Under the pieces are notes generated by a model. The model had not been told where the DNA came from. It saw only the letters and a list, made by a program, of their open reading frames with translations, and made no database searches. Below are positions 1-64,000 of a stretch of DNA of 64,000 bases, in pieces; position 1 is the stretch's first letter, and every line of letters starts with the position of its first letter. Origin of the DNA: Planctomycetes bacterium UBA1146 (lineage in GTDB: Bacteria; Planctomycetota; UBA8108). The translations under genes were made by a program, and so were the position numbers. The stretch is taken from positions 2,432 through 66,431 of the forward strand of contig CAUZHA010000009.1 in NCBI GenBank assembly GCA_963579555.1, given 5' to 3'.

Positions 1-530
1 TCTGCCGGATCCAACAGGAGATCGATCCCGTATTCCGGCGACTGAGCATTGAAGACCCACAGGACATCCCTGGTCTTTCTGCCCCGCAGGTAGGCCAGGG
101 CGATCTCGAATACCCTCCTCCTGGACTTGTCGATCAGCTCCGGCGAAGGGAAGTCAGCCTTGTAGACCTTCTTGAGGTACTCGATGGCCTCCTCGTACCG
201 GCCCAGCTGGTAGAGGCTCTCACCGAGATAGTAGCTCAGGTCCCGCATCTCAGCGGTTCCTGGGGAATTGTAGAGGACCATCAGGGCCTCCAACGCGTCG
301 GCGTAGGCTTCTGCCTCGAAAGCTTTCAGGGCCTCGCGACGCAAACTTCCAGGAGCCCCCCACTTTCCCTTTTCCTCAAGAAGCCACCCTGCATCCGCGG
401 ACCAGGTCGTGCCGGTCCCACCGCCGCGAATCCTCACGTCTTCAGACGACTCGGGTATCTCCGAACCGGCACAACCGAACACCAGCAACACGCAGAACAG
501 ACCCGGAAGAATTCGACCTGGAGCAATCAT
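1..530 (-). CDS. TPR-repeat lipoprotein, partial (3' end runs off the left window edge)
   Basis: My own minus-strand translation from ATG at 530..528 is open to position 1. It reads MIAPGRILPGLFCVLLVFGCAGSEIPESS... (signal peptide with lipobox LVFGC), then a TPR-like helical repeat pattern (...AEAYADALEALMVLYNSPGTAEMRDLSYYLGESLYQLGRYEEAIEYLKKVYKADF...). It is absent from the ORF track because there is no in-window stop. BamD-like is possible but unproven. Confidence 0.5.
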   Translation of the reverse strand, partial: MIAPGRILPGLFCVLLVFGCAGSEIPESSEDVRIRGGGTGTTWSADAGWLLEEKGKWGAPGSLRREALKAFEAEAYADALEALMVLYNSPGTAEMRDLSYYLGESLYQLGRYEEAIEYLKKVYKADFPSPELIDKSRRRVFEIALAYLRGRKTRDVLWVFNAQSPEYGIDLLLDPA

Positions 531-574
531 CAAAGGCCTTCCTGAAAAAGGATCAAAAACACGAGGCGGCGACA

Positions 575-1342
575 CTACAGCCAGCTGGCCTGATATCTTA
601 ACATCTTGAGCGGTCGTTCCAACACCGTGGTAAAGCTGTGAACAAGACAGGAATGCACCTGCCTGAGATTCTTTTTCTCGACCCCATTGGATTCAGGCGG
701 CGCCGGCATCTCCGAGAGGTCCTTCAGAAGCCGCACCCCGCTGCCTGGCAGGGTGATCGCGCCTCCTGGAGGAGTGTCGGCCTCGTGGTTGCAACCGCGA
801 CAAACCAGTCCTCCCGCCAACGAATTGTAGTAGGCTGAACGACCACCTCCAGGCCAGGGAAGCCCGCAAACCGCGCAGGAATCGACCCCGCCAAGGAAGC
901 CAAGCAGGTGCAGGGCCCGAATCTCAAAATGCAGCATATACCAGGGCAAGCTGTCGAGGGCTGCTCCTGAAAAATGAGCCAGGGTCCTGGCCGCCAGGTC
1001 AAACAACTTTGGAGTCCGGTCGGCGGGAAGGCTCACCCCGCGCAAAAACTCGACCAGCTGGCTGGCCAGGATATGTCTCATCCAGCAGGTTCTGATTCCC
1101 CGCCAGCCATCGACCACCTCGGCCTCGGCGAGAATCGACAAGCCTGGAGTGCCTCGCTTCAGGTAAGAGACGTCGTAGATGACGGCCAGGTCAAAGGGGC
1201 CCTGGAAGGAGTTCTTCGGACGATGGGAGCCCTTGGCAATCCCCTCGAGAAGACCTTCCTCCCGGCTGAACATCGAGACGATCTGGCTGGTGTTGCTATA
1301 GTCGACGCAACGAATTGGAATCGCGAGGGTCCTGAGTTTCAA
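575..1342 (-). CDS. recO: DNA repair protein RecO
   Basis: 255 aa. The N-terminal OB-fold region has RecO-like spacing (…FSREEGLLEGIAKGSHRPKNSFQGPFDLAVIYDVSY…). The C-terminal C4 zinc motif CAVCG…CRGC is typical of RecO. Confidence 0.75.
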   Translation of the reverse strand: MKLRTLAIPIRCVDYSNTSQIVSMFSREEGLLEGIAKGSHRPKNSFQGPFDLAVIYDVSYLKRGTPGLSILAEAEVVDGWRGIRTCWMRHILASQLVEFLRGVSLPADRTPKLFDLAARTLAHFSGAALDSLPWYMLHFEIRALHLLGFLGGVDSCAVCGLPWPGGGRSAYYNSLAGGLVCRGCNHEADTPPGGAITLPGSGVRLLKDLSEMPAPPESNGVEKKNLRQVHSCLVHSFTTVLERPLKMLRYQASWL

Positions 1343-1396
1343 CTCTTAACACCACCTCCAAAAACGCCGGGACCTTCCGCCGCAGGATGCGGACCT

Positions 1397-2731
1397 TCAA
1401 ACTTCTCCATTTTCATCATCTTCTCGTCCACCCTTTTCCAGCACCCGCAGCTGGAGTCGATGAACTCTTCTGCCATCGGCGCTGGTTACCTCGAACTGCA
1501 CTCCCTCGAGAGCGAAGGTGTCACCGACCTTCGGAATCCTGCCCATGCTTGAAAAGAGAAATCCCCCGATCGTGTCGTAGTTCTCATTTTCAGGAATACC
1601 AAGGCTCAACTCCTCGTTGAGATCATCGATGTGAACCGCGGCATCCACGCTGACCAGCCCATCGGAGAGCCGCTGGATCGACGCCAGTTCCTCCTCCTGT
1701 TCGTACTCGTCGCTGATCTCACCGACGATCTCCTCAATCACATCTTCGATGGTCACAAGGCCTTCGGTGCCGCCATGCTCGTCCATGACAATGGCAATAT
1801 GCAGGCGGTGCTGCTTGAACTCCTGGAGGAGGTCATCGATTTTCTTCCCGCCGCTAACACGATAGGGGCTGCGAATGAGCGCCTCAAGCGAGATGTCCTC
1901 CTTGCTGTAGAGACTCCGGAGGAGATCCTTCACATAGAGGATGCCGACAACATTATCCTTACTCTCCCTGTAGACCGGTATTCTCGAAAGGGCGCACTCG
2001 ATCGCCTTCTCGAGATTCTCAGAGAGCGGCTCGTCGAGATCGAGGCAGGTCATCTTCGTACGGGGCGTCATCACCTCCGAGACTTCCACATCTCCAAAGG
2101 AAATGATCGACTCGATCATTTCCATCTCCTCGGATTCGAGCAGCCCCTCACGCTCGACCTCTTCAGCCTTTGAACGCAGCTCCTCTTCGAGAATATCAGC
2201 GGAATCCCTATGTGAGCTGCGCCCGGAGACCCTGGCAAGCGGACGCAGGATGGCCTCGAGGAGCCACCGGGCAGGGCCAAAACAGGAATGCAGAAAACGG
2301 ATAAGTCTCGAAAAACGAGCCAGCCAGGCCTCCGGCCAGAGCCGACCGATGATAGCTGAGAGCAGTTCCAGGACGAGTACCTGCAAGACGAAGATCTCCA
2401 GCGCCAGCATAGCCAGGCAAATGCCCAGATCTGTATTGAAGGTGAAATCGGGAGATGCCGTCTCGAGCGCGGGCAGACGGCCAAGCAGCCAGCAGCAGGA
2501 GATGACGCAGCGGACAACGATGTCGAAGTTGCCTAGCGTACCCTCGTAATCTTCCTTGAACCTGGCGAATCGCTCCACTCGCTCAGGGCCCCAGTCAACG
2601 GACCTCTCCAGCAGGGCCTTCCTGGAAAAACGCTCGGTGGCTTTCCGACAGATCGAGATAAAGAGCCCCGCCCCGATCAGGATCAGCGAGACCAGCATCC
2701 ATAGTTCCAAGAAAGATTCCTGAGCGTACAA
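1397..2731 (-). CDS. CNNM/CorC-HlyC family transporter (DUF21 TM domain + CBS pair + CorC_HlyC domain)
   Basis: 444 aa with N-terminal multi-TM DUF21-like region. A CBS pair is present (…MTPRTKMTCLDLDEPLSENLEKAIECALSRIPVYRE…IAIVMDEHGGTEGLVTIEDVIEEIVGEI…). The C-terminal transporter-associated domain is present (…TFALEGVQFEVTSADGRRVHRLQLRVL…). Confidence 0.8.
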   Translation of the reverse strand: MYAQESFLELWMLVSLILIGAGLFISICRKATERFSRKALLERSVDWGPERVERFARFKEDYEGTLGNFDIVVRCVISCCWLLGRLPALETASPDFTFNTDLGICLAMLALEIFVLQVLVLELLSAIIGRLWPEAWLARFSRLIRFLHSCFGPARWLLEAILRPLARVSGRSSHRDSADILEEELRSKAEEVEREGLLESEEMEMIESIISFGDVEVSEVMTPRTKMTCLDLDEPLSENLEKAIECALSRIPVYRESKDNVVGILYVKDLLRSLYSKEDISLEALIRSPYRVSGGKKIDDLLQEFKQHRLHIAIVMDEHGGTEGLVTIEDVIEEIVGEISDEYEQEEELASIQRLSDGLVSVDAAVHIDDLNEELSLGIPENENYDTIGGFLFSSMGRIPKVGDTFALEGVQFEVTSADGRRVHRLQLRVLEKGGREDDENGEV

Positions 2732-2800
2732 TTCTACCTCTTCTAAAACAGCACCTTCTCACGGGGACCCTGGAAATTCCAGCCAGGCCCTCTCGGTCAC

Positions 2801-5800
2801 CTACTCTTCCGCATCGTCTCCACCACCAATGCCCCCACCTTCGGGAACTTTTTCAGGACCTTCTCCCGGCGTCTCTTCGGAAGATTCCCCCCCGGGCTCC
2901 TCTCCGGCGGCGGGGCCGCCCTGGGGCTGCTCCTGGGCCTTCCTGAAATCCTCGGCCAGCTCAACCACCAGGCGGCCGACATTTCCCTGGCGTTGCTGCA
3001 GTCGATCGAGAGCTCTCGACCATTGCTCCGAGTCGCTGCTGCCATCGTTGCTCTGGCGAAGATCCTCGAGCTGCCCGGTCTGCCTGTTGATCTCGAGCTG
3101 CAGATTCTTCAACATCAACAGCTCCGCAAGCATCGACACCAGCGCCTCGTTCTGCTGCTGAGGTTGCTGCTGGTCCTGTTGCTGCTGCTGTTGCTGCTGG
3201 CGCTGGCGCTTCATCACCTCGAGCTGTTCCTCGAGGGAAGCCATCATCCTCTCGATGTCGACCACCACGCTTTTCTGAAGGAACTGCGTAAAGGAGTCCG
3301 TCTCGAGCTCGAGCAGAAGATCGCGGACCTGCTGCATGTCAGCGCTGACGTTTTTCAACATGAAGCTGAAGACCCTCGACGACTCTTCCTCGAGACGGCC
3401 GATGAGCGTAGTGATCTTGTCCGACAGGTCTCCTTCCTGCCGCGCGAGAGGCTCCAGCATGCGCTGCAGAGAGGCCCTGCGTCGACGGCTCAAACGCCCC
3501 GCGGGCCGCTCCCGCTGGGCAGCGGCCGTAGCGGTATTGATCTTGAGCTGAGCATCCCTTGTCTCGGTAAGCTCCTTGACCAGTGAAACCAGCTCCTGCT
3601 CACGCTTGAGCTCTTCAAGGCTTTCCTCTTCCTGCCGAAGCTCTTCCTCCTGCTGCTGGAGCTTGGCGAGAGCCTCCTCCTGGTCCTGTTCCGCCTCATC
3701 AGGATTGCCCTGCTCGAGGTTCTCAGCTGCCTGCTCCATCTTCTCAGAGGCATCCTGCAATTGCTGTGAACGCTGGGGCTGCCCTGAAGACTTGTTCTGT
3801 TTCGCGGCATCTGAGGTCTGGCGCGCAAGCTCCTTCTGCTCTTGAGACTGCATGTCAAAGCGCTTGCGCTTCTCGAGCTTCGCCAGCTGTTCTTTCTTTT
3901 TCTCCTCCACCTGCTCCTTTGCCTTCTTGAGCTGGTCGAGCGCCTCCTCCTGGCGTTTCCGACTCAGCTCCTGGCGCCCCTGGCGCGAAGCCTCGGAGGA
4001 TTCCGTCATCTTCCGAGCGGCCTCTTCAAGAGATTGCCCCGCCTGCCGCAAGCCGCCCGGCTTCTGCTCATCCTTTCGTCGCAGCTTGCGCTCGAGCCGG
4101 CTGGTTTCACTGGCGGCATCCTTTGTCTTGCGCGCCAGCTTCTTCTCGAGATCCTGCTTCTTCTGAAGCTCAGACCTTCCTGCCAGCTCCTCCTTCGCCT
4201 GCTCGAGCTCTTTTTGAGCTTGCTCGAGAGCCGCCGAAGCCTCCCTGCCGGATTTTTCCGCCTGTCCCTGCCGCGCTTCGCTGAGCGATTCTCGCGCCTG
4301 CCTCATTGCATCCGAGGCCTTCTTAAAGAGAGCTGAGCCCCGCTGGAGAGCATCCCTGGCAGCCTGGGACTCACTTTTCCGGGCCTGCTCCCCCGCCTGG
4401 CTGGAAGCGGAAGACGCCTTACGGGAGAGCCTCTGTTCCTCCTGGCCAAGCCCGGCCGTCTGCAGAGCGTTTCTCGCCATGGCCTCCTTCAGCTGCTTCG
4501 CGACCTCCTCCCGGGCTCGCTCCAATTCCTGCGCGGCCCCTTCCTGCCCCTGCTCAGCCGCCTTGAAGTCGTCCCGCTTGATCGATTCCTCCGCCTGCCG
4601 GCTCTTCCTCGCGGCGGCGGAGACTCCTTCCCTGACCGATTCCGGCAGGGCCTCTTCCTTGAGCTTGCTTCCAGCCTTCCGAAGACCCTCCTGGAATTGT
4701 CGCGCGCGGCTCTCGAGCTCGGCCTTCAGATCAGAAATCTCCTGGGCCACCCGAGCCAGCTCCAACTCGCTGGCTCCCTTTTGAAGCTCCGGCGCAGTCT
4801 CTTCTCCTGAGGTCTTCTCCTTCGCACCCGGCGGCGACTTTGCACCCGGCTTGCCGGCCTCGCCCTTGCCGGCCTCGCCCTTGCCGGCCTCAGGACTTTT
4901 CCTTCCGGCTGGTCCTTCAGCGGGGCTCTCGCCTCCCTGCTCTTTTTTTCCCTCTTCGCCTTGAGCCTCCTCGCCCTTGCCCTGCCTCCCTTGAACCGGC
5001 TCCCCTTGAACCGGCTCGCCCTTGCTTTTCGCATCTCCATCCGCCGGCTGCGACTGTTCTCCCGCGGGCTTCCCTGGAGAGACAGGCCTGTTGGCCGCGC
5101 TCATCCTGCCCAGCTCTTTCGACTTCGTATCCAGCTGACCTGAATCCTGCGCCAGGGCGCGGGCCTGGCGAATGAGCTCATCGAGATTCTCGATCGCCTT
5201 CCTGGCATCGGCAATCTCCCGCTGATCTTTCTCACGCTCCTCCCCTCGGGGCAGCTTGCCCAGGCCATCGTTGACCCGTTTCTGAAGACCCTGCAGGGCT
5301 CGGGCGGCCTCAATCGCCTGGTCGAGAGCCTGCCTGTCCTTTTCCGTTCCCTCGGGATCGATCTTCTCCGTGGAATCGCCCTTTACAAGCCCCTCCTGCA
5401 TCTTCAGAACTTCGCTGATCAGATCCGTGAGGTCCTGCAGCCCTTCGGCTGCCTGCTTTTCACTCAGAAATTTTCTGGTCTCATCAAGAAGGCGCTCCTG
5501 CTCCTGCTTGAGCTTTCCGGTGAGCTTACGCTGCTCTTTGAGCTTTTCGAGCTGTTGCCCGGCGCGGCTCTCGCTGAACTGGCTAGCCTCCAGCACCGCG
5601 AGGATATCGTCAATAATCTTGATCGCATCATTCTGCCGTGAGACAGCGGAGATGAAATCTTTGTTCGAAAGCATTCCCTCAATCTGCGCGAGGGTGTCAG
5701 GCAGCCGCTGGGTACGAATCTGCCGCGCTCCCGCCCGCAGACGCTCGGCATCCTGCGGCTCACTGGCCGCCAACTTGTCAGCCACCTTGTCCATGTCATC

Positions 5801-6022
5801 GGCCAGCTTGAGGACGATGGCGCGAATCTGTTCCTGCTCCCGGGACAGCTCGCGTGACCGGTCCTTGTCCTCTCCCCGAGCAGGCTGCGAAAAACCCGGC
5901 CCGGCAGCCGCGGAGACACATCCCAGGGCCGAAAGCAGAACAACGAAACGATAAAACCGCGAGGTACGCATAACAGGTCTCATCTTACCCGACAGGACGA
6001 GGGAAGACATCCGAGTCATCAT
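2801..6022 (-). CDS. Secreted low-complexity coiled-coil protein (E/K/Q/A/R-rich, polyQ tract, GEAGK repeats); terminal gene of the MoxR/BatA-like operon
   Basis: 1073-aa ORF. N-terminal signal-like segment (…FYRFVVLLSALGCVSAAAG…). Then >900 aa of heptad-like EKQRA-rich sequence, including QRQQQQQQQQDQQQPQQQ and (GEAGK)3. The ATG at 6022..6020 overlaps the upstream stop (ATGA), indicating translational coupling. Confidence 0.55.
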   Translation of the reverse strand: MMTRMSSLVLSGKMRPVMRTSRFYRFVVLLSALGCVSAAAGPGFSQPARGEDKDRSRELSREQEQIRAIVLKLADDMDKVADKLAASEPQDAERLRAGARQIRTQRLPDTLAQIEGMLSNKDFISAVSRQNDAIKIIDDILAVLEASQFSESRAGQQLEKLKEQRKLTGKLKQEQERLLDETRKFLSEKQAAEGLQDLTDLISEVLKMQEGLVKGDSTEKIDPEGTEKDRQALDQAIEAARALQGLQKRVNDGLGKLPRGEEREKDQREIADARKAIENLDELIRQARALAQDSGQLDTKSKELGRMSAANRPVSPGKPAGEQSQPADGDAKSKGEPVQGEPVQGRQGKGEEAQGEEGKKEQGGESPAEGPAGRKSPEAGKGEAGKGEAGKPGAKSPPGAKEKTSGEETAPELQKGASELELARVAQEISDLKAELESRARQFQEGLRKAGSKLKEEALPESVREGVSAAARKSRQAEESIKRDDFKAAEQGQEGAAQELERAREEVAKQLKEAMARNALQTAGLGQEEQRLSRKASSASSQAGEQARKSESQAARDALQRGSALFKKASDAMRQARESLSEARQGQAEKSGREASAALEQAQKELEQAKEELAGRSELQKKQDLEKKLARKTKDAASETSRLERKLRRKDEQKPGGLRQAGQSLEEAARKMTESSEASRQGRQELSRKRQEEALDQLKKAKEQVEEKKKEQLAKLEKRKRFDMQSQEQKELARQTSDAAKQNKSSGQPQRSQQLQDASEKMEQAAENLEQGNPDEAEQDQEEALAKLQQQEEELRQEEESLEELKREQELVSLVKELTETRDAQLKINTATAAAQRERPAGRLSRRRRASLQRMLEPLARQEGDLSDKITTLIGRLEEESSRVFSFMLKNVSADMQQVRDLLLELETDSFTQFLQKSVVVDIERMMASLEEQLEVMKRQRQQQQQQQQDQQQPQQQNEALVSMLAELLMLKNLQLEINRQTGQLEDLRQSNDGSSDSEQWSRALDRLQQRQGNVGRLVVELAEDFRKAQEQPQGGPAAGEEPGGESSEETPGEGPEKVPEGGGIGGGDDAEE
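3152..3210. repeat. CTG/CAG-type trinucleotide repeat tract (encodes the polyQ run of the coiled-coil protein)
   Basis: Seen directly: tctgctgctgaggttgctgctggtcctgttgctgctgctgttgctgctggcgctggcgct. Imperfect (CTG)n on the plus strand equals (CAG)n on the coding strand. Confidence 0.7.
4850..4894. repeat. 15-bp tandem repeat x3 (cttgccggcctcgcc), encoding (GEAGK)3
   Basis: Seen directly at 4850-4894. A second 15-16-bp tandem duplication lies nearby (cccttgaaccggctcc x2, ~4983-5016, encoding PVQGE PVQGR). Confidence 0.7.
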
Positions 6023-8508
6023 TCTTCTTTTCCTCCATCACCATCTTTTTCGGTCTGGCTCCTGGTATCCTCCCTGAGCCCCTCCTGCCGCCGCTTGATC
6101 TCTCTCATCAGCTGGATCAGGCCCCGCAGATCGCCAAACTCGCTCATCCTTACAACGATCGAATCCAGGTCCCGTTCCACCTCGAGCTGCGCCGCCACGC
6201 TCCTGGCAAGTGCGGCCGGATCCTGCTCAGATTCCTGTGCCCGGGAGCGCAGCTCATCCAGCTGTTCAGCAATGCGGTCGGACTTATGTTCAACGATATC
6301 ATCGAGCTCTTCCCTGAGCCCCTGGAGCCAGTCTTTCCATTTTTCCTCGCCGACCTTGTTCATCTTCATCTTGCCAAGCATTTCCCCGATATTCCCGGCA
6401 AGCCCCGTCAGGCCCTCAGAGACCCTGACCTGGTCCTGGCGATGCCTCGAGAGCCTGGCCGCCGCGTCCTTGTCCAGCTTGCCTCCAAGGAGGAATTTCT
6501 CCTGGGATTCCTCCAGGTCTTTCCTGACTGATTCCTGCCGCCCCCTCAGCCTGTCGGTCATGTCGCGAAAAGACATCACCTCTCGCGCGTACTGGTCCTC
6601 CAGGACATCGGGATCGACCACCTGTAGAAGATAGATCTGGGATTCTCCAATATTCCCTATCGGCCGGCCATCGGCCCTCTTGTTCCCGGTCCTGCCGAAA
6701 TCCTCGGCCAGGACAAAGTACTCAAAACGAGCCCCCGGAGAGGGCGCGCGCCCATCACCTGATCCGAGCTCCGCAAGCTTGAGAACATAAGGATCGAGCT
6801 CCGGTTCACCCTTCGCCCCCGTCGGACCGTCCGCCTCCATATCGAGCAGGGCGACCCTGCTCCTTTCAGGCTCAGCCTCGCCGGCAGCGTAGTAATTTCC
6901 ACCCAGATCGACTTTCTTGACCGCGTAATCATCCTTGACCCAGGCCTGAATGGGAATCTCCGCATTGGGAGAAACATCCTCGGTCAACCTGGCCGGCTCT
7001 ACAATCCGCACCACGGGCTTGCGGTCGGGGATCGCCTGGATCCTGAATCGCTCCGGCTGGGAGCTGCGGAAGCCCTCAGGATCGGCAAACTGGAAGAAAT
7101 AACCACCGCTTTCCTGCACCACGAACTTGCCGCCAAACTTTCTTCCATCCCTCACCTCGAGCTCGACAGAATCCGGAGAGGGCCACTGGTCGCCCCCCGC
7201 GTCTCCGCCTTCATCTCCCTCGACCCCCTGCTTCAGGACTAAATAGGCATTATCAATCATCACGTTGGTCGCCAGGGTGAAGCTGACCTCCGTACCGACA
7301 GGAACCCTCAGATTTCCATGCCGCTGGATGATCCTCTTCTCTCCCCCCCCCGTATAGGCCGGGTTCTGGTAGCTGACCTGGTTATAGCCTCCCTCCTCCC
7401 ATTCCTTCATGTCGATACGAGGACGCTTTCTCACCTTGACAGCCACCGGCTCGGTGCGATCCTCGCCCCGGCCGTCAGCGGCCCAGAACTCAAAGGGCTG
7501 GTTCACGTTCCTGAACAGATAGACGAAGCGGTCGTAGCTTTCGATGCGAACTTTCGCGCCCGCGTCCTTCAGCAGACGCTCCAGCTCGATGCTCCGGCCA
7601 GCCAGCACCTCCCGGACGAGCCGTCCGCGGCCGCGATCAAAGGTCTTCGCAAGCAGCAATTTGTCCAGGCCGGCCTCCAGCAGGGCGGCGATCAGGTCTT
7701 TGGAATCCTCCGCTGGCTTCTCCAGCCAGATGTCATGCGATTGCTGGGGGCTCGCATCCATGACCTTCCTGCCCTCCGCTCCATCAGCCAGCTTCCAGTT
7801 GATCTCCAATGTCCTTGGAGACCCGCGAAGAACACGGACCGCCACAGGCAGATCATCTCCCATGGCGACGACACCCGGGGTTCCAGCCTCCAGCTCCAGC
7901 TGGATGGTCTTGGGCCATTTAACGGAGCCGTTCAGCAACAGGTTTCTCTGGTACCAGGTGGCGGCCAGATCGGGCTGCAATCCGGCCCCGGAAGTAACAA
8001 TGGCCGTGGCCAGGAAGAACAACAGCAGGTTTCTCTTCAGTCCCTGCAGCTTCAGCGCCCCGCGTGAGAGCAGCTTCTGCGCGCCCGCCTCTACCTCCGC
8101 TACCACCGAGTCCAGCATCTCGCGGGAGACATGCCGAGCCCCCTCGCTCTCACTTCCACAGAGTTCAACAACAGTGACCAGGGACTGGTTGAGCTCCGGA
8201 TTCGCCTCCTCGACAATCATCGCGAGCTCCGAATCTCGAAGCTTACGGGAAAGCGGAGCCAGGATCCGCCGGGCGAAGAGGATAGCCAGGCCAGCCCAGG
8301 CTGCGACCATGAACAGCTGGCGCACCGGCAACGGCAGCCTGAGCAAATAATCGAGGCCGAAAGAGATCAGCAGGCCGATGGACACAATGAAACCTATCCA
8401 CACCAGCCCACTGAAAAGAGCGGCCCTGCGAATCCTCCGGCGCAAATAGCCGAGCACAGCAAGGCTCTTCTCTGGAGCTCTACCGGATGAAGATTTCAAG
8501 CCTTTCAC
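6019..8508 (-). CDS. Membrane protein of unknown function: two TM helices, large soluble region, C-terminal coiled coil (BatA-operon member)
   Basis: The ORF is open to 8808, but its first ~100 codons are low-complexity and overlap the upstream gene 8513..9694. A GTG at 8508..8506 lies 5 nt after that gene's TGA (VKGLKSSSGRAPEKSLAVLGYLRRR… then TM helices ALFSGLVWIGFIVSIGLLISFGL and LFMVAAWAGLAILFA) and is proposed as the start. The C-terminal ~120 aa are E/R/L-rich coiled coil. Confidence 0.5.
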   Translation of the reverse strand: MKGLKSSSGRAPEKSLAVLGYLRRRIRRAALFSGLVWIGFIVSIGLLISFGLDYLLRLPLPVRQLFMVAAWAGLAILFARRILAPLSRKLRDSELAMIVEEANPELNQSLVTVVELCGSESEGARHVSREMLDSVVAEVEAGAQKLLSRGALKLQGLKRNLLLFFLATAIVTSGAGLQPDLAATWYQRNLLLNGSVKWPKTIQLELEAGTPGVVAMGDDLPVAVRVLRGSPRTLEINWKLADGAEGRKVMDASPQQSHDIWLEKPAEDSKDLIAALLEAGLDKLLLAKTFDRGRGRLVREVLAGRSIELERLLKDAGAKVRIESYDRFVYLFRNVNQPFEFWAADGRGEDRTEPVAVKVRKRPRIDMKEWEEGGYNQVSYQNPAYTGGGEKRIIQRHGNLRVPVGTEVSFTLATNVMIDNAYLVLKQGVEGDEGGDAGGDQWPSPDSVELEVRDGRKFGGKFVVQESGGYFFQFADPEGFRSSQPERFRIQAIPDRKPVVRIVEPARLTEDVSPNAEIPIQAWVKDDYAVKKVDLGGNYYAAGEAEPERSRVALLDMEADGPTGAKGEPELDPYVLKLAELGSGDGRAPSPGARFEYFVLAEDFGRTGNKRADGRPIGNIGESQIYLLQVVDPDVLEDQYAREVMSFRDMTDRLRGRQESVRKDLEESQEKFLLGGKLDKDAAARLSRHRQDQVRVSEGLTGLAGNIGEMLGKMKMNKVGEEKWKDWLQGLREELDDIVEHKSDRIAEQLDELRSRAQESEQDPAALARSVAAQLEVERDLDSIVVRMSEFGDLRGLIQLMREIKRRQEGLREDTRSQTEKDGDGGKEE

Positions 8509-8512
8509 AAGA

Positions 8513-9694
8513 TCAGTTTTCCGTAATGGGCAGGTACTGGTTGGGGTACTGCAGAATGATGGCGGCCATGGCCGTGGCGTAGTTGGCCCCCACCAGATCG
8601 GTCCACCTTCCATCATTTTCCTGCAGCAGCAGCAGGTCCTGCCGGATGGAATCGTACCAACGCTTCCAATAGGTCCCGCCCTTCTGGAAGGAAGCCTGGA
8701 CGGCATAGTACTGGAAATAATAATAATCGAAGGTATACCTTGCCTCTCCCCGCTTCGGCCGCTCTCGCCAGATGTACCGTAGCCCCTCGTTGATCTGGAA
8801 GGCGTCATACTCCCCCGCGCTATAGAGTGTGGTGACCCCGGCGGCCGTCAGCGCGGGAGTCCAGCGGCTGTGCACCCCCCGGAACTTGAGCCCCAGCTGG
8901 TAGGTGAAGGCCCCGACCCCGGGGACAAAGCTCTTCTTCACATAGTCCACGGCTCTCTGGATCGTGGCGAAAGGAACCTCGATTCCCGCGTTGCGCGCCG
9001 CCCGAAGAGCCATGACCTGGCAAACCGTAATCGACATATCCGAATCCTGGGCGCCAGGACGATAGCGCCAGCCGCCCTCGGCGTTCTGGGCGTTGACGAT
9101 CAGGCGGATGGCGTTCTTCAGCGACCGCTTTACCCGCTCCGCGTCACGATAGGATCCCGTACCATAGACCTCGGCCAGGAACAGGGTGGCAAATGCATGG
9201 CTGTACATGCGGGATCCGTTGGCGCTGATAAATCCGTTGGCAGCCGACACGCGGCCCATGACATATTCGAGAGCCTTCTCGAGCACCTCGCAATAGCTGA
9301 CCTTTTTTCCGTTCTTCATGACGAAACCGGCGGAGCCCTGGCCGGGCAGAACGCCGTGCGCCAGGAAGGCGATACCCACCAGGCCGGTCACCCCGACATG
9401 AGGCGCCACGGTGCCGCGGTAGGTCATGTGCACCTTGCGTCCAACCCGGTCGGTCCAGGATCCATCGGAATTCTGCCTGGACGCCAGGAAGCTGAGCCCC
9501 TTCTCTACGGCCCGTGCGGTGGAAGCGGAAACCGTCCGGGTGGACCTGGGCTTCGGCTCGTCCGCAGGCTCATCCTCAGCGGCCAGACCCTTCGCGCCCC
9601 CCAACCCCAAGACGAGAAGAACCAGCGCTGCCGGCGTAAAAAACGAGTAGATGAGCTTGTATGCGGTTTTTTTCAACACTCTTGCGCTATCCAT
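8513..9694 (-). CDS. Secreted prenyltransferase/squalene-cyclase-like repeat (alpha/alpha-toroid) protein
   Basis: 393 aa. Signal peptide (…PAALVLLVLGLGGAKGLAAED). Repeated QW-type motifs typical of terpene cyclase/prenyltransferase beta-subunit repeats (RQNSDGSWTD…, NAQNAEGGWRY…, LQENDGRWTD…). It is a paralogue of 30959..32464. Confidence 0.6.
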   Translation of the reverse strand: MDSARVLKKTAYKLIYSFFTPAALVLLVLGLGGAKGLAAEDEPADEPKPRSTRTVSASTARAVEKGLSFLASRQNSDGSWTDRVGRKVHMTYRGTVAPHVGVTGLVGIAFLAHGVLPGQGSAGFVMKNGKKVSYCEVLEKALEYVMGRVSAANGFISANGSRMYSHAFATLFLAEVYGTGSYRDAERVKRSLKNAIRLIVNAQNAEGGWRYRPGAQDSDMSITVCQVMALRAARNAGIEVPFATIQRAVDYVKKSFVPGVGAFTYQLGLKFRGVHSRWTPALTAAGVTTLYSAGEYDAFQINEGLRYIWRERPKRGEARYTFDYYYFQYYAVQASFQKGGTYWKRWYDSIRQDLLLLQENDGRWTDLVGANYATAMAAIILQYPNQYLPITEN

Positions 9695-9812
9695 CTAGGA
9701 CATCAGAAACGAGTCTGAGGACTGCGTATGATCTCCTGGGAGATTCTACCGCTTAAGATATGTAAAATCAGGCGAATAAAGACCTTTCACGCCTGTAAGG
9801 CCCTATTTCGGC

Positions 9813-12371
9813 TCAAAAAGTGGGTCCGCTGAAAGCTGAAATAGAGGTCTGGGAAGAAAGGATGATCTGTCCCCCGCCGATATAAACCCCTCCGAAGCTG
9901 AAAAACCCCCGGCGAGCGGTATCTTTCGGCAGCAGGGCGTTGCGCTTGCTCAACCCGAAGTCGACCGTTTCAAGCTGGCCATTGCCGGCATAAAGCACTC
10001 CGCTGGATGTGAGGAGTCCGCGGGCCCTGATCGAATCCACCTCCCATGCCAGGGGAGAGCCGACACGATAGACCTTGGGCAGTCCCGACATCTTGTTGAT
10101 ATTTTCAGCGGCGACCCTCGAAAGCTTCGACCCGGAAAGCGCCCGCTTGCGGTTCGCCGCGGCCCGTAACACAGGCGGCTTCCGGGCAAGCTCGCCGGCG
10201 GCATTGAGCGAGGTGATATCAAGAGCGAAAATTCCATCCCGGCCGGAAAAATACAGCAGTCCATTGTGGGCCCCCAGCAGGTCCCTGAGATCGCCCCCGG
10301 AGTTGTCGTAGGCCCAGAGAATCGTTCCCTCCCTGCCCGGCCCGGCCGGCCCCTTGCCTGTATCGATGGCCAGAAGGTACTGCGAGTCCCGAGGGGCCAC
10401 GATGAGAACGTTCCCCAGGAGCAGCGGAGAGTTGAGCCCCCAATACAATTGCCGCAGCCGGGGTATCCTTCCCATGGTAGGCGGAGGCTTGATGTCATCG
10501 TAGGCCGTCACCCAGAGCACACGGCCGCTGCGGCTCTCAATGGCTGCTACAGCACCGAGATTCGTAAGGTAGTAGAGGACTCCATCCTCCTCCAGGAGAA
10601 ACGAGGCGAAGGGCTCCCGGCCAAGCTCTCCGAACATGGTCTGCTCCATCTGAGAGGAGGAGACCGTGGCCTCCCAGACCGTCTTGCCGGTCTTCAGATC
10701 CAGCGCGCGCAGCAGGCTGTTGATGTAGCCATCCTGCTTCCAGCCGCCCGCGAAGACCATGCCATCGCGAACCAGGGCCGGAGATGAATAGCTGATCTCC
10801 GCCGGAATCTCATTGGGACCGTAGATGTCTTTCTGTACCGAGGCTCTCAGGTCTTCGGTTCGCCAGAGAAGATCGCCGCTAGCTCCATCAAAAGCCGCCA
10901 GGGACCGCGTCGGGATGCTGACCGTAATGTCGTAACCCATGTAATGCCGGCGGCGGGAGAAGCCGGCAATATAGTGCGAGAGCAGGATTTCTCCGGGCAG
11001 GTCGACAAGACCTGAGAATCGATCAGCCGCGTCATCCAGTCCACGAGCCCAGAAGGTCACCGCGTAGATGGATGAATCGCTCTGCTCACGATAGCGTCCG
11101 CGCAGCCCGGCAGGGGTCGGCTTCTCAATCGTGCGCAGGAGCTTCCCGACTCCCGGACGTCCATCTATTTCGTAGATGCTGTAGACACCGGAGACAAACA
11201 CGGAGTTCTTCCTCACCAGGGGAACAAAGGGATAATCGATACCCTTCGGCTGGATCAGCTGCCCCCGAAAGAAGCTGTTGTTCAGCAGCGGATCCAGATC
11301 ATCCGCCACGGCAACCGTCTTTCGCAGCTCATCGTCGAGGCTGATCCAGGAAATCTCCATCGGTCCGCCGGGCAGGTCCGGGAGTCCTCCTGCGCCAAGC
11401 CTGGGTGAGGTGGCGCCGCCCGGAAGTTCTCCACCCCAATAGCTTGCGGGAGCCCGGCCTGCGCTGGCTGGAAGCCCGCCCTGGAAGGCCACCTTATCGA
11501 GCTTCTTCAGCAGCTCGAGGTAGAGCCCATGCTCCTTCTCGCCAATACCACGGACCAGCTTATCGAGGCGAGCCTTCTCATGGCTGAACAGCTCACGGGT
11601 GCCTGCGTGTTTCAGGCAAACCAGGGACTTTTCCACCAGCCGCATCAGCGTCCCGGGCTTCACGGCGCCCCTGGCTCGATCCGCCAGCACCGAGCGATAG
11701 TCGACCCAGGCCGCCTTGAATCGACCGGACTCGAAGGCGAGATCCGCGCCCAGTTCCCGGGCGAAGAGCCCGGACTCGGTAAGACCGTAGAACCTGCAGA
11801 CCTGCTGAAGAACCCTGGGGGATCCAGTCTCCTCGTAGTCGCGCAGGAGCTTGCCTGCTGCCTCACCATAGAGTTCCCTGTAGCGGGCGAGCCCTGCCTC
11901 GGGCAGCCTGCCCAGCACCAGCGTAGCCGCTCTCGACACACTCAGATAGCGCCCCCATTCCTTCGTCCCGCTGGGAGAGGCCAATTGAGAGGGCCTCCCG
12001 AACTGTCCGGGGCGAACGGGCACGGCACGAGCGCTGGGGGCCGGAAGCGGAGCGTGTTTTCCGGAATCCGATGCGAGCATCGCCTTGAGCCCAGCGAGGC
12101 GGGTCGACAAAACGGGCATCCTGATCATGCCTCCCTCATCGGAGATGACCAGCTCCTGGAGCACCCGTGCAGCCATGGAATAATTCCCGGTCTCAACAGC
12201 GCCCAGGGCCTCGACAAGACGAGAGGTCCACTCTCCCCCGCCTCCTGCAACGAAGATCTTCTCGCGGGCGAAGCTGAGAGAACCCGCCGCCAGCAGGCAA
12301 AACAGCATGACGACGGATACCGTGAGCCGCCCGCCGGAAATTTTGTTCTTCAGATCTTCTGCAGATGCCAT
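9813..12371 (-). CDS. Secreted PQQ-like beta-propeller repeat protein
   Basis: 852 aa with signal peptide (…VVMLFCLLAAGSLSFA). Multiple BamB/PQQ-like blade motifs (…GDLLWRTEDL…, …VFAGGWKQDGYINSLLRALDLKTGKTVWEA…, …SGRVLWVTAYDD…, …GTILWAYDN…). Confidence 0.6.
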   Translation of the reverse strand: MASAEDLKNKISGGRLTVSVVMLFCLLAAGSLSFAREKIFVAGGGGEWTSRLVEALGAVETGNYSMAARVLQELVISDEGGMIRMPVLSTRLAGLKAMLASDSGKHAPLPAPSARAVPVRPGQFGRPSQLASPSGTKEWGRYLSVSRAATLVLGRLPEAGLARYRELYGEAAGKLLRDYEETGSPRVLQQVCRFYGLTESGLFARELGADLAFESGRFKAAWVDYRSVLADRARGAVKPGTLMRLVEKSLVCLKHAGTRELFSHEKARLDKLVRGIGEKEHGLYLELLKKLDKVAFQGGLPASAGRAPASYWGGELPGGATSPRLGAGGLPDLPGGPMEISWISLDDELRKTVAVADDLDPLLNNSFFRGQLIQPKGIDYPFVPLVRKNSVFVSGVYSIYEIDGRPGVGKLLRTIEKPTPAGLRGRYREQSDSSIYAVTFWARGLDDAADRFSGLVDLPGEILLSHYIAGFSRRRHYMGYDITVSIPTRSLAAFDGASGDLLWRTEDLRASVQKDIYGPNEIPAEISYSSPALVRDGMVFAGGWKQDGYINSLLRALDLKTGKTVWEATVSSSQMEQTMFGELGREPFASFLLEEDGVLYYLTNLGAVAAIESRSGRVLWVTAYDDIKPPPTMGRIPRLRQLYWGLNSPLLLGNVLIVAPRDSQYLLAIDTGKGPAGPGREGTILWAYDNSGGDLRDLLGAHNGLLYFSGRDGIFALDITSLNAAGELARKPPVLRAAANRKRALSGSKLSRVAAENINKMSGLPKVYRVGSPLAWEVDSIRARGLLTSSGVLYAGNGQLETVDFGLSKRNALLPKDTARRGFFSFGGVYIGGGQIILSSQTSISAFSGPTF

Positions 12372-12463
12372 GTTATCCAGTCCACTGATTTGAACCTGCC
12401 TGTCTCTTCATCCAGCTGCCGGCAACGCGCTTCAGCTATCTTAGTTTACCGTCCGATCCCCCC

Positions 12464-14998
12464 TCAAACCAGCCGTACCACTTTTCGCAGGATCCACTCA
12501 GCGGCGAGAATAGCGGTGATGATGACGATAACCCACCACTTGTCCCAGAGTTCGTCATCCACGAACGGGGTCTCATTCGTCTGGCTGAGCCCCTGGACCT
12601 TGCCTACGGCGTTCATCACCTCGTGCAGGTCAAAGTACGCGCCTCCTGACAACTTCGCGATCTGGCGGCCCAGGGGCCGGTTCAGCCGGGTGTCCCTCGC
12701 CTCCAGGGCCGGCACCTCGACGGTATAAGAGGTAAAGGAAAATCGTTCCTCGGGTGTACCCAGCCACAGATCGTGACGGCCCCTAGCGCCGGCGGAAAGG
12801 ATCCCCCTGTAAACCCCCTGTCCCTGCAGATGGAGAGACAGATCTATCTTCTGCGGCGGCTCATCGACCTCCCCCTGCGCCTGGTGGTAGATGGAGATGA
12901 CCTCGTCCTCCGATGGATTCATGTTGGCATCGTAGACCTGGCACTCTATCCGGACGCTCTCTCCGATGCTGTAGACCTCTTTGTCTGAGGTGATGCTGTA
13001 GCGCGGTGTCTTGCCAAGCAATCTGCCCGCCGCGACAAAGCGACAGAGCTGGCCCCAGAATCGGTAGAAGTAGAGATTGTCGACACCCGCCCGCCAACGC
13101 CAGGTGTTGTCGACCGCGCTGAAGAAGGTCCGACCCTTCCCGTAATTCATGAACGCGAAAATGACCAGAGGCTTGGGCGGATTGCTCAAGGATTGAACGA
13201 GCTGGGGATGGCGCGCCAGCACCACGGCGTTCCCCTTGGCCTTGCCGACCCTGGAAAACCAGAAGAATCCGGGAAGGTGTTCATAAAAACGGCCGTCTTC
13301 GTTCTCCCAGAGCTGGCGGTTTCGAGCCGGGTCATTATCAAGCCTCATCACCGGATGCTCCCTTCCCACCGCGCTCAGCTTGACGTTGAAAGACTCCGTG
13401 ACCGGGGCAGCTACCCCCGCGAGCGGCCCCACCTCGTTGACCTGCACAGGCAGAATCGTGTAGAGATCCGTCGCGCGAGCATACCGGAGTGGATTGGAAT
13501 GCGGTCCGCTGAGGAAGATGACGCCGCCTCCCGAGGCGACAAACTCCTTGAGCAGCTCCTGGCGCCCGCCGCCGAGGTGACGTTCAGGATCGACATCCCC
13601 GAGAATGATCACGTGGTATTTGAACAGCTCCTCCTTGCGGGAAGGAAAAGCTCTCAGCGGGGGAACTCCTGTAGAGGAATCCTGGGTGAACTCGGGATCC
13701 GCCGAGAAGAGATAGACCTGCGTCTCCATGGTCTTGTCGCGAATGAGAGCGTTCTTGAGATAGCGATACTCCCAGCGTGGAAGATATTCGGCATAGAGCA
13801 CCTTGATCTTCTGATCGAGGACCGTCAGGTTGCGCGACATGGAGTTGTTGTCAGAGAAGACCTCTCCGACCTGGTGCTCGACCTCAACCGTGGCCGTAAG
13901 CTTTCCGGCCTTCCGCGGCTGGTAACGGAAGCGAACTCCCTGGCGTTTTCCGCTCCCATCGAGAACCACGTACTTCGTGTTGACGATAGCCGAATCAATT
14001 CGCAGATCGACCCGGACCCGCTCTCCCTCGAAGCCATCGGCGACCAGCGAAACATCGAAGGGGACATCATCATCCACCAGCACAACGTCGTTTACATCGA
14101 CGTTGGTGATCCGGATGTCCTTCGGCTCATCGGGATTTCCGACACCGATAGTAAAGACCGGAATCTTGCGCTCTCCCAGCCTGCGAGCGTACTCGGCAAT
14201 GGAAATAGTATCCGCGTTCTGCTGGAAGTCGCTCACCATGATCACCCCGGACACCTTCTCGCGCCGCTTGCCGAAACCGAGCCCGAGAACGCCTGAGACC
14301 GAGTCCCGGAGCCCCTCGGCCACCCTCGTCTCCTGCACTCTCGGATCATCCCGAATCTTTGAGTACGACGGCAGCAACTCGTCATCCGCGGCCGCTCCCG
14401 CGGTCTCGTCTCCGGTCTCGGAGGCGGTATTCTCATCTCCCTCGAGCTTCGAAAATTTATCGAGGCTGTTCACTGAGCCGCCAAAGGTATAGACCGCGAG
14501 CTTGCCCTTCTTCCTTAACTTCTCGATGAAACCCAGCTCCTCGTCGCGCACCAGCCTGCGCACCAGGTCATATCGCGTCGTCCCCTCGACGATATCCGCC
14601 TGGGTCCGAAACAGGCGGGCAAGAGAGTTGGGGATCTCGCGTTCGGAATACCTGTCCTTGATATCCTGGCTGAGAGAGTCATCCACCAGCAACACCAGGG
14701 TACTGTCGCTTCTTTCATAGGTCTTCGTCTGCCGCACCGGATTGGCCAGGATCAGCAGGGCCAGGGCCAACGCCAGCAGCCTCAGGCCACCGAGGGCCCA
14801 GCGCCAGCGGGGATTCCCGACCGGTTTCTCCCGCTTGTAGAAAAAAGCGACGAAGGCGATCACCAGGGGGAGGATCAGCAGGGCGACGATCCAGGCTTCG
14901 GGCATATCGAGCCAACGAATCGTCTCCTCAGTCTCGGTGACCAGCTCCGGCGTCTCGACCTGGCAAAGAAAGCTTCCTCTCAGGATGGTCTGCAGCAT
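12464..14998 (-). CDS. Membrane protein of the Bat-like operon (N-terminal TM, VWA-like segment, ThuA/GATase1-like central region, C-terminal TM)
   Basis: The ORF is open to 15082, but an internal ATG at 14998..14996 overlaps the upstream stop as TGATG (verified in sequence: tgcagcatca at 14991-15000), so 14998 is taken as the start. It has an N-terminal TM helix (IVALLILPLVIAFVAFF) followed by a second hydrophobic helix (LLALALALLILA), then a VWA-like segment (LVLLVDDSLSQD…). The central HVIILGDVDPERHLGGGRQELLKEFVASGGGVIFLSGPHS is a weak match to ThuA/class-I GATase-like proteins. A C-terminal TM helix is present (WWVIVIITAILAAEWIL). Confidence 0.5.
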   Translation of the reverse strand: MLQTILRGSFLCQVETPELVTETEETIRWLDMPEAWIVALLILPLVIAFVAFFYKREKPVGNPRWRWALGGLRLLALALALLILANPVRQTKTYERSDSTLVLLVDDSLSQDIKDRYSEREIPNSLARLFRTQADIVEGTTRYDLVRRLVRDEELGFIEKLRKKGKLAVYTFGGSVNSLDKFSKLEGDENTASETGDETAGAAADDELLPSYSKIRDDPRVQETRVAEGLRDSVSGVLGLGFGKRREKVSGVIMVSDFQQNADTISIAEYARRLGERKIPVFTIGVGNPDEPKDIRITNVDVNDVVLVDDDVPFDVSLVADGFEGERVRVDLRIDSAIVNTKYVVLDGSGKRQGVRFRYQPRKAGKLTATVEVEHQVGEVFSDNNSMSRNLTVLDQKIKVLYAEYLPRWEYRYLKNALIRDKTMETQVYLFSADPEFTQDSSTGVPPLRAFPSRKEELFKYHVIILGDVDPERHLGGGRQELLKEFVASGGGVIFLSGPHSNPLRYARATDLYTILPVQVNEVGPLAGVAAPVTESFNVKLSAVGREHPVMRLDNDPARNRQLWENEDGRFYEHLPGFFWFSRVGKAKGNAVVLARHPQLVQSLSNPPKPLVIFAFMNYGKGRTFFSAVDNTWRWRAGVDNLYFYRFWGQLCRFVAAGRLLGKTPRYSITSDKEVYSIGESVRIECQVYDANMNPSEDEVISIYHQAQGEVDEPPQKIDLSLHLQGQGVYRGILSAGARGRHDLWLGTPEERFSFTSYTVEVPALEARDTRLNRPLGRQIAKLSGGAYFDLHEVMNAVGKVQGLSQTNETPFVDDELWDKWWVIVIITAILAAEWILRKVVRLV

Positions 14999-17328
14999 CA
15001 GCCTGCCCTCCTGCCAACAAACTGCGCCAGGGCTGTCTCGAGAAAGAGCAGCGCGATAGCCGCCGCCAGGCAATATTTCCACAGCTCCCGGTCGCGCCGC
15101 AGGGCTTTCTGCTGCTGTCTGGTCTCAACCTCTTCGGAATAGTTCAGCAGCTGGCTGGCCTCGACACCGAAGTGCGACTCCAGTTCCGCGGCCCCGAGCC
15201 CACGCAGGTCGCTCTCGTCAGTCGAGACGTTGACGCTGAAATACTCGATGGTTTTCTTCGCGGCGGGAACTTCGCCTTCCTCCCCGGCGGCCTGCCCCTG
15301 TCCCTGCCTCAGCTCGAGCCTGTACAGCCCGGGAACATCCGTCTGCCCGTAGGCCAGGGAGAACCTCCCTGTGTCGTCAAGCTCGCGCATGGCCATCGGA
15401 ACGGTGCGGCTTCCAGTCAGCCCTCGACCCGGCAGGGGCGGAGCGTAAAGCCTGACCTCGTAGGCGAAGCGCGAGCTGTCGTAGAAGCGCTGGAACTCCT
15501 CCCCGATCCCGAGGTTGTCATTCAGACCGCGGAATCCGATCAGGTAGGCGATCGACTCGTAGAGAAAGACCACGTAGTCCTGCCAGGCCGGAAACTCGTT
15601 CCAGTCATCATCAGCCGAGGAGGTGAACCACAGCACCCGGCCGCGGCCGTAGGAGTTATCAAATACCGCCGGGCTCCTGTCGAGGTCGTTGTAGCGGCAG
15701 AAGACCCTGGCCGTGGACTCCTTGCCTCCGGGCTCCGCTCCCATCTTCATGAATCGGTAGAAGGGGACCAGGGCTCTGTGCAGCTCGGTTCGTTCCTTGT
15801 GCTGCGCGAAATAATCGGCCACCGGATGGGACTTGTCGGAAAATTGAAGGTAGACCGGGCTGAGGCTGTCGCCACGCTCCTCAATAACCTCAAACGGCAG
15901 CAATCGCTCAGGGCCGGGAGCGTGAAAGGTCCTGTTGTAGGTCTGAGGATCGACGTTGGCTCCCATGAAGACCACCAGGAAGCCGCCTTCAGCGACGTAG
16001 CGCCGAAGGGTCACGAGCTCCTTTACGGGAATCTCGGCCACGTTGGCAAGAACAACAAGCGAGAACCTCTTCCACTCCACGTCCCGAAGAAGGTCAGCCG
16101 TCAGGTTGACCGGCTTGAAGGGAGTGATACGGCCGCCGAGAGTGGTCATGGCATCGTCCCGCGGCTGCAGGGCTGTCTGCAGGTAGAAGGTCTCGCGCTC
16201 AAGAGGGTCGACAGCCGGATCTCCATCCACCAGGAGGATCTCGATCTGATCCCGCACATCGACCGTAAAGAACCGCTTATTGTCCACCACGAGGCCATCA
16301 CTGCGCACCTCGGCGACAACCGAGTGATATCCGGGCGAATCGAAGCGGTAGGGAAGGCTGCGGGTCACAACGCCTCCGGCCGGGATTCTCAGGATCTCCC
16401 CCGCCTGGGCTTCCCCTGGATTCCCTGTCACAGGCGGATCTACCCGCACGGTAAAGTCGAGCCCATCGACCTCTCGGCTGCCGTAATTTCTCAGCGTCAC
16501 CTGGATCTCGACAGCCACCCCCTTGGCGAAGAGATCCGGCTTGACCGTGAGATCGGTGATCGCCACATTGGCCCTGTTGCTCTCGGCAGCGGCGAACTGT
16601 GAGAACACGAGCTCGTGGCCTTCGGAGCTGAACTCATCGATGAGCTGCTTGATCTCGGGAGACCGCGGCCCCTCCTTGCCAAGCCAGTCCTTGCGCTGAA
16701 GATCACTGAGAAAGACGATCCGGCACGGCTCGGGCGTCCCTGCGGCTGTCACGAATTGATCTGCCAGGTCGGCTATGGAACGCAACGAGGTCACCAGGCG
16801 AACTCCCCGGTTGCTGCTGGCCAGACGGTCGAGCTCAGACTCGAGCAGCGCTTTCCTCGGGGCGCTCATCTGGCTCCTCTCGAAGATTACGTCCGGTTGG
16901 TAATCCAGCGTCATGACGGCCACGTAGTCGTCCTCCTTTGCGTAGGATGTGACGACATCCAGGACAGTCTGCTTTGCCCTGTCCAGCAGGCTCGATGCAC
17001 CATCCACGTACTCCATGCTATAGGAAGTGTCGATGGCGAAGATCCAGTTCTTGTTCCCCTCGCTGGAGAACGCCTGCGAATTGGAATGCAGAACCGGACG
17101 GGAGACGGCCAGCACGAGCAGAAGAAGGATGAGACAGCGGATCAGAAGGAGGAGGAGATTCTGTATCTGCAGTCTTCGCCTGCTTTTCTTCAGCGCCTTG
17201 AGGAGAAAATCCATCGCAGCCCATTTGCGGCGGCGAAAGCGCTGGCGATTGATCAGGTAGATGAGAATCGGCACACCGACGAGAGCCCCAAGCCAAAGCA
17301 GACCTGAATTGAGGAAGATTCCGCTCAC
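14998..17328 (-). CDS. BatA-like aerotolerance-family protein (N-terminal double-TM BatA_N + VWA domain)
   Basis: 776 aa. N-terminus MSGIFLNSGLLWLGALVGVPILIYLINRQRFRRRKW is the classic BatA N-terminal motif. VWA signature …WIFAIDTSYSMEYVDGASSLLDRAKQ… (DxSxS MIDAS). ATGA overlap with the DUF58 gene at 17325-17328. Confidence 0.7.
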   Translation of the reverse strand: MSGIFLNSGLLWLGALVGVPILIYLINRQRFRRRKWAAMDFLLKALKKSRRRLQIQNLLLLLIRCLILLLLVLAVSRPVLHSNSQAFSSEGNKNWIFAIDTSYSMEYVDGASSLLDRAKQTVLDVVTSYAKEDDYVAVMTLDYQPDVIFERSQMSAPRKALLESELDRLASSNRGVRLVTSLRSIADLADQFVTAAGTPEPCRIVFLSDLQRKDWLGKEGPRSPEIKQLIDEFSSEGHELVFSQFAAAESNRANVAITDLTVKPDLFAKGVAVEIQVTLRNYGSREVDGLDFTVRVDPPVTGNPGEAQAGEILRIPAGGVVTRSLPYRFDSPGYHSVVAEVRSDGLVVDNKRFFTVDVRDQIEILLVDGDPAVDPLERETFYLQTALQPRDDAMTTLGGRITPFKPVNLTADLLRDVEWKRFSLVVLANVAEIPVKELVTLRRYVAEGGFLVVFMGANVDPQTYNRTFHAPGPERLLPFEVIEERGDSLSPVYLQFSDKSHPVADYFAQHKERTELHRALVPFYRFMKMGAEPGGKESTARVFCRYNDLDRSPAVFDNSYGRGRVLWFTSSADDDWNEFPAWQDYVVFLYESIAYLIGFRGLNDNLGIGEEFQRFYDSSRFAYEVRLYAPPLPGRGLTGSRTVPMAMRELDDTGRFSLAYGQTDVPGLYRLELRQGQGQAAGEEGEVPAAKKTIEYFSVNVSTDESDLRGLGAAELESHFGVEASQLLNYSEEVETRQQQKALRRDRELWKYCLAAAIALLFLETALAQFVGRRAG

Positions 17329-18230
17329 CGTCTCAAGCTCCCCGTACGCTTGGCCAGGTAGGTCGAGAGGGCCACGTCGAGATGGTCGCTGGTATCCAGG
17401 GCCACATAATCAAAACGATTGTTCCGACAGACCCTCCTCAGCCTGCTGAGAAATTTCTCCAGCTCCCCGAGGTAGGCTTCCTTCAGGAGCCTTGGATTCG
17501 CCAGCACATCCTCCATGCCCTCCAGCCCCTCAAACATGGTCATGTTCTGAAATGGAAAGGTTCGCTCATCCTTGTCGAGCAGGTGGAAGAGAATCACCTC
17601 GTGATTGCAATAGCGCAGGTGCTTCAGACCTCGCTCAATATGCTCAATATCATCGAGCATGTCTGAGATGATTACGATCAGCCCCTTGCGGCTGATCCTG
17701 TCGGCAAACTGGTGCAGGATAACCCCGAGATCGGTCTTTTCCTTCAGCCCTGGCTTTTCCACCACCTCCAGCAGGGTCTTGAGATGGGATCCGGTGGACC
17801 GCGCGCCTACCTGGTCGCGGACCTTGTCATCAAAGAGAGCCAGCCCAACGGCATCCTGCTGGCGCAGAAGCAGGTAAGCCAGCGAGGCCGCCACCATCAC
17901 TCCGTAATCAAACTTGCTGACTTCACCTGAGGAATAGTTCATCGACTCCGATGCGTCCAGGAGGATATGGGTGTTGAGATTGGTCTCCTCCTCGTACTGC
18001 TTGATATAGAAGCGGTCAGAGCGCCCGAAGACCTTCCAGTCGATGTGGCGAATATCATCCCCGGGGACATATTCCCGGTGCTCGGCGAACTCGATACTGA
18101 AGCCGTGATACGGGCTGCGATGAAGTCCCGAGATGAACCCCTCGACGATAAGCCGGGCCTTGAGCTCCAGCCTGGAGATCCCGTTGAGGACCTTCGGATC
18201 AAGGTACTTGGAAGGCGAATCAGCAGCCAA
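17325..18230 (-). CDS. DUF58 family protein (MoxR-associated, VWA-like)
   Basis: 301 aa with the DUF58 hallmark …EFAEHREYVPGDDIRHIDWKVFGRSDRFYIKQYEEETNLNTHILLDASESMNY…. Confidence 0.8.
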   Translation of the reverse strand: MAADSPSKYLDPKVLNGISRLELKARLIVEGFISGLHRSPYHGFSIEFAEHREYVPGDDIRHIDWKVFGRSDRFYIKQYEEETNLNTHILLDASESMNYSSGEVSKFDYGVMVAASLAYLLLRQQDAVGLALFDDKVRDQVGARSTGSHLKTLLEVVEKPGLKEKTDLGVILHQFADRISRKGLIVIISDMLDDIEHIERGLKHLRYCNHEVILFHLLDKDERTFPFQNMTMFEGLEGMEDVLANPRLLKEAYLGELEKFLSRLRRVCRNNRFDYVALDTSDHLDVALSTYLAKRTGSLRR

Positions 18231-18323
18231 TCATCTCTCCCCTATTCTGCAATCCGTTGAAAATGAAGCGCGCCAACGGCGCATCTCGTCCAGTCGGAGC
18301 GCCCTGCGCTCCGGCAAAAACCA

Positions 18324-19550
18324 TCAACTGCTCGCGGCGGCCCCGGCGGCACCCGTATCGTGAACGGGAGTATCCTCGATCAGACGGGCGATGATCGTCT
18401 CGGGGCTGACTCCCTCAGCCTCGGCGCTAAAGTTGGTGAGAATCCTGTGGCGCAGGACCGGGTAGGCCACAGCCTGGACATCCTCAGCCGAGACGTGGTT
18501 ACGACCGTAAAGAACCGCCCTGGCCTTAGCCCCCAGAATCAGGTATTGCGATGCCCTAGGCCCAGCGCCCCAGGCAAGCCAGTCCTTGATGTATTCAGGC
18601 GCCTCATCCTTATTGATCCGCGTCGCCCGGGTCAACCTGAGCACGTAGCGAATCACCTCGTCGGCAACCGGCACCTTTCTCACGATCTCCTGCAGCTCAC
18701 GAATCTCGTCGCCGTCGAGAATCTCTTCAACAGTCACATCCTGCCCGACGGTGGTTCTCTTCATGATCTCGACCTCTTCATCTTCGGTCGGATAATCCAC
18801 GAAGATATTGAACATGAAGCGGTCAAGCTGCGCCTCGGGAAGCGGGTAGGTACCCTCCTGCTCAATCGGGTTCTGCGTCGCAAGAACGAAGAAGGGCTCC
18901 TCGAGCTCATGTTTAGTTCCACCGGCCGTAACCTGACGCTCCTGCATCGCCTCCAGCAGGGCCGCCTGGGTCTTGGGAGGCGTCCTGTTGATCTCATCCG
19001 CGAGAATCACATTGGCAAAGATAGGCCCCTGGAGGAACCTGAAGTTTCTCTCGCCGGTGCCCTTGTCCTCCTGGATTACCTCGGTACCGGTGATGTCCGA
19101 AGGCATGAGATCCGGCGTAAACTGGATCCTCGAAAAAGAGAGGGAGAGACATCGCGCGAGTGTCGAGATGATCAGCGTCTTAGCAAGACCAGGGACACCG
19201 ACAAGGAGGCTATGCCCCCTGGCAAAAATAGAAATCAGGATCTGCTCGAGTACCTCTTCCTGGCCAACGATCACCTTGCCAAGCTCAGCTCGAATCCGGT
19301 CATAGGCATCACGGAGTTTCTGCACCGCCTCGAGATCACCGCCATCGATCAGGTTCTCCTCGGCAGCCTCCATCTTGTCGACCTGGTCAACTTCATCGTC
19401 GTTTAATTCGGGGGGGGGTTCTGATTCGCTCATCTCTACCTTTCGCCGCCCTTTCCCGCAGGGCAAAACAGCCGCCCGGGGAAAAAGCCTGTCTGTATTC
19501 CGCAGACGGTAAATATTGGATCGTGAATTGCTCTCGACACCCTGAACCAC
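18324..19550 (-). CDS. MoxR-family AAA+ ATPase
   Basis: Clear MoxR core: …[69 protein letters not shown]… with Walker B …[34 protein letters not shown]…. The true start is uncertain: in-frame ATGs at 19550, ~19433 ([13 protein letters not shown]…) and ~19373 ([12 protein letters not shown]…), each with some RBS-like purine stretch. The third gives the most typical MoxR N-terminal length. Confidence 0.85.
19411..19419. repeat. G9 (coding-strand C9) homopolymer at the 5' end of the moxR CDS / leader
   Basis: Seen directly: cgtttaattc ggggggggg t. It encodes PPP (ATG AGC GAA TCA GAA CCC CCC CCC GAA…) if translation starts at ~19433. It lies in the leader if the start is ~19373. Confidence 0.6.
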
Positions 19551-19643
19551 CCAAGCCCCCGGAAAAACCGGACAGGTCTCATCACGTTATAGACAGCCGA
19601 GGCTCCGTAAACCAATAGGGTGGAAGGGTTTCAAGTCTGAGGA

Positions 19644-19672
19644 ATGATAAAATTACCCCTGTTGCCAGTCAA
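19644..19672 (-). promoter_or_regulatory. Candidate sigma70-type promoter for the MoxR/BatA operon
   Basis: Minus strand reads TTGACT (19672..19667) - 17 bp - TATCAT (19649..19644), about 90 nt upstream of the first ATG (19550). Prediction from sequence only. Confidence 0.35.
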
Positions 19673-19880
19673 ACACTATTAGGCGAATGTGACACCTTTG
19701 AGCCGACCCGAGCGGGGCCGATCGGGACGCCTCCCGGTCCGGCGATCCCGCCCCAGGGGAAAACTCCTCCGGGCGAGCCGCACGGCACAACCCGGCCGAC
19801 GCGTATTTCGACCTAACCCGACAGCCCCGTGGCATCGCCCGCAGGCGAACGAATACGTCAAACAGTGTGGCGAGTTGTTC

Positions 19881-19908
19881 TTGATTTCTCTTACTGCACA
19901 CATATACT
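19881..19908 (+). promoter_or_regulatory. Candidate sigma70-type promoter for guaB
   Basis: TTGATT (19881-19886) - 16 bp - TATACT (19903-19908) in the AT-rich divergent intergenic region. A 7-bp inverted repeat CCTTAAG…CTTAAGG lies in the predicted leader, and GGGGAG is 7-8 nt before ATG 19999. Confidence 0.3.
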
Positions 19909-19971
19909 TATCCGATTGAATTTTCCTTAAGTGACTATAGGCTCTCATGTTGGTGCTTAAGGCAATCATCC

Positions 19972-21510
19972 TTGAGAGAAGACTTCGGGGAGCGAAATAT
20001 GCATCTGGACGGGGAGACTGCCGGCATCCTCTTTGAAAGAGGGGATGGCCTGACCTACAACGATTTCATCATTCTGCCCGGACATATTGACTTCGCCGCG
20101 TCGGACGTCGAACTCTCGACGCACATCACCCGCCGAATTGCCCTCAAGAACCCCATCTGCAGCTCGCCGATGGACACCGTCACCGAGAGCCAGATGGCCA
20201 TTGGAATGGCGCTCCTTGGCGGAATCGGGATTATCCACTACAACAACACTCCCGAAGCCCAGGTGGCTGAGGTTGCCAAGGTCAAGCGGTTTGAAAACGG
20301 CTTTATTACCGATCCGGTCGTCCTCAGCCCGAAGAATGCCATAGCGGATATCGACGCGATCCAGAGCCAGCAGGGATTTTCCGGAATTCCCATTACTGAA
20401 GACGGCACCCTGCAGAGCAAGCTGGTAGGAATCGTCACCAACCGCGACATCGACTTCGAGCCTGATCGTGGACGCCTCCTCGAAGAGGTGATGGTCACCA
20501 GCCTGGTAACCGCCAGCGAAGGAGTGACCCTGAGCGAGGCCAACAACATCCTGCGCGAATCAAAGAAGGGCAAGCTACCCATCGTCGACAGCGAGGGACG
20601 CCTGATATCCCTCGTCTCGCGAACCGATCTCAAAAAGAACCGGGACTATCCGGAGGCCAGCAAGGACGAGAGCAAGCAGCTGAGAGTCGGAGCGACCATC
20701 TCGACCCAGCTTGCCGACCGCGAGCGTCTCGATGGCCTGGTCGACGCTGGAGTCGATCTCGTCGTTATCGACGCGGCGCAAGGCGACTCGGTCTTCCAGA
20801 TCGAGATGATCGAGGAAATCAAGAAAGCCTACCCGGAAGTCGACGTCCTGGCCGGCAACGTGGTCACCACGAGGCAATGCGAACACCTCATCAAGGCGGG
20901 AGCGGACGGCATCCGCATTGGCATGGGACCCGGCTCCATCTGCATCACCCAGGACACCATGGCTGTTGGCCGTGCCCAGGCTACCGCCGTGTACCAATGC
21001 GCCAAGTACTGCAGAACCCGCGGAGTCCCGGTTGTCGCTGATGGCGGCATCAACAATACGGGAGCCCTCGGCAAGGCCCTGGCCCTTGGCGCCAATGTTG
21101 GGATGATGGGCTCGATGTTCGCCGGAACGCAGGAAACGCCGGGAGACTATTTCTACAAAGATGGGATCCGGGTCAAGAAGTACCGGGGCATGGCCTCCGT
21201 AGAGGCGATGGAGCGCGGCGGAGGAAAGCGTTATATGTACTCCAATAAGAACATCAAGGTCGCCCAGGGAGTCTCCGGCCTGGTCGTCGACAAGGGCTCC
21301 GTCTATGACCTGCTCCCCTACCTCTCCCAGAGCCTGCGCCAGTCCTTCCAGGATATGGGGTACAGCACGGTCGAGAGCCTTCACCTTGCCCTGGAGAACG
21401 ATGAGCTCCGCTTCGAGCGACGCACGCCCTCAGCCCAGCGCGAAGGCGGAGTCCACGGATTGATGGCCTACGATGAGCCTTTTCGCGAAGGCGGACGTGA
21501 CCGGCAATAA
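19972..21510 (+). CDS. guaB: Inosine-5'-monophosphate dehydrogenase (long, eukaryote-like form with CBS pair)
   Basis: …[74 protein letters not shown]… then the CBS pair. Catalytic loop …[16 protein letters not shown]… and …[18 protein letters not shown]…. The start may be the second ATG at 19999 (MHLDGET…). Confidence 0.9.
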
Positions 21511-21605
21511 CCCATACCCTTGCCGACCCGTCTCCCGCTAGGGTATCTTTTCCTTGGCAGCCAGCCGTCTGGCTGCCTTTCAATGATCTATCTGGATTTA
21601 AATTC

Positions 21606-23144
21606 GTGCCTGAATTTGTCGCAATATTAGACTTCGGTTCTCAATACACGCAGCTGATCGCCCGTCGCGTACGGGAGCATCGCGTCTATTGCGAGATCCT
21701 CAAATACGATACGAGCTGCGAGGAACTGTCTCGTCATCAGCTCAAGGGAATCATACTTTCCGGCGGCCCATCGGGCGTCTACGAGGAAGAGGCTCCTCGC
21801 TGTGATCCAGGCATTTTTGATCTGGATGTCCCGGTCCTGGGAATCTGCTACGGCATGCAGCTTGGCTGCGAGCTTCTCGGCGGCAAGGTGGTCGCCGCGA
21901 ACCACAGGGAATACGGAGCGACCGAGATCGAGGTCAGCGCGGAAGACCCCCTGTTCAACGAAGTGAGCTCCCTGACAACGGTATGGATGAGCCATGGTGA
22001 CCGGGTCACCGAGATCGAGAATGGCTTCGAGACCACTGCGAAAACGGAGAACTGTCCCCACGCCGGCATCTGGCACCGGGAATCCAACTTCCGGGGGATC
22101 CAGTTTCACCCCGAGGTGACGCATACTCCCGAGGGATCCAGGATTCTTCAGAACTTCCTCTTCCCAATCTGCGGATGCAGCGGAGACTGGTCCCTCAGCA
22201 GGTTCATCGATGAAAAAACTGCGGAGCTGAGAGAGACGATCGGGTCCAGGAACGTGGTGCTCGGGCTCTCCGGCGGAGTCGACTCCAGCGTGGTGGCGCT
22301 CCTGCTCGACCGGGCCATTGGAGGCCAGCTGACCTGCATCTTCGTCGACAACGGCGTCCTGAGAAAAAATGAACGTGAGCAGGTCAAGACCATGTTCACC
22401 GACAACTACGATTTCAACCTGCGCGTCGTCGACGCGACAGATCTCTTCCTCGAAAGGCTCGCCGGAATTTTCGACCCCGAGGAGAAGCGCAAGCGAATTG
22501 GAAACACCTTCATCGATGTCTTCAAAGACGAAGCAGACGGGATTGACGATGTTGAGTTCCTTGCCCAGGGCACACTCTACCCCGACGTCATCGAAAGCCT
22601 CTCCCCCATAGGAGGTCCCTCGGCAACCATCAAGAGTCACCACAATGTCGGCGGCCTGCCTGATCAACTCGGCTTCAAGCTGGTGGAGCCCCTCAGGAGC
22701 CTGTTCAAGGATGAAGTCCGCCAGATCGGCAAGGAGCTCGGACTCGCGCCAGAGCTCCTTGAACGCCAGCCCTTCCCCGGCCCCGGACTCGCTGTCAGGG
22801 TTCTTGGCGAGGTCAACGCGGAAAACCTCGAGGTCCTGCGCAACGCTGACGCCATCATCCAGGAAGAGATCGAGAAGTGGGAAAACTACCCGAGCATCTG
22901 GCAGTCCTTTGGAGTCCTGCTCCCTGTACAGACCGTTGGCGTCATGGGTGACCAGAGAACCTATGACAACGTAGTGGCTCTCCGGGTTGTCGAATCTCTC
23001 GATGGAATGACGGCCAACTGGATCCACCTCCCCCAGAACATCCTCTCCACCATCTCCTCCCGTATCTGCAACGAGGTCCATGGCGTCAATCGAGTCGTTC
23101 TCGACATCTCCTCCAAACCTCCATCCACGATCGAATGGGAATGA
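21606..23144 (+). CDS. guaA: GMP synthase (glutamine-hydrolysing)
   Basis: N-terminal GATase (…VLGICYGMQL…HGD…FHPEV…). ATP-PPase motif (VLGLSGGVDSSV). C-terminal dimerisation domain ending …TIEWE. Confidence 0.9.
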   Translation: MPEFVAILDFGSQYTQLIARRVREHRVYCEILKYDTSCEELSRHQLKGIILSGGPSGVYEEEAPRCDPGIFDLDVPVLGICYGMQLGCELLGGKVVAANHREYGATEIEVSAEDPLFNEVSSLTTVWMSHGDRVTEIENGFETTAKTENCPHAGIWHRESNFRGIQFHPEVTHTPEGSRILQNFLFPICGCSGDWSLSRFIDEKTAELRETIGSRNVVLGLSGGVDSSVVALLLDRAIGGQLTCIFVDNGVLRKNEREQVKTMFTDNYDFNLRVVDATDLFLERLAGIFDPEEKRKRIGNTFIDVFKDEADGIDDVEFLAQGTLYPDVIESLSPIGGPSATIKSHHNVGGLPDQLGFKLVEPLRSLFKDEVRQIGKELGLAPELLERQPFPGPGLAVRVLGEVNAENLEVLRNADAIIQEEIEKWENYPSIWQSFGVLLPVQTVGVMGDQRTYDNVVALRVVESLDGMTANWIHLPQNILSTISSRICNEVHGVNRVVLDISSKPPSTIEWE

Positions 23145-23159
23145 GGAGGCTGAAGAGAA

Positions 23160-23645
23160 ATGGCCGATCATGAAGGCAAACCCGATGCCGGCGGAATGAG
23201 CTTTGCCATCGTCGCCTCCCGCTTCAACGACTTCATCGTCGACAACCTGATCCAGGGAGCGACAGGCCGGCTCATGGAGCTTGGAGCAGCGAAAGACGCC
23301 ATCAAGCTCTACCAGGTTCCCGGCGCGTTCGAAATACCAGGAATCGCCCGTAAGCTCATCGACGAGGGCTCCTTCGATGGAATCATCTGCCTCGGAGCGG
23401 TGATCCGGGGAGCGACCCCTCACTTCGACTACGTTGCCGGCGAATCAGCCCGGGAAATCGCCCACCTGGCGGCTCGGAGTCCTGTCCCGGTCATCTACGG
23501 GGTGCTGACGACCGACGATGTAGAGCAGGCCCGCGAAAGGGCCATGCCCAATGACGAGAATAAGGGGACCGAGGCGGCCATCGCGGCTGTGGAAATGGCC
23601 ACCCTGTACGCGGAATTGAAGAGGAGCCTTTCACCCGATGCCTAA
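23160..23645 (+). CDS. ribH: 6,7-dimethyl-8-ribityllumazine synthase
   Basis: …MSFAIVASRFNDFIVDNLIQGA…GAFEIPGIARKLIDEGSFDGIICLGAVIRGATPHFDYVAGE…VIYGVLTTDD…; classic ribH-nusB pairing. Confidence 0.85.
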   Translation: MADHEGKPDAGGMSFAIVASRFNDFIVDNLIQGATGRLMELGAAKDAIKLYQVPGAFEIPGIARKLIDEGSFDGIICLGAVIRGATPHFDYVAGESAREIAHLAARSPVPVIYGVLTTDDVEQARERAMPNDENKGTEAAIAAVEMATLYAELKRSLSPDA

Positions 23646-24090
23646 ACGAAACAGAACCATAGCCCGAGAGATCGCCCTGCAGGCGCTCTTCCAGCAGGAT
23701 CTGACGGGCAGCAAGAAGGAAGACCTCAATGAGCTGCTTGCCGAGGCGGCCGAGGGGGAGCGCGACTACGCACGCGCCCTGGTAATCGGGGTCCTGGAAA
23801 ACAAGCAGGAGCTTGACTCCAGGATCACAGAGGTGACCGACAACTGGAAGCTCGAAAGAATCGCCGCCGTCGACCGCGCAGTCCTTCGCCTGGGGCTCTA
23901 CGAGCTCCTCGAGATGGCCGAGGTGCCGCCCAAGGTGGCCATCAACGAATCCGTCGAGCTGGCGAAAAAATTCTCCACGGAAAAATCCGGCGCCTTCGTC
24001 AACGGCGTCCTGGACAAGATCTACCAGACGATGTCAGCCGGGCGAAAATCCTCGCCTGGAGAAGAAAACAACCACGATTCGGAGGCCTGA
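23638..24090 (+). CDS. nusB: Transcription antitermination factor NusB
   Basis: …RTIAREIALQALFQQDL… …LERIAAVDRAVLRLGLYELLEMAEVPPKVAINESVELAKKFSTEKSGAFVNGVLDKI…; 8-nt overlap with ribH. Confidence 0.85.
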   Translation: MPKRNRTIAREIALQALFQQDLTGSKKEDLNELLAEAAEGERDYARALVIGVLENKQELDSRITEVTDNWKLERIAAVDRAVLRLGLYELLEMAEVPPKVAINESVELAKKFSTEKSGAFVNGVLDKIYQTMSAGRKSSPGEENNHDSEA

Positions 24091-24093
24091 GAG

Positions 24094-25230
24094 ATGGCAT
24101 GGTTCAAGCGCTGGAGATCCGGCAAGAAGGAAGAGCCCGAAACCGGGCAGCAGGAGATCCCCCCAGCAAAGCCAGCCGATCCTCCCGCGGAACTTCCAGC
24201 GGCAGAGGAGCAGCCTGAACGACCGGCTGAAGCCGTCCCCCCGCCGCCGCAGGAATCTCCCCCACCAGAGAAGGAACCTGGAGAAAAAAAACTGTCCGCC
24301 TGGTCCATCCTGCGCAGGGGGCTCGCCAAGACCCGAAAAAGCATCGCCGGACTGTTCAGCCTTGGAGGAAAAGTCGATGAGGGCATGATCGATGAGATCG
24401 AGGCCGGCCTCTACGCAGCCGACTTCGGCCCGGAGACCGTAGCCGAGCTGATCGACGGAGAGGGAGGCCTCCGCTCCGCCTGGAAGGAAAACAAGTTCAC
24501 CCAGTCCGGAGAAGTTCGCGACTATCTCAAGAATCTCCTGAAGAACAACCTCAAAAAGCGTGACAACAGCCTCCTTCAGGCCGAGACGAAGCCGACCGTG
24601 ATCCTGGTCTCAGGAGTCAACGGAACCGGCAAGACCACCAGCATCGCGAAGCTGTCCAACCGGCTCACCTCCTCAGGAAAGACGGTCATCCTGGCAGCGG
24701 CCGACACCTTTCGAGCGGCCGCGGTCGAGCAGCTGACCATCTGGAGCCAGAGGCTCGGCATCGAGATCGTCACGGGGGAGGCAAACTCCGACCCGGCCTC
24801 GGTAGCCTACAGAGCCGCGGAGCGGGCGGTGGAACTCGACGCGGACTACCTGATCGTGGACACGGCGGGTCGACTCCATACCCAGGTCAACCTGATGAAG
24901 GAGCTGTCCAAAATTCGAAACGTTCTCGACAATAAGATCAGCGGCGCCCCGCACGAATCACTCCTCGTGCTGGATGCGACCACGGGCCAGAACGCCCTGA
25001 CGCAGGCTTCGAACTTCCTCGAGGCTGTTGACATCAGCGGGATCGTCCTGACAAAGCTTGATGGAACCGCCAAGGGCGGGATCGTGATCGCCATCAACAA
25101 CCGCCTGCAGATTCCAGTCAAATTTGTCGGTGTAGGTGAGCAGATAGACGACCTCCAGGTCTTCGAGCCCGACGGCTTTGTCGATGCGTTGCTCGACTCG
25201 GCCGAAGAGCCGACAGAAGAACCCGACTGA
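24094..25230 (+). CDS. ftsY: Signal recognition particle receptor FtsY
   Basis: Acidic/Pro-rich N-terminus then NG domain: …VILVSGVNGTGKTTSIAKL…VILAAADTFRAAAVEQL…DTAGRLH…LTKLDGTAKGG…. Confidence 0.9.
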   Translation: MAWFKRWRSGKKEEPETGQQEIPPAKPADPPAELPAAEEQPERPAEAVPPPPQESPPPEKEPGEKKLSAWSILRRGLAKTRKSIAGLFSLGGKVDEGMIDEIEAGLYAADFGPETVAELIDGEGGLRSAWKENKFTQSGEVRDYLKNLLKNNLKKRDNSLLQAETKPTVILVSGVNGTGKTTSIAKLSNRLTSSGKTVILAAADTFRAAAVEQLTIWSQRLGIEIVTGEANSDPASVAYRAAERAVELDADYLIVDTAGRLHTQVNLMKELSKIRNVLDNKISGAPHESLLVLDATTGQNALTQASNFLEAVDISGIVLTKLDGTAKGGIVIAINNRLQIPVKFVGVGEQIDDLQVFEPDGFVDALLDSAEEPTEEPD

Positions 25231-25254
25231 GAAGATCAGCCGCCTGCCCTGGGA

Positions 25255-28200
25255 TCAGAATCCGAACGGCAGACAGCCAGCCTCGTCCAACCTGAATGGA
25301 AGACTCAGGCTCTGGATGGACTGGGTCTCTCCGGTGCCGTACTTCGACTGGAAGTAGACTCGGAACCGTACGTACCTCGTCCCCTCCAGCTTGCGCGGAT
25401 CCCGCACGAAGCCTGTCAGTTCGCCAGCCTGGCCATGGACATCGAGACTCTCGCCGGCGCTTTCCCAGACGACAATGGCCCGGGTTCCGGGAGGCTGCTG
25501 GAAGGTATTGTAGTCCACTCGGGCTCCATCCAGAAGCAGCGCGTGATTCGAAGCGGCGCGGCCGGGGCCGACACCGATTCGATAGATCTTCGAGACCGCG
25601 ACGGACTCGACGATGTCGGTCAGGAACGGGCCGGTCGTCACACTCGGGTTCACACCTTGCGAGCGAATTCTCGAAGAAGGCGAGTACTCGATACGAATTC
25701 GGCCATTTGAAGAGGGACCTCCCAGGCCGCCAAAAGGCGTACCCGTAAGGGCCGGGGCGGTATTCGTCGACGCGGCTCGAATATTGCCCTCGTAGAGACG
25801 GACACCGCTGGAGAAGAAGGGAGGCAATTGGTTGGCCTGGCCCGCGGTCACGTCAAACTGGACTCCGCTCTCCAGGGTAATCGTATTCTGAACTTGCAGG
25901 AAGATCGTCCCGCCCGCCCCGGCACCGCCATTTCCGGCGAGATCGAGGGACTGATAGGCATCTCCTCCGCGAGACACAAGCCGCGCGCTCGAACGCAGGT
26001 AGAGATCCTGCGCAACGATATGGAGGATTCCTCCACCTCCTCCGCCACCGGTACCCGGAGCGTAGAGGGCCTCTCCCTTATAGGGGTAATTACCGATGAT
26101 GCTTTCGTTGCGGTACGCTCGGCTGATATTGGCGCTGCCGCCGCCGCCGCCGCCGCCCATACCGCCAACAAGGGCGAGCTGGGGAGCCTGTCCAAGCAGC
26201 GTCAGGCGCTGGTTGGGGAAGTTGACTGTGTCGCCACCCTGGCCGGCGAGCTGGCCGGCAAGGCCTCCGTTACCCGGCAGGAGCTTGACATCTCCATCCT
26301 GGCCGGCCTGGCGATTTCCACCGCCGCCGCCGCCGCCGCCGGACTCGAAGCAGTCGAAGCCGCAGGTCCGTCCTGGGAGGCTGCCGCCGCCGGTGGAGCC
26401 ATCAATGTTCGGCAATCCCGGCCTGAAAACCAGGGGAAGACCATTGAGAGTCGTGATCAGGTTCGGAAGGACCGAGGCCTCTCCTCGGGTTACCTGGGTA
26501 TTTCCCGCGCTGCGATTGTTGGGGTTGCCATCTGCATGGGATATCATTCCGCCCGCACCGCCACCGCCCCCGCCGGCTCCGGGTACGCCGCCAAGACCGA
26601 ACAGGGGAGTCTCTCCTCCCCCGATAAAGCGGAGCGCGCCGCCGACGCCGCCGGATGTATCGATCGTCCCGGCGATCTCGGCATAGTCTTTTACCGAGAT
26701 GGTCAACGGGTTGGGACCTGTCGCCCTCAGGACAACATCCTCGTCGATAATGAGCGCCGAGAGATCCAGGAAGCCGGGATTGAGATCCGACTCCCGGGTT
26801 TCCTTGACGATATTTCCAACAGGGGAGCGCAGGATGCTCGTAGTTGTATCGAAAGTCCAGACCGAGATGGGACGACCCGTGATTTCGTCCAGAAGGATCT
26901 CTCCAGTATTCGGATCGAGACTCTGGATAAACCGAAGGTGAACCACTCCATCTCTGCCGCGACCGAAGGAGGGCTCTTCAGAAGCCTCGATAAATCCTCC
27001 GTTCTCGAGCACAGCGGGATCTGTGGCTGGCTCGATGGTGCTTGGATAAACAAATACCATCGTATTCGAGGAGTGAGACGTTCTCGTGCCCTGGACCGCC
27101 CGGGTAAGACCTGTGAAGGTACTTGCCGTCTTTCCGCCGTAGCCAATGACCTCCTCCTCAATCTTGACGAATCCCGCAGACGGGAAAGCCTGGGTAGATT
27201 GCACGCGGATCGACTGGTTACGGTTATTGGAGCCGCTCAGGGTCGAGGTGAGACGCGTCGTGGCCTGCAAGGTCATGCAGAAAGGAGTTCCTCCAGTTCC
27301 GCTCTCGAGACGAATGAACCCGTCGCCTCCAGTTCCTGAGCCGCCCGAGCGGTTTTGCCCGTTGGAGGGGCCTCCGCTGCCGGCCGCGCCGCCCCTTACC
27401 TGAAGGCTGTCACAGCTGGTGACATCGACGGAGCCCGTGGCTCGCAGATGAATCGAACCACCGCTGCCGCCTCCTCCTGCCCCACCATTCGTGGTGCCCG
27501 CGGGCGCCTCTCCAGGGGGGACTCTGCCGGAACCGCCGGCGCCGCCATTGGCCAGGATGGATCCGATGACGACAACGCTGCCGCGGGCGGTAAGCCGCAT
27601 GGCTCCACCTCCGCCGCCACCGCCGCCGCCGCCGGTCGAGGCGAACTCAGCACCCATGGAAACGCGGGAAAGACTGGCGCCACCGCCGCCGCCGCCGGAG
27701 CCGGCGGTGAGGGGAATCTGCAGAGCGTTGCCTCGAGCAACTCCTCCCTTGCCTACACGCGGCTGGATAAAACCTGAAATGTTCGTTGTTCCGTAATCAC
27801 CGTCGCCACCGCGAACGCGATGCCCGCCGCCGCCTCCAGGCGCGCCGGCAAAGGTTGAGTTGCGGGCCGTGTCCGGGTTGACCGCAGCCGGGGTCGTTCC
27901 GCCGCCGCCGCCGTTAACGCCGTCCGTGGCAGGCTCGAGAAGCTGAACGGCCGCTGAGGTCGCTCCAGTGAGCTGCATGAGAGCTCCATCTCCGCCCTCA
28001 CCGCCGCCAGCAATTCCCTCGCCTCCGGAACCGCCGACAAGTGAACCATCCGCTCCGGCGCCTCCGTTGAGATCAAGAAGACCGAGGATGGTAAAGACCG
28101 GGTCGGTATCGGAAACGCTGTTGTCGCCGCCAGAGCAGCGAATCACCAGGGGCTCGACCCCCTGCACAAAGACCGTGGTCTGTGGGGAGATGGTGAAATT

Positions 28201-29943
28201 GGCGAAGTGGAATTCGCCGAATTCTTCTCCAGGATTACCCACCCTGTTTCCATCTGGAGTGCCATCATCAGTCAGAATGAAGGTACTTGACTCCTCGACT
28301 ATGACCGCGGGCTCGCCCTCGAGAGCGACGTTCCTGAGAAGAATATGGGTGACATTGAGACGATCGGTATCGATCAGATAGTACTGGCCGGTGATCGTAT
28401 CAGGATCGAGGAAATTTTCCGTCGGCAGTACCTCCAGGTCGACCTGGGCAAGGCCCTGGCCAAACTGGTAGTCATCATCTGTCGAGGTCCGGCCCTCGAG
28501 AAGCCCGGGGTTGTAGGGAGCGCCCCAGCTGGCATCGGTCTCGTTCCTGTCAAGGTTGGTATCGTTATCGAACGACTCCGTGATCTCAGCGGATCTCCAG
28601 TCGGAAACCGGATCTTCCGGGCGATCTTCGAGCCAGTAATAGATAAACGAGGGCGCCATGAAGGTATGCGAATTGAAATCACGGTCACCCGCATCGGGAA
28701 CGGGACGAACCCGGAAATGAACCGTCCAGTGTCTCGGGGGAGAGATGCCGGCCTCGACAGTCTCATTCAAGTCCCTGAAAAGAGGATCGCATTGGGCGTC
28801 CCATACGAAGGTCCGATGGAGGCCGCTGGAAGGCAGCATGCGCTTACCGAGGTACTTATGCTGAATCGTTCCGCAGGTAATCTCAAACTTGCCGTCGTTC
28901 GCAGGATCTTCGTCGCGCGGCTTCGCCGGCTGCCACTCAAGCTCCCCGAGGGGATTGTCAACAGCCCATTCAAACTCCATGGTATAGGATGCATCGACCA
29001 CCAGTTCGTAGCAGGTGTAGTCAATTCGGACGGATCCGGTCGCGATCCCGGTGGGGCCTCGCATTCCGTTGACAACCGCACCGATGACCTCGATGAGGTT
29101 CTCATTGGCGACCGGGATCTCTACCCTGTTCGAAGAGCCAGAACTGCTCCTGGCGACAATGCCGAGATTCTCCCGCGGCAAAGCGAAAGGGAAAGAGAAG
29201 TTGTTATTGCCCGTGGCCCCATGATTGAGAACGAATGAAAAGGATTCATAGCCGGAAGGAACGCCGCCGGGAACAAAGGCCCCGGTGGCCTGGTTACGAA
29301 TAAAGGTGCTCGCAGGCACGCGGGCGGTGTTGCCGCCGCCATCATCCAGATCAAGATAGGCTACGTCGGTGAGATTGATACCGTAAATGTTGACCCGGCT
29401 GTTCTCCTGGAAGCGTGAGAGCAACGGTATGTAGACAACATATTCATCCTCTTCATTCGCTCCGAGCGTAACGGCGTAGATAGAGGGACACGCGTCAAAA
29501 CCGACGGCCCCGGCCGACACGCCATGGCAGAGCATCTCGATATTACCAGAGGTCACGCCAGTGGGGACAATGACCTCGAGATAGGACTCAACGGTGGCGC
29601 TGTTTGCATCCACGCGAAGATTGACCACGTCAAGCGGCATGCCTTCGATCGCTCCGTTGCCTCCGGAGAAGAGAACCTGGTGGCTCTCGATCTCATCGGC
29701 GAAATTGAATCCGTTGAGACGGATAATGGTTCCCGGGCAGAGGGGATCCTCATCGTTGCCCACCCCTACGCGCTCGTAATTGAGCAAAACGCAGGCGGTA
29801 AGGTCACCGATCACGGGATCCGGTTCTTCCCAAGGGAAGCCCCCTCCTCCACTATTCGACTGGTCCCAGGAGAGATCGCACCCCCCGACGAAGAGAGAAG
29901 CCCCCAATAGGGCGATGATAATGAAGAGGCTATTCCGGTTCAT
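25255..29943 (-). CDS. Giant (1562 aa) glycine-rich secreted lipoprotein with IPT/TIG-like N-terminal region and long poly-Gly/GGxGG repeat zones
   Basis: N-terminus MNRNSLFIIIALLGASLFVGGCDLSW (lipobox-like VGGC). Dozens of G-runs (GGGGGGGGG, GGSGGEG…). Its 24-nt gap to ftsY is convergent. Function unknown. Confidence 0.6.
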   Translation of the reverse strand: MNRNSLFIIIALLGASLFVGGCDLSWDQSNSGGGGFPWEEPDPVIGDLTACVLLNYERVGVGNDEDPLCPGTIIRLNGFNFADEIESHQVLFSGGNGAIEGMPLDVVNLRVDANSATVESYLEVIVPTGVTSGNIEMLCHGVSAGAVGFDACPSIYAVTLGANEEDEYVVYIPLLSRFQENSRVNIYGINLTDVAYLDLDDGGGNTARVPASTFIRNQATGAFVPGGVPSGYESFSFVLNHGATGNNNFSFPFALPRENLGIVARSSSGSSNRVEIPVANENLIEVIGAVVNGMRGPTGIATGSVRIDYTCYELVVDASYTMEFEWAVDNPLGELEWQPAKPRDEDPANDGKFEITCGTIQHKYLGKRMLPSSGLHRTFVWDAQCDPLFRDLNETVEAGISPPRHWTVHFRVRPVPDAGDRDFNSHTFMAPSFIYYWLEDRPEDPVSDWRSAEITESFDNDTNLDRNETDASWGAPYNPGLLEGRTSTDDDYQFGQGLAQVDLEVLPTENFLDPDTITGQYYLIDTDRLNVTHILLRNVALEGEPAVIVEESSTFILTDDGTPDGNRVGNPGEEFGEFHFANFTISPQTTVFVQGVEPLVIRCSGGDNSVSDTDPVFTILGLLDLNGGAGADGSLVGGSGGEGIAGGGEGGDGALMQLTGATSAAVQLLEPATDGVNGGGGGTTPAAVNPDTARNSTFAGAPGGGGGHRVRGGDGDYGTTNISGFIQPRVGKGGVARGNALQIPLTAGSGGGGGGASLSRVSMGAEFASTGGGGGGGGGGAMRLTARGSVVVIGSILANGGAGGSGRVPPGEAPAGTTNGGAGGGGSGGSIHLRATGSVDVTSCDSLQVRGGAAGSGGPSNGQNRSGGSGTGGDGFIRLESGTGGTPFCMTLQATTRLTSTLSGSNNRNQSIRVQSTQAFPSAGFVKIEEEVIGYGGKTASTFTGLTRAVQGTRTSHSSNTMVFVYPSTIEPATDPAVLENGGFIEASEEPSFGRGRDGVVHLRFIQSLDPNTGEILLDEITGRPISVWTFDTTTSILRSPVGNIVKETRESDLNPGFLDLSALIIDEDVVLRATGPNPLTISVKDYAEIAGTIDTSGGVGGALRFIGGGETPLFGLGGVPGAGGGGGGAGGMISHADGNPNNRSAGNTQVTRGEASVLPNLITTLNGLPLVFRPGLPNIDGSTGGGSLPGRTCGFDCFESGGGGGGGGNRQAGQDGDVKLLPGNGGLAGQLAGQGGDTVNFPNQRLTLLGQAPQLALVGGMGGGGGGGSANISRAYRNESIIGNYPYKGEALYAPGTGGGGGGGILHIVAQDLYLRSSARLVSRGGDAYQSLDLAGNGGAGAGGTIFLQVQNTITLESGVQFDVTAGQANQLPPFFSSGVRLYEGNIRAASTNTAPALTGTPFGGLGGPSSNGRIRIEYSPSSRIRSQGVNPSVTTGPFLTDIVESVAVSKIYRIGVGPGRAASNHALLLDGARVDYNTFQQPPGTRAIVVWESAGESLDVHGQAGELTGFVRDPRKLEGTRYVRFRVYFQSKYGTGETQSIQSLSLPFRLDEAGCLPFGF

Positions 29944-29982
29944 GGATACCCCAGACTCCTTTTTCAGCTACTTGCCGGCAGT

Positions 29983-30031
29983 AAACTGCCATTTCTTACG
30001 GATTTATAAAGTTTACCCAAACTGCCGTTTC
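29983..30031. repeat. Direct repeat AAACTGCC(A/G)TTTC x2, 40-90 bp upstream of the giant Gly-rich gene start (candidate regulator site)
   Basis: Seen directly: copy 1 at 29983-29995 (aaactgccatttc), copy 2 at 30019-30031 (aaactgccgtttc). CCATTTC also recurs at 30031-30037. Confidence 0.3.
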
Positions 30032-30958
30032 CATTTCCCATTCAAGAAATCGGGCTTCAGCAAAGAGGGCGTCCGAAAGGAATCGCTTCCCGTCAGAGGT
30101 CTCTAAACATCTTCCCTCTCAGGATCTGTCGGTTCTTACCTGAACCGGAAAATCCCAGGAAACAGTCAGGGAGTAATAAAGAAGATATTTCTATTTCTGG
30201 TCTATTCAGGCATGCACCAAAGACCCTGTTTTTCCCACACGACAAATGGACGCCGCAAGAAATCAGGAATGCACACCAAGTAGTAGATGTTAACTCTCCA
30301 CTATGAGTTTGAAAACCCCCTTTTCCTTAGAAAGAACCGGAAGCTGGCCCAGGGCCAAAGCAGTGACTCCAGATCCTGAAAGCATGTAAGACTCTAAACT
30401 TGCGGGGCTCCATTCCGGCTAAAACCCTTAAGGTCAGGCCATCGGGATACACACATCTCGCAATTGCCGTTCCGGCATCCGCAATTTAGATAATCTTCTA
30501 CTAAGCATTATAACCTAAACAGTTTATGGGAAGCTGGATGACCAGTTACGGGACTTCGACTGCAAAAATGGCGCGTAAGTGTATCCATTTCGCCCCACCT
30601 GCCAAAAAGATGTACGAAAGCTGCCGGGTTCATAAGGACCCCAACTTGCCCCTAACCCGCAAATGTGGGCAGAGTCGAAACAGATGGCTTACAATGCAGT
30701 AGAAGATTCGTGATGTAAGATTATTTCTTCAACAGCAACCCGCCAGGCCCATCCTGAAAGATGTCACGCAGCTTTAAAATCCTCTTCGAACGCGAACGGG
30801 AGTTCTTCTCCCGACTGTTCTCTTCATTGAAGAGGAGTGATCTTAAGCGTAGACCTTCCCGTCGACCGCCAAGGGGCCATCCCCGCTCCCCCAACCTGGC
30901 TCCACTCCAACAGATTTCCTTCCGCCGCAGGTACCCGAAGCTGACGAGCCTGTTGGCC

Positions 30959-32464
30959 ATGAGCGCTTCAATTGTTTTCCATCTCACCATCGGCCTGCTC
31001 CTGATCTCCTGGCTCTTTGAGAAACCGACTCCTCCACAACCAAGAGAGTTCATCGTCTCGATACGTCTCGCCCCGAAAAAGCTGCCGCCTGAAAAGAAAC
31101 CGGGCGAAACAGATCAGCCGCAGCCCGTAGAACAGAAAAAGGAAGTGCCTGAGAAGCCTGCCGAAAAGCCGGTCAGGCCCAGGCCTCAAAAGAAAACTCC
31201 AGTAAAGGAAATCGCCCGGGTAGAAAAGAAGGCTCCACCCAGACCGAAGCCGAAGAGAGAGACGAGCAGTCCGGACACGAGGAGCCTGCGACAGTTCAGG
31301 AAGGCTCCGCCGCTTGGACTGGGCGCATCCCCGCCCGGCCTGGCAGGCGGCTCGAAGATTGGCGGTGGAGCGCTTGGCTCGCGGGGGAGGGATGCCAAGA
31401 CGGTGGCGCTGCAGCGCTACGGAGGCAACGGCCGTACCGAGAACGCCGTCGACATGGGGCTCCGCTGGCTGGCGGCTCACCAGGATTCCGACGGCGGCTG
31501 GGATGCGAAAGATTACCAGCGACACTGCCGCAATCATCCCAAGTGCAAGGGACAGGGATTGATGGAATTTGACCTGGGAACATCGGCCCTCGCGACACTC
31601 GCCTTCCTCGGATCGGGCCACTCGCCCAATAAGGAGGGCCCCTACCGCCGCCACGTCACCAAGGCTCTGCAAAACCTGCTAAACGCGCAAAACGGCAGCG
31701 GCAGCTTCTACCCGTCAGGTGACAAGTATTTCTACAATCACGCCCTGGTGACCCTGGCCATCGCCGAGGCCTACGCCATGACCCGCGACCCCGGCTACAA
31801 GGACAGCCTGGAGAACGCTCTGGAATACACCTTCTCCTCCCAACAACCTGGTGGAGGATGGGACTACACCACCGCGAAAACCGGTCGAAACGACCTCTCC
31901 ATTACTGGCTGGCAGGTGATGGCCCTGCGAGCCTCGGACAAGGCGGGCATTCGCATTCCCGCGAAGATCCGCCAGAACGTCAGCCATTTCATCAATCGCG
32001 CTTTCACCAAGAACGGCTATGGAATCTATGCCAACATCGATCCGGAGGCCGGCCGCAAGGGGGCCAATATGGTTGCCGTCGCCCTCCTCTCCCATCTCTA
32101 CAGCGGCGGTATCTCCTCCGACTCAAGAGCCAGGAAGGCCATTGCGCACCTGGTCCAGGGGAATCCTCCGGAAGGAAAGAAGCTGGCCAACTGGGAATTG
32201 AACTACCAGTCCTACTACTACTGGTACGCGGCGACCCTGGCTCTCTTCAATGTAGGAGGCAAGACCTGGGAAGCGTGGAACATCCTGCTGCAGCGGACGT
32301 CCCTTCCGCTGCAACGGCGGGATGCCCACATCTCAGGCAGCTGGGACCCCGAGCCCAGCTGGATCGGCCGAAGCGGAGGCCGGATCTACTCGACGGCGAT
32401 CAATGTGCTCACCCTCGAGGTCTACTATCGCTACAGACCCGTCTTTACCTCTCGCAAATCATAG
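30959..32464 (+). CDS. Membrane-anchored prenyltransferase/squalene-cyclase-like repeat protein with TonB-like N-terminus (TM helix + Pro/Lys-rich linker)
   Basis: The ORF is open from 30761, but the first 66 codons are Arg-rich junk-like. ATG 30959 gives MSASIVFHLTIGLLLISWLF (TM), then PPQPREFIVSIRLAPKKLPPEKKPGETDQPQPVEQKKEVPEKPAEKPVRPRPQKK… as linker, then QW-type repeats (AAHQDSDGGWDAKDY…, NAQNGSGSFYPSG…, SSQQPGGGWDYTT…). It is a paralogue of 8513..9694. Confidence 0.55.
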   Translation: MSASIVFHLTIGLLLISWLFEKPTPPQPREFIVSIRLAPKKLPPEKKPGETDQPQPVEQKKEVPEKPAEKPVRPRPQKKTPVKEIARVEKKAPPRPKPKRETSSPDTRSLRQFRKAPPLGLGASPPGLAGGSKIGGGALGSRGRDAKTVALQRYGGNGRTENAVDMGLRWLAAHQDSDGGWDAKDYQRHCRNHPKCKGQGLMEFDLGTSALATLAFLGSGHSPNKEGPYRRHVTKALQNLLNAQNGSGSFYPSGDKYFYNHALVTLAIAEAYAMTRDPGYKDSLENALEYTFSSQQPGGGWDYTTAKTGRNDLSITGWQVMALRASDKAGIRIPAKIRQNVSHFINRAFTKNGYGIYANIDPEAGRKGANMVAVALLSHLYSGGISSDSRARKAIAHLVQGNPPEGKKLANWELNYQSYYYWYAATLALFNVGGKTWEAWNILLQRTSLPLQRRDAHISGSWDPEPSWIGRSGGRIYSTAINVLTLEVYYRYRPVFTSRKS

Positions 32465-32495
32465 AGGGGCTCCGAGCAAGGTTCAGCACGATCGG

Positions 32496-33191
32496 ATGAA
32501 AGAGATGCGCTCTGAAAACCCGGCAACGATTCGTGAGTGGGATCGCCTGGCTATCGAAGAATACGGGATTCCCGGAATCGCTCTCATGGAAAACGCCGGG
32601 GCGGGAGCCGCCAGGATCATCTCCGGGCTGAGCGAAAAGGACTGTCCTCCCCCCTTCATCATCCTTTGCGGTCCCGGCAACAACGGCGGGGACGGCTATG
32701 TCGTGGCCCGGCATCTGTACAACTCAGGCTTCGCGGTAGAGGTCTGCCTCTGCTTTGCCCCGGAGAACCTGGACCGGGCATCGGATGCCGGCGTCAATCT
32801 GGGCGTGATTGAACGAATGGGGATCCCGACCTCCTCGCCCGGCGAGGCCGGGCCTGGGCGACTCCTCGAACGATCTGCAGGCTTTACCGCGATCGACGCC
32901 CTGCTGGGAACCGGTCTGAGCCGGCCGTTGGAGGGTTCCATCCTGGCCTGGGTCGAGGCCCTCTCGCAGAGTGAACAGCCCATCATCTCCCTCGACATCC
33001 CCACAGGACTCGATGGCCAGCTCGGTACAATCCTTGGAAGCTGCGCTCCGGCAAGCCACACCATCACCTTCGCCGCTGCTAAAACCGGGTTCTTCCGGGG
33101 GCGAGGGCCTGACATTACCGGACAAATACATGTAGTAGAGATCGGTCTACCGGCTAGCATCCGAGAAATTACGGAAAAGCAGCAAGGCTGA
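32496..33191 (+). CDS. NAD(P)H-hydrate epimerase (YjeF N-terminal domain only)
   Basis: …MENAGAGAARIISGL…FIILCGPGNNGGDGYVVARHLYNSGFAVEV…IDALLGTGLSRPLEG…SLDIPTGL…. The ORF is open from 32322, but ATG 32496 follows the upstream stop (32464) and matches family length. No YjeF-C dehydratase domain is attached. Confidence 0.75.
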   Translation: MKEMRSENPATIREWDRLAIEEYGIPGIALMENAGAGAARIISGLSEKDCPPPFIILCGPGNNGGDGYVVARHLYNSGFAVEVCLCFAPENLDRASDAGVNLGVIERMGIPTSSPGEAGPGRLLERSAGFTAIDALLGTGLSRPLEGSILAWVEALSQSEQPIISLDIPTGLDGQLGTILGSCAPASHTITFAAAKTGFFRGRGPDITGQIHVVEIGLPASIREITEKQQG

Positions 33192-33293
33192 GGCCTGTTT
33201 TTTCGATACTTTACTATCGAACTCCTCTTCTCAGGGTACTCTAGTGGTACCTTGAAGAATTCCTGATGTCCTCTGGAACAGAGCCCATTCAGC

Positions 33294-33932
33294 ATGCTTG
33301 ATACAATTGAAAAGACCATCTACGGAATCTGCGGCGTAGCCCTTCTCGGCGTCACCGTACTCTACGCCTGGAACCAGGTCCCCGACACCGACCCGAGAGA
33401 GTTCATCCCCGATTCGATCATCACCACCGCCCCCCCCCAGCAGCTGACCGCCCCCAAGGGAGGCGCGAAGCAAACCCCGGTGACCGCCAACAAGATCACC
33501 ATCGAAAAAAACAAGGTCCTCGGCAAGCTTCGCAAGGCCACACATCGCCCCATCTCGGTGACGGACATCGAGGTCAAGTACATGCAGATTCAGAAGCAGA
33601 GCTTCGACTTTATTAAAAACGAAACCAACTGGCTGCCGGAGTTGAAGCTGGCCGGAAGCAGGGTGAAGACCAACAAGAAGGATAACAGCCAGAGCCTGGA
33701 GCTCACCAAGGTCAAGGAAGGCTCGCTGCTGCGCTCGGTCGTCGGACTCGAATCGGGCGACACCATCGAGCTCATCAATGGAGAGCGGTGGGACTTCACT
33801 GGAGAAAACACCCTCAACTACCGCGCCCAGGCGCTCGATATGATTGACAAGATCCAGGCCGGCGGAAGCATCAGCCTGACCATCACTCGCGACAACGCGC
33901 CTCAACACCTCACCTTCAGCCTCCTCGAATGA
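33294..33932 (+). CDS. Hypothetical single-TM protein (GspC/PDZ-like C-terminal region possible)
   Basis: 212 aa with N-terminal TM (IYGICGVALLGVTVLYAW). The C-terminal …LTKVKEGSLLRSVVGLESGDTIELINGERW… resembles a PDZ-like fold, which is a weak call. ATGA overlap with the downstream M20 peptidase gene. Confidence 0.4.
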   Translation: MLDTIEKTIYGICGVALLGVTVLYAWNQVPDTDPREFIPDSIITTAPPQQLTAPKGGAKQTPVTANKITIEKNKVLGKLRKATHRPISVTDIEVKYMQIQKQSFDFIKNETNWLPELKLAGSRVKTNKKDNSQSLELTKVKEGSLLRSVVGLESGDTIELINGERWDFTGENTLNYRAQALDMIDKIQAGGSISLTITRDNAPQHLTFSLLE

Positions 33933-35092
33933 TCAAGAGAGCTCTTGCCATCAGACACCTGATGGATCTCTTGAAGGTTCCCGGCCCCAGCGGCGGGGAA
34001 GCCGCTGTCGCAGCGCTGGTCATTGCGAAGCTCATCGAATGCGGCTGCAAAAAATCCTGGCTGAGCCACGACAATGCCCATAAAAAAATTGGCGACGGCT
34101 ACGAGGTCGGCAACCTGATCGTCAAGCTGCCGGGCACCACCAGGGGCCCTCGCCGGCTCTTCTCCGGCCACATGGATACCGTACCGCTCTGCCAAGGAGC
34201 GGTCCCCGTCCGGCGCGGCAACAGGATCGTCCCACGGACCCGGACGGCCCTCGGCGGCGACAACCGTACGGCGGTGAGTTGCCTGGTGACTATCGTCGAG
34301 ACTCTCCTCCATGAGAAGCTCCCCCACCCCCCGCTGACGTTCCTCTTTACCGTTGGCGAGGAGGTTGGCCTGAGGGGAGCGAGGCAGGTCAAGTCCAGCG
34401 ACCTGGGCAAGCCGGCCATGGGCTTCAATTACGATGGAGGTGACCCGGCCTCGATCATCATCGGCGCGACAGGAGCCGATCGCTGGCAAGCCGAGGTCCG
34501 AGGCATATCCTCCCACGCCGGCGTGCATCCTGAGGACGGCGTGTCAGCGTCCCTCATCACCAGCAAGGCCATCTCCGAGATCGCCGCGAAAGGTTTTTTT
34601 GGAGATGTCCGAAAGGGTAAAAAAAGCGGGACCTCCAATGTCGGCCCCATGCAGGGCGGCGAGGCCACCAACCAGGTAACGGATCTCATGGTGCTCCGCG
34701 GCGAATGCCGCAGCCATGATGCGGCATTCCTCGACCGCATCACCGAGGCCTATCGCCGCTCATTTGAAGCGGCCGCCGCCTCGGTTAAAAACGCCGCGGG
34801 AGAAAGCGGGAGCGTCAAGTTCAACATCGCAAGGGACTACCATTCTTTCGAGATGAAGAGCGACTCGCCGGTTGTACGCCAGACGCAGGAGGCGGTCAAG
34901 AAGCTCGGCCTCGAACCCAGGCTGGTCATCGCCAATGGCGGCCTTGACGCCAACTGGCTCAACCGCAAGGGCATCCCAACCGTGACGTTAGGCGCCGGCC
35001 AGCACAACGCCCACACCCTGCGAGAGTATGCCGACATCGGGGAATACCTGCTTGGCTGCGAACTGGGGCTATCCCTGGCCTCGGCGATCTGA
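33929..35092 (+). CDS. M20-family metallopeptidase (peptidase T-like)
   Basis: …LFSGHMDTVP… …LFTVGEEVGLRGA… …PMQGGEATNQV…; overall M20/M25/M40 architecture. Confidence 0.75.
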   Translation: MIKRALAIRHLMDLLKVPGPSGGEAAVAALVIAKLIECGCKKSWLSHDNAHKKIGDGYEVGNLIVKLPGTTRGPRRLFSGHMDTVPLCQGAVPVRRGNRIVPRTRTALGGDNRTAVSCLVTIVETLLHEKLPHPPLTFLFTVGEEVGLRGARQVKSSDLGKPAMGFNYDGGDPASIIIGATGADRWQAEVRGISSHAGVHPEDGVSASLITSKAISEIAAKGFFGDVRKGKKSGTSNVGPMQGGEATNQVTDLMVLRGECRSHDAAFLDRITEAYRRSFEAAAASVKNAAGESGSVKFNIARDYHSFEMKSDSPVVRQTQEAVKKLGLEPRLVIANGGLDANWLNRKGIPTVTLGAGQHNAHTLREYADIGEYLLGCELGLSLASAI

Positions 35093-35119
35093 GCCTGGCA
35101 GCCGCGGCTCCTCCGGACC

Positions 35120-36055
35120 TCAGACCTCGATCTCGAAGCGACGAACGAGGTTGTAGAGGGTCTTGACGTTGATTCCAAGCTGGCTGGCGGTGAGCATCCT
35201 GTTGCCGCCGTTGCGCTGGAGAACCCGGATAACGTGAGCTCGCTTGACCTCCTCCAGGCTGTCGACGGATGCGGCTCCTGCCCCTCCCGACCGTCTCTGA
35301 ATCATTCCCTTCGTGTGTTCGAGAACCTCAGACTCGGTGACGACTCGCCGTTCACAGAGCAGGAGCAGGCGCTCGACAACATTCTCCAGCTCGCGAACAT
35401 TTCCTTCCCAGCTGAAGCCCGCCAACAGTTCGAGGGCGCCGGGACTGAACGCTCTCAACTCGATGCCCTCCGCAGCGGCCAGCCTTCGGGAAAACTGCCC
35501 TATTAGAACGGGAATATCCCGAATTCTCTCCCGAAGCGGAGGAACGACGAGAAGGACGACATTCAGTCGATAGTAGAGGTCGAGGCGAAAACGTCCTTCC
35601 CTGACCTCCCTGTGGAGATCTTTATTGGAGGCCGCGAGAATCCGCGCATCCGTATCGATCAGCGTCGTTCCTCCCAGCCTCCGAAGCTCGCGTGATTGCA
35701 GAACCCTCAAGACCTTGACCTGCATGGCCGAGGACATCTCTCCCACCTCATCGAGGAAGACCGTCCCGCCATCTGCGAGCTCAAACAGACCCTTGCGTCT
35801 CTCGACGGCGCCGGTAAAGGCTCCTCTCTCATGGCCGAAAAGTTCACTCTCCAGCAGCGCCTCGGCGAGGGCTCCGCAGTTGACCGCCACGAAGTCCGCG
35901 TCGGCTCGCGGGCTGCGCTGGTGAAGGTGACGGGCCAGCACCTCTTTGCCGGTTCCACTCTCGCCCTGGATCAATACCGTCGTGTCAGTGGGCGCCACCC
36001 GCTCGGCAAGCGAGATGATCTCCTTCATGCGCTCGCTCTCACAGACCAGCTCCAC
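35120..36055 (-). CDS. Sigma-54-dependent transcriptional activator (AAA+ + Fis-type HTH, no sensory/receiver domain)
   Basis: …[19 protein letters not shown]…[29 protein letters not shown]…[12 protein letters not shown]…VRILAASN…[13 protein letters not shown]…[12 protein letters not shown]… then C-terminal HTH (…[18 protein letters not shown]). The ORF is open to 36304 but overlaps the HD-GYP gene (stop at 36132) in another frame. A likely start is GTG 36055 or ATG 36028. Confidence 0.75.
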
Positions 36056-36131
36056 TCGACCGCAGTGGGCAGTCTCACTTCGCCGTCGTCCGGCCGGTCG
36101 CCCGGCAGCCTTGTCAACGCGAAACGAGGGC

Positions 36132-36995
36132 TCAGGCACTGGTATAGATTCGCTCCCTGTAATAGGTGAGATTACCCAGGAAGATGCCGACGATTTCGCT
36201 GTCAAGGTGGCTACCGACAGCGGCTGCCAGGTTTTTCCGAATCGTTGACTCAGCCAGGCTGTCCTGGTATGGACGACAACCCGCCATGGCATCGTAGGCG
36301 TCACAGACCGCCAGGATTCTCGCCTCTACCGGGATCTCTTCCCCCACGAGCCCATCGGGGTAGCCTCCCCCGTCCATCCGCTCGTGGTGGTGCCGAACAG
36401 CCGCCGCCGCCCAGCCGCAATCCAGCAGGCGCGCGAGCGGCGCGACCAGGGCCTCTGAATATTCAGGGTGAGCCTTGATCTCTTCGTATTCCTCGTGCGA
36501 CAGCTTGCCGGGCTTCCTGAGAACCTCGCCTGAAATAGCCAGCTTTCCGACATCGTGAAGAGCTCCGACCCACTCGAACTCGGCGGACTGCTCCCTCGAC
36601 AGGCCGAGGTCCGCGGCAAGCAGAGCCGAGAGAAGCCCCACTCGCCTCGAATGCTCATCGAGATATTCAGCCTTGCAACGCAGAGCCGCCATGAAGTCAT
36701 TGGTGCGTTCCCGCAGAATCGTCTCGGTGGCGGTGGCGCTGAGAGACTCGATGGAGCCAATAGCCAGGGGCGCCTCGACCTCGGCAAGGGCGCCGCGCAG
36801 GAGACAGGTGTCCGGCCAGGATCGACCCGGGGAGACGAATGGCTCGCCCTGGATGCCCGGCAGGATGCAATCGGTCAGCAGCGCTGTAGTCGAGGGGAGC
36901 GCTGCCGGAGAGGTGTCCTCGGCGGCATGGGCAACGCGAACCGCGCCGGCCCGATCTTCCCCGCTACCTGTTTTTCTCTTTTGCGACATATTCAA
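36132..36995 (-). CDS. HD-GYP domain phosphodiesterase (c-di-GMP), stand-alone
   Basis: …[13 protein letters not shown]… …[12 protein letters not shown]… …[14 protein letters not shown]… (HD and HHExxDGxGYP signatures). ATGA overlap with the upstream gene at 36992-36995. Confidence 0.8.
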
Positions 36996-37897
36996 CTCCC
37001 GCTATTGCGATGCCGGGCTCTCATCTTCCCTGGCTCGGAATCGAGCCGACGAGAGAACCAGGACCTGTCAACCTCTGTCCCGAGATGATGCCGGAGGCGG
37101 TTCATTTCGGCGGCCTCGGCGCCACCGACCCAGAAGCCTGCGATCCCGGCTGGAAGATCAGGGAGCTCGACCGTCCCCTTCGTCTCGCGAAGAATTCCCT
37201 GAAGCTCTGCCTCGAGCTGGAGATAGTTCCCTGGCCAGGGGTAGGTGACCAGCGCTCCGAAGGCCTCGGGGCTGAACTCGCGTCCCCCTGGAGAGACCTC
37301 GAGCTCGCCGGCCTGGTGATCGAGCAGGCTGCCAAGGTCCCGCATCCTGCAGCGCAGCGGCGAGACCGTAATGGCAGAGCGGCTGAGGACTTCAAAGAGG
37401 CGCCGAGAGTAGAGTCCCGCCCTGGTAAAAGACGCAAGGTTCCTTGGGCTCGAAAACAGGAGCCGTATCGGGAAGCTTCCCTCCAGGTAATCTGCAAGCC
37501 GGCCCTGCAATCGCAGGGAGAGCTCTTCGCACCGGGAAAGGTAGCAGGTGCCGCCCGCGGAGCCCTCCTCGAGCTGCAGAAGGACTCCCTCCAGTTCATC
37601 CTCGAAAAACCTCGAGCAATCGACCGCCTCGAAGGGCAGGTTGCCCGTCTTTGACCCCGCATGGATGAAACGAGCGATTCGCTCTTTGCCAACGCCCCCC
37701 TCGCCCATCAGGAGAACAGGTCCTGCCAACTCAACAGCCGCCATGACAGCCGCGCGAAGCTCCACCGCAAGTGAGCTTGACCCGCCCAGGACCCCGGGAC
37801 AATGCGTTTGCATCGAATGCACATCCGGCAACCCGCGCCGGCGGGCGCCGCCGGGCATGAGAGACCCGAAAGTATTGGGATCCAGGTGTTCTGGCAT
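36992..37897 (-). CDS. Degenerate sigma-54-activator-like AAA+ protein (no GAFTGA loop, degenerate Walker B, no HTH)
   Basis: Aligns by eye to the EBP central domain: LLMGEGGVGKERIARFIH (Walker A), LPFEAVDC, …FPIRLLFSSPRNL…GLYSRRLFEVL…, …TYPWPGNYLQLEAELQGIL…. However ESELFGH…GAFTGA is replaced by EDELEGVLLQLEEGSAGG, and the protein ends without a DNA-binding domain. Confidence 0.6.
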   Translation of the reverse strand: MPEHLDPNTFGSLMPGGARRRGLPDVHSMQTHCPGVLGGSSSLAVELRAAVMAAVELAGPVLLMGEGGVGKERIARFIHAGSKTGNLPFEAVDCSRFFEDELEGVLLQLEEGSAGGTCYLSRCEELSLRLQGRLADYLEGSFPIRLLFSSPRNLASFTRAGLYSRRLFEVLSRSAITVSPLRCRMRDLGSLLDHQAGELEVSPGGREFSPEAFGALVTYPWPGNYLQLEAELQGILRETKGTVELPDLPAGIAGFWVGGAEAAEMNRLRHHLGTEVDRSWFSRRLDSEPGKMRARHRNSGS

Positions 37898-38031
37898 GGT
37901 TCAACATCCGCTTGATTCAACAGCTTCTTCGCGGTTGAAGGCGCTACGCGGACTGCTCGCCCGTTATAACTGCCCTTGCCGCCAATCCGCCTGTTAGCGA
38001 TTGACAAACCCCAAAACCCAGCGCCAGAGAA

Positions 38032-38060
38032 GTATATGGCCTGTTAGGAACACCGTCAAA
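38032..38060 (-). promoter_or_regulatory. Candidate sigma70-type promoter for the EBP-like/HD-GYP/EBP operon
   Basis: Minus strand reads TTGACG (38060..38055) - 17 bp - TATACT (38037..38032), ~135 nt upstream of ATG 37897. Sequence-only prediction. Confidence 0.4.
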
Positions 38061-38177
38061 CCGGCCTGAGCGCCGATAAAAGCGCTCCCTGCGGCCTCCA
38101 GAGGGCCCTTCCGCCAGCATCCGGAAGGAAGCTTCTCCCCGCCGGCTGTTTTCGGAAGTTCAGATGGTCCGGGAAAC

Positions 38178-41100
38178 TCAGGCTGAGTGGCTGGTGGCCA
38201 TAGCCTCCATCTCGTCTGGATCGTAAGACTCCAGCGAAACAGCGACTCTCTTCGACACCCCGCGCTCCTGCATGGTGATTCCGTAGAGGGTGTCGGCCTG
38301 GCCCATCGTCACCTTATTGTGGGTGATGATGATGAACTGGGTATTTTCCAGGAAGTCATCCAGCAGAACCGTGAATCGTCTCACATTGGCGTCATCCAGG
38401 GGCGCATCCACCTCGTCCAGGATACAGAATGGACTGGGCTTCGACTTGAAGATGGCCAGCAGCAGGGCGATGGTGGTCATCGTCTTCTCACCGCCTGACA
38501 TCAGCGCGAGAGTACGAAGCTTCTTGCCGGGAGGCCGGGCAACAATGTCGATCCCCGCCTCCAGTATGTCCACCCCCTCCTCGAGGACCAGCTCGGCGCG
38601 GCCGCCGCCGAAGCACTTTCGAAAGAGGTCCTTGAAGTTCAACTGGACGGAGTCAAAGGTCTCCTGGAAGAGTTGTCTGCACTTCGTGTTGAGCTCGGCT
38701 ATGACGGCCTGCAATTTTTCAGAGGCATCCTGGAGATCAGTCTTCTGATCCATCTGGAACTTGTAGCGTTCCTCGAGCTCCTGGAGCTCATCGAGCGCCT
38801 CGAGGTTCACGTTTCCGAGCCGCCTCATCTTCCCCTGCAGATCCTTCAGCTCTTCTGCAGCCGCGGCGCCATCCCAATCCGGCAGGGGCTTGAGAAATCG
38901 TTCCTCATCGCTCAGCTCCTCAGGCCCATCGATCGACTGGCTGTCTTCCTCCCGGACCCCGGACTCATCTGCCTGCCCGGCTCCCGCTTCACGGTCAGCG
39001 GGAACCTCAGAGCTCTCCGCGCAACCCTGGACGACAGGTTCCCCGGCAACCTCAGGCCCTGGCTCACAGGCCTCCTCGATCGCTTCCCAGTCAGGCGCAT
39101 TCGCAACCAGGGCCTTCAGATCGAGGCCGTACTCCTCCTCGATTCTATCGAGCGCCGTCTCCCGGCGATGACGCTCCTCCTGGTCTTTCAGGTTGATGGA
39201 TTGCTTTCTCTCGGTGTGTTCACTGATCCTGGCCCGGACACCCTCGCATTGCCGGCGGATCGCATCTTCCTCCTGCGAGAGAGCCTGCTCCCTCTCGTCA
39301 AACTTATTGAGCTCATCGACCAGACCGGTCTCTCTCTCGCCCAGCTCCAGCAGCCTCGCGCGCGAATCGACCTGATCATTGCGGGTCTGGGAGATTCGTT
39401 CCTCGCTCAGGCGACTGGCCTCGCGCAGATCAGCGCACCTGGATTTCTGGTCGTCCAGGTTCCTGACATGCTTATCGAAGAACTCCCTTAGATTCCTGTC
39501 TTCATTTTCCACCTTGCCCAGGGCGACCCTCGCCTCCGAAGCATCATCTTTCGCCCCATCCGCCCTGGCAGACAGGGTCTCGAGCTCCAGCTCGATTCGC
39601 TCGATCGAATCCTCCGCTTCCGCGCACTCTGAATCCAGGCGGGCGATCTCTCCGGAATAATCCGCTTCTACAGAGCTCTTGCGGGCTCTCTCCACCTTGA
39701 CCTCTTCCAACTCACGCCGACTGACCTCGAGCTCGCCCTCGAGCTTCTCAATCTCCCGCGCAGCCTGGGCAACCTCTCCCTCGCAAACCAGGACCCGCCT
39801 CCTCACCTCATCAGCCGAACGATCCTTGTTCTTCAACGCCAGCTTGAGCTGCCCCAGTTTCCGGCGGTGGCCCTCAATACTCCGGCTCAAGTCATCGCAC
39901 TCTTCCTCTCGAGTCCTGATCGACCCGCTCAGGCTGTCAAGCTCTGCCGCATCGACAGCCCCGCCGGAGCGGGCTCCGGGAACCGAGAGTCCTCCCCAAG
40001 GCTCGAGCAGTTCCCCGCTGGAGGTCACGAGCCGGTACGCTCCAGCCCCGTTCCTGACGAGAGAGAAGGCTGTCTCGATGTTCTTCACCAGGACGACATC
40101 CCCAAGAAGGAGATCGGCGATCCTCTCGAAGCCTGGCTGGACCTCGACAAGCTCGCGAAGAATCCCAATCACGCCCTCAACCTTCGGCAGCACGCCGAGG
40201 TCGGGCGACTCGACCCGATCGAGCGAGATGATGCCGGCCGATTCGCCATCTTCGCGCCGCACGCGGCCAAGCAACTCGAGAGCCCCCTCCTGTCCCTCCA
40301 CGACAACTGCATGGCGCAGCTCTCCCAGGGCCGCATCCAGCGCCATGGCACAGGACTCATCAGCGCTGATGACCGAACCTACTCTCCCATGAACCTGGGC
40401 GGCGGAGCCCAGCTCTCCCGAGCGGCGGGAGAAGACAGCGGAGCTGTCCTGCAGAGAATTCAAGGCCTCAAACCTCGATGTGTCTCGATTCAATTCCTGG
40501 CGGAGCTCCCGAAGTTTCGCCTCCTGCTCCTCGATGCGCACCTCGAAGACCCCCATGGCGTGAGCGATCCTCTCGCGTCCGGACTCCACCTGATCGAGCG
40601 CCGCGTTGCTCTCCACTGTTTCCTTATTGAGACCGCCACCGCCTGTCGCGCAGCGTCCAAGAGCCTCCTCCTGCCGGATGATCAGCTCCTCGTAATGGGC
40701 CTCCCTCTTCTCGATCGCATTCAGGTCAGCCGCCGTCTGCACCAACAGGTTGTAGGTCGCCGCCCTCTCCTGGAGGCCCTCAACCAGGCCCTCCTTGCGT
40801 GCGTCAAGTACTCCCCTGGACTCTGCCAGCAGCTCGCGGCGAAGCTTCAGCTCATCTTTCGTGTTCGTCAGCAGAGCCCGGCATCTCTCGATCTCCGAGT
40901 CGACCCGGCCAAGCTTCTGGCGTTCTTCTTCCACCTGCCTCTCCGTCCGCCGCAAGCTGACGATGGTCTGTTCGAGATCCCGCTTCCTGTTTTTCTCTTC
41001 TTCAACAAGCTCTACATAGCGCTTATCAGCCTGGTTGATCTTCTCCATCGTCCGCTCACGGGCGATGCGTTCACCCTCCACCTCATCCCGCGCCGCCTGG

Positions 41101-41948
41101 AGCTTCCCGCGAAGCTTCTCACGCTCCCCCCGCTTCAGCTCAATCGAGGCGGCCAGGCGTTCGAGCTCTTGCTCTAATTCGCTGATCTGGGCAAGCACCG
41201 CGTCAAGGCTGGTGGTCAGCTTAGAGCCCTCATCCAGTGAGCCAAGGTACGCCTCCAGGGCGATCCGCACTCGCAGGTCCTTGATGCGCTCGGCATAGGC
41301 CCGATACCTTCTCGCTTTGCTGGCCTGGGCCTTTACGCGTAGAACCCTCTTGCCGACCTCATCGATGAGGTCCTGGAGCCGGTCAAGATTGTCCTCTGTC
41401 CGCAACAGGGCCCTGAGACTCTCAGCCTTCCTGAGCCTGTACTTCGAGATACCGGCCGCCTCTTCAAAGACCACGCGCCTGTCGGAATTGGTCGCCTGCA
41501 GGAGAACGTCGATTTTCCCCTGCTCGAGAATCGAGTAGGAGGTCGCTCCAAAGCCGGTATCCAGGAAGAGATTCTTGATGTCCTTGAGGCGACAGCGGTT
41601 CTTGTTGATGAGATATTCGCTCTCACCGCTTCGAAACAGCCTGCGGGTGATGGCAACCTCCGAGAAGTCGATGTCGAAATACCGATCTGTATTATCGAAA
41701 ACGACAGTGACCTCGGCATAGCCCAGCGGCTTGCGATTCTGGGTTCCACCGAAGATGACGTCCATCATCTCAGTCCCCCTCAGGCCCTTGGCAGACTGGC
41801 TGCCAAGAATCCACTTGAAGGCATCGACGACATTGGACTTTCCGCAGCCATTGGGGCCGACAATTCCAGTGATACCCGGTTTGAAATCGAGGCTCGTTCG
41901 GTCAGCGAACGATTTGAAGCCCACGAGTTCTATCTTCTTCAGATGCAC
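38178..41948 (-). CDS. smc: Chromosome partition protein SMC
   Basis: N-terminus MHLKKIELVGFKSFADRTSLDFKPGITGIVGPNGCGKSNVVDAFKWILG…. Long coiled coils, hinge, and C-terminal …LSGGEKTMTTIALLLAIFKSKPSPFCILDEVDAPLDDANV…. Confidence 0.9.
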   Translation of the reverse strand: MHLKKIELVGFKSFADRTSLDFKPGITGIVGPNGCGKSNVVDAFKWILGSQSAKGLRGTEMMDVIFGGTQNRKPLGYAEVTVVFDNTDRYFDIDFSEVAITRRLFRSGESEYLINKNRCRLKDIKNLFLDTGFGATSYSILEQGKIDVLLQATNSDRRVVFEEAAGISKYRLRKAESLRALLRTEDNLDRLQDLIDEVGKRVLRVKAQASKARRYRAYAERIKDLRVRIALEAYLGSLDEGSKLTTSLDAVLAQISELEQELERLAASIELKRGEREKLRGKLQAARDEVEGERIARERTMEKINQADKRYVELVEEEKNRKRDLEQTIVSLRRTERQVEEERQKLGRVDSEIERCRALLTNTKDELKLRRELLAESRGVLDARKEGLVEGLQERAATYNLLVQTAADLNAIEKREAHYEELIIRQEEALGRCATGGGGLNKETVESNAALDQVESGRERIAHAMGVFEVRIEEQEAKLRELRQELNRDTSRFEALNSLQDSSAVFSRRSGELGSAAQVHGRVGSVISADESCAMALDAALGELRHAVVVEGQEGALELLGRVRREDGESAGIISLDRVESPDLGVLPKVEGVIGILRELVEVQPGFERIADLLLGDVVLVKNIETAFSLVRNGAGAYRLVTSSGELLEPWGGLSVPGARSGGAVDAAELDSLSGSIRTREEECDDLSRSIEGHRRKLGQLKLALKNKDRSADEVRRRVLVCEGEVAQAAREIEKLEGELEVSRRELEEVKVERARKSSVEADYSGEIARLDSECAEAEDSIERIELELETLSARADGAKDDASEARVALGKVENEDRNLREFFDKHVRNLDDQKSRCADLREASRLSEERISQTRNDQVDSRARLLELGERETGLVDELNKFDEREQALSQEEDAIRRQCEGVRARISEHTERKQSINLKDQEERHRRETALDRIEEEYGLDLKALVANAPDWEAIEEACEPGPEVAGEPVVQGCAESSEVPADREAGAGQADESGVREEDSQSIDGPEELSDEERFLKPLPDWDGAAAAEELKDLQGKMRRLGNVNLEALDELQELEERYKFQMDQKTDLQDASEKLQAVIAELNTKCRQLFQETFDSVQLNFKDLFRKCFGGGRAELVLEEGVDILEAGIDIVARPPGKKLRTLALMSGGEKTMTTIALLLAIFKSKPSPFCILDEVDAPLDDANVRRFTVLLDDFLENTQFIIITHNKVTMGQADTLYGITMQERGVSKRVAVSLESYDPDEMEAMATSHSA

Positions 41949-42023
41949 CTTGGCCGTCTCTCTTCACTTCAAGTTCACGCCTGGCATGGTCCGCCTCGAA
42001 CCATCACCGCCAGCGGCGGATTT

Positions 42024-43991
42024 TCACTTCTTCAATTCCGTAATAGCCGAATCTTTCCTTGTCTCCAGCGGCGGCTGTTTTTTTCGGAAGGACAGCGTCA
42101 GCGCCTCAGAGAGAAACTCTGAGAATCTCCGCGGACCCAGCTCGCCCAGGTCCATTCCCTTCCCCACGACTCCTCCGCGGGGAACAACGCTCCTCAACAG
42201 GACGGCATCCAATTCGATGGTCTTCAGCGGATCCTCCTCACGAGTCCGCACTCCATCTGTATACAGGTGTCCCGCCTCTGCGAGGGCTGAGACATATTCC
42301 GGGTAGAGGCGCCCGTCCATCTCCTGCAACCGCAGGAGCTCACCCCGGTTGAGGCTCTCCTCGAGTACAAGCCTCAGGCCGAGTCGCCCCTGCTCAGCCT
42401 CCAGCTTGGCGGCGATCCTTGCGACCAGCTCGATGCCCTTGTCCAGGGCCGCTGCAGACTCGTGCAATTGAGAGCCTGCCAGGTAGCTGACGCATTCGTT
42501 CAGGCCCACCAGGCCGACAATGCCCACAGCCTCATTCTCCAATCCTCCGGAAAGCGCCCCCGGGGATTCTTCGACCCCGGAGTGAAGCTTCGAGAGGAAA
42601 CGGGTCTTCTCGAGAAGCCCCTTCACCGCAAGATCAACCAGCTCATCCAGCTCGCTCTCTATACTCGCGGCGGAGTCACGCGCCGATCGACAGGCTGCCC
42701 GGGGAAGATTGAGAGTCACCTTTCCCGCGACGATGCCGCCGCCGGGGAATTCTCCACAGCCAGGCGGCAACAGGCTGACCGTAGCCCCCGCCGAGACAAG
42801 CTCACACAACCTGCCGGCCAGGACAGATAGCTCTCCCCACTCGGCTGGCAGGAGCCTGATGACCAGCGCCGGCGTGGAGCCCTCCGCACGTACCGCTGCG
42901 ACCAGGGTTCCGAGAGCTTCCAGGCAGCCCGGGTCGGCGCAGTCCAGCTGGAAGACGGTTCCCTTGGAAAACATCCCCCGGCGCCACCCCGAGGATTCAG
43001 CGCGGCTGACCAGGATCTCCCTGGAGACCTGTTCCTGGAGCTCCGGCAAACGAGCACCGAGGTCCTCGTTCCAATCGGACAGAAGCCTGTAATGGCGAAG
43101 CGGGTTTCCCAGGCTATGAAGATAGAACCTGCCGTTTCGATGGGCACGGGCCACCTCCGGCGAATACATTTCCCCGAGCGAATACTGCAGGAGCAATTGC
43201 CGGGCAATGCCCTTCTCGATGGCTCGCGGGGCCTGCCCGGCCTCGGCCCGGATCAGCTGCTCGATATCGTAGCGCGGCAGGCTGAGAGGGGCCTGCTTCT
43301 TCAGCTTGGCATCATAGCCGCGCTCAAAGAGCTCGTTGTCGACCAGCTCCCTGATCAACGCTGTAGAGATGAGCAGGATCCCGGTCCGCAGCACCTTGGC
43401 CTCTACGCTCGCCGCGATCTCCTCAGCTACCGCGGGATCAAGATCGGCTTCCCGGATCAAGGCCGCCGTGATGCGGGACTTGCTCCAGCCGGAAACTCCA
43501 GCATCGGTCTTCTCAACCGAAGGCAATCCCCCGGCCTCACCCGCGCGACCGGGGCCGGCCTCCCGCTCCCTGCGCACCTCGAGCGTCTCACGAAGAAGCT
43601 CACGCTTCCTGCGATAGAGAATGTAGGACTTGGCCGCCTCGCCGCAATCCGGCCGCGCCATCAGAACCTTCTCCACTACATCCTGGATTTCTTCTATGTC
43701 GGGTACGCCATCACGCCGGGCACCCGCACTCTCGGCTGTGAGGAAGTGCTCCACGACCTCCGCCAGCTCCCGCGCATAGGCCCTGTCTCCCACTCCCACC
43801 GAGAGCTGCGCCCGGTGGATCGCATCGGAAACCTTATCAAGATCGAAAGGGACAACCCGGCTGTCGCGCTTTCGCACTTCGCGAATTTTTCTCATGACAT
43901 TGCGCAGGAGCCGCACCGGCCCTGCCGTATTCTCTGCGATGGTTCGTCTGTCTGTAGAGACCCGCAACAGTGTCACACAATTAGGGGGCAA
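42024..43991 (-). CDS. ATP-cone protein with class III ribonucleotide reductase (NrdD)-like core but no Zn-ribbon / glycyl-radical C-terminal domain
   Basis: From the probable start M33 (~43895) it begins MRKIREVRKRDSRVVPFDLDKVSDAIHRAQL…EEIQDVVEKVL…AKSYILYRRKRE (ATP-cone), followed by a second ATP-cone-like stretch. Later GRFYLHSLGN, PPGCGEF and KVTLNLPRAA resemble NrdD motifs as I recall them. The C-terminal ~60 aa contain no Cys and no RxCGY. Confidence 0.55.
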   Translation of the reverse strand: MPPNCVTLLRVSTDRRTIAENTAGPVRLLRNVMRKIREVRKRDSRVVPFDLDKVSDAIHRAQLSVGVGDRAYARELAEVVEHFLTAESAGARRDGVPDIEEIQDVVEKVLMARPDCGEAAKSYILYRRKRELLRETLEVRREREAGPGRAGEAGGLPSVEKTDAGVSGWSKSRITAALIREADLDPAVAEEIAASVEAKVLRTGILLISTALIRELVDNELFERGYDAKLKKQAPLSLPRYDIEQLIRAEAGQAPRAIEKGIARQLLLQYSLGEMYSPEVARAHRNGRFYLHSLGNPLRHYRLLSDWNEDLGARLPELQEQVSREILVSRAESSGWRRGMFSKGTVFQLDCADPGCLEALGTLVAAVRAEGSTPALVIRLLPAEWGELSVLAGRLCELVSAGATVSLLPPGCGEFPGGGIVAGKVTLNLPRAACRSARDSAASIESELDELVDLAVKGLLEKTRFLSKLHSGVEESPGALSGGLENEAVGIVGLVGLNECVSYLAGSQLHESAAALDKGIELVARIAAKLEAEQGRLGLRLVLEESLNRGELLRLQEMDGRLYPEYVSALAEAGHLYTDGVRTREEDPLKTIELDAVLLRSVVPRGGVVGKGMDLGELGPRRFSEFLSEALTLSFRKKQPPLETRKDSAITELKK

Positions 43992-44004
43992 TGCTCAATA
44001 CCAC

Positions 44005-44511
44005 TCAGCCAAGGACTTCATCTTTTTGTTCCGCCAGCGCAGGGGATACGCTGCCGGATTGCGAGCGCCGAAGAGGCTCTACCGTCTGGTGGAATTGTTC
44101 CACATCAGTAAACTCACGATAGACCGAGGCGAAGCGCACATAGGCCACCTGGTCGATATTTTTGAGAATTTCACTCACATGCTCTCCCACCGAACGAGTG
44201 CTGACCTCGTTGTCGTACTTCTCAAAGACCTCGGCCTCAACCCGGCTGGCTATCGCCTCGAGCTGTTCCTCCGATATAGGCCGCTTCTTGCAAGCGAAGC
44301 GAAGTCCCTGGAGAATTTTATCTCTGTTGAAATGCTCACGCCGCTGGTCCCGCTTGACCACGAGACGGGGAGCAGCCTCGATGCGCTCGTAGGTGGTAAA
44401 CCTCTTGTCGCAGGTGAGACATTTACGCCTTCTGCGAATAGAACGCCCTTCGCCTATTACACGCGAATCGACAACCCTGTCGTTGTCCTTCTTGCAAAAG
44501 GGACACTTCAT
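44005..44511 (-). CDS. nrdR: Transcriptional repressor NrdR
   Basis: MKCPFCKKDNDRVVDSRVIGEGRSIRRRRKCLTCDKRFTTYERIE… zinc ribbon, then ATP-cone (…LVVKRDQRREHFNRDKILQGL…). Confidence 0.9.
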   Translation of the reverse strand: MKCPFCKKDNDRVVDSRVIGEGRSIRRRRKCLTCDKRFTTYERIEAAPRLVVKRDQRREHFNRDKILQGLRFACKKRPISEEQLEAIASRVEAEVFEKYDNEVSTRSVGEHVSEILKNIDQVAYVRFASVYREFTDVEQFHQTVEPLRRSQSGSVSPALAEQKDEVLG

Positions 44512-44756
44512 AGACTACCTGCTCCTCTTGTAAAATCGGCGCAAACGCCCGATCTCCAAGGCCCAAAGACGGCCTCCTAGAAAGGTCGCTAAGATACGCT
44601 GACTAACCTGAGGCCGCCCCAGCAGTCGGAGTGCCTCATCACATTCTCTTCTTTTTTCTTCACTTCTGTCCCACTACCTCTGGGACGGGTACATTAAATA
44701 ACACACAACCATCAGTGGCGCAAAGGTTAATGTTATCGGAGCAGGGCTTTTTACCC

Positions 44757-46169
44757 CTACTTGCCGATGCAGAAGCTCGAAAAGACGTGATCGAGGACAT
44801 CATCGGGCGTCACCTCCCCGACCAGGTCCTCCAGGCTCCTCAACGCGTCGCGCAAATCAGCCGCCGCCAGCTCCAGCCCGGAGGCTGTGGCAAGAGCTTC
44901 TCCTGCCCTCTCAACCCCCTCCATGGCTAGCTGAAGAGCGGCCTCCTGGTGCGAGCTCACCAGGAATCTCGCGGGCTCCCCTCCCAACGCCCCAGGCTGC
45001 CCGTTGGCCCCGGCCAGGTCCCGCACGGCAGCGCGCAACCCCCTGAGGCCTGTCCCATCCAGCGCGCAGACCAGCAGCGCTCCCGGATAGCTCGAGGCGA
45101 GAAGATTTCCCGCCGCTTCATCCAGCAGGTCCACCTTGTTGAAGACCAGCAGCTTAACCTTCGCATCGAGCGTCTTGAAGGCATCGATGCTCCCTGCGGT
45201 ATCCCCGGAAGCATCGACCAGCCAGAGGACTCCATCCGCATGCTCCAGCTCCAGGCTGGTCAACCTCTCTACAGCCCCCCGTGTCTCGGGACTCATGTTC
45301 CTGTCAAGCCCCGCAGGCTCGCATCTCTCCTTGCCCGAGTCGCACCCGGCGAGGTCTACCCAGGTCACATCGACCCCGTCTTCGGAGCTCGTCCCACGCA
45401 CCGGATCACGGGTGGTTCCCGCAAGCTCGGAAACAAGCGCCTCCCCACGACCGAGGATGGAATTGAGAAGACTCGACTTCCCCGCGTTGGGATAGCCCGC
45501 CAGCACGCAATGAAAAGAGCCCGGGGCGGCCATTCGCAGTGAGGATGACCTCCGCAGCTCGTCGACCGCCTCGCCGACCTCTGCGATCTTCCGCGCCAGC
45601 CTCCCCCCTGAGATCTCGGGCAGATCCTCGTCCGCGAAATCTATACAGGCCTCCAGCAGGGCGAGGGTCTCGACCAGGTTGTCCGCGATGAGCCGTACAG
45701 TATCACCAAGCTCTCCAGAGAGACCGCGGCGCGCCGCCTTCAGCTCAGCCTCCTCGGAAGCGCTGATGACCTGGGCGACGGCCTCGGCCTGGGCGAGGTC
45801 GAGGCGGCCGCTGCGAAAGGCGCGCAGGGTGAACTCGCCAGGGCCGGCCCAGCGCACGCCGTCCTGGAGAACAAGGGCCCGGGCGACCATCCCCATCACA
45901 GGCAGGCTGGCCGGCAGGTGCAGTTCAACAACATCCTCACGCGTATAGGAACGCGGCGCCCTGTAGACGACCGCCCATGCATCAAAAGCTCCCCCATCGA
46001 CCTCGAGCCGCAGCTCGACTCCGCCGTAGCCCGGACAGTCCTCAATGGCCGCAGACGAGGAAGAGATCCTGCCGACGGCAGCAACCGCATCCGCGCCGCT
46101 GAGACGCAACACTCCGCGCGCGGCCTTCCCCCGCGGCGTAGCACAGGCAAGAATGGTGCCCTCCAGCAA
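44757..46169 (-). CDS. mnmE: tRNA modification GTPase MnmE
   Basis: N-terminal THF-binding domain (…ILACATPRGKAARGVLRLSG…). G domain (…VLAGYPNAGKSSLLNSILG…TTRD…DLAGC…). C-terminal …CIGK. Confidence 0.9.
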   Translation of the reverse strand: MLEGTILACATPRGKAARGVLRLSGADAVAAVGRISSSSAAIEDCPGYGGVELRLEVDGGAFDAWAVVYRAPRSYTREDVVELHLPASLPVMGMVARALVLQDGVRWAGPGEFTLRAFRSGRLDLAQAEAVAQVISASEEAELKAARRGLSGELGDTVRLIADNLVETLALLEACIDFADEDLPEISGGRLARKIAEVGEAVDELRRSSSLRMAAPGSFHCVLAGYPNAGKSSLLNSILGRGEALVSELAGTTRDPVRGTSSEDGVDVTWVDLAGCDSGKERCEPAGLDRNMSPETRGAVERLTSLELEHADGVLWLVDASGDTAGSIDAFKTLDAKVKLLVFNKVDLLDEAAGNLLASSYPGALLVCALDGTGLRGLRAAVRDLAGANGQPGALGGEPARFLVSSHQEAALQLAMEGVERAGEALATASGLELAAADLRDALRSLEDLVGEVTPDDVLDHVFSSFCIGK

Positions 46170-46198
46170 GATGCCTCCTTCAGTCGCGCCTCATGGCG

Positions 46199-48868
46199 TT
46201 AGAACCGCTTGCGACGTTTCTTCTTTTTCGCCGAAGATGGAACGATGCTCTTCTCCGCCGACTTGTTTCTCGCCTTGTAGAGAGGACCCGCGGACGCCGC
46301 GGTGTCTTCCCCTCCAGGCTTGCCTTCCAGCTCGAGATCCTCCCTGGCGAGCTGGGCCTTGATAATCTTGCTCTCGGCGATTCCCAGGGCCGCGCTGGTC
46401 ATGATGTAGAGCATGAAGCCTGATGCGAAGCCGTAAAAGATGAAGCCAAAGAAGATCATCATGAAGCCCATCATCTTCTGCTGCGCGGCCGCCTGCGGAT
46501 CGTCCGAACGCGGCTGCATCTTCTGGTTCACCATGGTGAGGACGACGTAGAGGACAGGCAGGAGGTTGAAATATTCCCCCAGGAGCGGAACATGGAAGGG
46601 AAAGGGAAACAGCATGTCGGGCCTGGTGAGATCCTCGATATAGAGGAAGGAGGCCTGGCGCACTCCGATGGAATACTCGAGGCTCCAGATAATGCCGATC
46701 CAGATCGGCATCTGCAGAAAGATCACCAGGCAGCCGAGCATCTGTTTGGCCGGGTTGACATTATGCTTCTTCCAGAGCTTCTGAACCTCCTGGGAATACT
46801 TCATCTTGTCATCGCCGCATTGCGCCTGGAGGACCTCCATTTCCGGCTTGATCTTCGCCATGGCCTTGCCCATGCGCATCATGCCGCGCTGGTTCTTCCG
46901 CGTGACCGGATGCAGGCAGATCTTGACGATGATCGTCAGGAGAATGATCGCCAGGCCCCAATTGCCGAGGGTTGCCTTCTGCAGCAGATTGAGCAGCCCC
47001 ATGAAAAAATGAATGAGAGCGCTGGTAAGCCCGAAATCGTTGGCGCCATCGAACTCGAGGGCCGAGCCGGCATCGATAAAGGCGCTGACACGAGGGCCGA
47101 TGTAGAGCCCGAAGACGAGCTCCCTGGGATTGCCTCCGGGCGGCAGGCGGCTGGTACACTTGAAACCAGTCCTCAGGCTTTGGCTGCCCTCTGCGACGCC
47201 AGTGTCAGAAATCGGCCACCAACCATTAGATGGATAAGGTATAGGTTCAGCGTAGATTCCCCGGGCGCCTTCTTCGCGGGTCCGGGGAAACATGAGTGCC
47301 GTGAAATAGGCGTTCACGGTAGAAAGCCAGGCCACCTCCCTGTCGTTGACGAGGCCCGGCAGGTCATCGATATCGTGAACACCCGCCAGGACTCCCTTTT
47401 TCCTGCCGTAGGTCCCGAAGGCCAGCTGGATATCCAGGCCAGCCATCCGACCGGATGAGGCCGAAGAAGACATGGCGCAGGGGCCGTAGAGCATGAATGA
47501 AAACGGAGTCTGAACATCGGCCAGGTTGGTCAGCTCAACGCTGACTCGCAGCAGGTGGCCATCGGCTAGGGCTCCAGCCCCCTCCCCGAGCAACTCGTCG
47601 AACTCATCGACAGCGGCCGGAGCGATCTTCTTGCGAATTCGAACCGAACCGATCCGTTTTTCAAAGATGATTTCCTTCCCGCCACCAGGGAGAGCTCGCA
47701 CCGATTCACTCCACTGCCCGCCCCAGTTTTCCGCCGCGTCCCCGCCCGGCCCGATCGAGGAGCCCATGCTGAGAAGAGCCGCTCCCGTCACCGGCTCGAG
47801 CAGGACAGGCTGGTGCTCCCTGTCAGCAGCCCCCTCGACCGCGGTATAATGATCGAGCAGGAAAACTTCTGAAATGGAGCTCCGCCCCGAATCCACCACC
47901 ACCTTGATTCGGTCCGGCACAAGCTCGACCTCGGTGTGGTTGATGAGGGCGAGCTCGCCCTCGACCCCGTAGCTGTCGAGTATCCCGGGGGCATTGCTGC
48001 CGATGGCCAGCTGATAGCTGTGCTTGCTCTGGCCGGTCGCCAGGGGCAGGCCCTCGAGAAAAGTGCCCGATGTGTCCACGATCGCCGCCGCCGCGTAGCC
48101 TCCATCTTTTGAGAAAAGAACAGCCAGCTTGCCGCCACGCCTCATCGCGACCCACTGCGCCTCCCCCTCTCGCCTCCAGGGCTCCTCTTCAGTCCCCTGC
48201 CAGAGATGGCTCTCAACCGATCTCGACTGGCCCTTGGCGCGAACCCTGCTGGCGGCAACAAACCCAGCGTCGGCACCTGAGCCTCCGCCCAGGCGATATC
48301 GCACAGGCCCGGTCCCATTGTTTTCAAACTCCAGGGAAACGTCGAGGCGAAGAATGCCATCTCCGGTAACACCGACCGCAACCCGACGGGTAACCTTGAA
48401 AGATTCCGTATCTTGCAGCTCGTGGGCCCACCCCGAATCGGCCGCCCCCTCGATCGCCTTCCAGCCGAAGTCCAGCCTTCTCCAGCCGTCCTTTCCATCG
48501 GATACACTCAGGGCCAGGCCGCCTCCCGAGGGACCGAAGACTGTAAGCTCAGCGTCATCCTTCAGGACGCGCTCGAGAGACCCAAGCCCATCCTTCCAGA
48601 CCGCCGAGAATCCACCAGCCTTCTGTTCAACTGCGGGGGCTTTCTCTCCTGGTTTCTCACTGCCGGAGGCGGGCACGGCGGGCTTTGCAGCCCCTATCGC
48701 GCCCTGGGCGGCCTGCCCCGGAGGCTGGCCCGGCGCGACCGGCCGCGCCTTGGGATCTGCCTTTTGAGCTACCGGTGGATTGTTCGGCACCCTGGCAGCA
48801 TTGTAAATCTGCCAGCCGAACAGCAGGGCGATCGACAGTACGAAGGCAAGTATATAGCGCCAGACCAT
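46199..48868 (-). CDS. yidC: Membrane protein insertase YidC (long-periplasmic-domain form)
   Basis: N-terminal TM, ~550-aa periplasmic region, then conserved core …GNWGLAIILLTIIVKICLHPVTRKNQRGMMRM…MKYSQEVQKLWKKHNVNPAKQMLGCLVIFLQMPIWIG… and basic C-tail KKKKRRKRF. Conserved yidC-mnmE order. Confidence 0.85.
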   Translation of the reverse strand: MVWRYILAFVLSIALLFGWQIYNAARVPNNPPVAQKADPKARPVAPGQPPGQAAQGAIGAAKPAVPASGSEKPGEKAPAVEQKAGGFSAVWKDGLGSLERVLKDDAELTVFGPSGGGLALSVSDGKDGWRRLDFGWKAIEGAADSGWAHELQDTESFKVTRRVAVGVTGDGILRLDVSLEFENNGTGPVRYRLGGGSGADAGFVAASRVRAKGQSRSVESHLWQGTEEEPWRREGEAQWVAMRRGGKLAVLFSKDGGYAAAAIVDTSGTFLEGLPLATGQSKHSYQLAIGSNAPGILDSYGVEGELALINHTEVELVPDRIKVVVDSGRSSISEVFLLDHYTAVEGAADREHQPVLLEPVTGAALLSMGSSIGPGGDAAENWGGQWSESVRALPGGGKEIIFEKRIGSVRIRKKIAPAAVDEFDELLGEGAGALADGHLLRVSVELTNLADVQTPFSFMLYGPCAMSSSASSGRMAGLDIQLAFGTYGRKKGVLAGVHDIDDLPGLVNDREVAWLSTVNAYFTALMFPRTREEGARGIYAEPIPYPSNGWWPISDTGVAEGSQSLRTGFKCTSRLPPGGNPRELVFGLYIGPRVSAFIDAGSALEFDGANDFGLTSALIHFFMGLLNLLQKATLGNWGLAIILLTIIVKICLHPVTRKNQRGMMRMGKAMAKIKPEMEVLQAQCGDDKMKYSQEVQKLWKKHNVNPAKQMLGCLVIFLQMPIWIGIIWSLEYSIGVRQASFLYIEDLTRPDMLFPFPFHVPLLGEYFNLLPVLYVVLTMVNQKMQPRSDDPQAAAQQKMMGFMMIFFGFIFYGFASGFMLYIMTSAALGIAESKIIKAQLAREDLELEGKPGGEDTAASAGPLYKARNKSAEKSIVPSSAKKKKRRKRF

Positions 48869-49141
48869 GCTCTGAGAAACCTGTACAACATTGGAAAATA
48901 AGCCGCGGGACCAACAACAATAAAGACTTGCATGGGAAAGTCCACCCCTGCGTCTCTTTTTGTACCGGCATCCCGAACGCCGGCGACACCGAAAGCTCCC
49001 CCGGCTCGCAAACCATGAACTTAAAAGAGGATCCGTAAGTCCGGAAAGCCTCCAGGCCCGGCCTGCAAAAAGAGGGAATCGGATTCCCGGCGCTGCCCAG
49101 CTTGCTCAGCAGCTTCCCTCACGGAACCCGCTCGCTGGAGC

Positions 49142-49912
49142 TCACTTCCCCTCGGTTAGCCTCTGGGCCAGGTAGTCAGGAAGCCCGGGGTTTTCTTCGA
49201 AGCGGTCCAGGGTGAGCTGCACATCGTACTCGATACGCCTGAAGTGAAGGGCCTCGTCATCGACGATGACGTAGGATGCCCTCTTGTCACCATCACGAGG
49301 CTGGCCAACGGAGCCGACGTTGACGAGAATCCGCTCGGGACAAGTCGAATACTCATAGCGATGATCGATCTCCCGGGAATCGAGGAACCTATAGGGCGTC
49401 GACTGGACAAAGATTCCGGGATGATGGGTGTGGCCGGCGAAGCAAACCTTCCATTCAAAATCCGGAGGAGCGCCGAAGAGGGCATCCATCTTCGGAATAT
49501 CGCGAATGTCCTGCTTGAAAACGTATTCGCGGGTAGGATCGCGCGGTGATCCATGCACATAGAGAATATCCCCCTCCTTGTGATGCTTCGAGAGCCCGCC
49601 CACGAAATTCCACATCTCGCGGTTCTCCTCCTCCTGGCCTTCAATGCTCAGCTGTTCCTTGGTCCAGTCGATCGCAGCCTTCGCCTTCGGGTTGAATCCG
49701 ATCGCTCCAAAGAGAACCGCCTCTTCATGGTTGCCAAGCAGGTTGAGAGCGCATTTACCGGCGAGGGTGATGCAAATGCGGGGATCCGGCCCATAGCCAA
49801 TGATGTCCCCCAGGCAATAGATGTCCTCGCAGCCCTGCTCTTCTATGTCAGCAAGAACAGCCTCAAACGCGGCGTGATTCGCATGGATATCTGAAATAAC
49901 AGCGCGTTTCAA
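49142..49912 (-). CDS. Metallophosphoesterase (calcineurin-like)
   Basis: MKRAVISDIHANHAAFEAVLADIEE…DIYCLGDIIGYGP…GNHE…; GDxHG / GDxxDRG / GNHE-type motifs. Confidence 0.7.
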   Translation of the reverse strand: MKRAVISDIHANHAAFEAVLADIEEQGCEDIYCLGDIIGYGPDPRICITLAGKCALNLLGNHEEAVLFGAIGFNPKAKAAIDWTKEQLSIEGQEEENREMWNFVGGLSKHHKEGDILYVHGSPRDPTREYVFKQDIRDIPKMDALFGAPPDFEWKVCFAGHTHHPGIFVQSTPYRFLDSREIDHRYEYSTCPERILVNVGSVGQPRDGDKRASYVIVDDEALHFRRIEYDVQLTLDRFEENPGLPDYLAQRLTEGK

Positions 49913-50177
49913 GGAACGTTCGCCTCAATCATTCTGGACCCCGGGGTACGGCCTTCAAAGCGGCTTCCACCCATGAGAATAAATGCCCCCAAGCGATGAA
50001 CTCAACCCGCTCCGACCGAACAGGTTCGCAGAAACGCCCATCGCTTACTCCTCGTATTCCGAAAGGGCAAGAGCTTCTAACTGTTCGTAAGATCCGACGA
50101 GACAAGGTGCTTACGATCAGAGGCTGAGTAAGATACCCCTCGCTATAATCTCTGTCAAGCGCCAACGATTCTCGTGC

Positions 50178-53100
50178 TCACTCGCAGATATCGTCAGCGG
50201 TTGGATCAGAGCCGATCCCGGGAAACGGCGCCGGCGGCATCTGGGTTACATCGGCGGGGTCCTGGAGGAATTGAAGCAACCTCATCAGATCGCCGAAATT
50301 GAGACGGCCATCATCATTGATATCAGCAGCGTCATGGTTGTCCGGCCAGACACCCGCTCCACCAAAGAGGAGACTCGAAAGCAGGGTCACGTCAGAGTCC
50401 GTAACCTGCCGGTCCCCATCGACATCTCCTCGAATAAACGGCGGGGGATCCAGGTAAAGAAGGAAGCCTTCACTCTGGGCCAGGGTCAGTGGATCCCGAA
50501 CCCGCAGCGAAGCCTGCCCTGCACTTTCGCGGCTCGGAGCAAAAAAGCTCAGATGCTGTCCTGAGTGGAATACGAACCCTGCGGAATCAACAACGATTCC
50601 ATCGACCAGGACCTCGCAACGATCTGTGAAGCCATCTCCGAAGAGATCTACATGGCTACCGCCACAGATCGAGACCGCGTTGGGCTGGACCAAGTTGACC
50701 TCGATCTGGTTGGGCTCCGGCTGCATATCCGGACACTCTCCCTCGATGATATCCAGGGGAGTTGGCAGCGACAGGACCTCGATGGGCACGCCGGCAAGAT
50801 CAAAAGGATCCAGGACCTCGACCACCACGAAGGCCTCGTCGAGGACAGGCAGCCCTTCGACGGGAGCTCGAACGAGCATCGTGCGGCCGTCGTTTGAAAC
50901 AGCCGATCGTCCTGAACGTTCAAAAGGCAACGCGACCATCGGCTCGAGGCCATCGACCTGCAGCTTCACCACGGTGCTGCGGGAGAACCCGGCGCCTCTC
51001 ACCTCGATGAAATCACCACAGCCTGCCCGCAGGCTGCTCACGTCAACGCCTTCAAGGCTGGGCGACTCGAAGGAATAGACCTCGGGAAGGAGTGCATCCT
51101 GCCCTCCGGTCGAGAGCAGGATGTCGTAGAGTACGCTGCTTGAAGCCGGAAGCGCGGCGGGCCTCGGTCCGAGAGCATCCGGTACGACAAAGGATATGGC
51201 GCCGGAGTCCATAACGGTAATATTCGCAGCGGGAACCTCGATGCTCTCAGAGCCTCCTTCTACAGGAACAAGCCTGATTTCCGGGGTGAGCCCGGCGCCG
51301 CCATCGAGGCCTTCGCCTGAAAGCCGGACCTCGTTTCCACCTGTGAGTGGCCCCGTAACCGGCGTAGCCGAGGCGAGCCCGAGCGCGGGAAAGTTGCCGC
51401 CAAGGGTCACACTCGTATCCAGGAATGCGTCGATCACCGGTCGGCCGGGAATAGCCTGCTCCGGGAAGAAGGAGGTGGGCTGATCGGCGGAGGGATCAAA
51501 CAGGAAGGTGATCTGCGAGATGGTCCGCGGATCGTCCGGGGCCAGCTTCGAGGCGAAGGTGAAGTTCAGGACGGTTCCATCCTCAAACGGAGCGATAAAG
51601 TCAGACCCGAGAGTGGAAAAGTTGAAGCTGATCCAGCCGACCCTCAGGTCTCCGCTCGAGTTGATGTCAGGAAGCGTATCCTCTACAGGCAGGAAGATCT
51701 CCCCGAGGTCAGCAGCGACCGTGCCCTCCTGCTCCTGGTCAACGGGCAGGAGCTCGAGGTGCTCGGGGTTGAACTGCAGGTGAACGGTGTAGGCATTGAA
51801 GCGATAGTTCGGTATCTCAGACGGAGCGCGGAGGCTTCCTTTCACGGCAACATGGAAAATCGCGGAATCCTCCGCATCGGGAACCAGGTCAAGCTTGAGG
51901 TAGCTATTCGCGTATTGAATAGCTCCCTCTGCCATGTCGAGAGAACGCCAACTGTCAAAGCCGGAGAAACGAATGCGTATGTTCTCGAGTCGAATGAGAT
52001 TACCCTGGGGAAGCACCGCAGGAAGCTCGGCCTGGAGCTTCGCCAGGACAACCTCGGAGGAGCCTCCGATAGACTCGAGGACCAGGTCGCCCTCGCTCAC
52101 CGTGATCCGCTTGAGGCCATCACCTTCGGGAACCGAAGCGAGCGCCGGGCTCAGCAGCGAGATGGCCTCTGGGATCACGAGCTCGAATTCAACCGCCTCG
52201 ATAGCTGAGGAGAGCCCGGAAGTCACGATCGGAATTTCAAAGGAGGGCTCTCCTACCGCGGCAACGACCGCTCCAAGAGAGATGGAGGGTGAATAGATAA
52301 CGCCACCGACACAGCTGGCCTCGTCTCCGCCAGCGCTCAGGGTTACCTCGTAGGAGCCAACCGGCTCAATAGAGTCAAAGAAATAGCCGGTATCGCTGGG
52401 TAGGATATCGAAGACGGTCCTCGAGTCGACCGTCGCGCCCGCGATGACATGGCTCAGCTCGAGCTGAAGCAGGCTGTCTCCATAGCCGCGCCAGGGGGAG
52501 TCCCAGTTGACTGCGATCCCGCCGGAATCCTTGACGCACAAGATGGCGACCTCGTCCAGGTCAGGAGCATTCAGCGTGAAGGGCTGGAAGGTGACCGAAT
52601 CGCTGTCGATCGGGGTCCCTGCCGGGAACCCATCACAGGCGCCATCAGCGTTCTTTGTCGCCGTCAAGGTGAGCGTATAGGTTCCCGGAGCCGCCCCGCC
52701 CCGGCCCAGCTCACCTTCGTAGATGAAGGAGTCCTGGTTGGCCTCCTGCCCCTGCAACTCCATACCCGTCTCACCGAAGAGATTGACCGGAGCGCTGCCT
52801 GGAGCCGCCGGCTCAAAAAGAAGCTCGAGCCTCATGAGATCGTAGGCCTCTCCGTTGATCCAGTCCCAGCGGATCCTCAGTGGAGCCGAGGAGCTCGAGC
52901 GTGACAGGAGCGTCCCCACCACCGGCGAACGAATAGGAACCTCGGTATCACAGGGCTCCGGATCGAGTCCACTGCAGGCTCCCCTGGAGCTCTCGATGCC
53001 GCCGATGACCGCGCTGACCTCGTAGAGATCACTGCCATCGTCGGCTGAGGGGCTGTCCTCAAAGATAAAACCTCCCACCGGCAGAACGCTCGACCTGAAG

Positions 53101-56100
53101 GAGCCGTTTCGATAGATCCTGAACTGTTCGACGGCAATCCCCGGATCCCAATCCCAGGTCACGATGTTGAGCTCACCTTCCTTGCCACAGCGCACATCGC
53201 CGGGCTGGGGAACATGCACCACTCCACAGATCACAGTCGGGCCGATATCACTGTCGGCAAGCAGGGCCTCAACGGAAATGGAAACATCGCCGGGAGAGGA
53301 GACCCCCACGAGGTAGGAGCCGCTGTCCCAGTCGATATAGATCGGTGGACCCTCGGCTATCCGGATCTTGACGCGATCGTAGCGCAGGACCTGAGCCTGC
53401 CAGGAGATGAGCACCTCTGAAGAGAGAGCGCCCCTTTCCTGGACATTGCAGCTCACCTCGAGCTCCGGCGGAGGCGGCGGCTCGAGCTCGAATTCTATCG
53501 CCTCGCCCATCTCCACAGGGACCTCCTGCGAGACCCCCGCCTCAACAGCCGTCAGGACATTGGATACGACCGTGGCCCCGGAAAGGGCAAACCCGATACG
53601 GGTGTCGGTACGCCCGAACACCTGGCGGCAGCGGAACCTGAAGACACCCAGCTCGACATTGTCGAAGGCGGCCCCGGTGGTGTCCTGCTGGTAGGTCATC
53701 GAGGCGGTGGCGAACCCCCCGCAGCTATTATCGCTCTCATCCTCGGGGCAGGCCTCGAACAAGGCCAGCTGTTCAAACCCGGACGGCGCGGTGAAGCCGA
53801 GGTAATCGAGCTCAAACCGTTCATAGTCGAGAGCGACGGAATAACCCGAGAAGGATGCCTGGATATCCGCAAAGACCTTCACCCCGAAGGCAGCGTCCGC
53901 TTCAAGGCTTGCCAGGTCATCGATGGTGACGTCATTACCATTCTCATCCACAGGCTGCAGGCGGTAGCGGGTAGGATCCGGAACCGTCGCGGCCTGGACT
54001 CCGAGCGACCCATAGACCAGCGGAGAATCATCGGAGACCGTGGCGACATCAAGGCCTGTATCTCCATTGAGATCGAGCAGCGCGAGGCCCGAGACGACTC
54101 CCGCCTCTCCGGCATCCAGCTCGATCTTCTCGAAGCTCTGCCCGACACCCGGAATGCTCTGGTTTCTCAGAACGACGAGGCTGCCGCGGTCTTCTTCGCC
54201 TGCGCCGCCGACCACCAGGTCCGCGGAACCAAGCAGATCTCCATCGAGATTGGAGGCCTCCAGGAGGTCTCCCCGATGAGCGACAACTCCGTTGAGATCG
54301 ACCGTTTCGGGAACGACCTCCTCGAAGAGAAGTCCGCGCGGCTCGTCGCCGCTGAGGCTTCCCAGCAGGTCATTGCCTCCATCAAAGCCCCCGGCGAGCA
54401 GGTCACCCACATCTCGATAGGTGTTTTCATGCAGAAGGGGCGAGCTGTCCTTCCAGGAGACGACATCGACATCTCCATCTGTATCAAAATCGAAAACGAT
54501 CCACGCATCAGGAGCGTAATCGCCTTCGACGGAATCCTTCAAAACTCCCACCTTCCGGAAAGAGAAAGGGTTGGCGCTGGTGGTCTGGTTTCGATAGAGA
54601 ACCAGGCTTCCAGCCAGGTCGCCGTCCATCGCCTCGCTGACCAGATCCAGGCGTCCATCGTTGTCGAGGTCTGCAAGCTGGATCTTCCGGCTCGGGTCAA
54701 ATCCCGAGATGGGATTGCGCAGAGGCGCGAACTGGAGCTCGAGAAGGTTCTCGGGATCATTGAAGTTGAACTGGCCATCGGCAGGAAGCCCCATGGTCAG
54801 CTGAAAGATGGTCAGGTAGCCGGTGGACTCCGGCTCTTCATCTTCCACTGGAAGTCCGAGGTCGCCAAAGTCGCCGAGTCCGGCGGGAAGACCAGGCACC
54901 GCGTCAGCGGCAAAGCTGCCATCCCCATGCAGGGCCATCAACTCCGGCAAACCGTCTGAATCCAGATCCGCAAGATAAAGACTGGGCGCGGAAGCTCCCT
55001 CGCCCCCATCGGAAAGAGTCGCGAAATCCAACCGGGACTCGGTAGAGGAGATGGAGCCTGAATCGCCAACACGATACTCCTGTAACCTCAACTCACCCTG
55101 AGAACCCAGAAGCATAGCCACGATCTGGACCGATCCATTACTGTCCGCATCCACCGCCACCGCATCCGTAAAGGTCCAGCCTGCAGGCACTGCGGCTGTA
55201 CCCCGGCGCCCCTGGGAATCATAGAGCGTCACCAGGGTAGAGCTGACAGTAAGCAACTCAACTGCCCCTGAGCCCGGCATAAAATCAGCCGCGAGGACTG
55301 CGACAGCCCGATCAGGCGCCAATGGCTCGAGATAATCCGGTTCCCAGCCGCCCTCGTTCAGACCGGGACGAACCTGGAAGGTTAATTGGTAAGGAGACAA
55401 GGGAGACGAACCGGCACCGCTGATATTGCTGGTGAAGGTCACGCTGACCTTCTCCCCGGGCAGGAAACTGTCCGAAGCCCCGAGGACATGAACCACGCTG
55501 GTCAGCACATCGCTCTGTTCCAGCCGTGAGACGCCGCCCGGGTGACTTCCAGACTGCCCCCCCATCACCCTGACCGCGTCACTCTCGGTCCCGGCGGTGA
55601 TGTTCTCACTGAGATAGGCGGTCACCGCTGGTCTCAGGCTCGCGGCCCCGGAGGACTGCAGCGGGATGGTCTCACGCACAAAAAGCTCTCCCTCCGAGCG
55701 GGCCTCTCCGCCTTCAACGGTAAAGCTGAAAACATAGGGGGCTGAAAAGGGAACATTGAGCACGGTGACGTCTTCAGACACCTTCACCGTAATCCGCTCA
55801 CCGGGTTTAAACTGCTCGAGCGGGTTGAGCAGGAAGACAAGGGTGTTGTCCCCCCCCGGCTCCTCAGTTCCTTGTGACGGATCCAGGGGATCGATCAAGG
55901 CGGGTGGCTGGTTGATTCCAGCCTGGAATTCCACGATCGTCTGGCCGTTATAAACATCCTGCTCATTGGCGACGACAATCGTGCCGCTGTATTCACCGCT
56001 GGTCTGGTCACCGGTCACGGTGATCATCCCGGACTCTGTATTCGCGATGTCGGACGCGGTCATCGTATTGGTAAGCCGGACGGCTATGACCGGCTGAGCC

Positions 56101-56399
56101 ATGATTTCGCTATCACCGCGGGCCGGAATGGTCCATTCAACATCCGCGGAATCGTATTTACAGGCAGGCAGAGCCGCCAGGGCCGGAAGCACCAGGAGAC
56201 TCAGCAGGCGAACGAAACCCGGAAAAACGGGGAGGGAAGACTCTCTTAGCATGATCACTTCTCTGGGGGTGGAAACCAGTAAGATGCCAGGAAGATCCGG
56301 AAAGAAGATCGTATCACAGGGGGAACTGCCGGCATCCTGCCAAAACTCATTAAGTGCCCCTCTACCGGATTTCTCCAGGTAGCCCACGGGAACTTTCAT
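50178..56399 (-). CDS. Giant (2073 aa) extracellular protein with FG-GAP/VCBS-like calcium-binding repeats, Ig/IPT-like regions and C-terminal dockerin-like + Cys-containing tail
   Basis: FG-GAP-like loops (ADLDSDGLPELMALHGDGS, DLDNDGRLDLVS, DFDTDGDVDVVS, DLNGDTGLDVATVSDD). C-terminus RGDVDGDRQVTDSDVTLLSSLLFGG…DAADINDDGRLNFGDLMRLLQFLQDP…PPAPFPGIGSDPTADDICE. The likely true start is ATG 56252 (MLRESSLPVFPGFVRLLSLLVLPALAALPAC…, lipoprotein-type signal). Confidence 0.6.
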   Translation of the reverse strand: MKVPVGYLEKSGRGALNEFWQDAGSSPCDTIFFPDLPGILLVSTPREVIMLRESSLPVFPGFVRLLSLLVLPALAALPACKYDSADVEWTIPARGDSEIMAQPVIAVRLTNTMTASDIANTESGMITVTGDQTSGEYSGTIVVANEQDVYNGQTIVEFQAGINQPPALIDPLDPSQGTEEPGGDNTLVFLLNPLEQFKPGERITVKVSEDVTVLNVPFSAPYVFSFTVEGGEARSEGELFVRETIPLQSSGAASLRPAVTAYLSENITAGTESDAVRVMGGQSGSHPGGVSRLEQSDVLTSVVHVLGASDSFLPGEKVSVTFTSNISGAGSSPLSPYQLTFQVRPGLNEGGWEPDYLEPLAPDRAVAVLAADFMPGSGAVELLTVSSTLVTLYDSQGRRGTAAVPAGWTFTDAVAVDADSNGSVQIVAMLLGSQGELRLQEYRVGDSGSISSTESRLDFATLSDGGEGASAPSLYLADLDSDGLPELMALHGDGSFAADAVPGLPAGLGDFGDLGLPVEDEEPESTGYLTIFQLTMGLPADGQFNFNDPENLLELQFAPLRNPISGFDPSRKIQLADLDNDGRLDLVSEAMDGDLAGSLVLYRNQTTSANPFSFRKVGVLKDSVEGDYAPDAWIVFDFDTDGDVDVVSWKDSSPLLHENTYRDVGDLLAGGFDGGNDLLGSLSGDEPRGLLFEEVVPETVDLNGVVAHRGDLLEASNLDGDLLGSADLVVGGAGEEDRGSLVVLRNQSIPGVGQSFEKIELDAGEAGVVSGLALLDLNGDTGLDVATVSDDSPLVYGSLGVQAATVPDPTRYRLQPVDENGNDVTIDDLASLEADAAFGVKVFADIQASFSGYSVALDYERFELDYLGFTAPSGFEQLALFEACPEDESDNSCGGFATASMTYQQDTTGAAFDNVELGVFRFRCRQVFGRTDTRIGFALSGATVVSNVLTAVEAGVSQEVPVEMGEAIEFELEPPPPPELEVSCNVQERGALSSEVLISWQAQVLRYDRVKIRIAEGPPIYIDWDSGSYLVGVSSPGDVSISVEALLADSDIGPTVICGVVHVPQPGDVRCGKEGELNIVTWDWDPGIAVEQFRIYRNGSFRSSVLPVGGFIFEDSPSADDGSDLYEVSAVIGGIESSRGACSGLDPEPCDTEVPIRSPVVGTLLSRSSSSAPLRIRWDWINGEAYDLMRLELLFEPAAPGSAPVNLFGETGMELQGQEANQDSFIYEGELGRGGAAPGTYTLTLTATKNADGACDGFPAGTPIDSDSVTFQPFTLNAPDLDEVAILCVKDSGGIAVNWDSPWRGYGDSLLQLELSHVIAGATVDSRTVFDILPSDTGYFFDSIEPVGSYEVTLSAGGDEASCVGGVIYSPSISLGAVVAAVGEPSFEIPIVTSGLSSAIEAVEFELVIPEAISLLSPALASVPEGDGLKRITVSEGDLVLESIGGSSEVVLAKLQAELPAVLPQGNLIRLENIRIRFSGFDSWRSLDMAEGAIQYANSYLKLDLVPDAEDSAIFHVAVKGSLRAPSEIPNYRFNAYTVHLQFNPEHLELLPVDQEQEGTVAADLGEIFLPVEDTLPDINSSGDLRVGWISFNFSTLGSDFIAPFEDGTVLNFTFASKLAPDDPRTISQITFLFDPSADQPTSFFPEQAIPGRPVIDAFLDTSVTLGGNFPALGLASATPVTGPLTGGNEVRLSGEGLDGGAGLTPEIRLVPVEGGSESIEVPAANITVMDSGAISFVVPDALGPRPAALPASSSVLYDILLSTGGQDALLPEVYSFESPSLEGVDVSSLRAGCGDFIEVRGAGFSRSTVVKLQVDGLEPMVALPFERSGRSAVSNDGRTMLVRAPVEGLPVLDEAFVVVEVLDPFDLAGVPIEVLSLPTPLDIIEGECPDMQPEPNQIEVNLVQPNAVSICGGSHVDLFGDGFTDRCEVLVDGIVVDSAGFVFHSGQHLSFFAPSRESAGQASLRVRDPLTLAQSEGFLLYLDPPPFIRGDVDGDRQVTDSDVTLLSSLLFGGAGVWPDNHDAADINDDGRLNFGDLMRLLQFLQDPADVTQMPPAPFPGIGSDPTADDICE

Positions 56400-56747
56400 T
56401 CAACTCGAAAAATTTCAGACCGCCTCAGAGACCCGGATTCTCCTCAACTGGAGATCCACAGCTTGCGAGACTGAAATTCCTCACTCATCAACTGCCGTAT
56501 TATTCAGAACCATTCTGCCTGCTGGAATCGCGGACAAGGTATGTTACGGGGATATGTTCAATGTTAAGGCCTGAACAGGGAGAATTCAACTTTTCACCCA
56601 GCATCAATCCCCCAAGCCTATTATTTTTAATGGCTTACAGAATATTCCAGCTGGCGCTGGAATCCGCCCCTATGGTGATAATTTTTAGTCTGGATCCCCA
56701 TCCAGCGCCGGATCGCCGCGAAGGAGCCGCCTTTTTACGGGCAATCT

Positions 56748-58223
56748 TCAGTTAGCGGGGAAGCATACATGTGACCCAGGCTCGCAATCATCAATTCCGA
56801 GGCCTTCTACGGTCCCGCAATCGGGATAGGGACCATCGGGCGGAGCGTAGAGCGCGAAGTTCGTGGAACCTGGCTGCAACCTGTAGTTGATGATGTACAG
56901 CGCATCGGAGATGGATAGAGCCCCATCATTGTTGGCATCCGCAGCCGGAAGACAGGCAGTCATCTGACCGTTATAGAACAACATCTGAACGATCCAGATT
57001 CCATCGGCGATATCCACATGGGAGTCGTTGTTGGCATCTCCACGAATGAATGTCGGGTCGAGAGCGATTGGAGTGCCCTCGAGGACCACGGTCTTTGTTT
57101 CTTCAATGAACTCCGGAACAACCCCGTTACCGTTAACGACGAACAGGATCTCCAGCGGCCTGTCTTCGCCAAGGGTGGTATCCACAAAGCTGAGCTCCAC
57201 ATCTCTCGAATCGTCTCCAACAAGAGAGACAAGTGATCTCAACGTAATGAAGTCGAGAGGAGCGGCGGACAGGGGCTCGAGGCTGAGAACCTCTGTACCC
57301 GGAGAGCCCAGCTGCACGACAGCCCCGACGCTGATGCCGGTGATCATCCCATCGAGATCCCGATCATCGAGCTTGTAGTTCAGGAACTCAGGCCCCTCGC
57401 CGCCATTCAGGGCGGCGACAGCCGGTCCGGGATTGACCGCGATGCACTCGACAAGCTCGTGATCGACCCGCACGGAATAGGACCAGCCCTGCAGGTCGAC
57501 GGGGTTTTCCTTGCCCAGGTTAGAGACCTCGACCTGGACATCGATCGTGTCCTCTCGATTAGCCGGCAACACACATGGCTCCTCGGAACCAAAGGCGAGG
57601 GCCAGGGAGGCGGTGTCCTCAACGGGTGGAATGGCGCAGGCAACGTTGACGCCGGCGCCCGTTACCTGGTCGGGAAGAATCGCCTGCCCATCAATGGTCA
57701 GGTTGATCTCAATCGGAACACGTCCGGGCTGCGAAAGATCGGAGACAAAGTTGATCTCCGTTGCCAGCCCTTCAACGCCTTCGGCGCATCCGAGCACGGT
57801 GTAGTTGGCAAAGCAGAAGCTGAAGAAATCCGACACCGGAACCTCGGCCGGCTCGATAAAGGAGAGCACGACACCCTGGATAATGCCGGTTCGAGTTCCA
57901 TCCTCTAATTCGATAATCTCGGTGAGAGTAAAGCTGGGAGCGACGAGCGCCGCCTCAGCATCAGACCCCTTCATGGTGACGCTCTCGGCCTGCAGGACCG
58001 CCGGATCGTGGCGAACACCAAAGGACCAGCCCTGCGTTCCACCTGCCCGCGAGACGACTCCGGGCGTGGCCATGACCGTATCGCCCGGCCCGTAGACTCC
58101 CCCTTCCCCCCGATCGAGTCGGATCTCGAGGTCAAAATCCCCGGCCTGCCCGAAAAGAACGGGAGACAGGACCATGACGGTCAGAACGACCCAGGACCGC
58201 CATAATGTATTCAAGGCCTGCAT
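56748..58223 (-). CDS. Secreted protein, paralogue P1: two diverged copies of the GWS…VVLSF module + dockerin-like/Cys-rich C-terminal domain
   Basis: Start ATG 58223 (GGAGA 7 nt upstream; the ORF is open to 58376). Signal peptide MQALNTLWRSWVVLTVMVLSPVLFGQAG. Modules …GTQGWSFGVRHDP…GVVLSFIEP… and …DLQGWSYSVRVDH…. C-terminus RGDANNDSHVDIADGIWIVQMLFYNG…DANNDGALSISDALYIINYRL…YPDCG…C…C. Confidence 0.6.
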   Translation of the reverse strand: MQALNTLWRSWVVLTVMVLSPVLFGQAGDFDLEIRLDRGEGGVYGPGDTVMATPGVVSRAGGTQGWSFGVRHDPAVLQAESVTMKGSDAEAALVAPSFTLTEIIELEDGTRTGIIQGVVLSFIEPAEVPVSDFFSFCFANYTVLGCAEGVEGLATEINFVSDLSQPGRVPIEINLTIDGQAILPDQVTGAGVNVACAIPPVEDTASLALAFGSEEPCVLPANREDTIDVQVEVSNLGKENPVDLQGWSYSVRVDHELVECIAVNPGPAVAALNGGEGPEFLNYKLDDRDLDGMITGISVGAVVQLGSPGTEVLSLEPLSAAPLDFITLRSLVSLVGDDSRDVELSFVDTTLGEDRPLEILFVVNGNGVVPEFIEETKTVVLEGTPIALDPTFIRGDANNDSHVDIADGIWIVQMLFYNGQMTACLPAADANNDGALSISDALYIINYRLQPGSTNFALYAPPDGPYPDCGTVEGLGIDDCEPGSHVCFPAN

Positions 58224-58876
58224 TTCACTCTCCTTGCGCATTGAAAATGCGACAATAAAAACAATGCAATAGAAGCCTCCATTCGGGGCAGGCTTTACCG
58301 CTAATGAACTTGGTTTTCCAGCAATGGCGCCGCTGTTCTCAACATTCCGCCAATCCGTACCAGGCGGAGGCTTCACCTGAAATCAGGCGCCAATTCTCTT
58401 CAATTATTCAGCCAGTTGCCGGTCAACCGGACTGGCTTTCCTCCGCTCCGCTGCCCTTAGCCCAGCTGTTTTTCACCAGCAAAAGCAATACTCAACAAAG
58501 GCAGAACTGACGGAAGGCGGTTCATTCAGACACAAAAAAATGAGACCAGTAACGATTATATGCCTCACCTAGAAGGCTGTCAACGCAGGTAAATAAAGGA
58601 GCCGATCGCGAGATAGAAAAATGGCTTCAAACTGTTGATTTCAGACCAAAACAGCAAGATTAGGGTTTTGTAAGATACGTGTGCCTCCAGGAGGCCGCAT
58701 TCGGCATAGAGGAGATTCGTTCAAATACTTGCTAATACCCCCCCCTAAACCGCGCATTGAACGCTGCAGAAGGCCTCTGGGGAGCTCTGGAGGGCTATAG
58801 ATCACCCCCAGCACTAGGAACAACTGCTTTTGCAGCACCCCGAAATACCGACCCAAAGCCAGGGGAATCATTAGAA

Positions 58877-58914
58877 AAATCCCCGTGACCGGAGCGACCC
58901 TGTCACGGGGATTT
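58877..58914 (-). terminator. Rho-independent terminator downstream of P2
   Basis: Perfect 13-bp inverted repeat AAATCCCCGTGAC / GTCACGGGGATTT with a 12-nt loop. The U-tract is on the minus-strand transcript (…GGGGAUUUUUCU). It lies 29 nt after the P2 stop. Confidence 0.55.
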
Positions 58915-58942
58915 CTTACTCTTCATTTAGCAGCGAAATGGA

Positions 58943-60454
58943 TCAGGAACAGCCCTGCGTATCGCTGTCACAGCCGAGACCATCATCATCCAGAATCGAG
59001 CCGCCATCCCTGCCGCAGATGGGGAAGGGAGCCGAAGGCGCATCACCGGCACGGAACTGGTGATTGATCATCAACATGACGTCGGTAACGTCGACATTGG
59101 AGTCGTCGTTCGCATCCGCCGCATCTTCACAAGAGGGCTCAGGGCCATTTCGAAAGAGATAGTTGACTACGTTGATAGGATCAGCAATGTCCATCTTGCC
59201 ATCGCTGTTGACGTCGCCGCGAAGGAAAGAGTTCCTGAGATCTTCGATCTCAGTGAACGAAACATTCAGGACCTGGCGGGCACAGAAATCGGCGGAGCTG
59301 CCTCCAACAGTGGCGACGTTGGCCACCGGCTGGCCGGCTCCAACCATCCCGTCGTCCCAGGAAATACTGCCTGTAATCGAATCAGCTCCCTGCTCCGAAG
59401 CTGACTCGAGCGAGAGCGCGAGCACGGTCGCCGTACCGACAACATCCAGAGTGATCGGCATGGTAAAGGAGAGCACCACGGCGCTTACCGCGCCCTGCTG
59501 GCCGCCGTTGTTGTCCGGATTGACCACCTCGGTCTTCTCAAAGCCGGTGTTGCGCAGTCCGCCCTGGCTGACATCCGCAGAGGATGTGCCGTCGGTCGTG
59601 GCGCCGACGAGGTTCATGCCGCCGTTGACGGCAGCTGAAAGCGACCAGCCCTGCACCCCGTCGCCACCCGCATTGTTACTGACAATCGCGGCGAAAACGT
59701 CGACCGCTCCAATCCCTCCGGTAGGCACATCAACCGAGAGGGAAGCATCATCATCCACCGACTCTGCCAACATACCGGCGTTCAACTCAGCGGCCGGGCC
59801 GAGGCTCTCGGCCTGGAAGATCAGGTTAGGACTCGCGCCCTCACAGGTAACCACGGCAATGCAGTTGATGGTTGCCGAAGAGAAGGACGGATCGACCGTC
59901 TGGCCATTCCAGGTGACCGTGTTCTCAACCGGCTGCCCGGCACCTTTACACCCATCGGCATAAGACACGGTGCCCGCGCCACCCTCATCGGGGATCGTCG
60001 CATCGACCGCGACCTTGGCGATCTCGTTGACGGAATCGCCGGGCAAGGTGATGGGCTGCACAAAAGACAGCACCACGGCGCTCACCGCGCCTTCAAGGCC
60101 ATCGCAGAGAGATCCCGCGCCGGCCTCGGTGGTCGTTTCGCTCTTCTCAAAACCGGTATTGCGAAGGCCGCCCTGTGAAACATCGGCCGCAGCCGTTCCC
60201 TCTGTCGTAATTCCAGTGATCGCGGCACAACCTTCAGCCGCCAGGCTGATCGACCAGCCCTGGGCCCCTCCATCCGCATCCCCTCCCTGCGACATGGTGC
60301 AGGTCAGCTCGAGGGACTGAACCGAACCCGGATTGCCGGCAACATCTCCGCCGCCACCGATTGCAAGATCGAAAGTCGGCTGCGCAGAGGCGGTGCCGAT
60401 TCCAAGTACAAGTAATCCTGTGAGGATTACGCCACGGAAAACCAGACTTCTCAT
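58943..60454 (-). CDS. Secreted protein, paralogue P2: two GWS…GGLRNTGFEK…VVLSF…GAGQPV modules + dockerin-like/Cys-rich C-terminal domain
   Basis: RBS GGGAGGG then ATG. Signal MRSLVFRGVILTGLLVLGIGTASA. Modules at ~res 60-190 and ~270-430. C-terminus RGDVNSDGKMDIADPINVVNYLFRNG…DANDDSNVDVTDVMLMINHQF…PSAPFPICG…C…C. Confidence 0.65.
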   Translation of the reverse strand: MRSLVFRGVILTGLLVLGIGTASAQPTFDLAIGGGGDVAGNPGSVQSLELTCTMSQGGDADGGAQGWSISLAAEGCAAITGITTEGTAAADVSQGGLRNTGFEKSETTTEAGAGSLCDGLEGAVSAVVLSFVQPITLPGDSVNEIAKVAVDATIPDEGGAGTVSYADGCKGAGQPVENTVTWNGQTVDPSFSSATINCIAVVTCEGASPNLIFQAESLGPAAELNAGMLAESVDDDASLSVDVPTGGIGAVDVFAAIVSNNAGGDGVQGWSLSAAVNGGMNLVGATTDGTSSADVSQGGLRNTGFEKTEVVNPDNNGGQQGAVSAVVLSFTMPITLDVVGTATVLALSLESASEQGADSITGSISWDDGMVGAGQPVANVATVGGSSADFCARQVLNVSFTEIEDLRNSFLRGDVNSDGKMDIADPINVVNYLFRNGPEPSCEDAADANDDSNVDVTDVMLMINHQFRAGDAPSAPFPICGRDGGSILDDDGLGCDSDTQGCS

Positions 60455-60797
60455 TTTTCCCTCCCGGAACTAAACACGACCCCCTCGTTCTCCGGAATCG
60501 ACATCATGCCAACCGGAATGTTGAATTTCCGGACGCAGGTATCTGGAATCCCAGGAGTCGGAGCAACGTCGTCGTCTCACGACACGGATCACAATTTCTA
60601 TTTAAAACCAGCCATCCTCTTTCATGACCCTGAAGAGAACGCACTGGTCCGATAACACTATGCGGGGGCAATTCTATCCCTTGATTACACCCTGAGATAC
60701 TAGCATTTAATAAAAGAAACGAGTTTTGGAGAAAAGCCCCTTAAGCTGCCGCTGAGGGCTCTCAAGTGAAATACTTAACTCTCTACTAACATCAAAA

Positions 60798-60888
60798 AAG
60801 AGACGGACCAGGAAGCTTTCAGCTCACCACGCCCGTCTCTTCAGATTCAGTATATTCCGGGCTTGAAACCTGACGGCCATTCAAGCCC
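60798..60888 (-). terminator. Candidate tandem hairpins downstream of P3 (weak terminator call)
   Basis: GGGCTTGAA-12 nt-TTCAAGCCC (60859-60888) is immediately after the P3 stop. Then AAGAGACGG-26 nt-CCGTCTCTT (60798-60841) is followed on the minus transcript by UUUUUUGAUG. Confidence 0.3.
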
Positions 60889-60906
60889 GGCTCAGATTTC
60901 ACTCAC

Positions 60907-61839
60907 CTAATTACAAATCGACGACTCGCAATCAACATCACCGGCCTCTCCACAGGAGGGATACGGAGCGCTTGGCGCCGGGCCTCCGGAGAATCTGAAG
61001 GCGATATTGTAGAGCGCGTCGGAAACGTCATTCAGTCCGTCTCCATTACAATCGACGCTGGCAAGGCACGTTGCCGCCGCCCCGCCGCGGAAGAGACTGT
61101 TAACAATGAAAATCGCGTCAGCGATATCGGACTGGCCATCATCATTCGGATCACAGCGCAGGAAGGACGGGTAGACCATCTTCTCAAAAACGAGCAGGGC
61201 GGCCTGGCACGTACAGAAATCGGCCGTGGCGCCGCTGACGGTGGCTACATTCGCGACCGGTTGGCCAGCGCCAACGAGACCGTCCTGCCACTCAACCCGT
61301 ACCTCCTGGGTCGTGTCGGACAGGGGTTCCGAGGTGGCGATCTCGATATTCAGGATGCCAGCGGTTCCAGAACCGCTCAAGGTAACCGGCATGGTGAAGG
61401 AGAGCACCACGGCGCTTACCGCGCCTAAAGCTCCTTCGTTGCGATCAGGATCCACGACCTCGGTCTTTTCAAAACCGACGCTGCGCAGTCCACCCTGGCT
61501 GACATCAGCGCCAGCTGTTCCATCTAGGTTCGCACCGGTGGGGATCCCTCCGGTAACCAGGGCGGAAAGTGACCAGCCCTGGACACCGCCGGCATCGATG
61601 CCATTGGAAACAATCGCCGCATGCACAGTAGCAGTCCCTATCTCACCCTCAGCGGCATAGACGGTTGAGGAACGAGGCGCGTCAATACCATCAAGCGCAC
61701 TGATATCAGCGGATTCGACAATGGCCTCGTCGACAATCGCGATGCTCAGCGACGCATTCGCACAATCCCCGGCATTGACCGCACCTGCCAGGCAGAATGC
61801 CGTCAAAAAGCCAAAACAGATTCCGAGAAGATATTTCAT
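60907..61839 (-). CDS. Secreted protein, paralogue P3: one GWS…GGLRSVGFEK…VVLSF…GAGQPV module + dockerin-like/Cys-rich C-terminal domain
   Basis: Start ATG 61839 preceded by GGAGGAG-aatgat (the ORF is open to 61869). Signal MKYLLGICFGFLTAFCLAGAVNA. C-terminus RCDPNDDGQSDIADAIFIVNSLFRGG…DCNGDGLNDVSDALYNIAFRF…PSAPYPSCGEAGDVDCESSICN. Confidence 0.65.
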   Translation of the reverse strand: MKYLLGICFGFLTAFCLAGAVNAGDCANASLSIAIVDEAIVESADISALDGIDAPRSSTVYAAEGEIGTATVHAAIVSNGIDAGGVQGWSLSALVTGGIPTGANLDGTAGADVSQGGLRSVGFEKTEVVDPDRNEGALGAVSAVVLSFTMPVTLSGSGTAGILNIEIATSEPLSDTTQEVRVEWQDGLVGAGQPVANVATVSGATADFCTCQAALLVFEKMVYPSFLRCDPNDDGQSDIADAIFIVNSLFRGGAAATCLASVDCNGDGLNDVSDALYNIAFRFSGGPAPSAPYPSCGEAGDVDCESSICN

Positions 61840-61890
61840 ATCATTCTCCTCCATGTTGTCAGTAATCAAAAAGTCCCTGCGGCGACCGCC

Positions 61891-61908
61891 GATCTATCAA
61901 GATAGATC
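61891..61908. promoter_or_regulatory. 18-bp perfect palindrome GATCTATC-AA-GATAGATC upstream of P3 (candidate operator)
   Basis: Seen directly at 61891-61908, 52-70 nt upstream of the P3 start codon. Confidence 0.4.
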
Positions 61909-61909
61909 T

Positions 61910-61921
61910 CCCCCCCCGGGG
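61910..61921. repeat. C8G4 homopolymeric tract adjacent to the palindrome in the P3 promoter region
   Basis: Seen directly: tctccccccccggggccgc. Confidence 0.6.
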
Positions 61922-62374
61922 CCGCATTGACCTTATCGTTAATTGAAGTGAACCACCAGGTGAGCCCATATAGCCTCAACCGGTGAATCAATAGTTACAG
62001 TCACATTCACGGCAATAGGAAACCAGGACTTCCTGGAAGCATAAAGCCATCTCTTACTCTCCGCCTGCAAGACGGAGACCGAGCACCCCGGGCCCGCGCA
62101 GAGCAAAGGGTCTCACTATAAAACTGGCTCACCTGGCACGGCGAGGGAGTTCCAAACAGCTCCTCGCTCGATACGACTCCGCGAACCGAAGCACGACTAA
62201 ATGGCTCGAGTCCAAACTCTCTCGAAGCCTGAGAACTCAGATCAGAGAAAAGGCACCATGGGCAAACCAGCCCACCCTTTCAAAAACCTGAGTCATCGAG
62301 TGTACCGCCTGATGCCTCCGATGGAAGTCCTATATTTTTTTCTTAAAAGACCCTTTCTGCCCCCGGCTCGAGGC

Positions 62375-62411
62375 AAAAAAAAAAATGGGCGGCATCTCGA
62401 AGATGCCGCCC
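62375..62411 (-). terminator. Strong rho-independent terminator downstream of P4
   Basis: GGGCGGCATC-tcgaa-GATGCCGCCC (10-bp GC-rich stem, 62387-62411) is followed on the minus transcript by U11 (plus-strand A11 at 62375-62385). It lies 25 nt after the P4 stop. Confidence 0.7.
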
Positions 62412-62435
62412 AAGCAACCCTAACTTAACCCGATC

Positions 62436-63983
62436 TTATGGACAGGAAGAACTCTCGCAAGCCAATCCGTCCGGCGTAGCATCTTCGCCACAGGAGGGGA
62501 ATGGAGCCGCCGGTACGGGACCAGCCATGAACCTGTACGCGATCGTAAACAACGCATCCGAAATATCGGTTTTGCCGTCGTCATTTGAATCCGCTGAAGC
62601 GAGACAGGGCGGGGTCGGACCATTGCGAATGAGCCAGTTGATCGTGTAGATCGGATCGGCAATATCGACCTTGTCATCATTGTTCGCATCGGCGCGCACA
62701 AACACGGCGCTGGGGGGCGAACAGGCATCTTCGCTGTGGACAACCGTGATCCCGCTAATCTGGCGGGGAGCCACCGTCTGGCCCTGGACCGTCAGTACGG
62801 TATCAACCGGCTGTCCTGCGCCGATCAGTCCATCGGTAAAGTTGATCTCCGAGGAGAAGCCCTCTCCCCCGGCGCCTTCGGCTACAACGTAGCGCGCCCG
62901 GAGTATGGACTGATCCTGGGTGGCATCGAGAACGATCGGCATGGTAAAGGAGAGCACCACGGCTGAAACAAGCCCGGCCCGACCATCATTCCTTGCGGGA
63001 TCGATAATCTCGGTCTTCTCAAATCCGGTACTCCTTATTCCGCCGTCGTTCACATCACCGGCGACCGTTCCCGAGGTTGTCGGGTAGGTGTCATTGGTGA
63101 TCGTAAGCTCTGCGGGGTTGTGCTCGATTCCGAGTGACCAACCCTGGGCGCCCGCGTTCGGGGGGTCGTTGGGATCATTCGGCCCGATATAGGCAGTCAC
63201 CAACGCCTCTCCACCTCCCTCTGAGGAACAGAGAACGATCTGGGAGGCATCCGGATTGTCCGAAGTTCCAAGCTTGAGGTCCGTACCGCCGGCACAAGCC
63301 GCCGCATCAGCGCAATCGGAGTCGTCACAATCAACAGACCCATCTCCATCGTTGTCCTCACCATCTTCACAGTCAGTCTCCGGCGGCGGAGGCGGCTCAA
63401 TGTTGACAGTAAGGGCAGCCAGGGTCGGAGTAGCCGTCTGGCCCTCAAAGGTGACATCGTTGTTCACCGGCTGTCCGGAACCGACCAGGCCATTGCGATA
63501 CTCGATAGTTCCAGTAGAGGCCTCGGCTCCCACCGTTGCTTCGTAATCGACGAAGCCGACGATCTGATCGGTATTCGGAGGCAGGGTGATCGGCATGACA
63601 AAAGAAAGCACCAGGGCCTGAACGAGACCCTGCTGGCCGTCATTGCGGTCAGGATCTACAATCTCAAAGACCTCAAAGCCGGTACTTCGAAGGCCTCCAT
63701 CCGCAACATCCGCCGCTGCGGATCCCGCGGTGGTCACCGCTGAAATATTAACTCCATCATTGGCGACACCCATGGACCAGCCCTGGGGACCAGTGGCACC
63801 GTCAAGGTCACTGGAACCGAGGATCAACTTTACCTGGAAAGGTACCGTTGATCCCGCTTCCGCCTGGATGCTTGCGGGAGCATCCTCAAAGCTATAGCTA
63901 AAGCTACCCTGGGCCTCTAAGACCGCTGTCCAACAGAGACAGAGGAATCCAGCGACCAGGGTGGTTGAGATCCTACCCATCAT
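62436..63983 (-). CDS. Secreted protein, paralogue P4: two GWS…GGLRSTGFE…VLSF…GAGQPV modules separated by an Asp/Cys-rich linker + dockerin-like/Cys-rich C-terminal domain
   Basis: RBS AGGAGA then ATGATG. Signal MMGRISTTLVAGFLCLCWTAVLEAQG. Acidic linker PPPPPETDCEDGEDNDGDGSVDCDDSDCADAAACAGG. C-terminus RADANNDDKVDIADPIYTINWLIRNG…DSNDDGKTDISDALFTIAYRF…PAAPFPSCGEDATPDGLACESSSCP. Confidence 0.65.
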   Translation of the reverse strand: MMGRISTTLVAGFLCLCWTAVLEAQGSFSYSFEDAPASIQAEAGSTVPFQVKLILGSSDLDGATGPQGWSMGVANDGVNISAVTTAGSAAADVADGGLRSTGFEVFEIVDPDRNDGQQGLVQALVLSFVMPITLPPNTDQIVGFVDYEATVGAEASTGTIEYRNGLVGSGQPVNNDVTFEGQTATPTLAALTVNIEPPPPPETDCEDGEDNDGDGSVDCDDSDCADAAACAGGTDLKLGTSDNPDASQIVLCSSEGGGEALVTAYIGPNDPNDPPNAGAQGWSLGIEHNPAELTITNDTYPTTSGTVAGDVNDGGIRSTGFEKTEIIDPARNDGRAGLVSAVVLSFTMPIVLDATQDQSILRARYVVAEGAGGEGFSSEINFTDGLIGAGQPVDTVLTVQGQTVAPRQISGITVVHSEDACSPPSAVFVRADANNDDKVDIADPIYTINWLIRNGPTPPCLASADSNDDGKTDISDALFTIAYRFMAGPVPAAPFPSCGEDATPDGLACESSSCP

Positions 63984-64000
63984 GTTCTCCTATTCACTTT

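Follow-up and report, generated by a model that had tools for sequence, protein, structure and literature searches.

Three consecutive open reading frames (ORFs), here called g1, g2 and g3, lie on the minus strand at positions 35120-37897 of the window, the 64,000-nt stretch of DNA that was analysed. The host is an uncultured marine Planctomycetota bacterium. ORF analysis, together with strong domain matches for each product, bore out the three genes proposed in an earlier note on this DNA, and every motif quoted there, GAFTGA included, was found in the translations. In the order in which the genes are read, the features considered below are:

38031-38059, minus strand: sigma70-type promoter-like site (TTGACG-17-TATACT), ~135 nt upstream of the g1 ATG
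36992-37897, minus strand: g1, putative activator-derived AAA+ pseudo-ATPase of 301 aa (273 aa from M29), from Pfam/NCBIfam, profile and AF2 analyses
37814-37897, minus strand: codons 1-28 of the g1 ORF, corresponding to a stand-alone ORF upstream of g1 elsewhere among the lineages
37682-37705, minus strand: Walker A of g1 (GEGGVGKE, residues 65-72), retained, read from the translation
37523-37546, minus strand: degenerate Walker B of g1 (CYLSRCEE, residues 118-125), DE replaced by SR in the motif alignment
36132-36989, minus strand: g2, HD-GYP phosphodiesterase of 285 aa (Pfam HD_5, 1e-30)
36843-36881, minus strand: receiver remnant of g2 (residues 37-49), aligned with the phospho-acceptor strand LLITDLMMPRMSGE of a canonical REC-HD-GYP orthologue
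36357-36392, minus strand: HD-GYP signature of g2 (residues 200-211), read from the sequence and invariant in four lineages
35120-36139, minus strand: g3, sigma54 activator of 339 aa from GTG 36139 (Pfam Sigma54_activat, 2.3e-69)
35807-35824, minus strand: GAFTGA sigma54-contact loop of g3 (residues 106-111 of the 339-aa protein), read from the sequence

Gene boundaries and transcription

Both junctions differ from their first description. An ATGA stop/start overlap had been placed between g1 and g2 at 36992-36995, but the minus strand reads TTGA at 36995-36992; the g1 stop is the TGA at 36994-36992, and ATG 36989, 2 nt past it, is the g2 start according to gene callers and orthologues. Likewise, the 173-nt overlap of the g2 and g3 frames claimed at 36132-36304 is only a mechanical upstream extension of the g3 ORF. 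Translation of g3 likely starts at GTG 36139, giving GTGCCTGA, a 339-aa product and an 8-nt overlap with the g2 stop, because MPEPSF corresponds to the way in which long orthologues begin (MPVPEPF, MPDPSIG) and two other lineages (L013 and L094) show an identical 8-nt overlap; public gene callers chose ATG 36028 or GTG 36055 instead. At the other end of the cluster, g1 orthologues at 47-60% identity begin at the residue aligned with M29, and three lineages (L008, L006, L094) carry a separate upstream ORF of 31-74 aa, whose start is the homologous ATG and whose end lies 4 nt inside g1. Codons 1-28 of g1 are thus probably an upstream leader ORF fused in frame in the window clade, and ATG 37813 (M29) may serve as an alternative start.

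The promoter-like site upstream of g1 is the sole match of its kind within 34900-38400, and both of its hexamers are invariant in the window and in L092, L008, L006 and L094, the spacer having otherwise diverged. No terminator-like site was found inside the three-gene cluster. With this common promoter, the 2-nt gap and the 8-nt overlap, g1, g2 and g3 look like one operon, as first suggested, probably driven by a sigma70-type promoter and with translationally coupled genes. In all lineages the genes overlap or nearly overlap where they meet, a stop/start overlap being kept at every g2-g3 or g1-g3 boundary.

Domain content of the three proteins

The g1 protein consists of an AAA+ core, a lid domain and a family-specific C-terminal tail, and belongs to a family of more than 100 clusters of ~310-aa planctomycetal proteins. 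Pfam and NCBIfam returned activator matches at sub-family level only (Pfam Sigma54_activ_2, 3.9e-15; Sigma54_activat, 1.4e-10), whilst the g1 profile matched the AAA+ domains of ZraR, FleQ and NtrC1 at 1e-28 to 1e-32. In the AF2 model (pLDDT 82.6), whose top Foldseek match was the AAA+ domain of FleQ (TM 0.71-0.77), g1 is predicted to fold as an activator-type AAA+ domain.

Alignments of g1 with g3 (29% identity) and with activators of solved structure upheld the earlier description of a protein that lacks GAFTGA, has a degenerate Walker B and carries no DNA-binding domain, and added the loss of the arginine finger (FR to YS) and of the sensor II arginine (NVRELEN to NYLQLEA). GAFTGA, the Walker B DE, the arginine finger and the sensor II arginine are gone in all 14 aligned family members, drawn from nine lineages; GxxGxGK is kept in the same 14 and in 62 of 63 further members. 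The Walker B DE is replaced by [SA][RNHS] in 14/14 aligned members and by SR, SH, AR or AH in 55 of the 63. Where GAFTGA would lie, the loop is deleted in the window protein and the sequence is unrelated in 14/14 aligned members; none of the 63 has the motif, which is present in 47 of 49 ordinary activators recovered by the same search. Pfam detected no HTH in g1, none of the 14 aligned members has one, and the C-terminal tail has no profile similarity to the C-terminal domain of g3 (hhalign probability 0.2%). Members of the window clade have additionally lost the L1 and L2 loops. On these motifs, g1 appears to be an old activator paralogue which has kept its P-loop and AAA+ fold and lost ATP hydrolysis, the trans-acting arginine finger and the contacts with sigma54 and DNA; loss of the Walker B aspartate may even weaken nucleotide binding altogether.

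The gene is the fastest-evolving in its block (47-49% identity, against 75% for SMC and 70% for g3). Its dN/dS of 0.25-0.35 indicates purifying selection, an identical protein is encoded on at least nine contigs, from samples of independent origin in ENA, JGI and Logan, and its characteristic substitutions (GTCYLSRxEE, no GAFTGA) have become fixed in a set of over 75 orthologues, whose C-terminal tail is conserved too.

The g3 protein comprises a short N-terminal stub, an AAA+ domain with AAA_lid_14 and a Fis-type HTH (HTH_8, 29.1 bits against a cut-off of 22), and has no regulatory domain. Its Walker A, Walker B (hhhhDE), arginine finger and sensor II arginine (NVRELEN) are intact and kept in 8/8 orthologues, as are the FLDE form of Walker B and either GAFTGA or GSFTGA. 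The Pfam matches and this motif set confirm that g3 is a complete sigma54 activator core without an N-terminal sensory domain, and it is predicted to be fully competent, providing a ring subunit with both GAFTGA and a Fis-type DNA-binding domain. Compared with orthologues of 469-474 aa, g3 has an in-frame deletion of ~132 aa which takes out the pseudo-receiver carried at the N-terminus by most g3 orthologues.

For g2, the HD-GYP assignment stood, whereas the supposed absence of a receiver domain required correction. Its metal-ligand and signature residues (H113, HD145-146, H174, HHHE200-203, DGGGYP and D230) are invariant and the HHExxDGxGYP set is complete. Alignment with REC-HD-GYP orthologues identified the N-terminal ~100 residues as a decayed receiver, of which a conserved remnant persists around the phospho-acceptor Asp: L37, T39, D40, P44, G48 and E49 are invariant, and nothing corresponds to the beta1 acidic pair or to the Thr and Lys regions of beta4/beta5. 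Orthologues in three lineages (L097, L099, L100) combine a full canonical receiver with HD-GYP, the receiver of the canonical orthologue used in the alignment being confirmed by Pfam (1.7e-25). The protein is therefore like RpfG-type REC-HD-GYP regulators in its complete catalytic motifs and unlike them in a receiver reduced to ~13 conserved residues; since the acidic pair, Thr and Lys are absent, phospho-control is presumably lost. Its closest solved relatives are the Vibrio cholerae cGAMP phosphodiesterase V-cGAP3 (5z7c) and the c-di-GMP HD-GYP PmGH (4mcw), which differ in substrate and score almost equally against g2 (both ~1e-26). We predict that g2 is an active cyclic-dinucleotide phosphodiesterase and that it arose from a response regulator of the RpfG type.

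Conservation across lineages

A g1-type gene adjoins a complete sigma54 activator, and lies upstream of it, in 9/9 lineages examined, with nothing except g2 ever separating the two; one of the nine has a different upstream context. An HD-GYP gene stands between them in six lineages, three of which have a canonical receiver, and is absent in the other three (L096, L098, L102). As a conserved unit, the pair thus stood and the proposed trio did not. The pentapeptide-repeat, M20 peptidase and HD-GYP genes and the linkage to SMC vary among lineages, block genes being gained, lost or inverted. All nine are related Planctomycetota with a common downstream block (hyp200, YjeF_N, an SQHop-like gene and a giant protein), so the g1-g3 adjacency could in part have been inherited vertically and not maintained by selection on linkage.

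In the window lineage all cis input domains have been stripped, namely the receiver of g2, the pseudo-receiver of g3 and the L1/L2 loop remnants of g1. The self-contained, input-less module seen by the earlier note is a derived state, as the distant REC-HD-GYP relatives and the pseudo-receivers on most g3 orthologues indicate. The window trio appears to be a pared-down version of a more widespread pseudo-activator/activator module, because the pseudo-receiver that g3 orthologues mostly carry has been deleted in frame in the window clade.

No rpoN was found among the genes of the window, and the -24/-12 consensus is not enriched across it (45 matches against 50 expected), no target promoter being found there; one conserved -24/-12 candidate lies at 30460-30474, at a chance rate of ~0.5 per kb.

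Possible modes of control of g3

With a g1-type gene upstream of g3 in every lineage examined, g1 is most likely the dedicated partner of g3. Tentatively, the interpretation favoured here is that g1 acts through AAA+-to-AAA+ contact as an anti-activator or gate, with g2 as an accessory input. The g1 protein would enter or cap the g3 ring as a non-hydrolysing subunit with a silent ATP site of its own and, lacking the trans arginine finger, would silence the adjacent site too; its effect would depend on stoichiometry and on the nucleotide bound in its P-loop. Hetero-assembly with the g3 ring, or its poisoning, is plausible; we infer the physical contact, its inhibitory sign, the ligand and the role of g2. 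Against such a brake, an inhibitor co-encoded with its target needs a relief signal.

Separate proteins, often encoded nearby, bind the AAA+ domain of an activator in NifL-NifA, PspA-PspF, HrpV-HrpS and FleN-FleQ, and nifL and nifA share a transcript and are coupled in translation. As g1 would in the gating interpretation, NifL, PspA, HrpV and FleN restrain a partner; to our knowledge none of them is an activator paralogue, whereas g1 would itself be a pseudo-enzyme form of the activator that it targets. PspF and HrpS, like g3, lack a cis regulatory domain (PMC3105312).

In the same scheme, g2 would couple the g1-g3 pair to c-di-GMP or a related pool by altering a ligand of g1 or g3 or, alternatively, as a trigger enzyme that makes direct contact. 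FleQ, BerB with RpfR, and VpsR are cases in which an enzyme of c-di-GMP metabolism is functionally linked to an AAA+ protein of the activator type. Of these, VpsR carries REC and HTH domains, both of which g1 lacks. Conserved residues of sigma54-activating enhancer-binding proteins (EBPs) are missing from VpsR (PMC6158489), and RpfR binds the activator BerB directly (PMC9684580). The window enzyme differs from all three systems in being an HD-GYP rather than an EAL/GGDEF protein, and in being dispensable in 3/9 lineages. The AAA+ domain of FleQ binds c-di-GMP through contacts at R144 (linker), R185 (post-Walker A), E330 and R334 (PMC10723142), and similar binding had been suggested here. Only the equivalent of R185 is kept (ARxxH), a feature general to activators; the E330/R334 positions are H/E in g1 and G/R in g3, and there is no LFRS-type linker arginine. 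This mapping of residues argues against FleQ-like binding by either protein and leaves room for other binding modes. As HD-GYP is missing in three of the nine lineages, c-di-GMP cannot be essential to the pair.

A more specific proposal, to which we attach limited weight, is that the g1 family supplies pseudo-enzyme ring subunits whose P-loop senses ATP/ADP, or a cyclic dinucleotide set by the HD-GYP enzyme, and so switches the ring on or off. Regulatory pseudo-ATPase subunits occur in eukaryotic AAA+ assemblies such as ORC and RFC; if the proposal is true, this would be the first bacterial enhancer-binding protein found to be controlled by a dedicated dead paralogue, in parallel with those assemblies.

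The contact could also be positive, a mixed g1/g3 ring being the active species or having an altered promoter choice, with g1 contributing assembly or stability and the g3 subunits alone hydrolysing ATP and contacting sigma54. Strict co-occurrence, with g1 upstream in one operon, would suit this, and the non-phosphorylatable pseudo-receiver on g3 orthologues may mean that a protein partner is needed for assembly. We nevertheless consider it rather unlikely: without a trans arginine finger in g1, the g3 sites next to it should be catalytically impaired, and we know of no fully dead subunit that is required for sigma54 activator function.

Two known pairs bear on this possibility and, as hetero-oligomeric activators, are also precedents for the gating interpretation. 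In Pseudomonas syringae, too, a single operon encodes two activator-type AAA+ paralogues, HrpR and HrpS, of which HrpS lacks a cis regulatory domain as g3 does; these tandem, co-dependent activators form an obligate hetero-hexamer, ascribed to partial degeneration of the paralogues, which was proposed as a source of new control (PMC3105312). However, HrpR and HrpS both contact sigma54, both have an HTH and are 55-65% identical to each other (PMC3105312), whereas g1 lacks GAFTGA, and could not make that contact in the same way, as well as Walker B, the arginine finger and the HTH, is just 29% identical to g3 and is separated from it by an HD-GYP gene. In Cereibacter (Rhodobacter) sphaeroides, FleT, an EBP without a DNA-binding domain, resembles g1 beside the full activator g3: it has no activity by itself and functions solely as a hetero-oligomer with FleQ, the complex activating sigma54 (RpoN2) promoters (PMC11999139). 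It differs from g1, which is predicted to be catalytically dead and has no sigma54 contact loop, and it belongs to a different phylum and to a flagellar hierarchy that has no counterpart in the window system.

Still less probable is that the genes are neighbours by descent with separate work, g3 being an ordinary constitutive or trans-regulated activator, g2 a general c-di-GMP phosphodiesterase and g1 a nucleotide-binding adaptor for a target other than g3, say g2 or a process outside sigma54 control. Shared descent and downstream synteny would allow an inherited linkage, and HD-GYP is dispensable in three lineages; yet through gains, losses and inversions of block genes, with g2 in or out, g1 and g3 have been parted by g2 alone, the stop/start overlaps have been maintained, and the only detectable homology of g1 is to the activator AAA+ oligomerisation module.

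A reading of g1 as a pseudogene in decay, or as a normal activator broken by an assembly or frameshift error, is effectively refuted and has next to no probability: the loss of nearly all catalytic motifs, the further L1/L2 deletions in the window clade and the fast evolution would suit it, but the frame is intact on independent assemblies, the dN/dS is that of a genuine protein, and the same substitutions and tail are fixed across dozens of orthologues.

Sigma54 activators are a textbook AAA+ machine, mostly described as homo-hexamers under a fused sensory domain or an unrelated anti-activator. The pairing of a dead copy with a working copy, conserved in many related lineages, points to an undescribed mode of their control. 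It would offer a naturally occurring means of working out the numbers of active subunits and of sigma54 contact loops that a ring requires, a question approached so far mostly with engineered mixed rings. As the organisms are uncultured, heterologous expression would be needed. The lineage series supplies natural variants for dissecting the inputs, with g2 passing from a canonical REC-HD-GYP through a remnant to absence, and g3 occurring with or without the pseudo-receiver. If the gating interpretation is true, regulation by a pseudo-subunit would be a new control principle for sigma54 activators.

Gene anatomy and transcription of the cluster

The cluster consists of an activator-derived AAA+ pseudo-ATPase gene (g1), an HD-GYP gene (g2) and a complete sigma54 activator gene (g3), read from the window as the following open reading frames (ORFs).

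36992-37897, minus strand, g1
36132-36995, minus strand, g2
35120-36304, minus strand, g3 at its maximal upstream extension

Pfam matched g1 to Sigma54_activ_2 (3.9e-15) and Sigma54_activat (1.4e-10), with a sub-threshold lid domain and no HTH, g2 to HD_5 (1e-30) and HD, and g3 to Sigma54_activat (2.3e-69), AAA_lid_14 and, over its cut-off, HTH_8. No named equivalog was returned by NCBIfam for any of the three. All the motifs cited in the earlier note were found in the window sequence, and its account of the gene junctions has to be revised. The ATGA overlap described between g1 and g2 reads TTGA on the minus strand; the g1 stop occupies 36994-36992, and gene callers and orthologues place the g2 start at ATG 36989, two bases past it. 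The 173-nt overlap between g2 and g3 is merely a mechanical upstream extension of the g3 ORF. From the sequence, the best-supported g3 start is GTG 36139, which would give GTGCCTGA and make g3 overlap the g2 stop by 8 nt, because the resulting N-terminus (MPEPSF) resembles those of long orthologues (MPVPEPF, MPDPSIG), because L013 and L094 (L-numbers denote homologous loci in related lineages) show the identical 8-nt overlap geometry, and because the indel that separates the window from L092 in the overlap stretch keeps the frame.

Within 34900-38400 only one site resembles a promoter, TTGACG-17-TATACT (38059-38031). It lies about 135 nt upstream of g1, and its two hexamers are unchanged in five lineages, while the rest of the spacer has diverged; no terminator-like site was found inside the cluster. 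An autoregulatory sigma54 promoter upstream of g1 was discarded, as no -24/-12 element was seen and the site present is of the sigma70 type. Downstream of the conserved promoter, three loci carry an upstream ORF of 31-74 aa, which begins at an ATG homologous to window position 37897, ends 4 nt into g1 in an ATGA-type overlap and shows no conservation of its amino-acid sequence.

Upstream ORF beginning at the homologous ATG
L008, 5621-5716
L006, 5611-5817
L094, 4998-5222
Window equivalent, 37814-37897

In the window clade this ORF is joined in frame to g1, and the g1 start may therefore be either 37897 or M29 (37813).

Constraint and motif losses in the g1 family

Independent ENA, JGI and Logan samples bear out the reading of g1 as a genuine gene: at least nine of their contigs encode the identical, intact 301-aa ORF, with the same gene surroundings each time. 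Its dN/dS is 0.25 when compared with a relative at 84% identity and 0.34 for those at 47-49% (0.09-0.22 for neighbouring genes), so that g1 is constrained and can be taken as a real, selected pseudo-ATPase, although no other gene in the block evolves faster (47-49% identity, versus 75% for SMC and about 70% for g3). A g1 family profile matched the AAA+ domains of ZraR, FleQ, NtrC1 and PspF at 1e-23 to 1e-32. In the alignments, g1 lacks about 15 residues exactly at the position of GAFTGA, the sigma54-contact loop, and a further 12 or so from the pre-sensor-I (L2) hairpin; Walker B has changed from FLDE to YLSR, the arginine finger from FR to YS, and sensor II from NVRELEN to NYLQLEA.

A first AF2 model of g1, built on a 12-sequence family alignment, was unusable (pLDDT 40). 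The second, built on 44 sequences including ordinary activators, which bias the model toward the activator fold, reached a pLDDT of 82.6 to about residue 240, with a disordered tail, and its closest structural match under this activator-biased alignment was the FleQ AAA+ domain (TM 0.71-0.77). The C-terminal tail is conserved (FWLG..PEVR..L...EF.VL.RLD.EFG). A MAFFT alignment suggested it to be the first helix of a truncated Fis-type DNA-binding domain, a candidate rejected on profile-profile comparison, which gave no similarity to the g3 DNA-binding domain.

A word-based search retrieved 31 relatives of g1 before a gap down to ordinary activators, and a scan of GTDB species genomes with g1 patterns found three true orthologues, in marine Planctomycetota MAGs; both understated the size of the family. 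More distant g1-like genes surfaced through a search with a long g3 orthologue combined with context reading, and an exhaustive HMM search, together with a third search using the L097 member, yielded about 70 further clusters of ~310-aa proteins, the E-value jumping from 1e-61 to 1e-45 between the family and ordinary activators. Organism names, where the source gives one, are Planctomycetota or Planctomycetes; contigs as long as 7.9 and 9.2 Mb carry some of the relatives.

All 14 aligned members, drawn from nine lineages, keep Walker A, and none has GAFTGA; all 14 also show [SA][RNHS] in place of the Walker B DE and have lost the arginine finger, and 12 have lost the sensor II arginine. Walker A is likewise present in 62 of 63 further full-length members, which have SR, SH, AR or AH at the DE position in 55 cases and a GAFTGA-like motif in none, whereas 47 of 49 ordinary activators from the same search carry GAFTGA. 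The AAA+ loops L1 and L2 are of normal length without GAFTGA in distant members (e.g. GYRGIGKAAKSRRG) and are both deleted in the window clade.

Conservation of the g1-g3 pair and its surroundings

In 9/9 lineages a g3-type activator gene is directly preceded by one of the g1 type, with at most an HD-GYP gene between them. The conserved unit is the g1-g3 pair; of the trio put forward in the earlier note, the pair stands in every lineage and the HD-GYP gene does not, being absent in L096, L098 and L102.

Protein lengths and HD-GYP gene at the homologous loci
Window clade (L001-5, L092/93): g1 301 aa; HD-GYP with receiver remnant only; g3 339 aa
L006/L011/L013: g1 298-299 aa; HD-GYP with receiver remnant only; g3 469-471 aa
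L094/95: g1 315 aa; HD-GYP with receiver remnant only; g3 474 aa
L096: g1 315 aa; HD-GYP absent; g3 474 aa
L098: g1 324 aa; HD-GYP absent; g3 482 aa
L097: g1 334 aa; canonical REC-HD-GYP; g3 489 aa
L099: g1 315 aa; canonical REC-HD-GYP; g3 477 aa
L100/101: g1 306 aa; canonical REC-HD-GYP; g3 338 aa
L102/103: g1 313 aa; HD-GYP absent; g3 484 aa

In g2, the HD-GYP metal ligands and the HHExxDGxGYP signature are all invariant, and cGAMP-specific and c-di-GMP-specific HD-GYPs are its two best solved relatives, with equal scores. The receiver domain (REC) of the L097, L099 and L100 orthologues has the acidic pair, Asp, Thr/Ser and Lys all in place; only a segment of 13 residues around the receiver Asp is left in the window, L006 and L094, and it is conserved among these three.

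The catalytic and sigma54-contact motifs of g3 are intact in eight lineages, which implies a functional sigma54 in these organisms; no rpoN was found within the 64-kb window. At the N-terminus of long g3 orthologues is a domain weakly similar to receivers and TadZ_N, under Pfam cut-offs, whose aligned residues show it to be a pseudo-receiver: the acidic pair is NR or HR (DR in L098), and Asp is replaced by Val/Ile, Thr by Ala/Ser and Lys by Ala/Gly. An in-frame deletion of ~132 aa took this domain from g3 in the window clade, leaving the first residues and the linker, and L100 g3 apparently lost it independently. The absence of an input domain reported for g3 is real in the window and represents a derived, reduced form.

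An M20 peptidase gene, SMC linkage and a ~700-770-aa gene upstream of g1 each occur in some lineages only. The last lies immediately upstream of g1 (L096 3640-5913, L097 1709-3970, L098 3861-5987, L099 3-2315, L102 4583-6652), and the two products scanned, from L096 and L097, are mostly pentapeptide repeats (Pfam, E down to 1e-80). The window clade is without this gene and has SMC directly before the operon; L102 has glycoside-hydrolase genes upstream and no SMC there. The downstream block is constant, with a ~200-aa membrane protein, YjeF_N, a squalene-cyclase-like protein and a 1475-1657-aa protein, and since it is always present, part of the g1-g3 linkage may be simple descent.

The M20/M28 peptidase gene of the window (33929-35092), convergent with g3, occurs only in marine clades (window, L006, L094); it is missing at the same position in L096-L102 and looks like an insertion into the conserved block. 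The 212-aa protein encoded at 33294-33932 has an N-terminal membrane helix and no Pfam match; a similar ~200-aa gene adjoins g3 in other lineages, in L099 on the same strand and directly downstream, making it a possible further module member or target.

Four public-database proteins (P0173, P0174, P0177, P0178) contain two or three tandem sigma54-activator AAA+ modules in one polypeptide, P0177 combining GAFTDA and GAFTGA, and P0173 a degenerate first module followed by two FHA-AAA+ units. To our knowledge, such natural tandem-ring activators have not been described. As evidence of a g1-g3 fusion ('Rosetta stone'), P0173, P0177 and P0178 were rejected, being ordinary activator-module duplications that are not g1-like.

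Elsewhere in the window, a MoxR-type AAA_3 ATPase, a DUF58 protein and a BatA/VWA protein are encoded in a row (14998-19550, minus strand) and make up a Bat-like aerotolerance or MoxR-VWA operon, with large proteins without Pfam match further upstream (2801-8808, 12464-15082). Two minus-strand genes encode proteins with a dockerin domain, one of 2073 aa (50178-56399), in which the dockerin is C-terminal and FG-GAP and Big_5 are also present, and one of 503 aa (58943-60454); dockerins are notable for a planktonic planctomycete.

Candidate targets and proposed mode of action

No g3 target promoter was established by the window-wide -24/-12 search, in which the consensus was not enriched (45 matches versus 50 expected; chance-level sites occur at about 0.47 per kb at >=9/12 positions). 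The intergenic region 29943-30761, between the divergent genes for a 1562-aa protein (25255-29943, minus strand) and a squalene-cyclase-like protein (30761-32464, plus strand), contains long invariant DNA blocks relative to L092 and even to L006 (coding dS > 1). Within it, the sigma54-like CGGAACGGCAATTGC (30474-30460, minus strand) recurs upstream of the giant gene at comparable spacing in L092, L006 and L094; L099 has a similar site, and none was found in L096, L097 or L100. The element is only a lead, because the surrounding region is conserved throughout. A conserved GGTTATAATG lies ~45 nt upstream of this site, and the 1562-aa gene has the perfect palindrome GGCAGTTTACTGCC ~35 nt ahead of its ATG. 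No convincing inverted or direct repeats were found as enhancer sites in 29900-30800, and Rfam and tRNA scans of the window gave no match, including, for Rfam, 29943-30761. Possible readings of the region are a long structured leader or ncRNA, a stretch dense in regulatory sites, or a g3 target. The 1562-aa protein itself has no Pfam match, and in 8/8 lineages with contigs reaching there its orthologues (1475-1657 aa) are placed alike with respect to the g1-g3 pair.

Beyond the gene anatomy, motif losses, selection, co-conservation and operon features observed here, g1 would act on g3 via the AAA+ oligomerisation surfaces, its only recognisable heritage. Being without ATP hydrolysis and without a trans arginine finger, a g1 subunit within the g3 ring would inactivate two sites, and with two sites inactivated an inhibitory or gating role toward g3 appears the most economical reading. 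This role would resemble those of NifL, PspA, HrpV and FleN, with the difference that here it would be played by a paralogue, and the retained P-loop suggests that g1 is a nucleotide-dependent switch. The main rival to inhibition or gating is that g1 is a positive partner of g3, FleT- or HrpR-like (PMC11999139; PMC3105312).

The recurrent HD-GYP insertion between g1 and g3 suggests a cyclic-dinucleotide input or a trigger-enzyme contact. RpfR-BerB provides a precedent (PMC9684580), but three lineages do without the HD-GYP gene. The parallel drawn earlier with c-di-GMP binding by FleQ finds no support in the sequence, and a FleQ-like pocket in g1 or g3 was rejected, as the FleQ ligand residues R144, E330 and R334 (PMC10723142) are not conserved in either protein.

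Full-text literature searches turned up neither the pair nor, as had been supposed, the trio, nor any activator that has a dead paralogue as its partner; the nearest known systems are HrpRS, FleQ/FleT, trans anti-activators and the c-di-GMP-linked activators FleQ, BerB and VpsR. The interest of the g1-g3 pair would be higher if the pseudo-subunit mechanism were demonstrated.

Follow-up and report, generated by a model that had tools for sequence, protein, structure and literature searches.

Five consecutive genes of a marine planctomycete look like a kit for docking-based protein assembly rather than carriers of a secretion tag, because all five encoded proteins end in dockerins and four of them also carry what appear to be divergent cohesin-like modules. 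We consider it probable that the locus encodes a non-cellulosomal cohesin–dockerin self-assembly system, made of Cys-clasped dockerins, cohesin-like adaptors and a giant protein that is probably a lipoprotein. The genes lie on the minus strand of the window (the whole stretch of 64,000 nucleotides that was analysed) and encode the giant G2073 (50178-56399, 2073 aa), P542 (56748-58376, 542 aa), P503 (58943-60454, 503 aa), P320 (60907-61869, 320 aa) and P515 (62436-63983, 515 aa); the last four are P1-P4 of a first-pass annotation made from the same DNA. Related contigs show synteny with the cluster, and one of them (L001) carries, upstream of its P515 ortholog, a sixth gene of this kind, so the cluster probably extends past base 64000. 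By consensus match only, a candidate sigma-70-like promoter (a perfect TTGACA-17-TATAAT, 58555..58583, minus strand) is found upstream of P542. A strong terminator-like hairpin (62386..62412, minus strand), with a 12-bp stem followed by T10, lies 24 nt beyond the P515 stop codon.

All five proteins end in a type-I-like dockerin

All five ORFs terminate in a homologous, alignable domain of 88-103 aa, in which two D-x-N-x-D-x-x-x-D-x-x-D loops, each with a helix after it, are followed by P-x-x-P-[FY]-P-x-[CI]-G; its end is acidic and contains Cys. On the minus strand, the copies occupy residues 1985-2073 of G2073 (50181..50447), 440-542 of P542 (56751..57059), 407-503 of P503 (58946..59236), 233-320 of P320 (60910..61173) and 425-515 of P515 (62439..62711), the copy used for modelling. 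An HMM built from the five copies found exactly five matches in the six-frame translation of the window (E 1e-32 to 1e-43, with 1.9e-32 for G2073, 1.3e-37 for P542, 5.7e-40 for P503 and 5.6e-40 for P320; next match E>1). The C-terminal EF-hand pair noted in the first-pass annotation is therefore common to these five consecutive proteins and occurs nowhere else in the window. It is not invariant, as had been stated: the domain is conserved yet variable, with 32-53% identity to the P515 copy.

Type-I dockerins are recognized by a duplicated segment of about 22 residues, each consisting of a 12-residue EF-hand-like Ca2+ loop and a helix. Pfam, profile matches to solved dockerins and the fold all identify the first ~60 residues of the domain as such a dockerin. 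Pfam Dockerin_1 matched four of the five proteins, three of them at or above the gathering score of 22.9 bits (G2073, 28.8 bits, E 1.5e-6; P503, 32.1 bits; P542, 22.9 bits); P515 scored 19.8 bits, under that score, and P320 gave no Dockerin_1 match. Compared with the PDB, the family profile matched the CelS dockerin (E 1e-8) and 27 other dockerin-containing chains, among 30 matches in total. The AlphaFold model of the P515 domain (pLDDT 94.8, pTM 0.86) has helices at residues 18-29 and 50-61, and its best 30 Foldseek matches in the PDB were all dockerins (prob 0.44-1.0, with the top 25 at 0.85 or more; the best reached TMt 0.72-0.80). Moreover, the Ca-ligand columns D8, N10, D12, D19, D41, N43, D45 and D52 vary little or not at all across 83 homologs. 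The shared domain is thus a type-I-like dockerin with two EF-hand-type Ca2+ loops and a helix after each, an architecture that the first-pass annotation had correctly named.

Like the cellulosomal type-I dockerins (PF00404; CelS/Cel48S of C. thermocellum, 2MTE/1DAQ; Xyn10B, 1OHZ), it combines the duplicated 22-residue loop-helix segment and the same fold with the usual C-terminal site on secreted modular proteins. It differs from them by an additional Pro-rich tail of ~30 residues with up to three Cys, by a linker Cys, by its planctomycete host and by its non-cellulolytic cargo.

The Cys-containing tail may clasp the dockerin

The conserved Cys-containing extension, also pointed out before, is real and kept across homologs (consensus PxPFPxCGxDPTxDxLxCxxxxC); this P-x-A-P-F-P-x-C-G…C…C tail is covered by no Pfam or NCBIfam model and by no solved dockerin. 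Its cysteines had been counted as two to three: their presence holds, but the number is three in four proteins and one in the giant. A further conserved Cys sits in the linker that joins the Ca loops. It is missing in G2073, whose domain also lacks the PFPxC Cys and keeps a lone Cys at the penultimate position (…DDICE); this tail and its single Cys are retained in seven of eight orthologs. P542 has the 4-Cys version, and P320 has an additional Cys pair within the two Ca loops (FLRCD / VDCNGDG).

Across 566 domain instances, the cysteines co-occur in pairs, with an odds ratio of 30 for Cys 36-85 and of 85 for Cys 74-91; the optional pair 7-42, the extra pair of P320, gave co-occurrence counts of 36/0/1. 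In the P515 domain model, DSSP bridges residues 3-4 with 75-76 and residue 36 with 85, and the conserved F of FxRGD pairs with the PFP tail. Together, Cys co-occurrence and the model suggest that the tail folds back onto the dockerin and is stapled to it by disulfides. The tail would run back along the domain, pairing with the strand that precedes the first Ca loop; a Cys36-Cys85 disulfide would staple the inter-repeat linker to the tail, and most C-terminal copies would form a second one, Cys74-Cys91. The stapled tail would then be a covalent form of the stabilising intramolecular clasp of cellulosomal dockerins, a concept proposed by Slutzki et al. 2013 (PMC3821032). In those clasps, as here, residues just before the first Ca loop touch C-terminal Pro/aromatic residues. 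However, they are single non-covalent contacts, whereas the planctomycete domain has a long conserved extension, apparently locked by one to three predicted disulfides.

Four of the proteins carry putative cohesin-like modules

According to a module HMM, the same module occurs once or twice in each of P542, P503, P320 and P515, and judged by their sequences the four proteins are paralogs throughout. All modules are on the minus strand. P542 has two (57102..58079; residues 100-245 and 275-425; module HMM 1.2e-15 and 2.8e-5), and P503 has two downstream of an N-terminal signal peptide, MRSLVFRGVILTGLLVLGIGTASAQ (59243..60343; residues 38-201 and 204-404; 1.5e-45 and 9.5e-76). P320 contains a single one (61180..61764; residues 36-230). 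The two modules of P515 (62736..63884; residues 34-197 and 219-416; 1.5e-48 and 1.1e-61) are connected by an acidic Cys-rich linker (residues 200-230), with an NF033662 match below the cut-off of that model. In P320 and P503 the dockerin starts only ~5 residues beyond the module, and there the adjoining module could be an X-module-like stabiliser instead of a partner.

Evidence from fold comes from P320, the one protein modelled for its module. The AlphaFold model (pLDDT 86.9, >90 over most of the module) is all-beta, with the beta-sandwich (jelly-roll) fold typical of cohesins, and 14 of its 19 Foldseek matches in the PDB at E<=1e-3 are cohesins (4UMS, 5LXV, 3UL4, 2VN6, 4DH2 and others; prob 1.0, TMt 0.49-0.67), the top ones from cohesin-dockerin complexes. 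Pfam Cohesin (PF00963) gave no match at E<=0.1 when the four whole proteins were scanned, and none at E<=10 for the two P542 modules and three segments of the giant scanned separately; likewise, a profile search (A3) of PDB sequences yielded no cohesin. The case for cohesins is therefore made by similarity of fold and by an iterative profile bridge. For the latter, an HMM was seeded with five regions of Planctomycetota multi-dockerin proteins that have Pfam Cohesin matches, three of them above the gathering score. After one iteration, on a small local database in which the profile may have drifted, it reached all seven window modules (E 2.7e-13 to 3.8e-3), including those of P542 (9.1e-10 and 6.3e-7), P503 (2.8e-6) and P515 (2.5e-11 and 2.7e-13). 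In a six-frame scan, six of the seven were found at E<0.05 and no other window ORF matched. The fold search and the one-step bridge thus support these modules as divergent cohesin-like modules, and a passing remark of the first-pass annotation, which allowed for the novel module as the cohesin partner, gains support. P1-P4 would then be paralogous cohesin+dockerin adaptor proteins. The description of the proteins carrying the domain as otherwise unrelated cargo consequently fails in the window, where four of the five are paralogs sharing one module, but holds across the family.

The giant is a probable surface lipoprotein

On direct reading, the probable true N-terminus of G2073 spans 56160..56252 (minus strand): it comprises Met50, a signal peptide of hydrophobic character and a lipobox-like L-P-A-C, the Cys of which is Cys80. 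Eight orthologs were found (35-94% identity); most begin near Met50, and six keep LPAC(K/V)xDSADVEW after the hydrophobic stretch. G2073 is thus, from these sequence features, a probable surface lipoprotein with a predicted N-terminal lipid anchor. In Pfam, its body (50448..56159, minus strand) contains a Big_5 Ig-like domain (residues 241-342), FG-GAP/VCBS repeats (~577-647) and a TIG/IPT-like domain (1902-1964). Neither an hhalign scan against the module profile nor the cohesin-seeded HMM detected a significant cohesin-like segment in it; sub-threshold hints (at most 8 bits) fall at residues 831-933, 1372-1414 and 1535-1632.

A large planctomycete family and its possible functions

The tailed dockerin family comprises 31,139 cluster representatives at E<=1e-10, mostly from Planctomycetota, and Pfam detects 14 of 61 sampled members at E<=1e-4. 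Its cargo is secreted and diverse, as expected of a docking module: subtilases, M10 peptidases, LTD, P_proprotein, CotH, LamG, FG-GAP, PKD and penicillin amidase are all represented. No enzyme bearing the tailed dockerin was found in the 64-kb window.

The first-pass annotation had tentatively read the domain as a secretion or sorting signal comparable to the T9SS CTD or PEP-CTERM. On that reading, the domain or its Cys tail would be recognised, and possibly cleaved as for a T9SS CTD, by machinery that Planctomycetota dedicate to export or attachment. There is some resemblance: within one phylum, many secreted proteins of different kinds bear a conserved C-terminal element, with at least 21 such ORFs in one MAG; in single-copy proteins the domain ends 0-6 residues from the C-terminus in roughly 90%, and the 4-Cys form is enriched among C-terminal copies. 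C-terminal position cannot discriminate, though, because cellulosomal dockerins are mostly C-terminal too. T9SS CTDs are beta-sandwiches of ~70-100 aa, single and confined to the extreme C-terminus, whereas the model shows a helical EF-hand pair, 228 of the 566 instances are internal, and many relatives have complete copies, tail included, at internal or N-terminal sites or in tandem arrays of 2-12; identity with a T9SS CTD was thus rejected. PEP-CTERM, LPXTG and other sortase- or exosortase-type signals combine a short motif with a hydrophobic transmembrane helix and a basic C-terminal cluster. This type was rejected as well: read directly, the tails are of acidic, polar character (…CGEDATPDGLACESSSCP) and contain neither a hydrophobic nor a basic stretch, and NCBIfam sorting-signal models gave no match. 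Cargo-less proteins made of a signal peptide and the domain also exist (~30 of 120 short matches listed), and within ±8 kb no family of neighbouring genes was shared by more than five of 80 loci, which speaks against the linked secretion or sortase-like system that had been envisaged. We hold a sorting signal to be quite unlikely; "anchoring tag" can be kept only with its dockerin meaning, non-covalent docking to a cohesin.

The domain could also be a Ca2+-dependent module without a cohesin partner, serving as a stabiliser or solubility element or binding a non-protein ligand such as cell wall or exopolysaccharide, with the beta-sandwiches being unrelated adhesin or Ig-like domains. The failure of Pfam Cohesin to recognise the window modules would fit, as would the GH123 N-domain, PrgB Ig-like domains and TTHA1873 that Foldseek also lists for P320, and 50 of the 80 loci have dockerin-bearing ORFs without a cohesin-like ORF nearby. 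Yet the top structural matches are cohesins bound to dockerins, the profile bridge leads to Pfam-recognised cohesins, 52 of 54 cohesin-like ORFs in the 80 loci also bear the tailed dockerin, far above expectation, and relatives alternate the two modules (Doc-Coh-Doc-Coh-Doc), which makes this reading unlikely. That the tail cysteines mainly form intermolecular disulfides, cross-linking proteins covalently into a matrix with docking being secondary, is very improbable. The unpaired penultimate Cys of the giant and seven orthologs, and the odd CCC- pattern (45 of 566 instances), would agree with it; but the dominant patterns are even (CCCC 233, C-C- 221), the pairwise co-occurrence is strong, and the model sets C36 beside C85, all fitting intradomain pairs.

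A possible planctomycete surface-assembly system

The favoured reading, cohesin–dockerin self-assembly, has precedents. Adaptor scaffoldins, such as Ruminococcus flavefaciens ScaA/ScaB and Acetivibrio cellulolyticus ScaB, consist of cohesins and a C-terminal dockerin. P1-P4 resemble them in having a signal peptide, one or two cohesin-like modules and one C-terminal dockerin, in their clustered genes and in relatives with alternating Doc-Coh repeats. They differ in modules too divergent for Pfam Cohesin and in linkers of ~5 residues, instead of long Pro/Thr-rich ones; the locus is without CBM or enzyme partners, and the anchor would be the lipoprotein giant in place of an SLH- or sortase-anchored scaffoldin.

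In Planctomycetes, a non-cellulosomal cohesin/dockerin "planctosome" was hypothesised to assemble surface peptidases in freshwater Nemodlikiaceae (Andrei et al. 2019, PMC6461901). The family described here likewise includes LTD, P_proprotein, S8 and M10 domains among its cargo; the window itself encodes cohesin-like and dockerin proteins, but of the dockerin-tagged peptidases and LTD anchor protein that also mark a planctosome it has none, and the tagged S8/M10 peptidases and LTD proteins turned up only in other genomes of the family. The planctosome model is based on Pfam-recognisable cohesin/dockerin proteins of one family, and the parts of that paper considered here do not mention a Cys-stapled tail, a divergent cohesin family or a cluster of enzyme-free adaptors with a giant lipoprotein.

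We propose that P542, P503, P320 and P515, which would be Sec-secreted and consist solely of one or two cohesin-like modules and a dockerin, have the architecture of enzyme-free adaptor scaffoldins. After export, their dockerins would bind, in a Ca2+-dependent manner, the cohesin-like modules of neighbours and of other proteins encoded in the genome. Such binding may build a branched or polymeric scaffold, at the cell surface or outside the cell, where the many dockerin-tagged enzymes and adhesins of these genomes could dock. More tentatively, and with considerable doubt, the Cys-clasped dockerin and its Pfam-invisible cohesin family might form a phylum-wide Planctomycetota surface-assembly system of tens of thousands of proteins, in which enzyme-free Coh+Doc adaptors polymerise on the lipoprotein giant into a matrix displaying most secreted enzymes and adhesins. 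If so, the domain would represent a dockerin type of its own whose clasp is locked covalently, and phages may exploit or mimic it through stand-alone copies.

A conserved dockerin at the C-terminus of five neighbouring proteins

Five ORFs lie consecutively on the minus strand: the giant G2073 (2073 aa, window 50178-56399) and four small proteins, P542 (56748-58376), P503 (58943-60454), P320 (60907-61869) and P515 (62436-63983), whose N-termini all look like signal peptides on direct reading. Their C-terminal 88-103 residues align end to end, with 32-53% identity to the P515 copy, used as reference. The first half of this domain follows the pattern F-x-R-G-D-x-N-x-D-x-x-x-D-I-x-D, a helix and G-G-x-x-P-x-C; the second half follows D-x-N-D-D-G-x-x-D-x-S-D, a second helix, P-x-A-P-F-P-x-C-G and an acidic end with two more cysteines. 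An HMM of the five copies, run against the 64-kb window translated in six frames, retrieved just these five (E 1e-32 to 1e-43), with no further match below E 1. The shared domain reported in the first-pass annotation is thus real and not a chance resemblance.

The same annotation had recognized a type-I dockerin architecture, and this proved correct because Pfam, the profile match to solved dockerins, the modelled fold and the conserved calcium ligands all agree. Pfam Dockerin_1 matches G2073, P542 and P503 at or above its gathering score and P515 just below it, but misses P320; each match spans the first ~55 residues of the domain only. A profile of 83 homologs searched against PDB sequences matched the CelS dockerin (2MTE/1DAQ) with E 1e-8, and 27 further dockerin-containing chains were among its 30 matches, the similarity being limited to the two-loop core. 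The AlphaFold model of the P515 domain was of high confidence (pLDDT 94.8, pTM 0.86; 82-97 pLDDT over the tail), and each of its best 30 Foldseek matches in the PDB was a dockerin, in most cases from a cohesin complex (probabilities up to 1.0, TMt up to 0.80). Moreover, the calcium ligands vary little or not at all among homologs. The domain is therefore almost certainly a dockerin. Some family members are already named 'dockerin type I repeat-containing protein' by NCBI. Cohesin-dockerin pairs are the best-known high-affinity protein 'Lego' of bacteria; to our knowledge, their study has been confined almost entirely to cellulolytic Firmicutes.

A widespread tail, possibly clasped by disulfides

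Pfam and NCBIfam scans of the tail and of the cohesin-like modules described below gave Dockerin_1 as the sole match, and no NCBIfam model matched the tail. The tail is not peculiar to this locus. The profile of the five copies returned 693 clusters in a word-indexed search, and the matches listed with a source name were proteins of Planctomycetota MAGs. When 1.84 billion representatives were searched exhaustively with HMMER, 59,671 matched at E<=1e-3, 31,139 matched at E<=1e-10, and 1,897 still did at E<=1e-30; ordinary dockerins will be among the weakest of these. In the genome collection, searched with the HMM consensus sequence, about 69 of the best 80 matches came from Planctomycetota MAGs, and the few bins labelled otherwise may be mis-binned. 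Five such loci (L028, L053, L065, L066 and L074, one contig being 341 kb long) carry a Planctomycetota-type dockerin in bins labelled Woesearchaeota, Nanoarchaeota or Patescibacteria, and these contigs have probably been mis-binned or mislabelled.

Homologs show the tail pattern P-x-P-[FY]-P-x-C-G-x-D-P-T-x-D-x-L-x-C-x-x-x-x-C, the stretch between P-x-P-F-P and the stop codon usually spanning 23-26 residues. Across 566 domain instances, cysteine occupies column 36 (domain numbering) in 95%, column 74 in 52%, column 85 in 92% and column 91 in 43%, the commonest patterns being CCCC (233) and C-C- (221). The cysteines co-occur as pairs 36-85 (odds ratio 30, p 1e-14) and 74-91 (odds ratio 85, p 3e-82); the instances are phylogenetically non-independent, so these p-values are stronger than the evidence warrants; the pattern is nonetheless clear. 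An optional third pair, 7-42 (co-occurrence 36/0/1), is present in P320. In the P515 domain model, DSSP bridges residues 3-4 to 75-76 and C36 to C85. From this co-occurrence and the modelled bridges, we take the tail to be a structural extension, which would fold back on the dockerin and be locked there by disulfides. Cellulosomal dockerins, and their binding to cohesin, have been shown to be stabilised by an N-to-C 'intramolecular clasp' (PMC3821032); the planctomycete tail, with its predicted disulfides, would be a covalent counterpart.

Cohesin-like modules in the four small proteins

Upstream of the dockerin, the small proteins carry a module of ~160-200 residues, in two copies each in P503 and P515, in one copy in P320 and in two more divergent copies in P542. 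Since all four share it, they are paralogs, and the view that the dockerin tags otherwise unrelated cargo does not hold for them. Pfam Cohesin matched no window protein, nor, at E<=10, either of the P542 modules scanned alone. A profile of P320 and its homologs found no cohesin among PDB sequences, and phmmer and hmmsearch runs with the modules and the giant against the same sequences gave dockerin matches only. The AlphaFold model of P320 (pLDDT 86.9, above 90 over most of the module) had cohesins as its best PDB matches, including 4UMS, 5LXV, 5NRM, 3UL4, 2VN6, 4DH2, 4UYP and 1OHZ (probability 1.0, TMt 0.5-0.67). We also seeded an HMM with five inter-dockerin regions from Planctomycetota proteins that have a Pfam Cohesin match, which in three cases exceeds the gathering score. 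Iterated once on a local database, this HMM matched all seven window modules, with best E values of 2.7e-13 for P515, 9.1e-10 for P542, 2.8e-6 for P503 and 1.9e-4 for P320; the weakest of the seven was the second module of P503 (E 3.8e-3). A six-frame scan of the window with it matched no ORF beyond these four. Across 80 genome loci, 52 of the 54 ORFs with cohesin-like modules also bear the dockerin. Together, the structural matches, the cohesin-seeded HMM and this co-carriage make the module as cohesin partner, an aside of the first-pass annotation, the best-supported reading, and on balance we predict that the dockerins bind the cohesin-like modules.

Two features of module spacing were also apparent. 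In P515, an acidic cysteine-rich linker (residues 200-230, window 63294-63386, minus strand; ETDCEDGEDNDGDGSVDCDDSDCADAAAC) separates the two modules and resembles the NCBIfam 'acidic double-disulfide repeat' NF033662 (E 8.8e-8, below the curated cut-off). In P320 (window 60910-61764, minus strand) and P503, only ~5 residues lie between cohesin-like module and dockerin. This spacing and the pTM of the whole-protein AlphaFold model of P320 (0.76) hint at a rigid didomain, or even at an intramolecular cohesin-dockerin contact, reminiscent of X-module-dockerin dyads.

The giant as a candidate lipoprotein anchor

G2073 has eight orthologs (35-94% identity), most of which begin near Met50 of the called ORF; the ORF is thus probably called too early. 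Six of the eight have a hydrophobic N-terminus followed by the lipobox-like L-P-A-C-[KV]-x-D-S-A-D-V-E-W, which makes the giant a candidate lipoprotein anchor; for window 56160-56252 (minus strand), the motif shared with the orthologs is LPAC and then K-Y-D-S-A-D-V-E-W. Pfam finds Big_5, FG-GAP repeats, a weak TIG domain and the dockerin. Hints of cohesin-like sequence reached at most 8 bits with the cohesin-seeded HMM (residues 831-933, 1372-1414 and 1535-1632), and when 200-residue windows of the nine-ortholog alignment were compared with the module profile by hhalign, no probability exceeded 3%. The giant's dockerin lacks three of the four usual cysteines; its sole cysteine is penultimate (…DDICE, window 50181-50192), is kept unpaired in G2073 and seven of eight orthologs, and may form an intermolecular disulfide.

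Docking domain or sorting signal

The first-pass annotation had likened the shared domain to C-terminal sorting signals such as the T9SS CTD or PEP-CTERM. The domain does end a few residues from the C-terminus in single-copy proteins (111/120 matches; 117/117; ~136/156 complete ORFs in genome loci), but cellulosomal dockerins are mostly C-terminal too, so position alone does not discriminate. A sorting signal would also suit the highly diverse cargo seen family-wide (LamG, FG-GAP, PKD, LTD, subtilase, CotH, penicillin amidase, di-haem peroxidase, M10) and the at least 21 domain-bearing ORFs over 11 loci in one MAG. However, many relatives carry 2-12 complete copies, tail included, placed just after the signal peptide, between modules or in tandem, as in a 386-aa protein with four copies or a recurrent ~650-aa Doc-Coh-Doc-Coh-Doc architecture, and internal copies make up 228 of the 566 instances examined. 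Moreover, the helical dockerin fold differs from the CTD beta-sandwich, the acidic, polar tail has neither a transmembrane nor a basic segment, and about 30 of the 120 short matches listed consist of signal peptide and domain without cargo. As for dedicated machinery, no gene family neighbours the domain in more than 5 of 80 loci. We therefore reject a sorting signal as the main explanation, and regard such a role as improbable.

The stand-alone homologs (P0010, P0021, P0038, P0058, P0114 and others) are 112-125 aa long and might cap or compete for cohesin sites. P0058 (L083, 8001-8339) has phage-like surroundings that contain Rad52, a RecD-like helicase, Portal_Mu and Phage_Mu_F. Four IMG/VR viral contigs (L085-L088) encode the full domain and tail; on two of them it forms a small stand-alone protein, and on a third it belongs to a 674-aa protein that by eye seems to have a cohesin-like segment. 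Such phage-borne copies could reflect phage use or mimicry of a host docking system.

Genomic setting

The cluster adjoins housekeeping genes (SMC, an NrdD-like reductase, MnmE, YidC and a metallophosphoesterase). Its synteny is preserved on a related contig, with products of 675, 514, 312, 503, 504 and 2042 aa, and a more distant contig has seven such genes consecutively. As the syntenic contig has a sixth gene of this kind upstream of the P515 ortholog, the cluster probably extends past base 64000. Intergenic gaps of 350-570 bp, a strong terminator-like hairpin after P515 (12-bp stem and T10; 62386-62412, minus strand) and a perfect match to the TTGACA-17-TATAAT consensus upstream of P542 (58555-58583, minus strand) suggest that the five genes may be transcribed separately and not as one operon. 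Rfam and tRNA scans of the window gave no match. Three large minus-strand ORFs elsewhere in the window, 25255-29943 (1562 aa), 2801-6022 (1073 aa) and 6019-8808 (929 aa), have no Pfam match at E<=1e-3, and the two HMM window scans found neither dockerin nor cohesin-like module in them.

A proposed surface assembly

Overall, we consider a cohesin-dockerin assembly fairly probable for this cluster. The proteins would be exported by Sec; the dockerin would fold with two Ca2+ ions, and disulfides would clasp its tail in an oxidising compartment. The dockerins would then bind the paralogs' cohesin-like modules, and possibly modules in the giant, giving chains or networks tethered via the lipoprotein, and other dockerin-tagged enzymes and adhesins of the genome could dock on free cohesin-like modules. 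The system is not of a new kind: a non-cellulosomal cohesin-dockerin 'planctosome' has been hypothesised in Planctomycetes (PMC6461901), and the system proposed here is of the same kind. What appears new is a conserved, predicted disulfide-clasped tail defining a very large dockerin subtype, a cohesin-like family missed by Pfam, and a conserved cluster of enzyme-free adaptors with a candidate giant lipoprotein; we found no description of these three in the open-access literature searched.

The locus thus points to an abundant Planctomycetota dockerin subtype, whose conserved tail, with its predicted disulfide staples, is missed or half covered by current domain models, and to a divergent cohesin family invisible to Pfam. 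If binding is confirmed, the pair would offer protein engineering a new, oxidatively stabilised cohesin-dockerin couple, annotation would improve for thousands of 'hypothetical' proteins, and a mechanism would emerge for the arrangement of the large planctomycete secreted proteomes at the cell surface.

Follow-up and report, generated by a model that had tools for sequence, protein, structure and literature searches.

The window, a 64,000-nucleotide stretch of planctomycete DNA, contains a cluster of four genes (P1–P4) whose products appear to be secreted and scaffoldin-like, combining modules with a predicted cohesin β-sandwich fold with a tail that is, judged by its sequence, a true dockerin. 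We lean towards the reading that P1–P4 belong to a sequence-divergent cohesin family and take part in a non-cellulosomal cohesin–dockerin assembly, the binding itself being predicted; we infer both the recognition of dockerins by the module and the pairing of particular dockerins with particular modules. Such a cell-surface assembly is probably unrelated to cellulose breakdown.

The first-pass annotation had described four adjacent minus-strand genes of 320–542 aa with signal peptides, and both points hold: coordinates and lengths agree with the ORF list of the window (Table 1), and the N-termini, judged by eye, read as signal peptides in P1 (MQALNTLWRSWVVLTVMVLSPVLFG, followed by QA), P2 (MRSLVFRGVILTGLLVLGIGTASA, followed by QP), P3 (MKYLLGICFGFLTAFCLAGAVNA, followed by GD), and P4 (...LCLCWTAVLEA, followed by QG). 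Together with conserved Cys pairs, these N-termini point to secretion of all four proteins. The true starts of P1 and P3 probably lie downstream of the listed ORF starts, at Met46 or Met52 in P1 (near 58241/58223) and at Met11 in P3 (61839), the points at which homologues such as P0001 begin. Many long spurious ORFs overlap the P1–P4 genes on the opposite strand. The long intergenic spacers were also searched for shared regulatory DNA, and all direct repeats found sit inside coding motifs.

Table 1. Features of the P1–P4 cluster and its flank (window coordinates).
Feature	Position	Strand	Description
P0	50178..56399	-	2073 aa; FG-GAP, Big_5, TIG; C-terminal related dockerin
P0 dockerin	50265..50429	-	residues 1991-2045; family dockerin HMM 3e-12
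P1	56748..58376	-	542 aa; putative signal peptide, two diverged modules of predicted cohesin fold, dockerin
P1 dockerin	56883..57041	-	residues 446-498; Dockerin_1; two Ca-loop repeats
P1 module b	57078..57626	-	residues 251-433
P1 module a	57636..58166	-	residues 71-247; closest relatives are N-terminal ("a") modules of other proteins
Perfect sigma-70 consensus (TTGACA-17-TATAAT)	58555..58583	-	upstream of P1; consensus match only
P2	58943..60454	-	503 aa; putative signal peptide, module a, module b, dockerin
P2 dockerin	59060..59218	-	residues 413-465; Dockerin_1 above cut-off
P2 module b	59249..59812	-	residues 215-402
P2 module a	59852..60385	-	residues 24-201
P3	60907..61869	-	320 aa; putative signal peptide, single b-type module, dockerin
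P3 dockerin	61012..61152	-	residues 240-286; family HMM; both Ca loops intact
P3 module	61180..61728	-	residues 48-230; b-type; best Foldseek matches are cohesins
Intrinsic-terminator-like hairpin	62386..62412	-	directly after P4; 12 pairs, then T10
P4	62436..63983	-	515 aa; putative signal peptide, module a, acidic Cys-rich linker, module b, dockerin
P4 dockerin	62538..62693	-	residues 431-482; Dockerin_1; family HMM
P4 module b	62730..63302	-	residues 228-418
P4 linker, acidic double-disulfide repeat	63294..63386	-	residues 200-230; NCBIfam NF033662
P4 module a	63390..63914	-	residues 24-198; AlphaFold model, cohesin matches

The motifs GWS, GG[LI]R, [VL]VLSF, and G[AS]GQPV each occur twice in P2 and P4 and once in P3, at the positions and in the copy numbers given in the first-pass annotation, and the five modules of these proteins match one another in BLASTP with E-values of 1e-23 to 2e-54 and 42–55% identity. 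In P1, GWS is found twice and VVLSF once. An HMM of the five P2/P3/P4 modules, from which P1 was left out, matches P1a at 1.5e-12 and P1b at 3e-4 among the 230 window ORFs and matches nothing further there; therefore, P1 carries two diverged copies, as had been proposed. The length estimate of about 150 aa did not survive, as the module measures about 175–185 aa (~180). The linker between the two modules of P4 resembles NCBIfam NF033662 (E 8.8e-8, 31.8 bits against a cut-off of 41).

Across the window proteins and 98 family members, no significant Pfam or NCBIfam model covers the module, consistent with the view that it belongs to no recognised family, and no unrelated Pfam family lays claim to it; no literature on the module was found either. 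The Pfam Cohesin model (PF00963) stays below its gathering score of 24.1 bits, with a best window score of 12.7 bits (P1b, E 0.15) and a single match (E 0.0078) among the 98 members. The P1b match was considered as a sequence bridge to cohesins and given no weight because it is absent in six P1-type relatives and two P1 orthologues. Furthermore, searching the PDB with the family profiles (hmmsearch) retrieves no cohesin at E <= 10, and an hhalign comparison of 145 modules with a small type I cohesin profile ends at a probability of 0.2%, a weak test at a Neff of 2.4. The cohesin alignment used there consists of four PDB sequences plus relatives of CipA; the database search with CipA cohesin 2 had yielded nine close relatives only, and three further PDB cohesins were added. 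The near-invariant GGLRxTGFEKTE and GxGQPV motifs have no counterpart in the aligned type I cohesins, and this, like the missing sequence-level link, speaks against a cohesin. DUF7055 (PF23157) was rejected as an assignment: it matches 8 of the 98 members at 13–14 bits (gathering score 27.6) and covers 18–40 residues only, at the GxGQPV end of the module.

The predicted structures point to cohesins. The AlphaFold model of P3 (pLDDT 87.5) retrieves the cohesins 4ums, 3ul4, 5lxv, and 2vn6 as its top Foldseek matches in the PDB (E ~1e-5, probability 1.0). An independent model of the isolated module a of P4 (pLDDT 97.7, pTM 0.91) has 19 PDB matches at E <= 1e-3, all but one of which are cohesins, including types I and III and the non-cellulosomal cohesins of Clostridium perfringens, with TM-scores of 0.45–0.58 (query-normalised) and 0.41–0.70 (target-normalised). 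Solved cohesins of this kind include CipA Coh2 (1OHZ), CipC Coh1 (1G1K/2VN5), the cohesin of Ruminococcus flavefaciens ScaC (5LXV), and, from C. perfringens, the non-cellulosomal 2VO8 and 2JH2. The 50 best matches of P4 module a contain no carbohydrate-binding module; in the Foldseek searches, integrin calf/thigh domains, Gram-positive pilins, and a CLIPPER adhesin domain follow the cohesins in rank and with lower TM-scores. The predicted structure agrees with the nine-stranded, flattened β-sandwich (jelly-roll) that characterises cohesins. The modules of P1–P4 are thus predicted to adopt the cohesin fold, in agreement with the cohesin-like β-sandwich suggested at first pass, while TM-scores of 0.5–0.7 show a common fold from which a common function does not necessarily follow. 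By the secondary-structure assignment of the P4 module a model, parts of GGLRxTGFEKTE and GxGQPV lie outside the long strands.

The dockerin-like tail noticed earlier in the same polypeptides is borne out by Pfam Dockerin_1 and by solved cellulosomal dockerins. At the Dockerin_1 gathering cut-off of 22.9 bits, P2 passes (E 1.3e-7, 32.1 bits) and P1 passes exactly at the threshold (E 1e-4, 22.9 bits), with P4 (E 9e-4, 19.8 bits) and P3 (E 0.29, 11.8 bits) below it; the family dockerin HMM recognises the latter two at 2.8e-39 and 5e-36, respectively. Dockerin_1 is found in 82 of the 98 family members, and a PDB search with the family profile recovers solved dockerins at 2e-6 to 1e-3 (CelS 1daq at 2e-6; also 4fl4_A, 2y3n_B, and 3ul4_B). 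The tails contain two Ca-binding loops with a helix after each, as expected of type I dockerins; the helices of the P3 model span residues 217–228 and 250–261. In the alignment of the P0–P4 tails, both loops carry D/N at positions 1, 3, 5, 9, and 12 in P2–P4, and repeat 2 of P1 has Ser at position 9. A conserved Cys after helix 1 and the terminal P[FY]PxCG...C...C bring the conserved cysteines to four in all, which probably form two disulfides.

At 50% identity, the family resolves into at least 1,263 clusters, and its members typically consist of a signal peptide, module a, module b, and a dockerin. Among the 193 proteins examined, two modules are the commonest number (128 proteins); three occur in 12, four in 7, and seven and eight in one protein each. 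The 11 multi-module members inspected all begin with what resembles a signal peptide and end in the same dockerin. This is the layout of an adaptor-type scaffoldin, secreted and with tandem cohesin-fold modules and one dockerin, at 1–8 modules per protein. For 152 of 164 modules, the nearest neighbour is the same-position module of another protein, which marks a and b as ancient subtypes. Each of the ten genome matches is either a Planctomycetota MAG or an uncultured marine bin. Among the related loci, retrieved with the single P3 protein as query, the P4-P3-P2-P1 order is conserved in L001–L008, down to about 72% identity, and at least eight family genes stand in tandem on a distant contig (L011).

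Dockerins also occur next to the cluster. P0 bears a related dockerin and, after an internal Met50, a lipobox-like LPAC; a 656-aa dockerin protein lies just past the window edge, and in L003 the ORF upstream of P4 likewise has a related dockerin. No glycoside hydrolase is encoded in the gene cluster, and no peptidase in the cluster or its scanned window neighbours. Because a cohesin-like predicted fold and a dockerin coexist in them, P1–P4 probably dock with each other as well as with dockerin proteins encoded nearby. The cohesin-fold modules would bind either the dockerins of the paralogues themselves, Ca-binding and stiffened by the conserved cysteines, or those of the flanking P0, a candidate partner, and the 656-aa protein, so that the cluster products would come together as an extracytoplasmic multi-protein complex or network.

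That the ORFs and repeats are artefacts, chance frames in GC-rich DNA or low-complexity similarity, is a thought invited by the long spurious frames on the opposite strand; it is refuted, and its probability is negligible, as the same proteins recur in conserved order on at least eight independent MAG contigs, the family has 712 cluster representatives at E <= 1e-10, and the models of P3 and P4 module a are highly confident. A more substantial alternative, which we nevertheless regard as doubtful, takes the module for a ligand-binding β-sandwich (CBM-like, for substrate capture) that shares the fold alone with cohesins, P1–P4 being cargo on a separate scaffold of ordinary cohesins encoded elsewhere in the genome. 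The missing cohesin similarity in sequence fits it, the strongly conserved motifs that lie partly off the long strands might mark a fixed ligand site, and binding modules are common on the dockerin-bearing proteins of cellulosomal systems. However, the top structural matches are specifically cohesins rather than carbohydrate-binding modules, up to eight tandem copies with one dockerin make a scaffoldin and not a cargo, and no Pfam cohesin-bearing scaffold is encoded in the window or the fetched related loci.

Adhesin stalks are typically tandem β-sandwich repeats, and with integrin, pilin, and adhesin domains among the weaker structural matches, the modules could also be passive spacers that keep the dockerin or some other element at a distance from the cell, in the manner of the Ig-like stalks of fibrillar adhesins or pilins. 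This is improbable, since those matches rank below the cohesins, stalks rarely retain near-invariant motifs of 6–12 residues, or two ancient subtypes tied to position, over a family of more than 1,000 clusters, and the two modules of most members are too few for one. The cohesin–dockerin reading that we prefer has, in turn, a more specific and rather unlikely form, in which the a and b modules are predicted to bind the family's own Cys-clasped dockerin and to build a self-assembling extracellular lattice or coat in pelagic Planctomycetota. Two-module proteins would then be branching units and the one-module P3 a chain extender, with the dockerin-only neighbours (the lipoprotein-like P0 and the 656-aa protein) serving as ends or membrane anchors. 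If true, the cohesin–dockerin principle would build a cell-surface polymer instead of organising enzymes.

The textbook case of modular protein assembly outside the cell is cohesin–dockerin pairing and, to our knowledge, work on it is almost wholly confined to anaerobic cellulose degraders. Surveys with Pfam cohesin models would miss a cohesin-fold branch in ocean Planctomycetota, because the domain libraries are blind to a family of this size. If the modules bind dockerins, an attachment partner for many "orphan" dockerins of Planctomycetes would be explained, the idea of a "planctosome" would gain testable components, and new orthogonal cohesin–dockerin pairs would become available for protein engineering.

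Compared with the cellulosomal and C. perfringens cohesins (PF00963), the module has the same predicted β-sandwich fold, with cohesins as its best solved-structure matches, and likewise occurs as tandem copies within apparently secreted, dockerin-bearing proteins. It differs in showing no significant similarity by HMMER or the limited hhalign test, in being 30–40 residues longer than the ~140 aa of cohesins, in its own near-invariant QGWS, GGLRxTGFEKTE, AVSAVVLSF, and GxGQPV motifs, and in its hosts, marine Planctomycetota, with a cluster free of glycoside hydrolases. The adaptor scaffoldins (ScaA of Acetivibrio cellulolyticus and R. flavefaciens; CipA with its type II dockerin) have the same layout, whereas the present family lacks a CBM, X module, or SLH anchor and usually has two modules of fixed a and b subtypes. 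The dockerin shares the duplicated Ca-binding loop and helix with type I dockerins (PF00404) but adds the Cys after helix 1 and the Cys-containing tail, and the cellulosomal dockerins modelled in Pfam score weakly against it.

The proposed assembly would be a non-cellulosomal counterpart of the adaptor scaffoldins, in line with the "planctosome", a cohesin/dockerin system without cellulases that was proposed for the freshwater Nemodlikiaceae (Planctomycetes) and that would combine, within a single planctomycete genome, dockerin-bearing peptidases with anchor and adaptor proteins bearing cohesins and dockerins (Andrei et al. 2019, ISME J, PMC6461901). Like it, the P1–P4 family would be a planctomycete cohesin/dockerin system unlinked to cellulose, and some members (P0185, P0171, and P0105) also carry metallopeptidase-like, PKD, or thrombospondin-type-3 regions, the metallopeptidase matches of the distant P0185 being weak. 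Unlike it, the family is invisible to the Pfam Cohesin model, marine, and arranged in tandem paralogue arrays.

The four adjacent minus-strand paralogues P1–P4 lie exactly where the first-pass annotation had placed them and encode proteins of 542, 503, 320 and 515 aa, respectively. The motifs GWS, GG[LI]R, [VL]VLSF and G[AS]GQPV are present in two copies each in both P2 and P4, and in a single copy in P3; P1 contains two GWS motifs, one VVLSF and none of the other scanned motifs. The measured repeat unit, the module, spans ~175–185 aa, instead of the ~150 aa originally estimated. The five modules of P2, P3 and P4 are mutually similar (BLASTP E 1e-23 to 2e-54), and an HMM built from these five, leaving P1 out, detects the two diverged copies that had been proposed for P1 (P1a, 1.5e-12; P1b, 3e-4) and matches no further ORF across the 64 kb of the window. 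In nucleotide sequence, the repeats share 60–93% identity and do not extend beyond the coding motifs; hence, the paralogues are old. An artefactual origin of the ORFs or of the repeats is excluded. Given the probable true starts, Met46 or Met52 in P1 and Met11 in P3, which coincide with the start position in homologues, the N-termini of all four proteins are readable as Sec signal peptides, in agreement with the predicted secretion. The spacers between the genes are unusually long (450–570 bp) and share no repeats; the scan located weaker terminator-like hairpins in the P2–P1 and P1–P0 spacers, P0 being the neighbouring dockerin protein.

Coordinates of the gene cluster, its signals and related loci (window positions unless a locus is named)
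Feature	Position	Strand	Evidence
P0, downstream, 2073 aa; FG-GAP_3, Big_5, TIG and C-terminal related dockerin	50178–56399	-	domain matches
P1	56748–58376	-	
P2	58943–60454	-	
P3	60907–61869	-	
P4	62436–63983	-	
P4 linker, residues 200–230, between the modules	63294–63386	-	
Perfect sigma-70 consensus TTGACA-17-TATAAT, ~300 nt upstream of the probable P1 start	58555–58583	-	consensus match
Strong terminator-like hairpin followed by T10, after P4	62386–62412	-	hairpin scan
Gene of 656-aa protein upstream of P4, just past window position 64000	L003 3507–5477; L001 3505–5475		
At least eight consecutive family genes with modules and dockerin (unrelated ENA metagenome contig)	L011 2717–17935		
ORF of 1073 aa, no Pfam match at E <= 0.01	2801–6022	-	
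ORF of 929 aa, no Pfam match at E <= 0.01	6019–8808	-	
ORF of 1562 aa, no Pfam match at E <= 0.01	25255–29943	-	

A dockerin closes each of P1–P4, as the dockerin-like tail noted earlier had implied, with Pfam Dockerin_1 E-values of 1e-4, 1e-7, 0.29 and 9e-4, respectively. A profile drawn from 98 family members picks up cellulosomal dockerins of solved structure (CelS 1daq, 2e-6; also 4fl4_A, 2y3n_B and 3ul4_B), and both Ca-binding loops are intact. This subtype possesses four conserved cysteines, the first past helix 1 and the other three within the tail sequence P[FY]PxCG...C...C, a pattern that fits an oxidising, extracytoplasmic site for the proteins.

Pfam and NCBIfam give no significant match on the module itself. 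Among the 98 relatives, Pfam finds Dockerin_1 in 82 and Cohesin in one (E 0.0078); a search of PDB sequences with the family profiles brings up no cohesin at E <= 10, and a local hhalign comparison that set 145 diverse modules against a limited set of aligned type I cohesins (PDB sequences plus supplement) yields a probability of 0.2%. Since the domain-library, PDB-profile and hhalign results are all negative, the module was correctly described as unrecognised; literature text searches likewise found no published description of it. A weak Pfam Cohesin match on P1b (E 0.15) was dropped, being absent from P1-type relatives and orthologues. DUF7055, a 66-aa Pfam model, touches eight of the 98 members at the GxGQPV end only (13–14 bits against a cut-off of 27.6; for example, residues 367–384 of the member P0048 and 164–202 of P0060); the model possibly covers only part of a related domain.

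The AlphaFold2 model of P3 residues 33–320 (32 sequences, pLDDT 87.5) has a beta-rich domain that precedes the dockerin helices, and cohesins head its Foldseek matches in the PDB (4ums, 3ul4, 5lxv and 2vn6; E ~1e-5, probability 1.0). A second, independent model of the first, a-type module of P4 alone (90 sequences) reaches a pLDDT of 97.7 and a pTM of 0.91, and 18 of its 19 matches at E <= 1e-3 are cohesins, including type I CipC, OlpA, ScaB and CaCohA2, Ruminococcus flavefaciens ScaC and ScaE-type cohesins, and the non-cellulosomal Clostridium perfringens cohesins 2VO8 and 2JH2. The TM scores of these matches are 0.45–0.58 when normalised by the query and 0.41–0.70 by the target. Further down come integrin calf domains, pilins and an adhesin domain. 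Both models thus support the cohesin-like beta-sandwich suggested at first. The module escapes the Pfam Cohesin model at the sequence level, but its modelled fold and its architecture are those expected of a cohesin; for this reason, it is, on the predicted structures, a cryptic cohesin-fold family.

The family is large. A word-indexed search returned 42 relatives without functional names, 'hypothetical' or 'uncharacterized' where named at all, and an exhaustive HMMER scan, covering 1.84 billion cluster representatives, returned 1,263 at E <= 1e-3, 712 at <= 1e-10 and 191 at <= 1e-30. Over 193 proteins, 44 contain one module, 128 two, 12 three, 7 four, and one each seven and eight; all 11 inspected multi-module proteins combine an N-terminal signal peptide with the same dockerin at the end. 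In 82 two-module proteins, the nearest neighbour of 152 of the 164 modules sits at the same position of another protein, and the first (a) and second (b) modules are, judging from their sequences, ancient subtypes; P3 contains the b type only. A few members include PKD, thrombospondin type 3 repeats, malectin or weak metallopeptidase matches. The acidic, Cys-rich linker of P4 (ETDCEDGEDNDGDGSVDCDDSDCADAAAC) resembles the NCBIfam 'acidic double-disulfide repeat' NF033662 (E 9e-8, under the model cut-off), and similar linkers exist in the relatives P0019 and P0020.

Each of the ten genome matches lies either in a MAG of Planctomycetota or in an uncultured marine bin; among the sources are UBA1662, UBA8108, station ALOHA, a TARA bin and a 3000-m sample. 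YidC, MnmE, NrdD, SMC and BatA are encoded nearby, and the window looks chromosomal. The order P4-P3-P2-P1 is conserved across eight related loci (L001–L008) with P3 identity as low as ~72%, which argues that the four paralogues are maintained as distinct genes. The P0 dockerin belongs to a related subtype without most of the conserved cysteines. Past the internal Met50 of P0, the sequence ...LLVLPALAALPAC, with a lipobox-like LPAC, resembles a lipoprotein signal, so the true start may be Met50. The 656-aa protein carries the family dockerin subtype (local HMM E 2e-20) without a recognisable module in L003, the sole copy scanned; hence, the dockerin gene cluster continues past the window end. 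At the same position, L004 has a partial extra module and a dockerin instead. The cluster thus runs to six or more dockerin genes in a row, four of which have cohesin-fold modules; no further ORF of the 64-kb window contains a family dockerin or module. Some genes of the distant L011 array are highly diverged, matching the module HMM at no better than E 1e-5 to 8e-3. Arrays of tandem paralogues seem to recur within the family.

The fold, the obligatory dockerin fusion, copy numbers like those of scaffoldins and the presence of dockerin-only proteins in the cluster together make functional cohesins of a divergent lineage, predicted to bind dockerins, the best-supported reading of the modules. 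Given the near-invariant motifs and a sequence unlike that of cohesins, the module may instead be a ligand-binding domain that has only the cohesin fold in common with them; a role of the modules as a passive stalk is less likely. As functional cohesins, the modules would bind dockerins from the same gene cluster or the same genome, and a complex would thereby be assembled extracellularly or on the cell surface.

Such a reading would change the counting of cohesin–dockerin systems in marine bacteria and makes it possible to test what planctomycete dockerins pair with; the cohesin–dockerin principle itself is already known. A non-cellulolytic role has a precedent in the 'planctosome' proposal for freshwater Planctomycetes (PMC6461901). 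The order of signal peptide, modules and dockerin in the family is the same as the layout of an adaptor scaffoldin.
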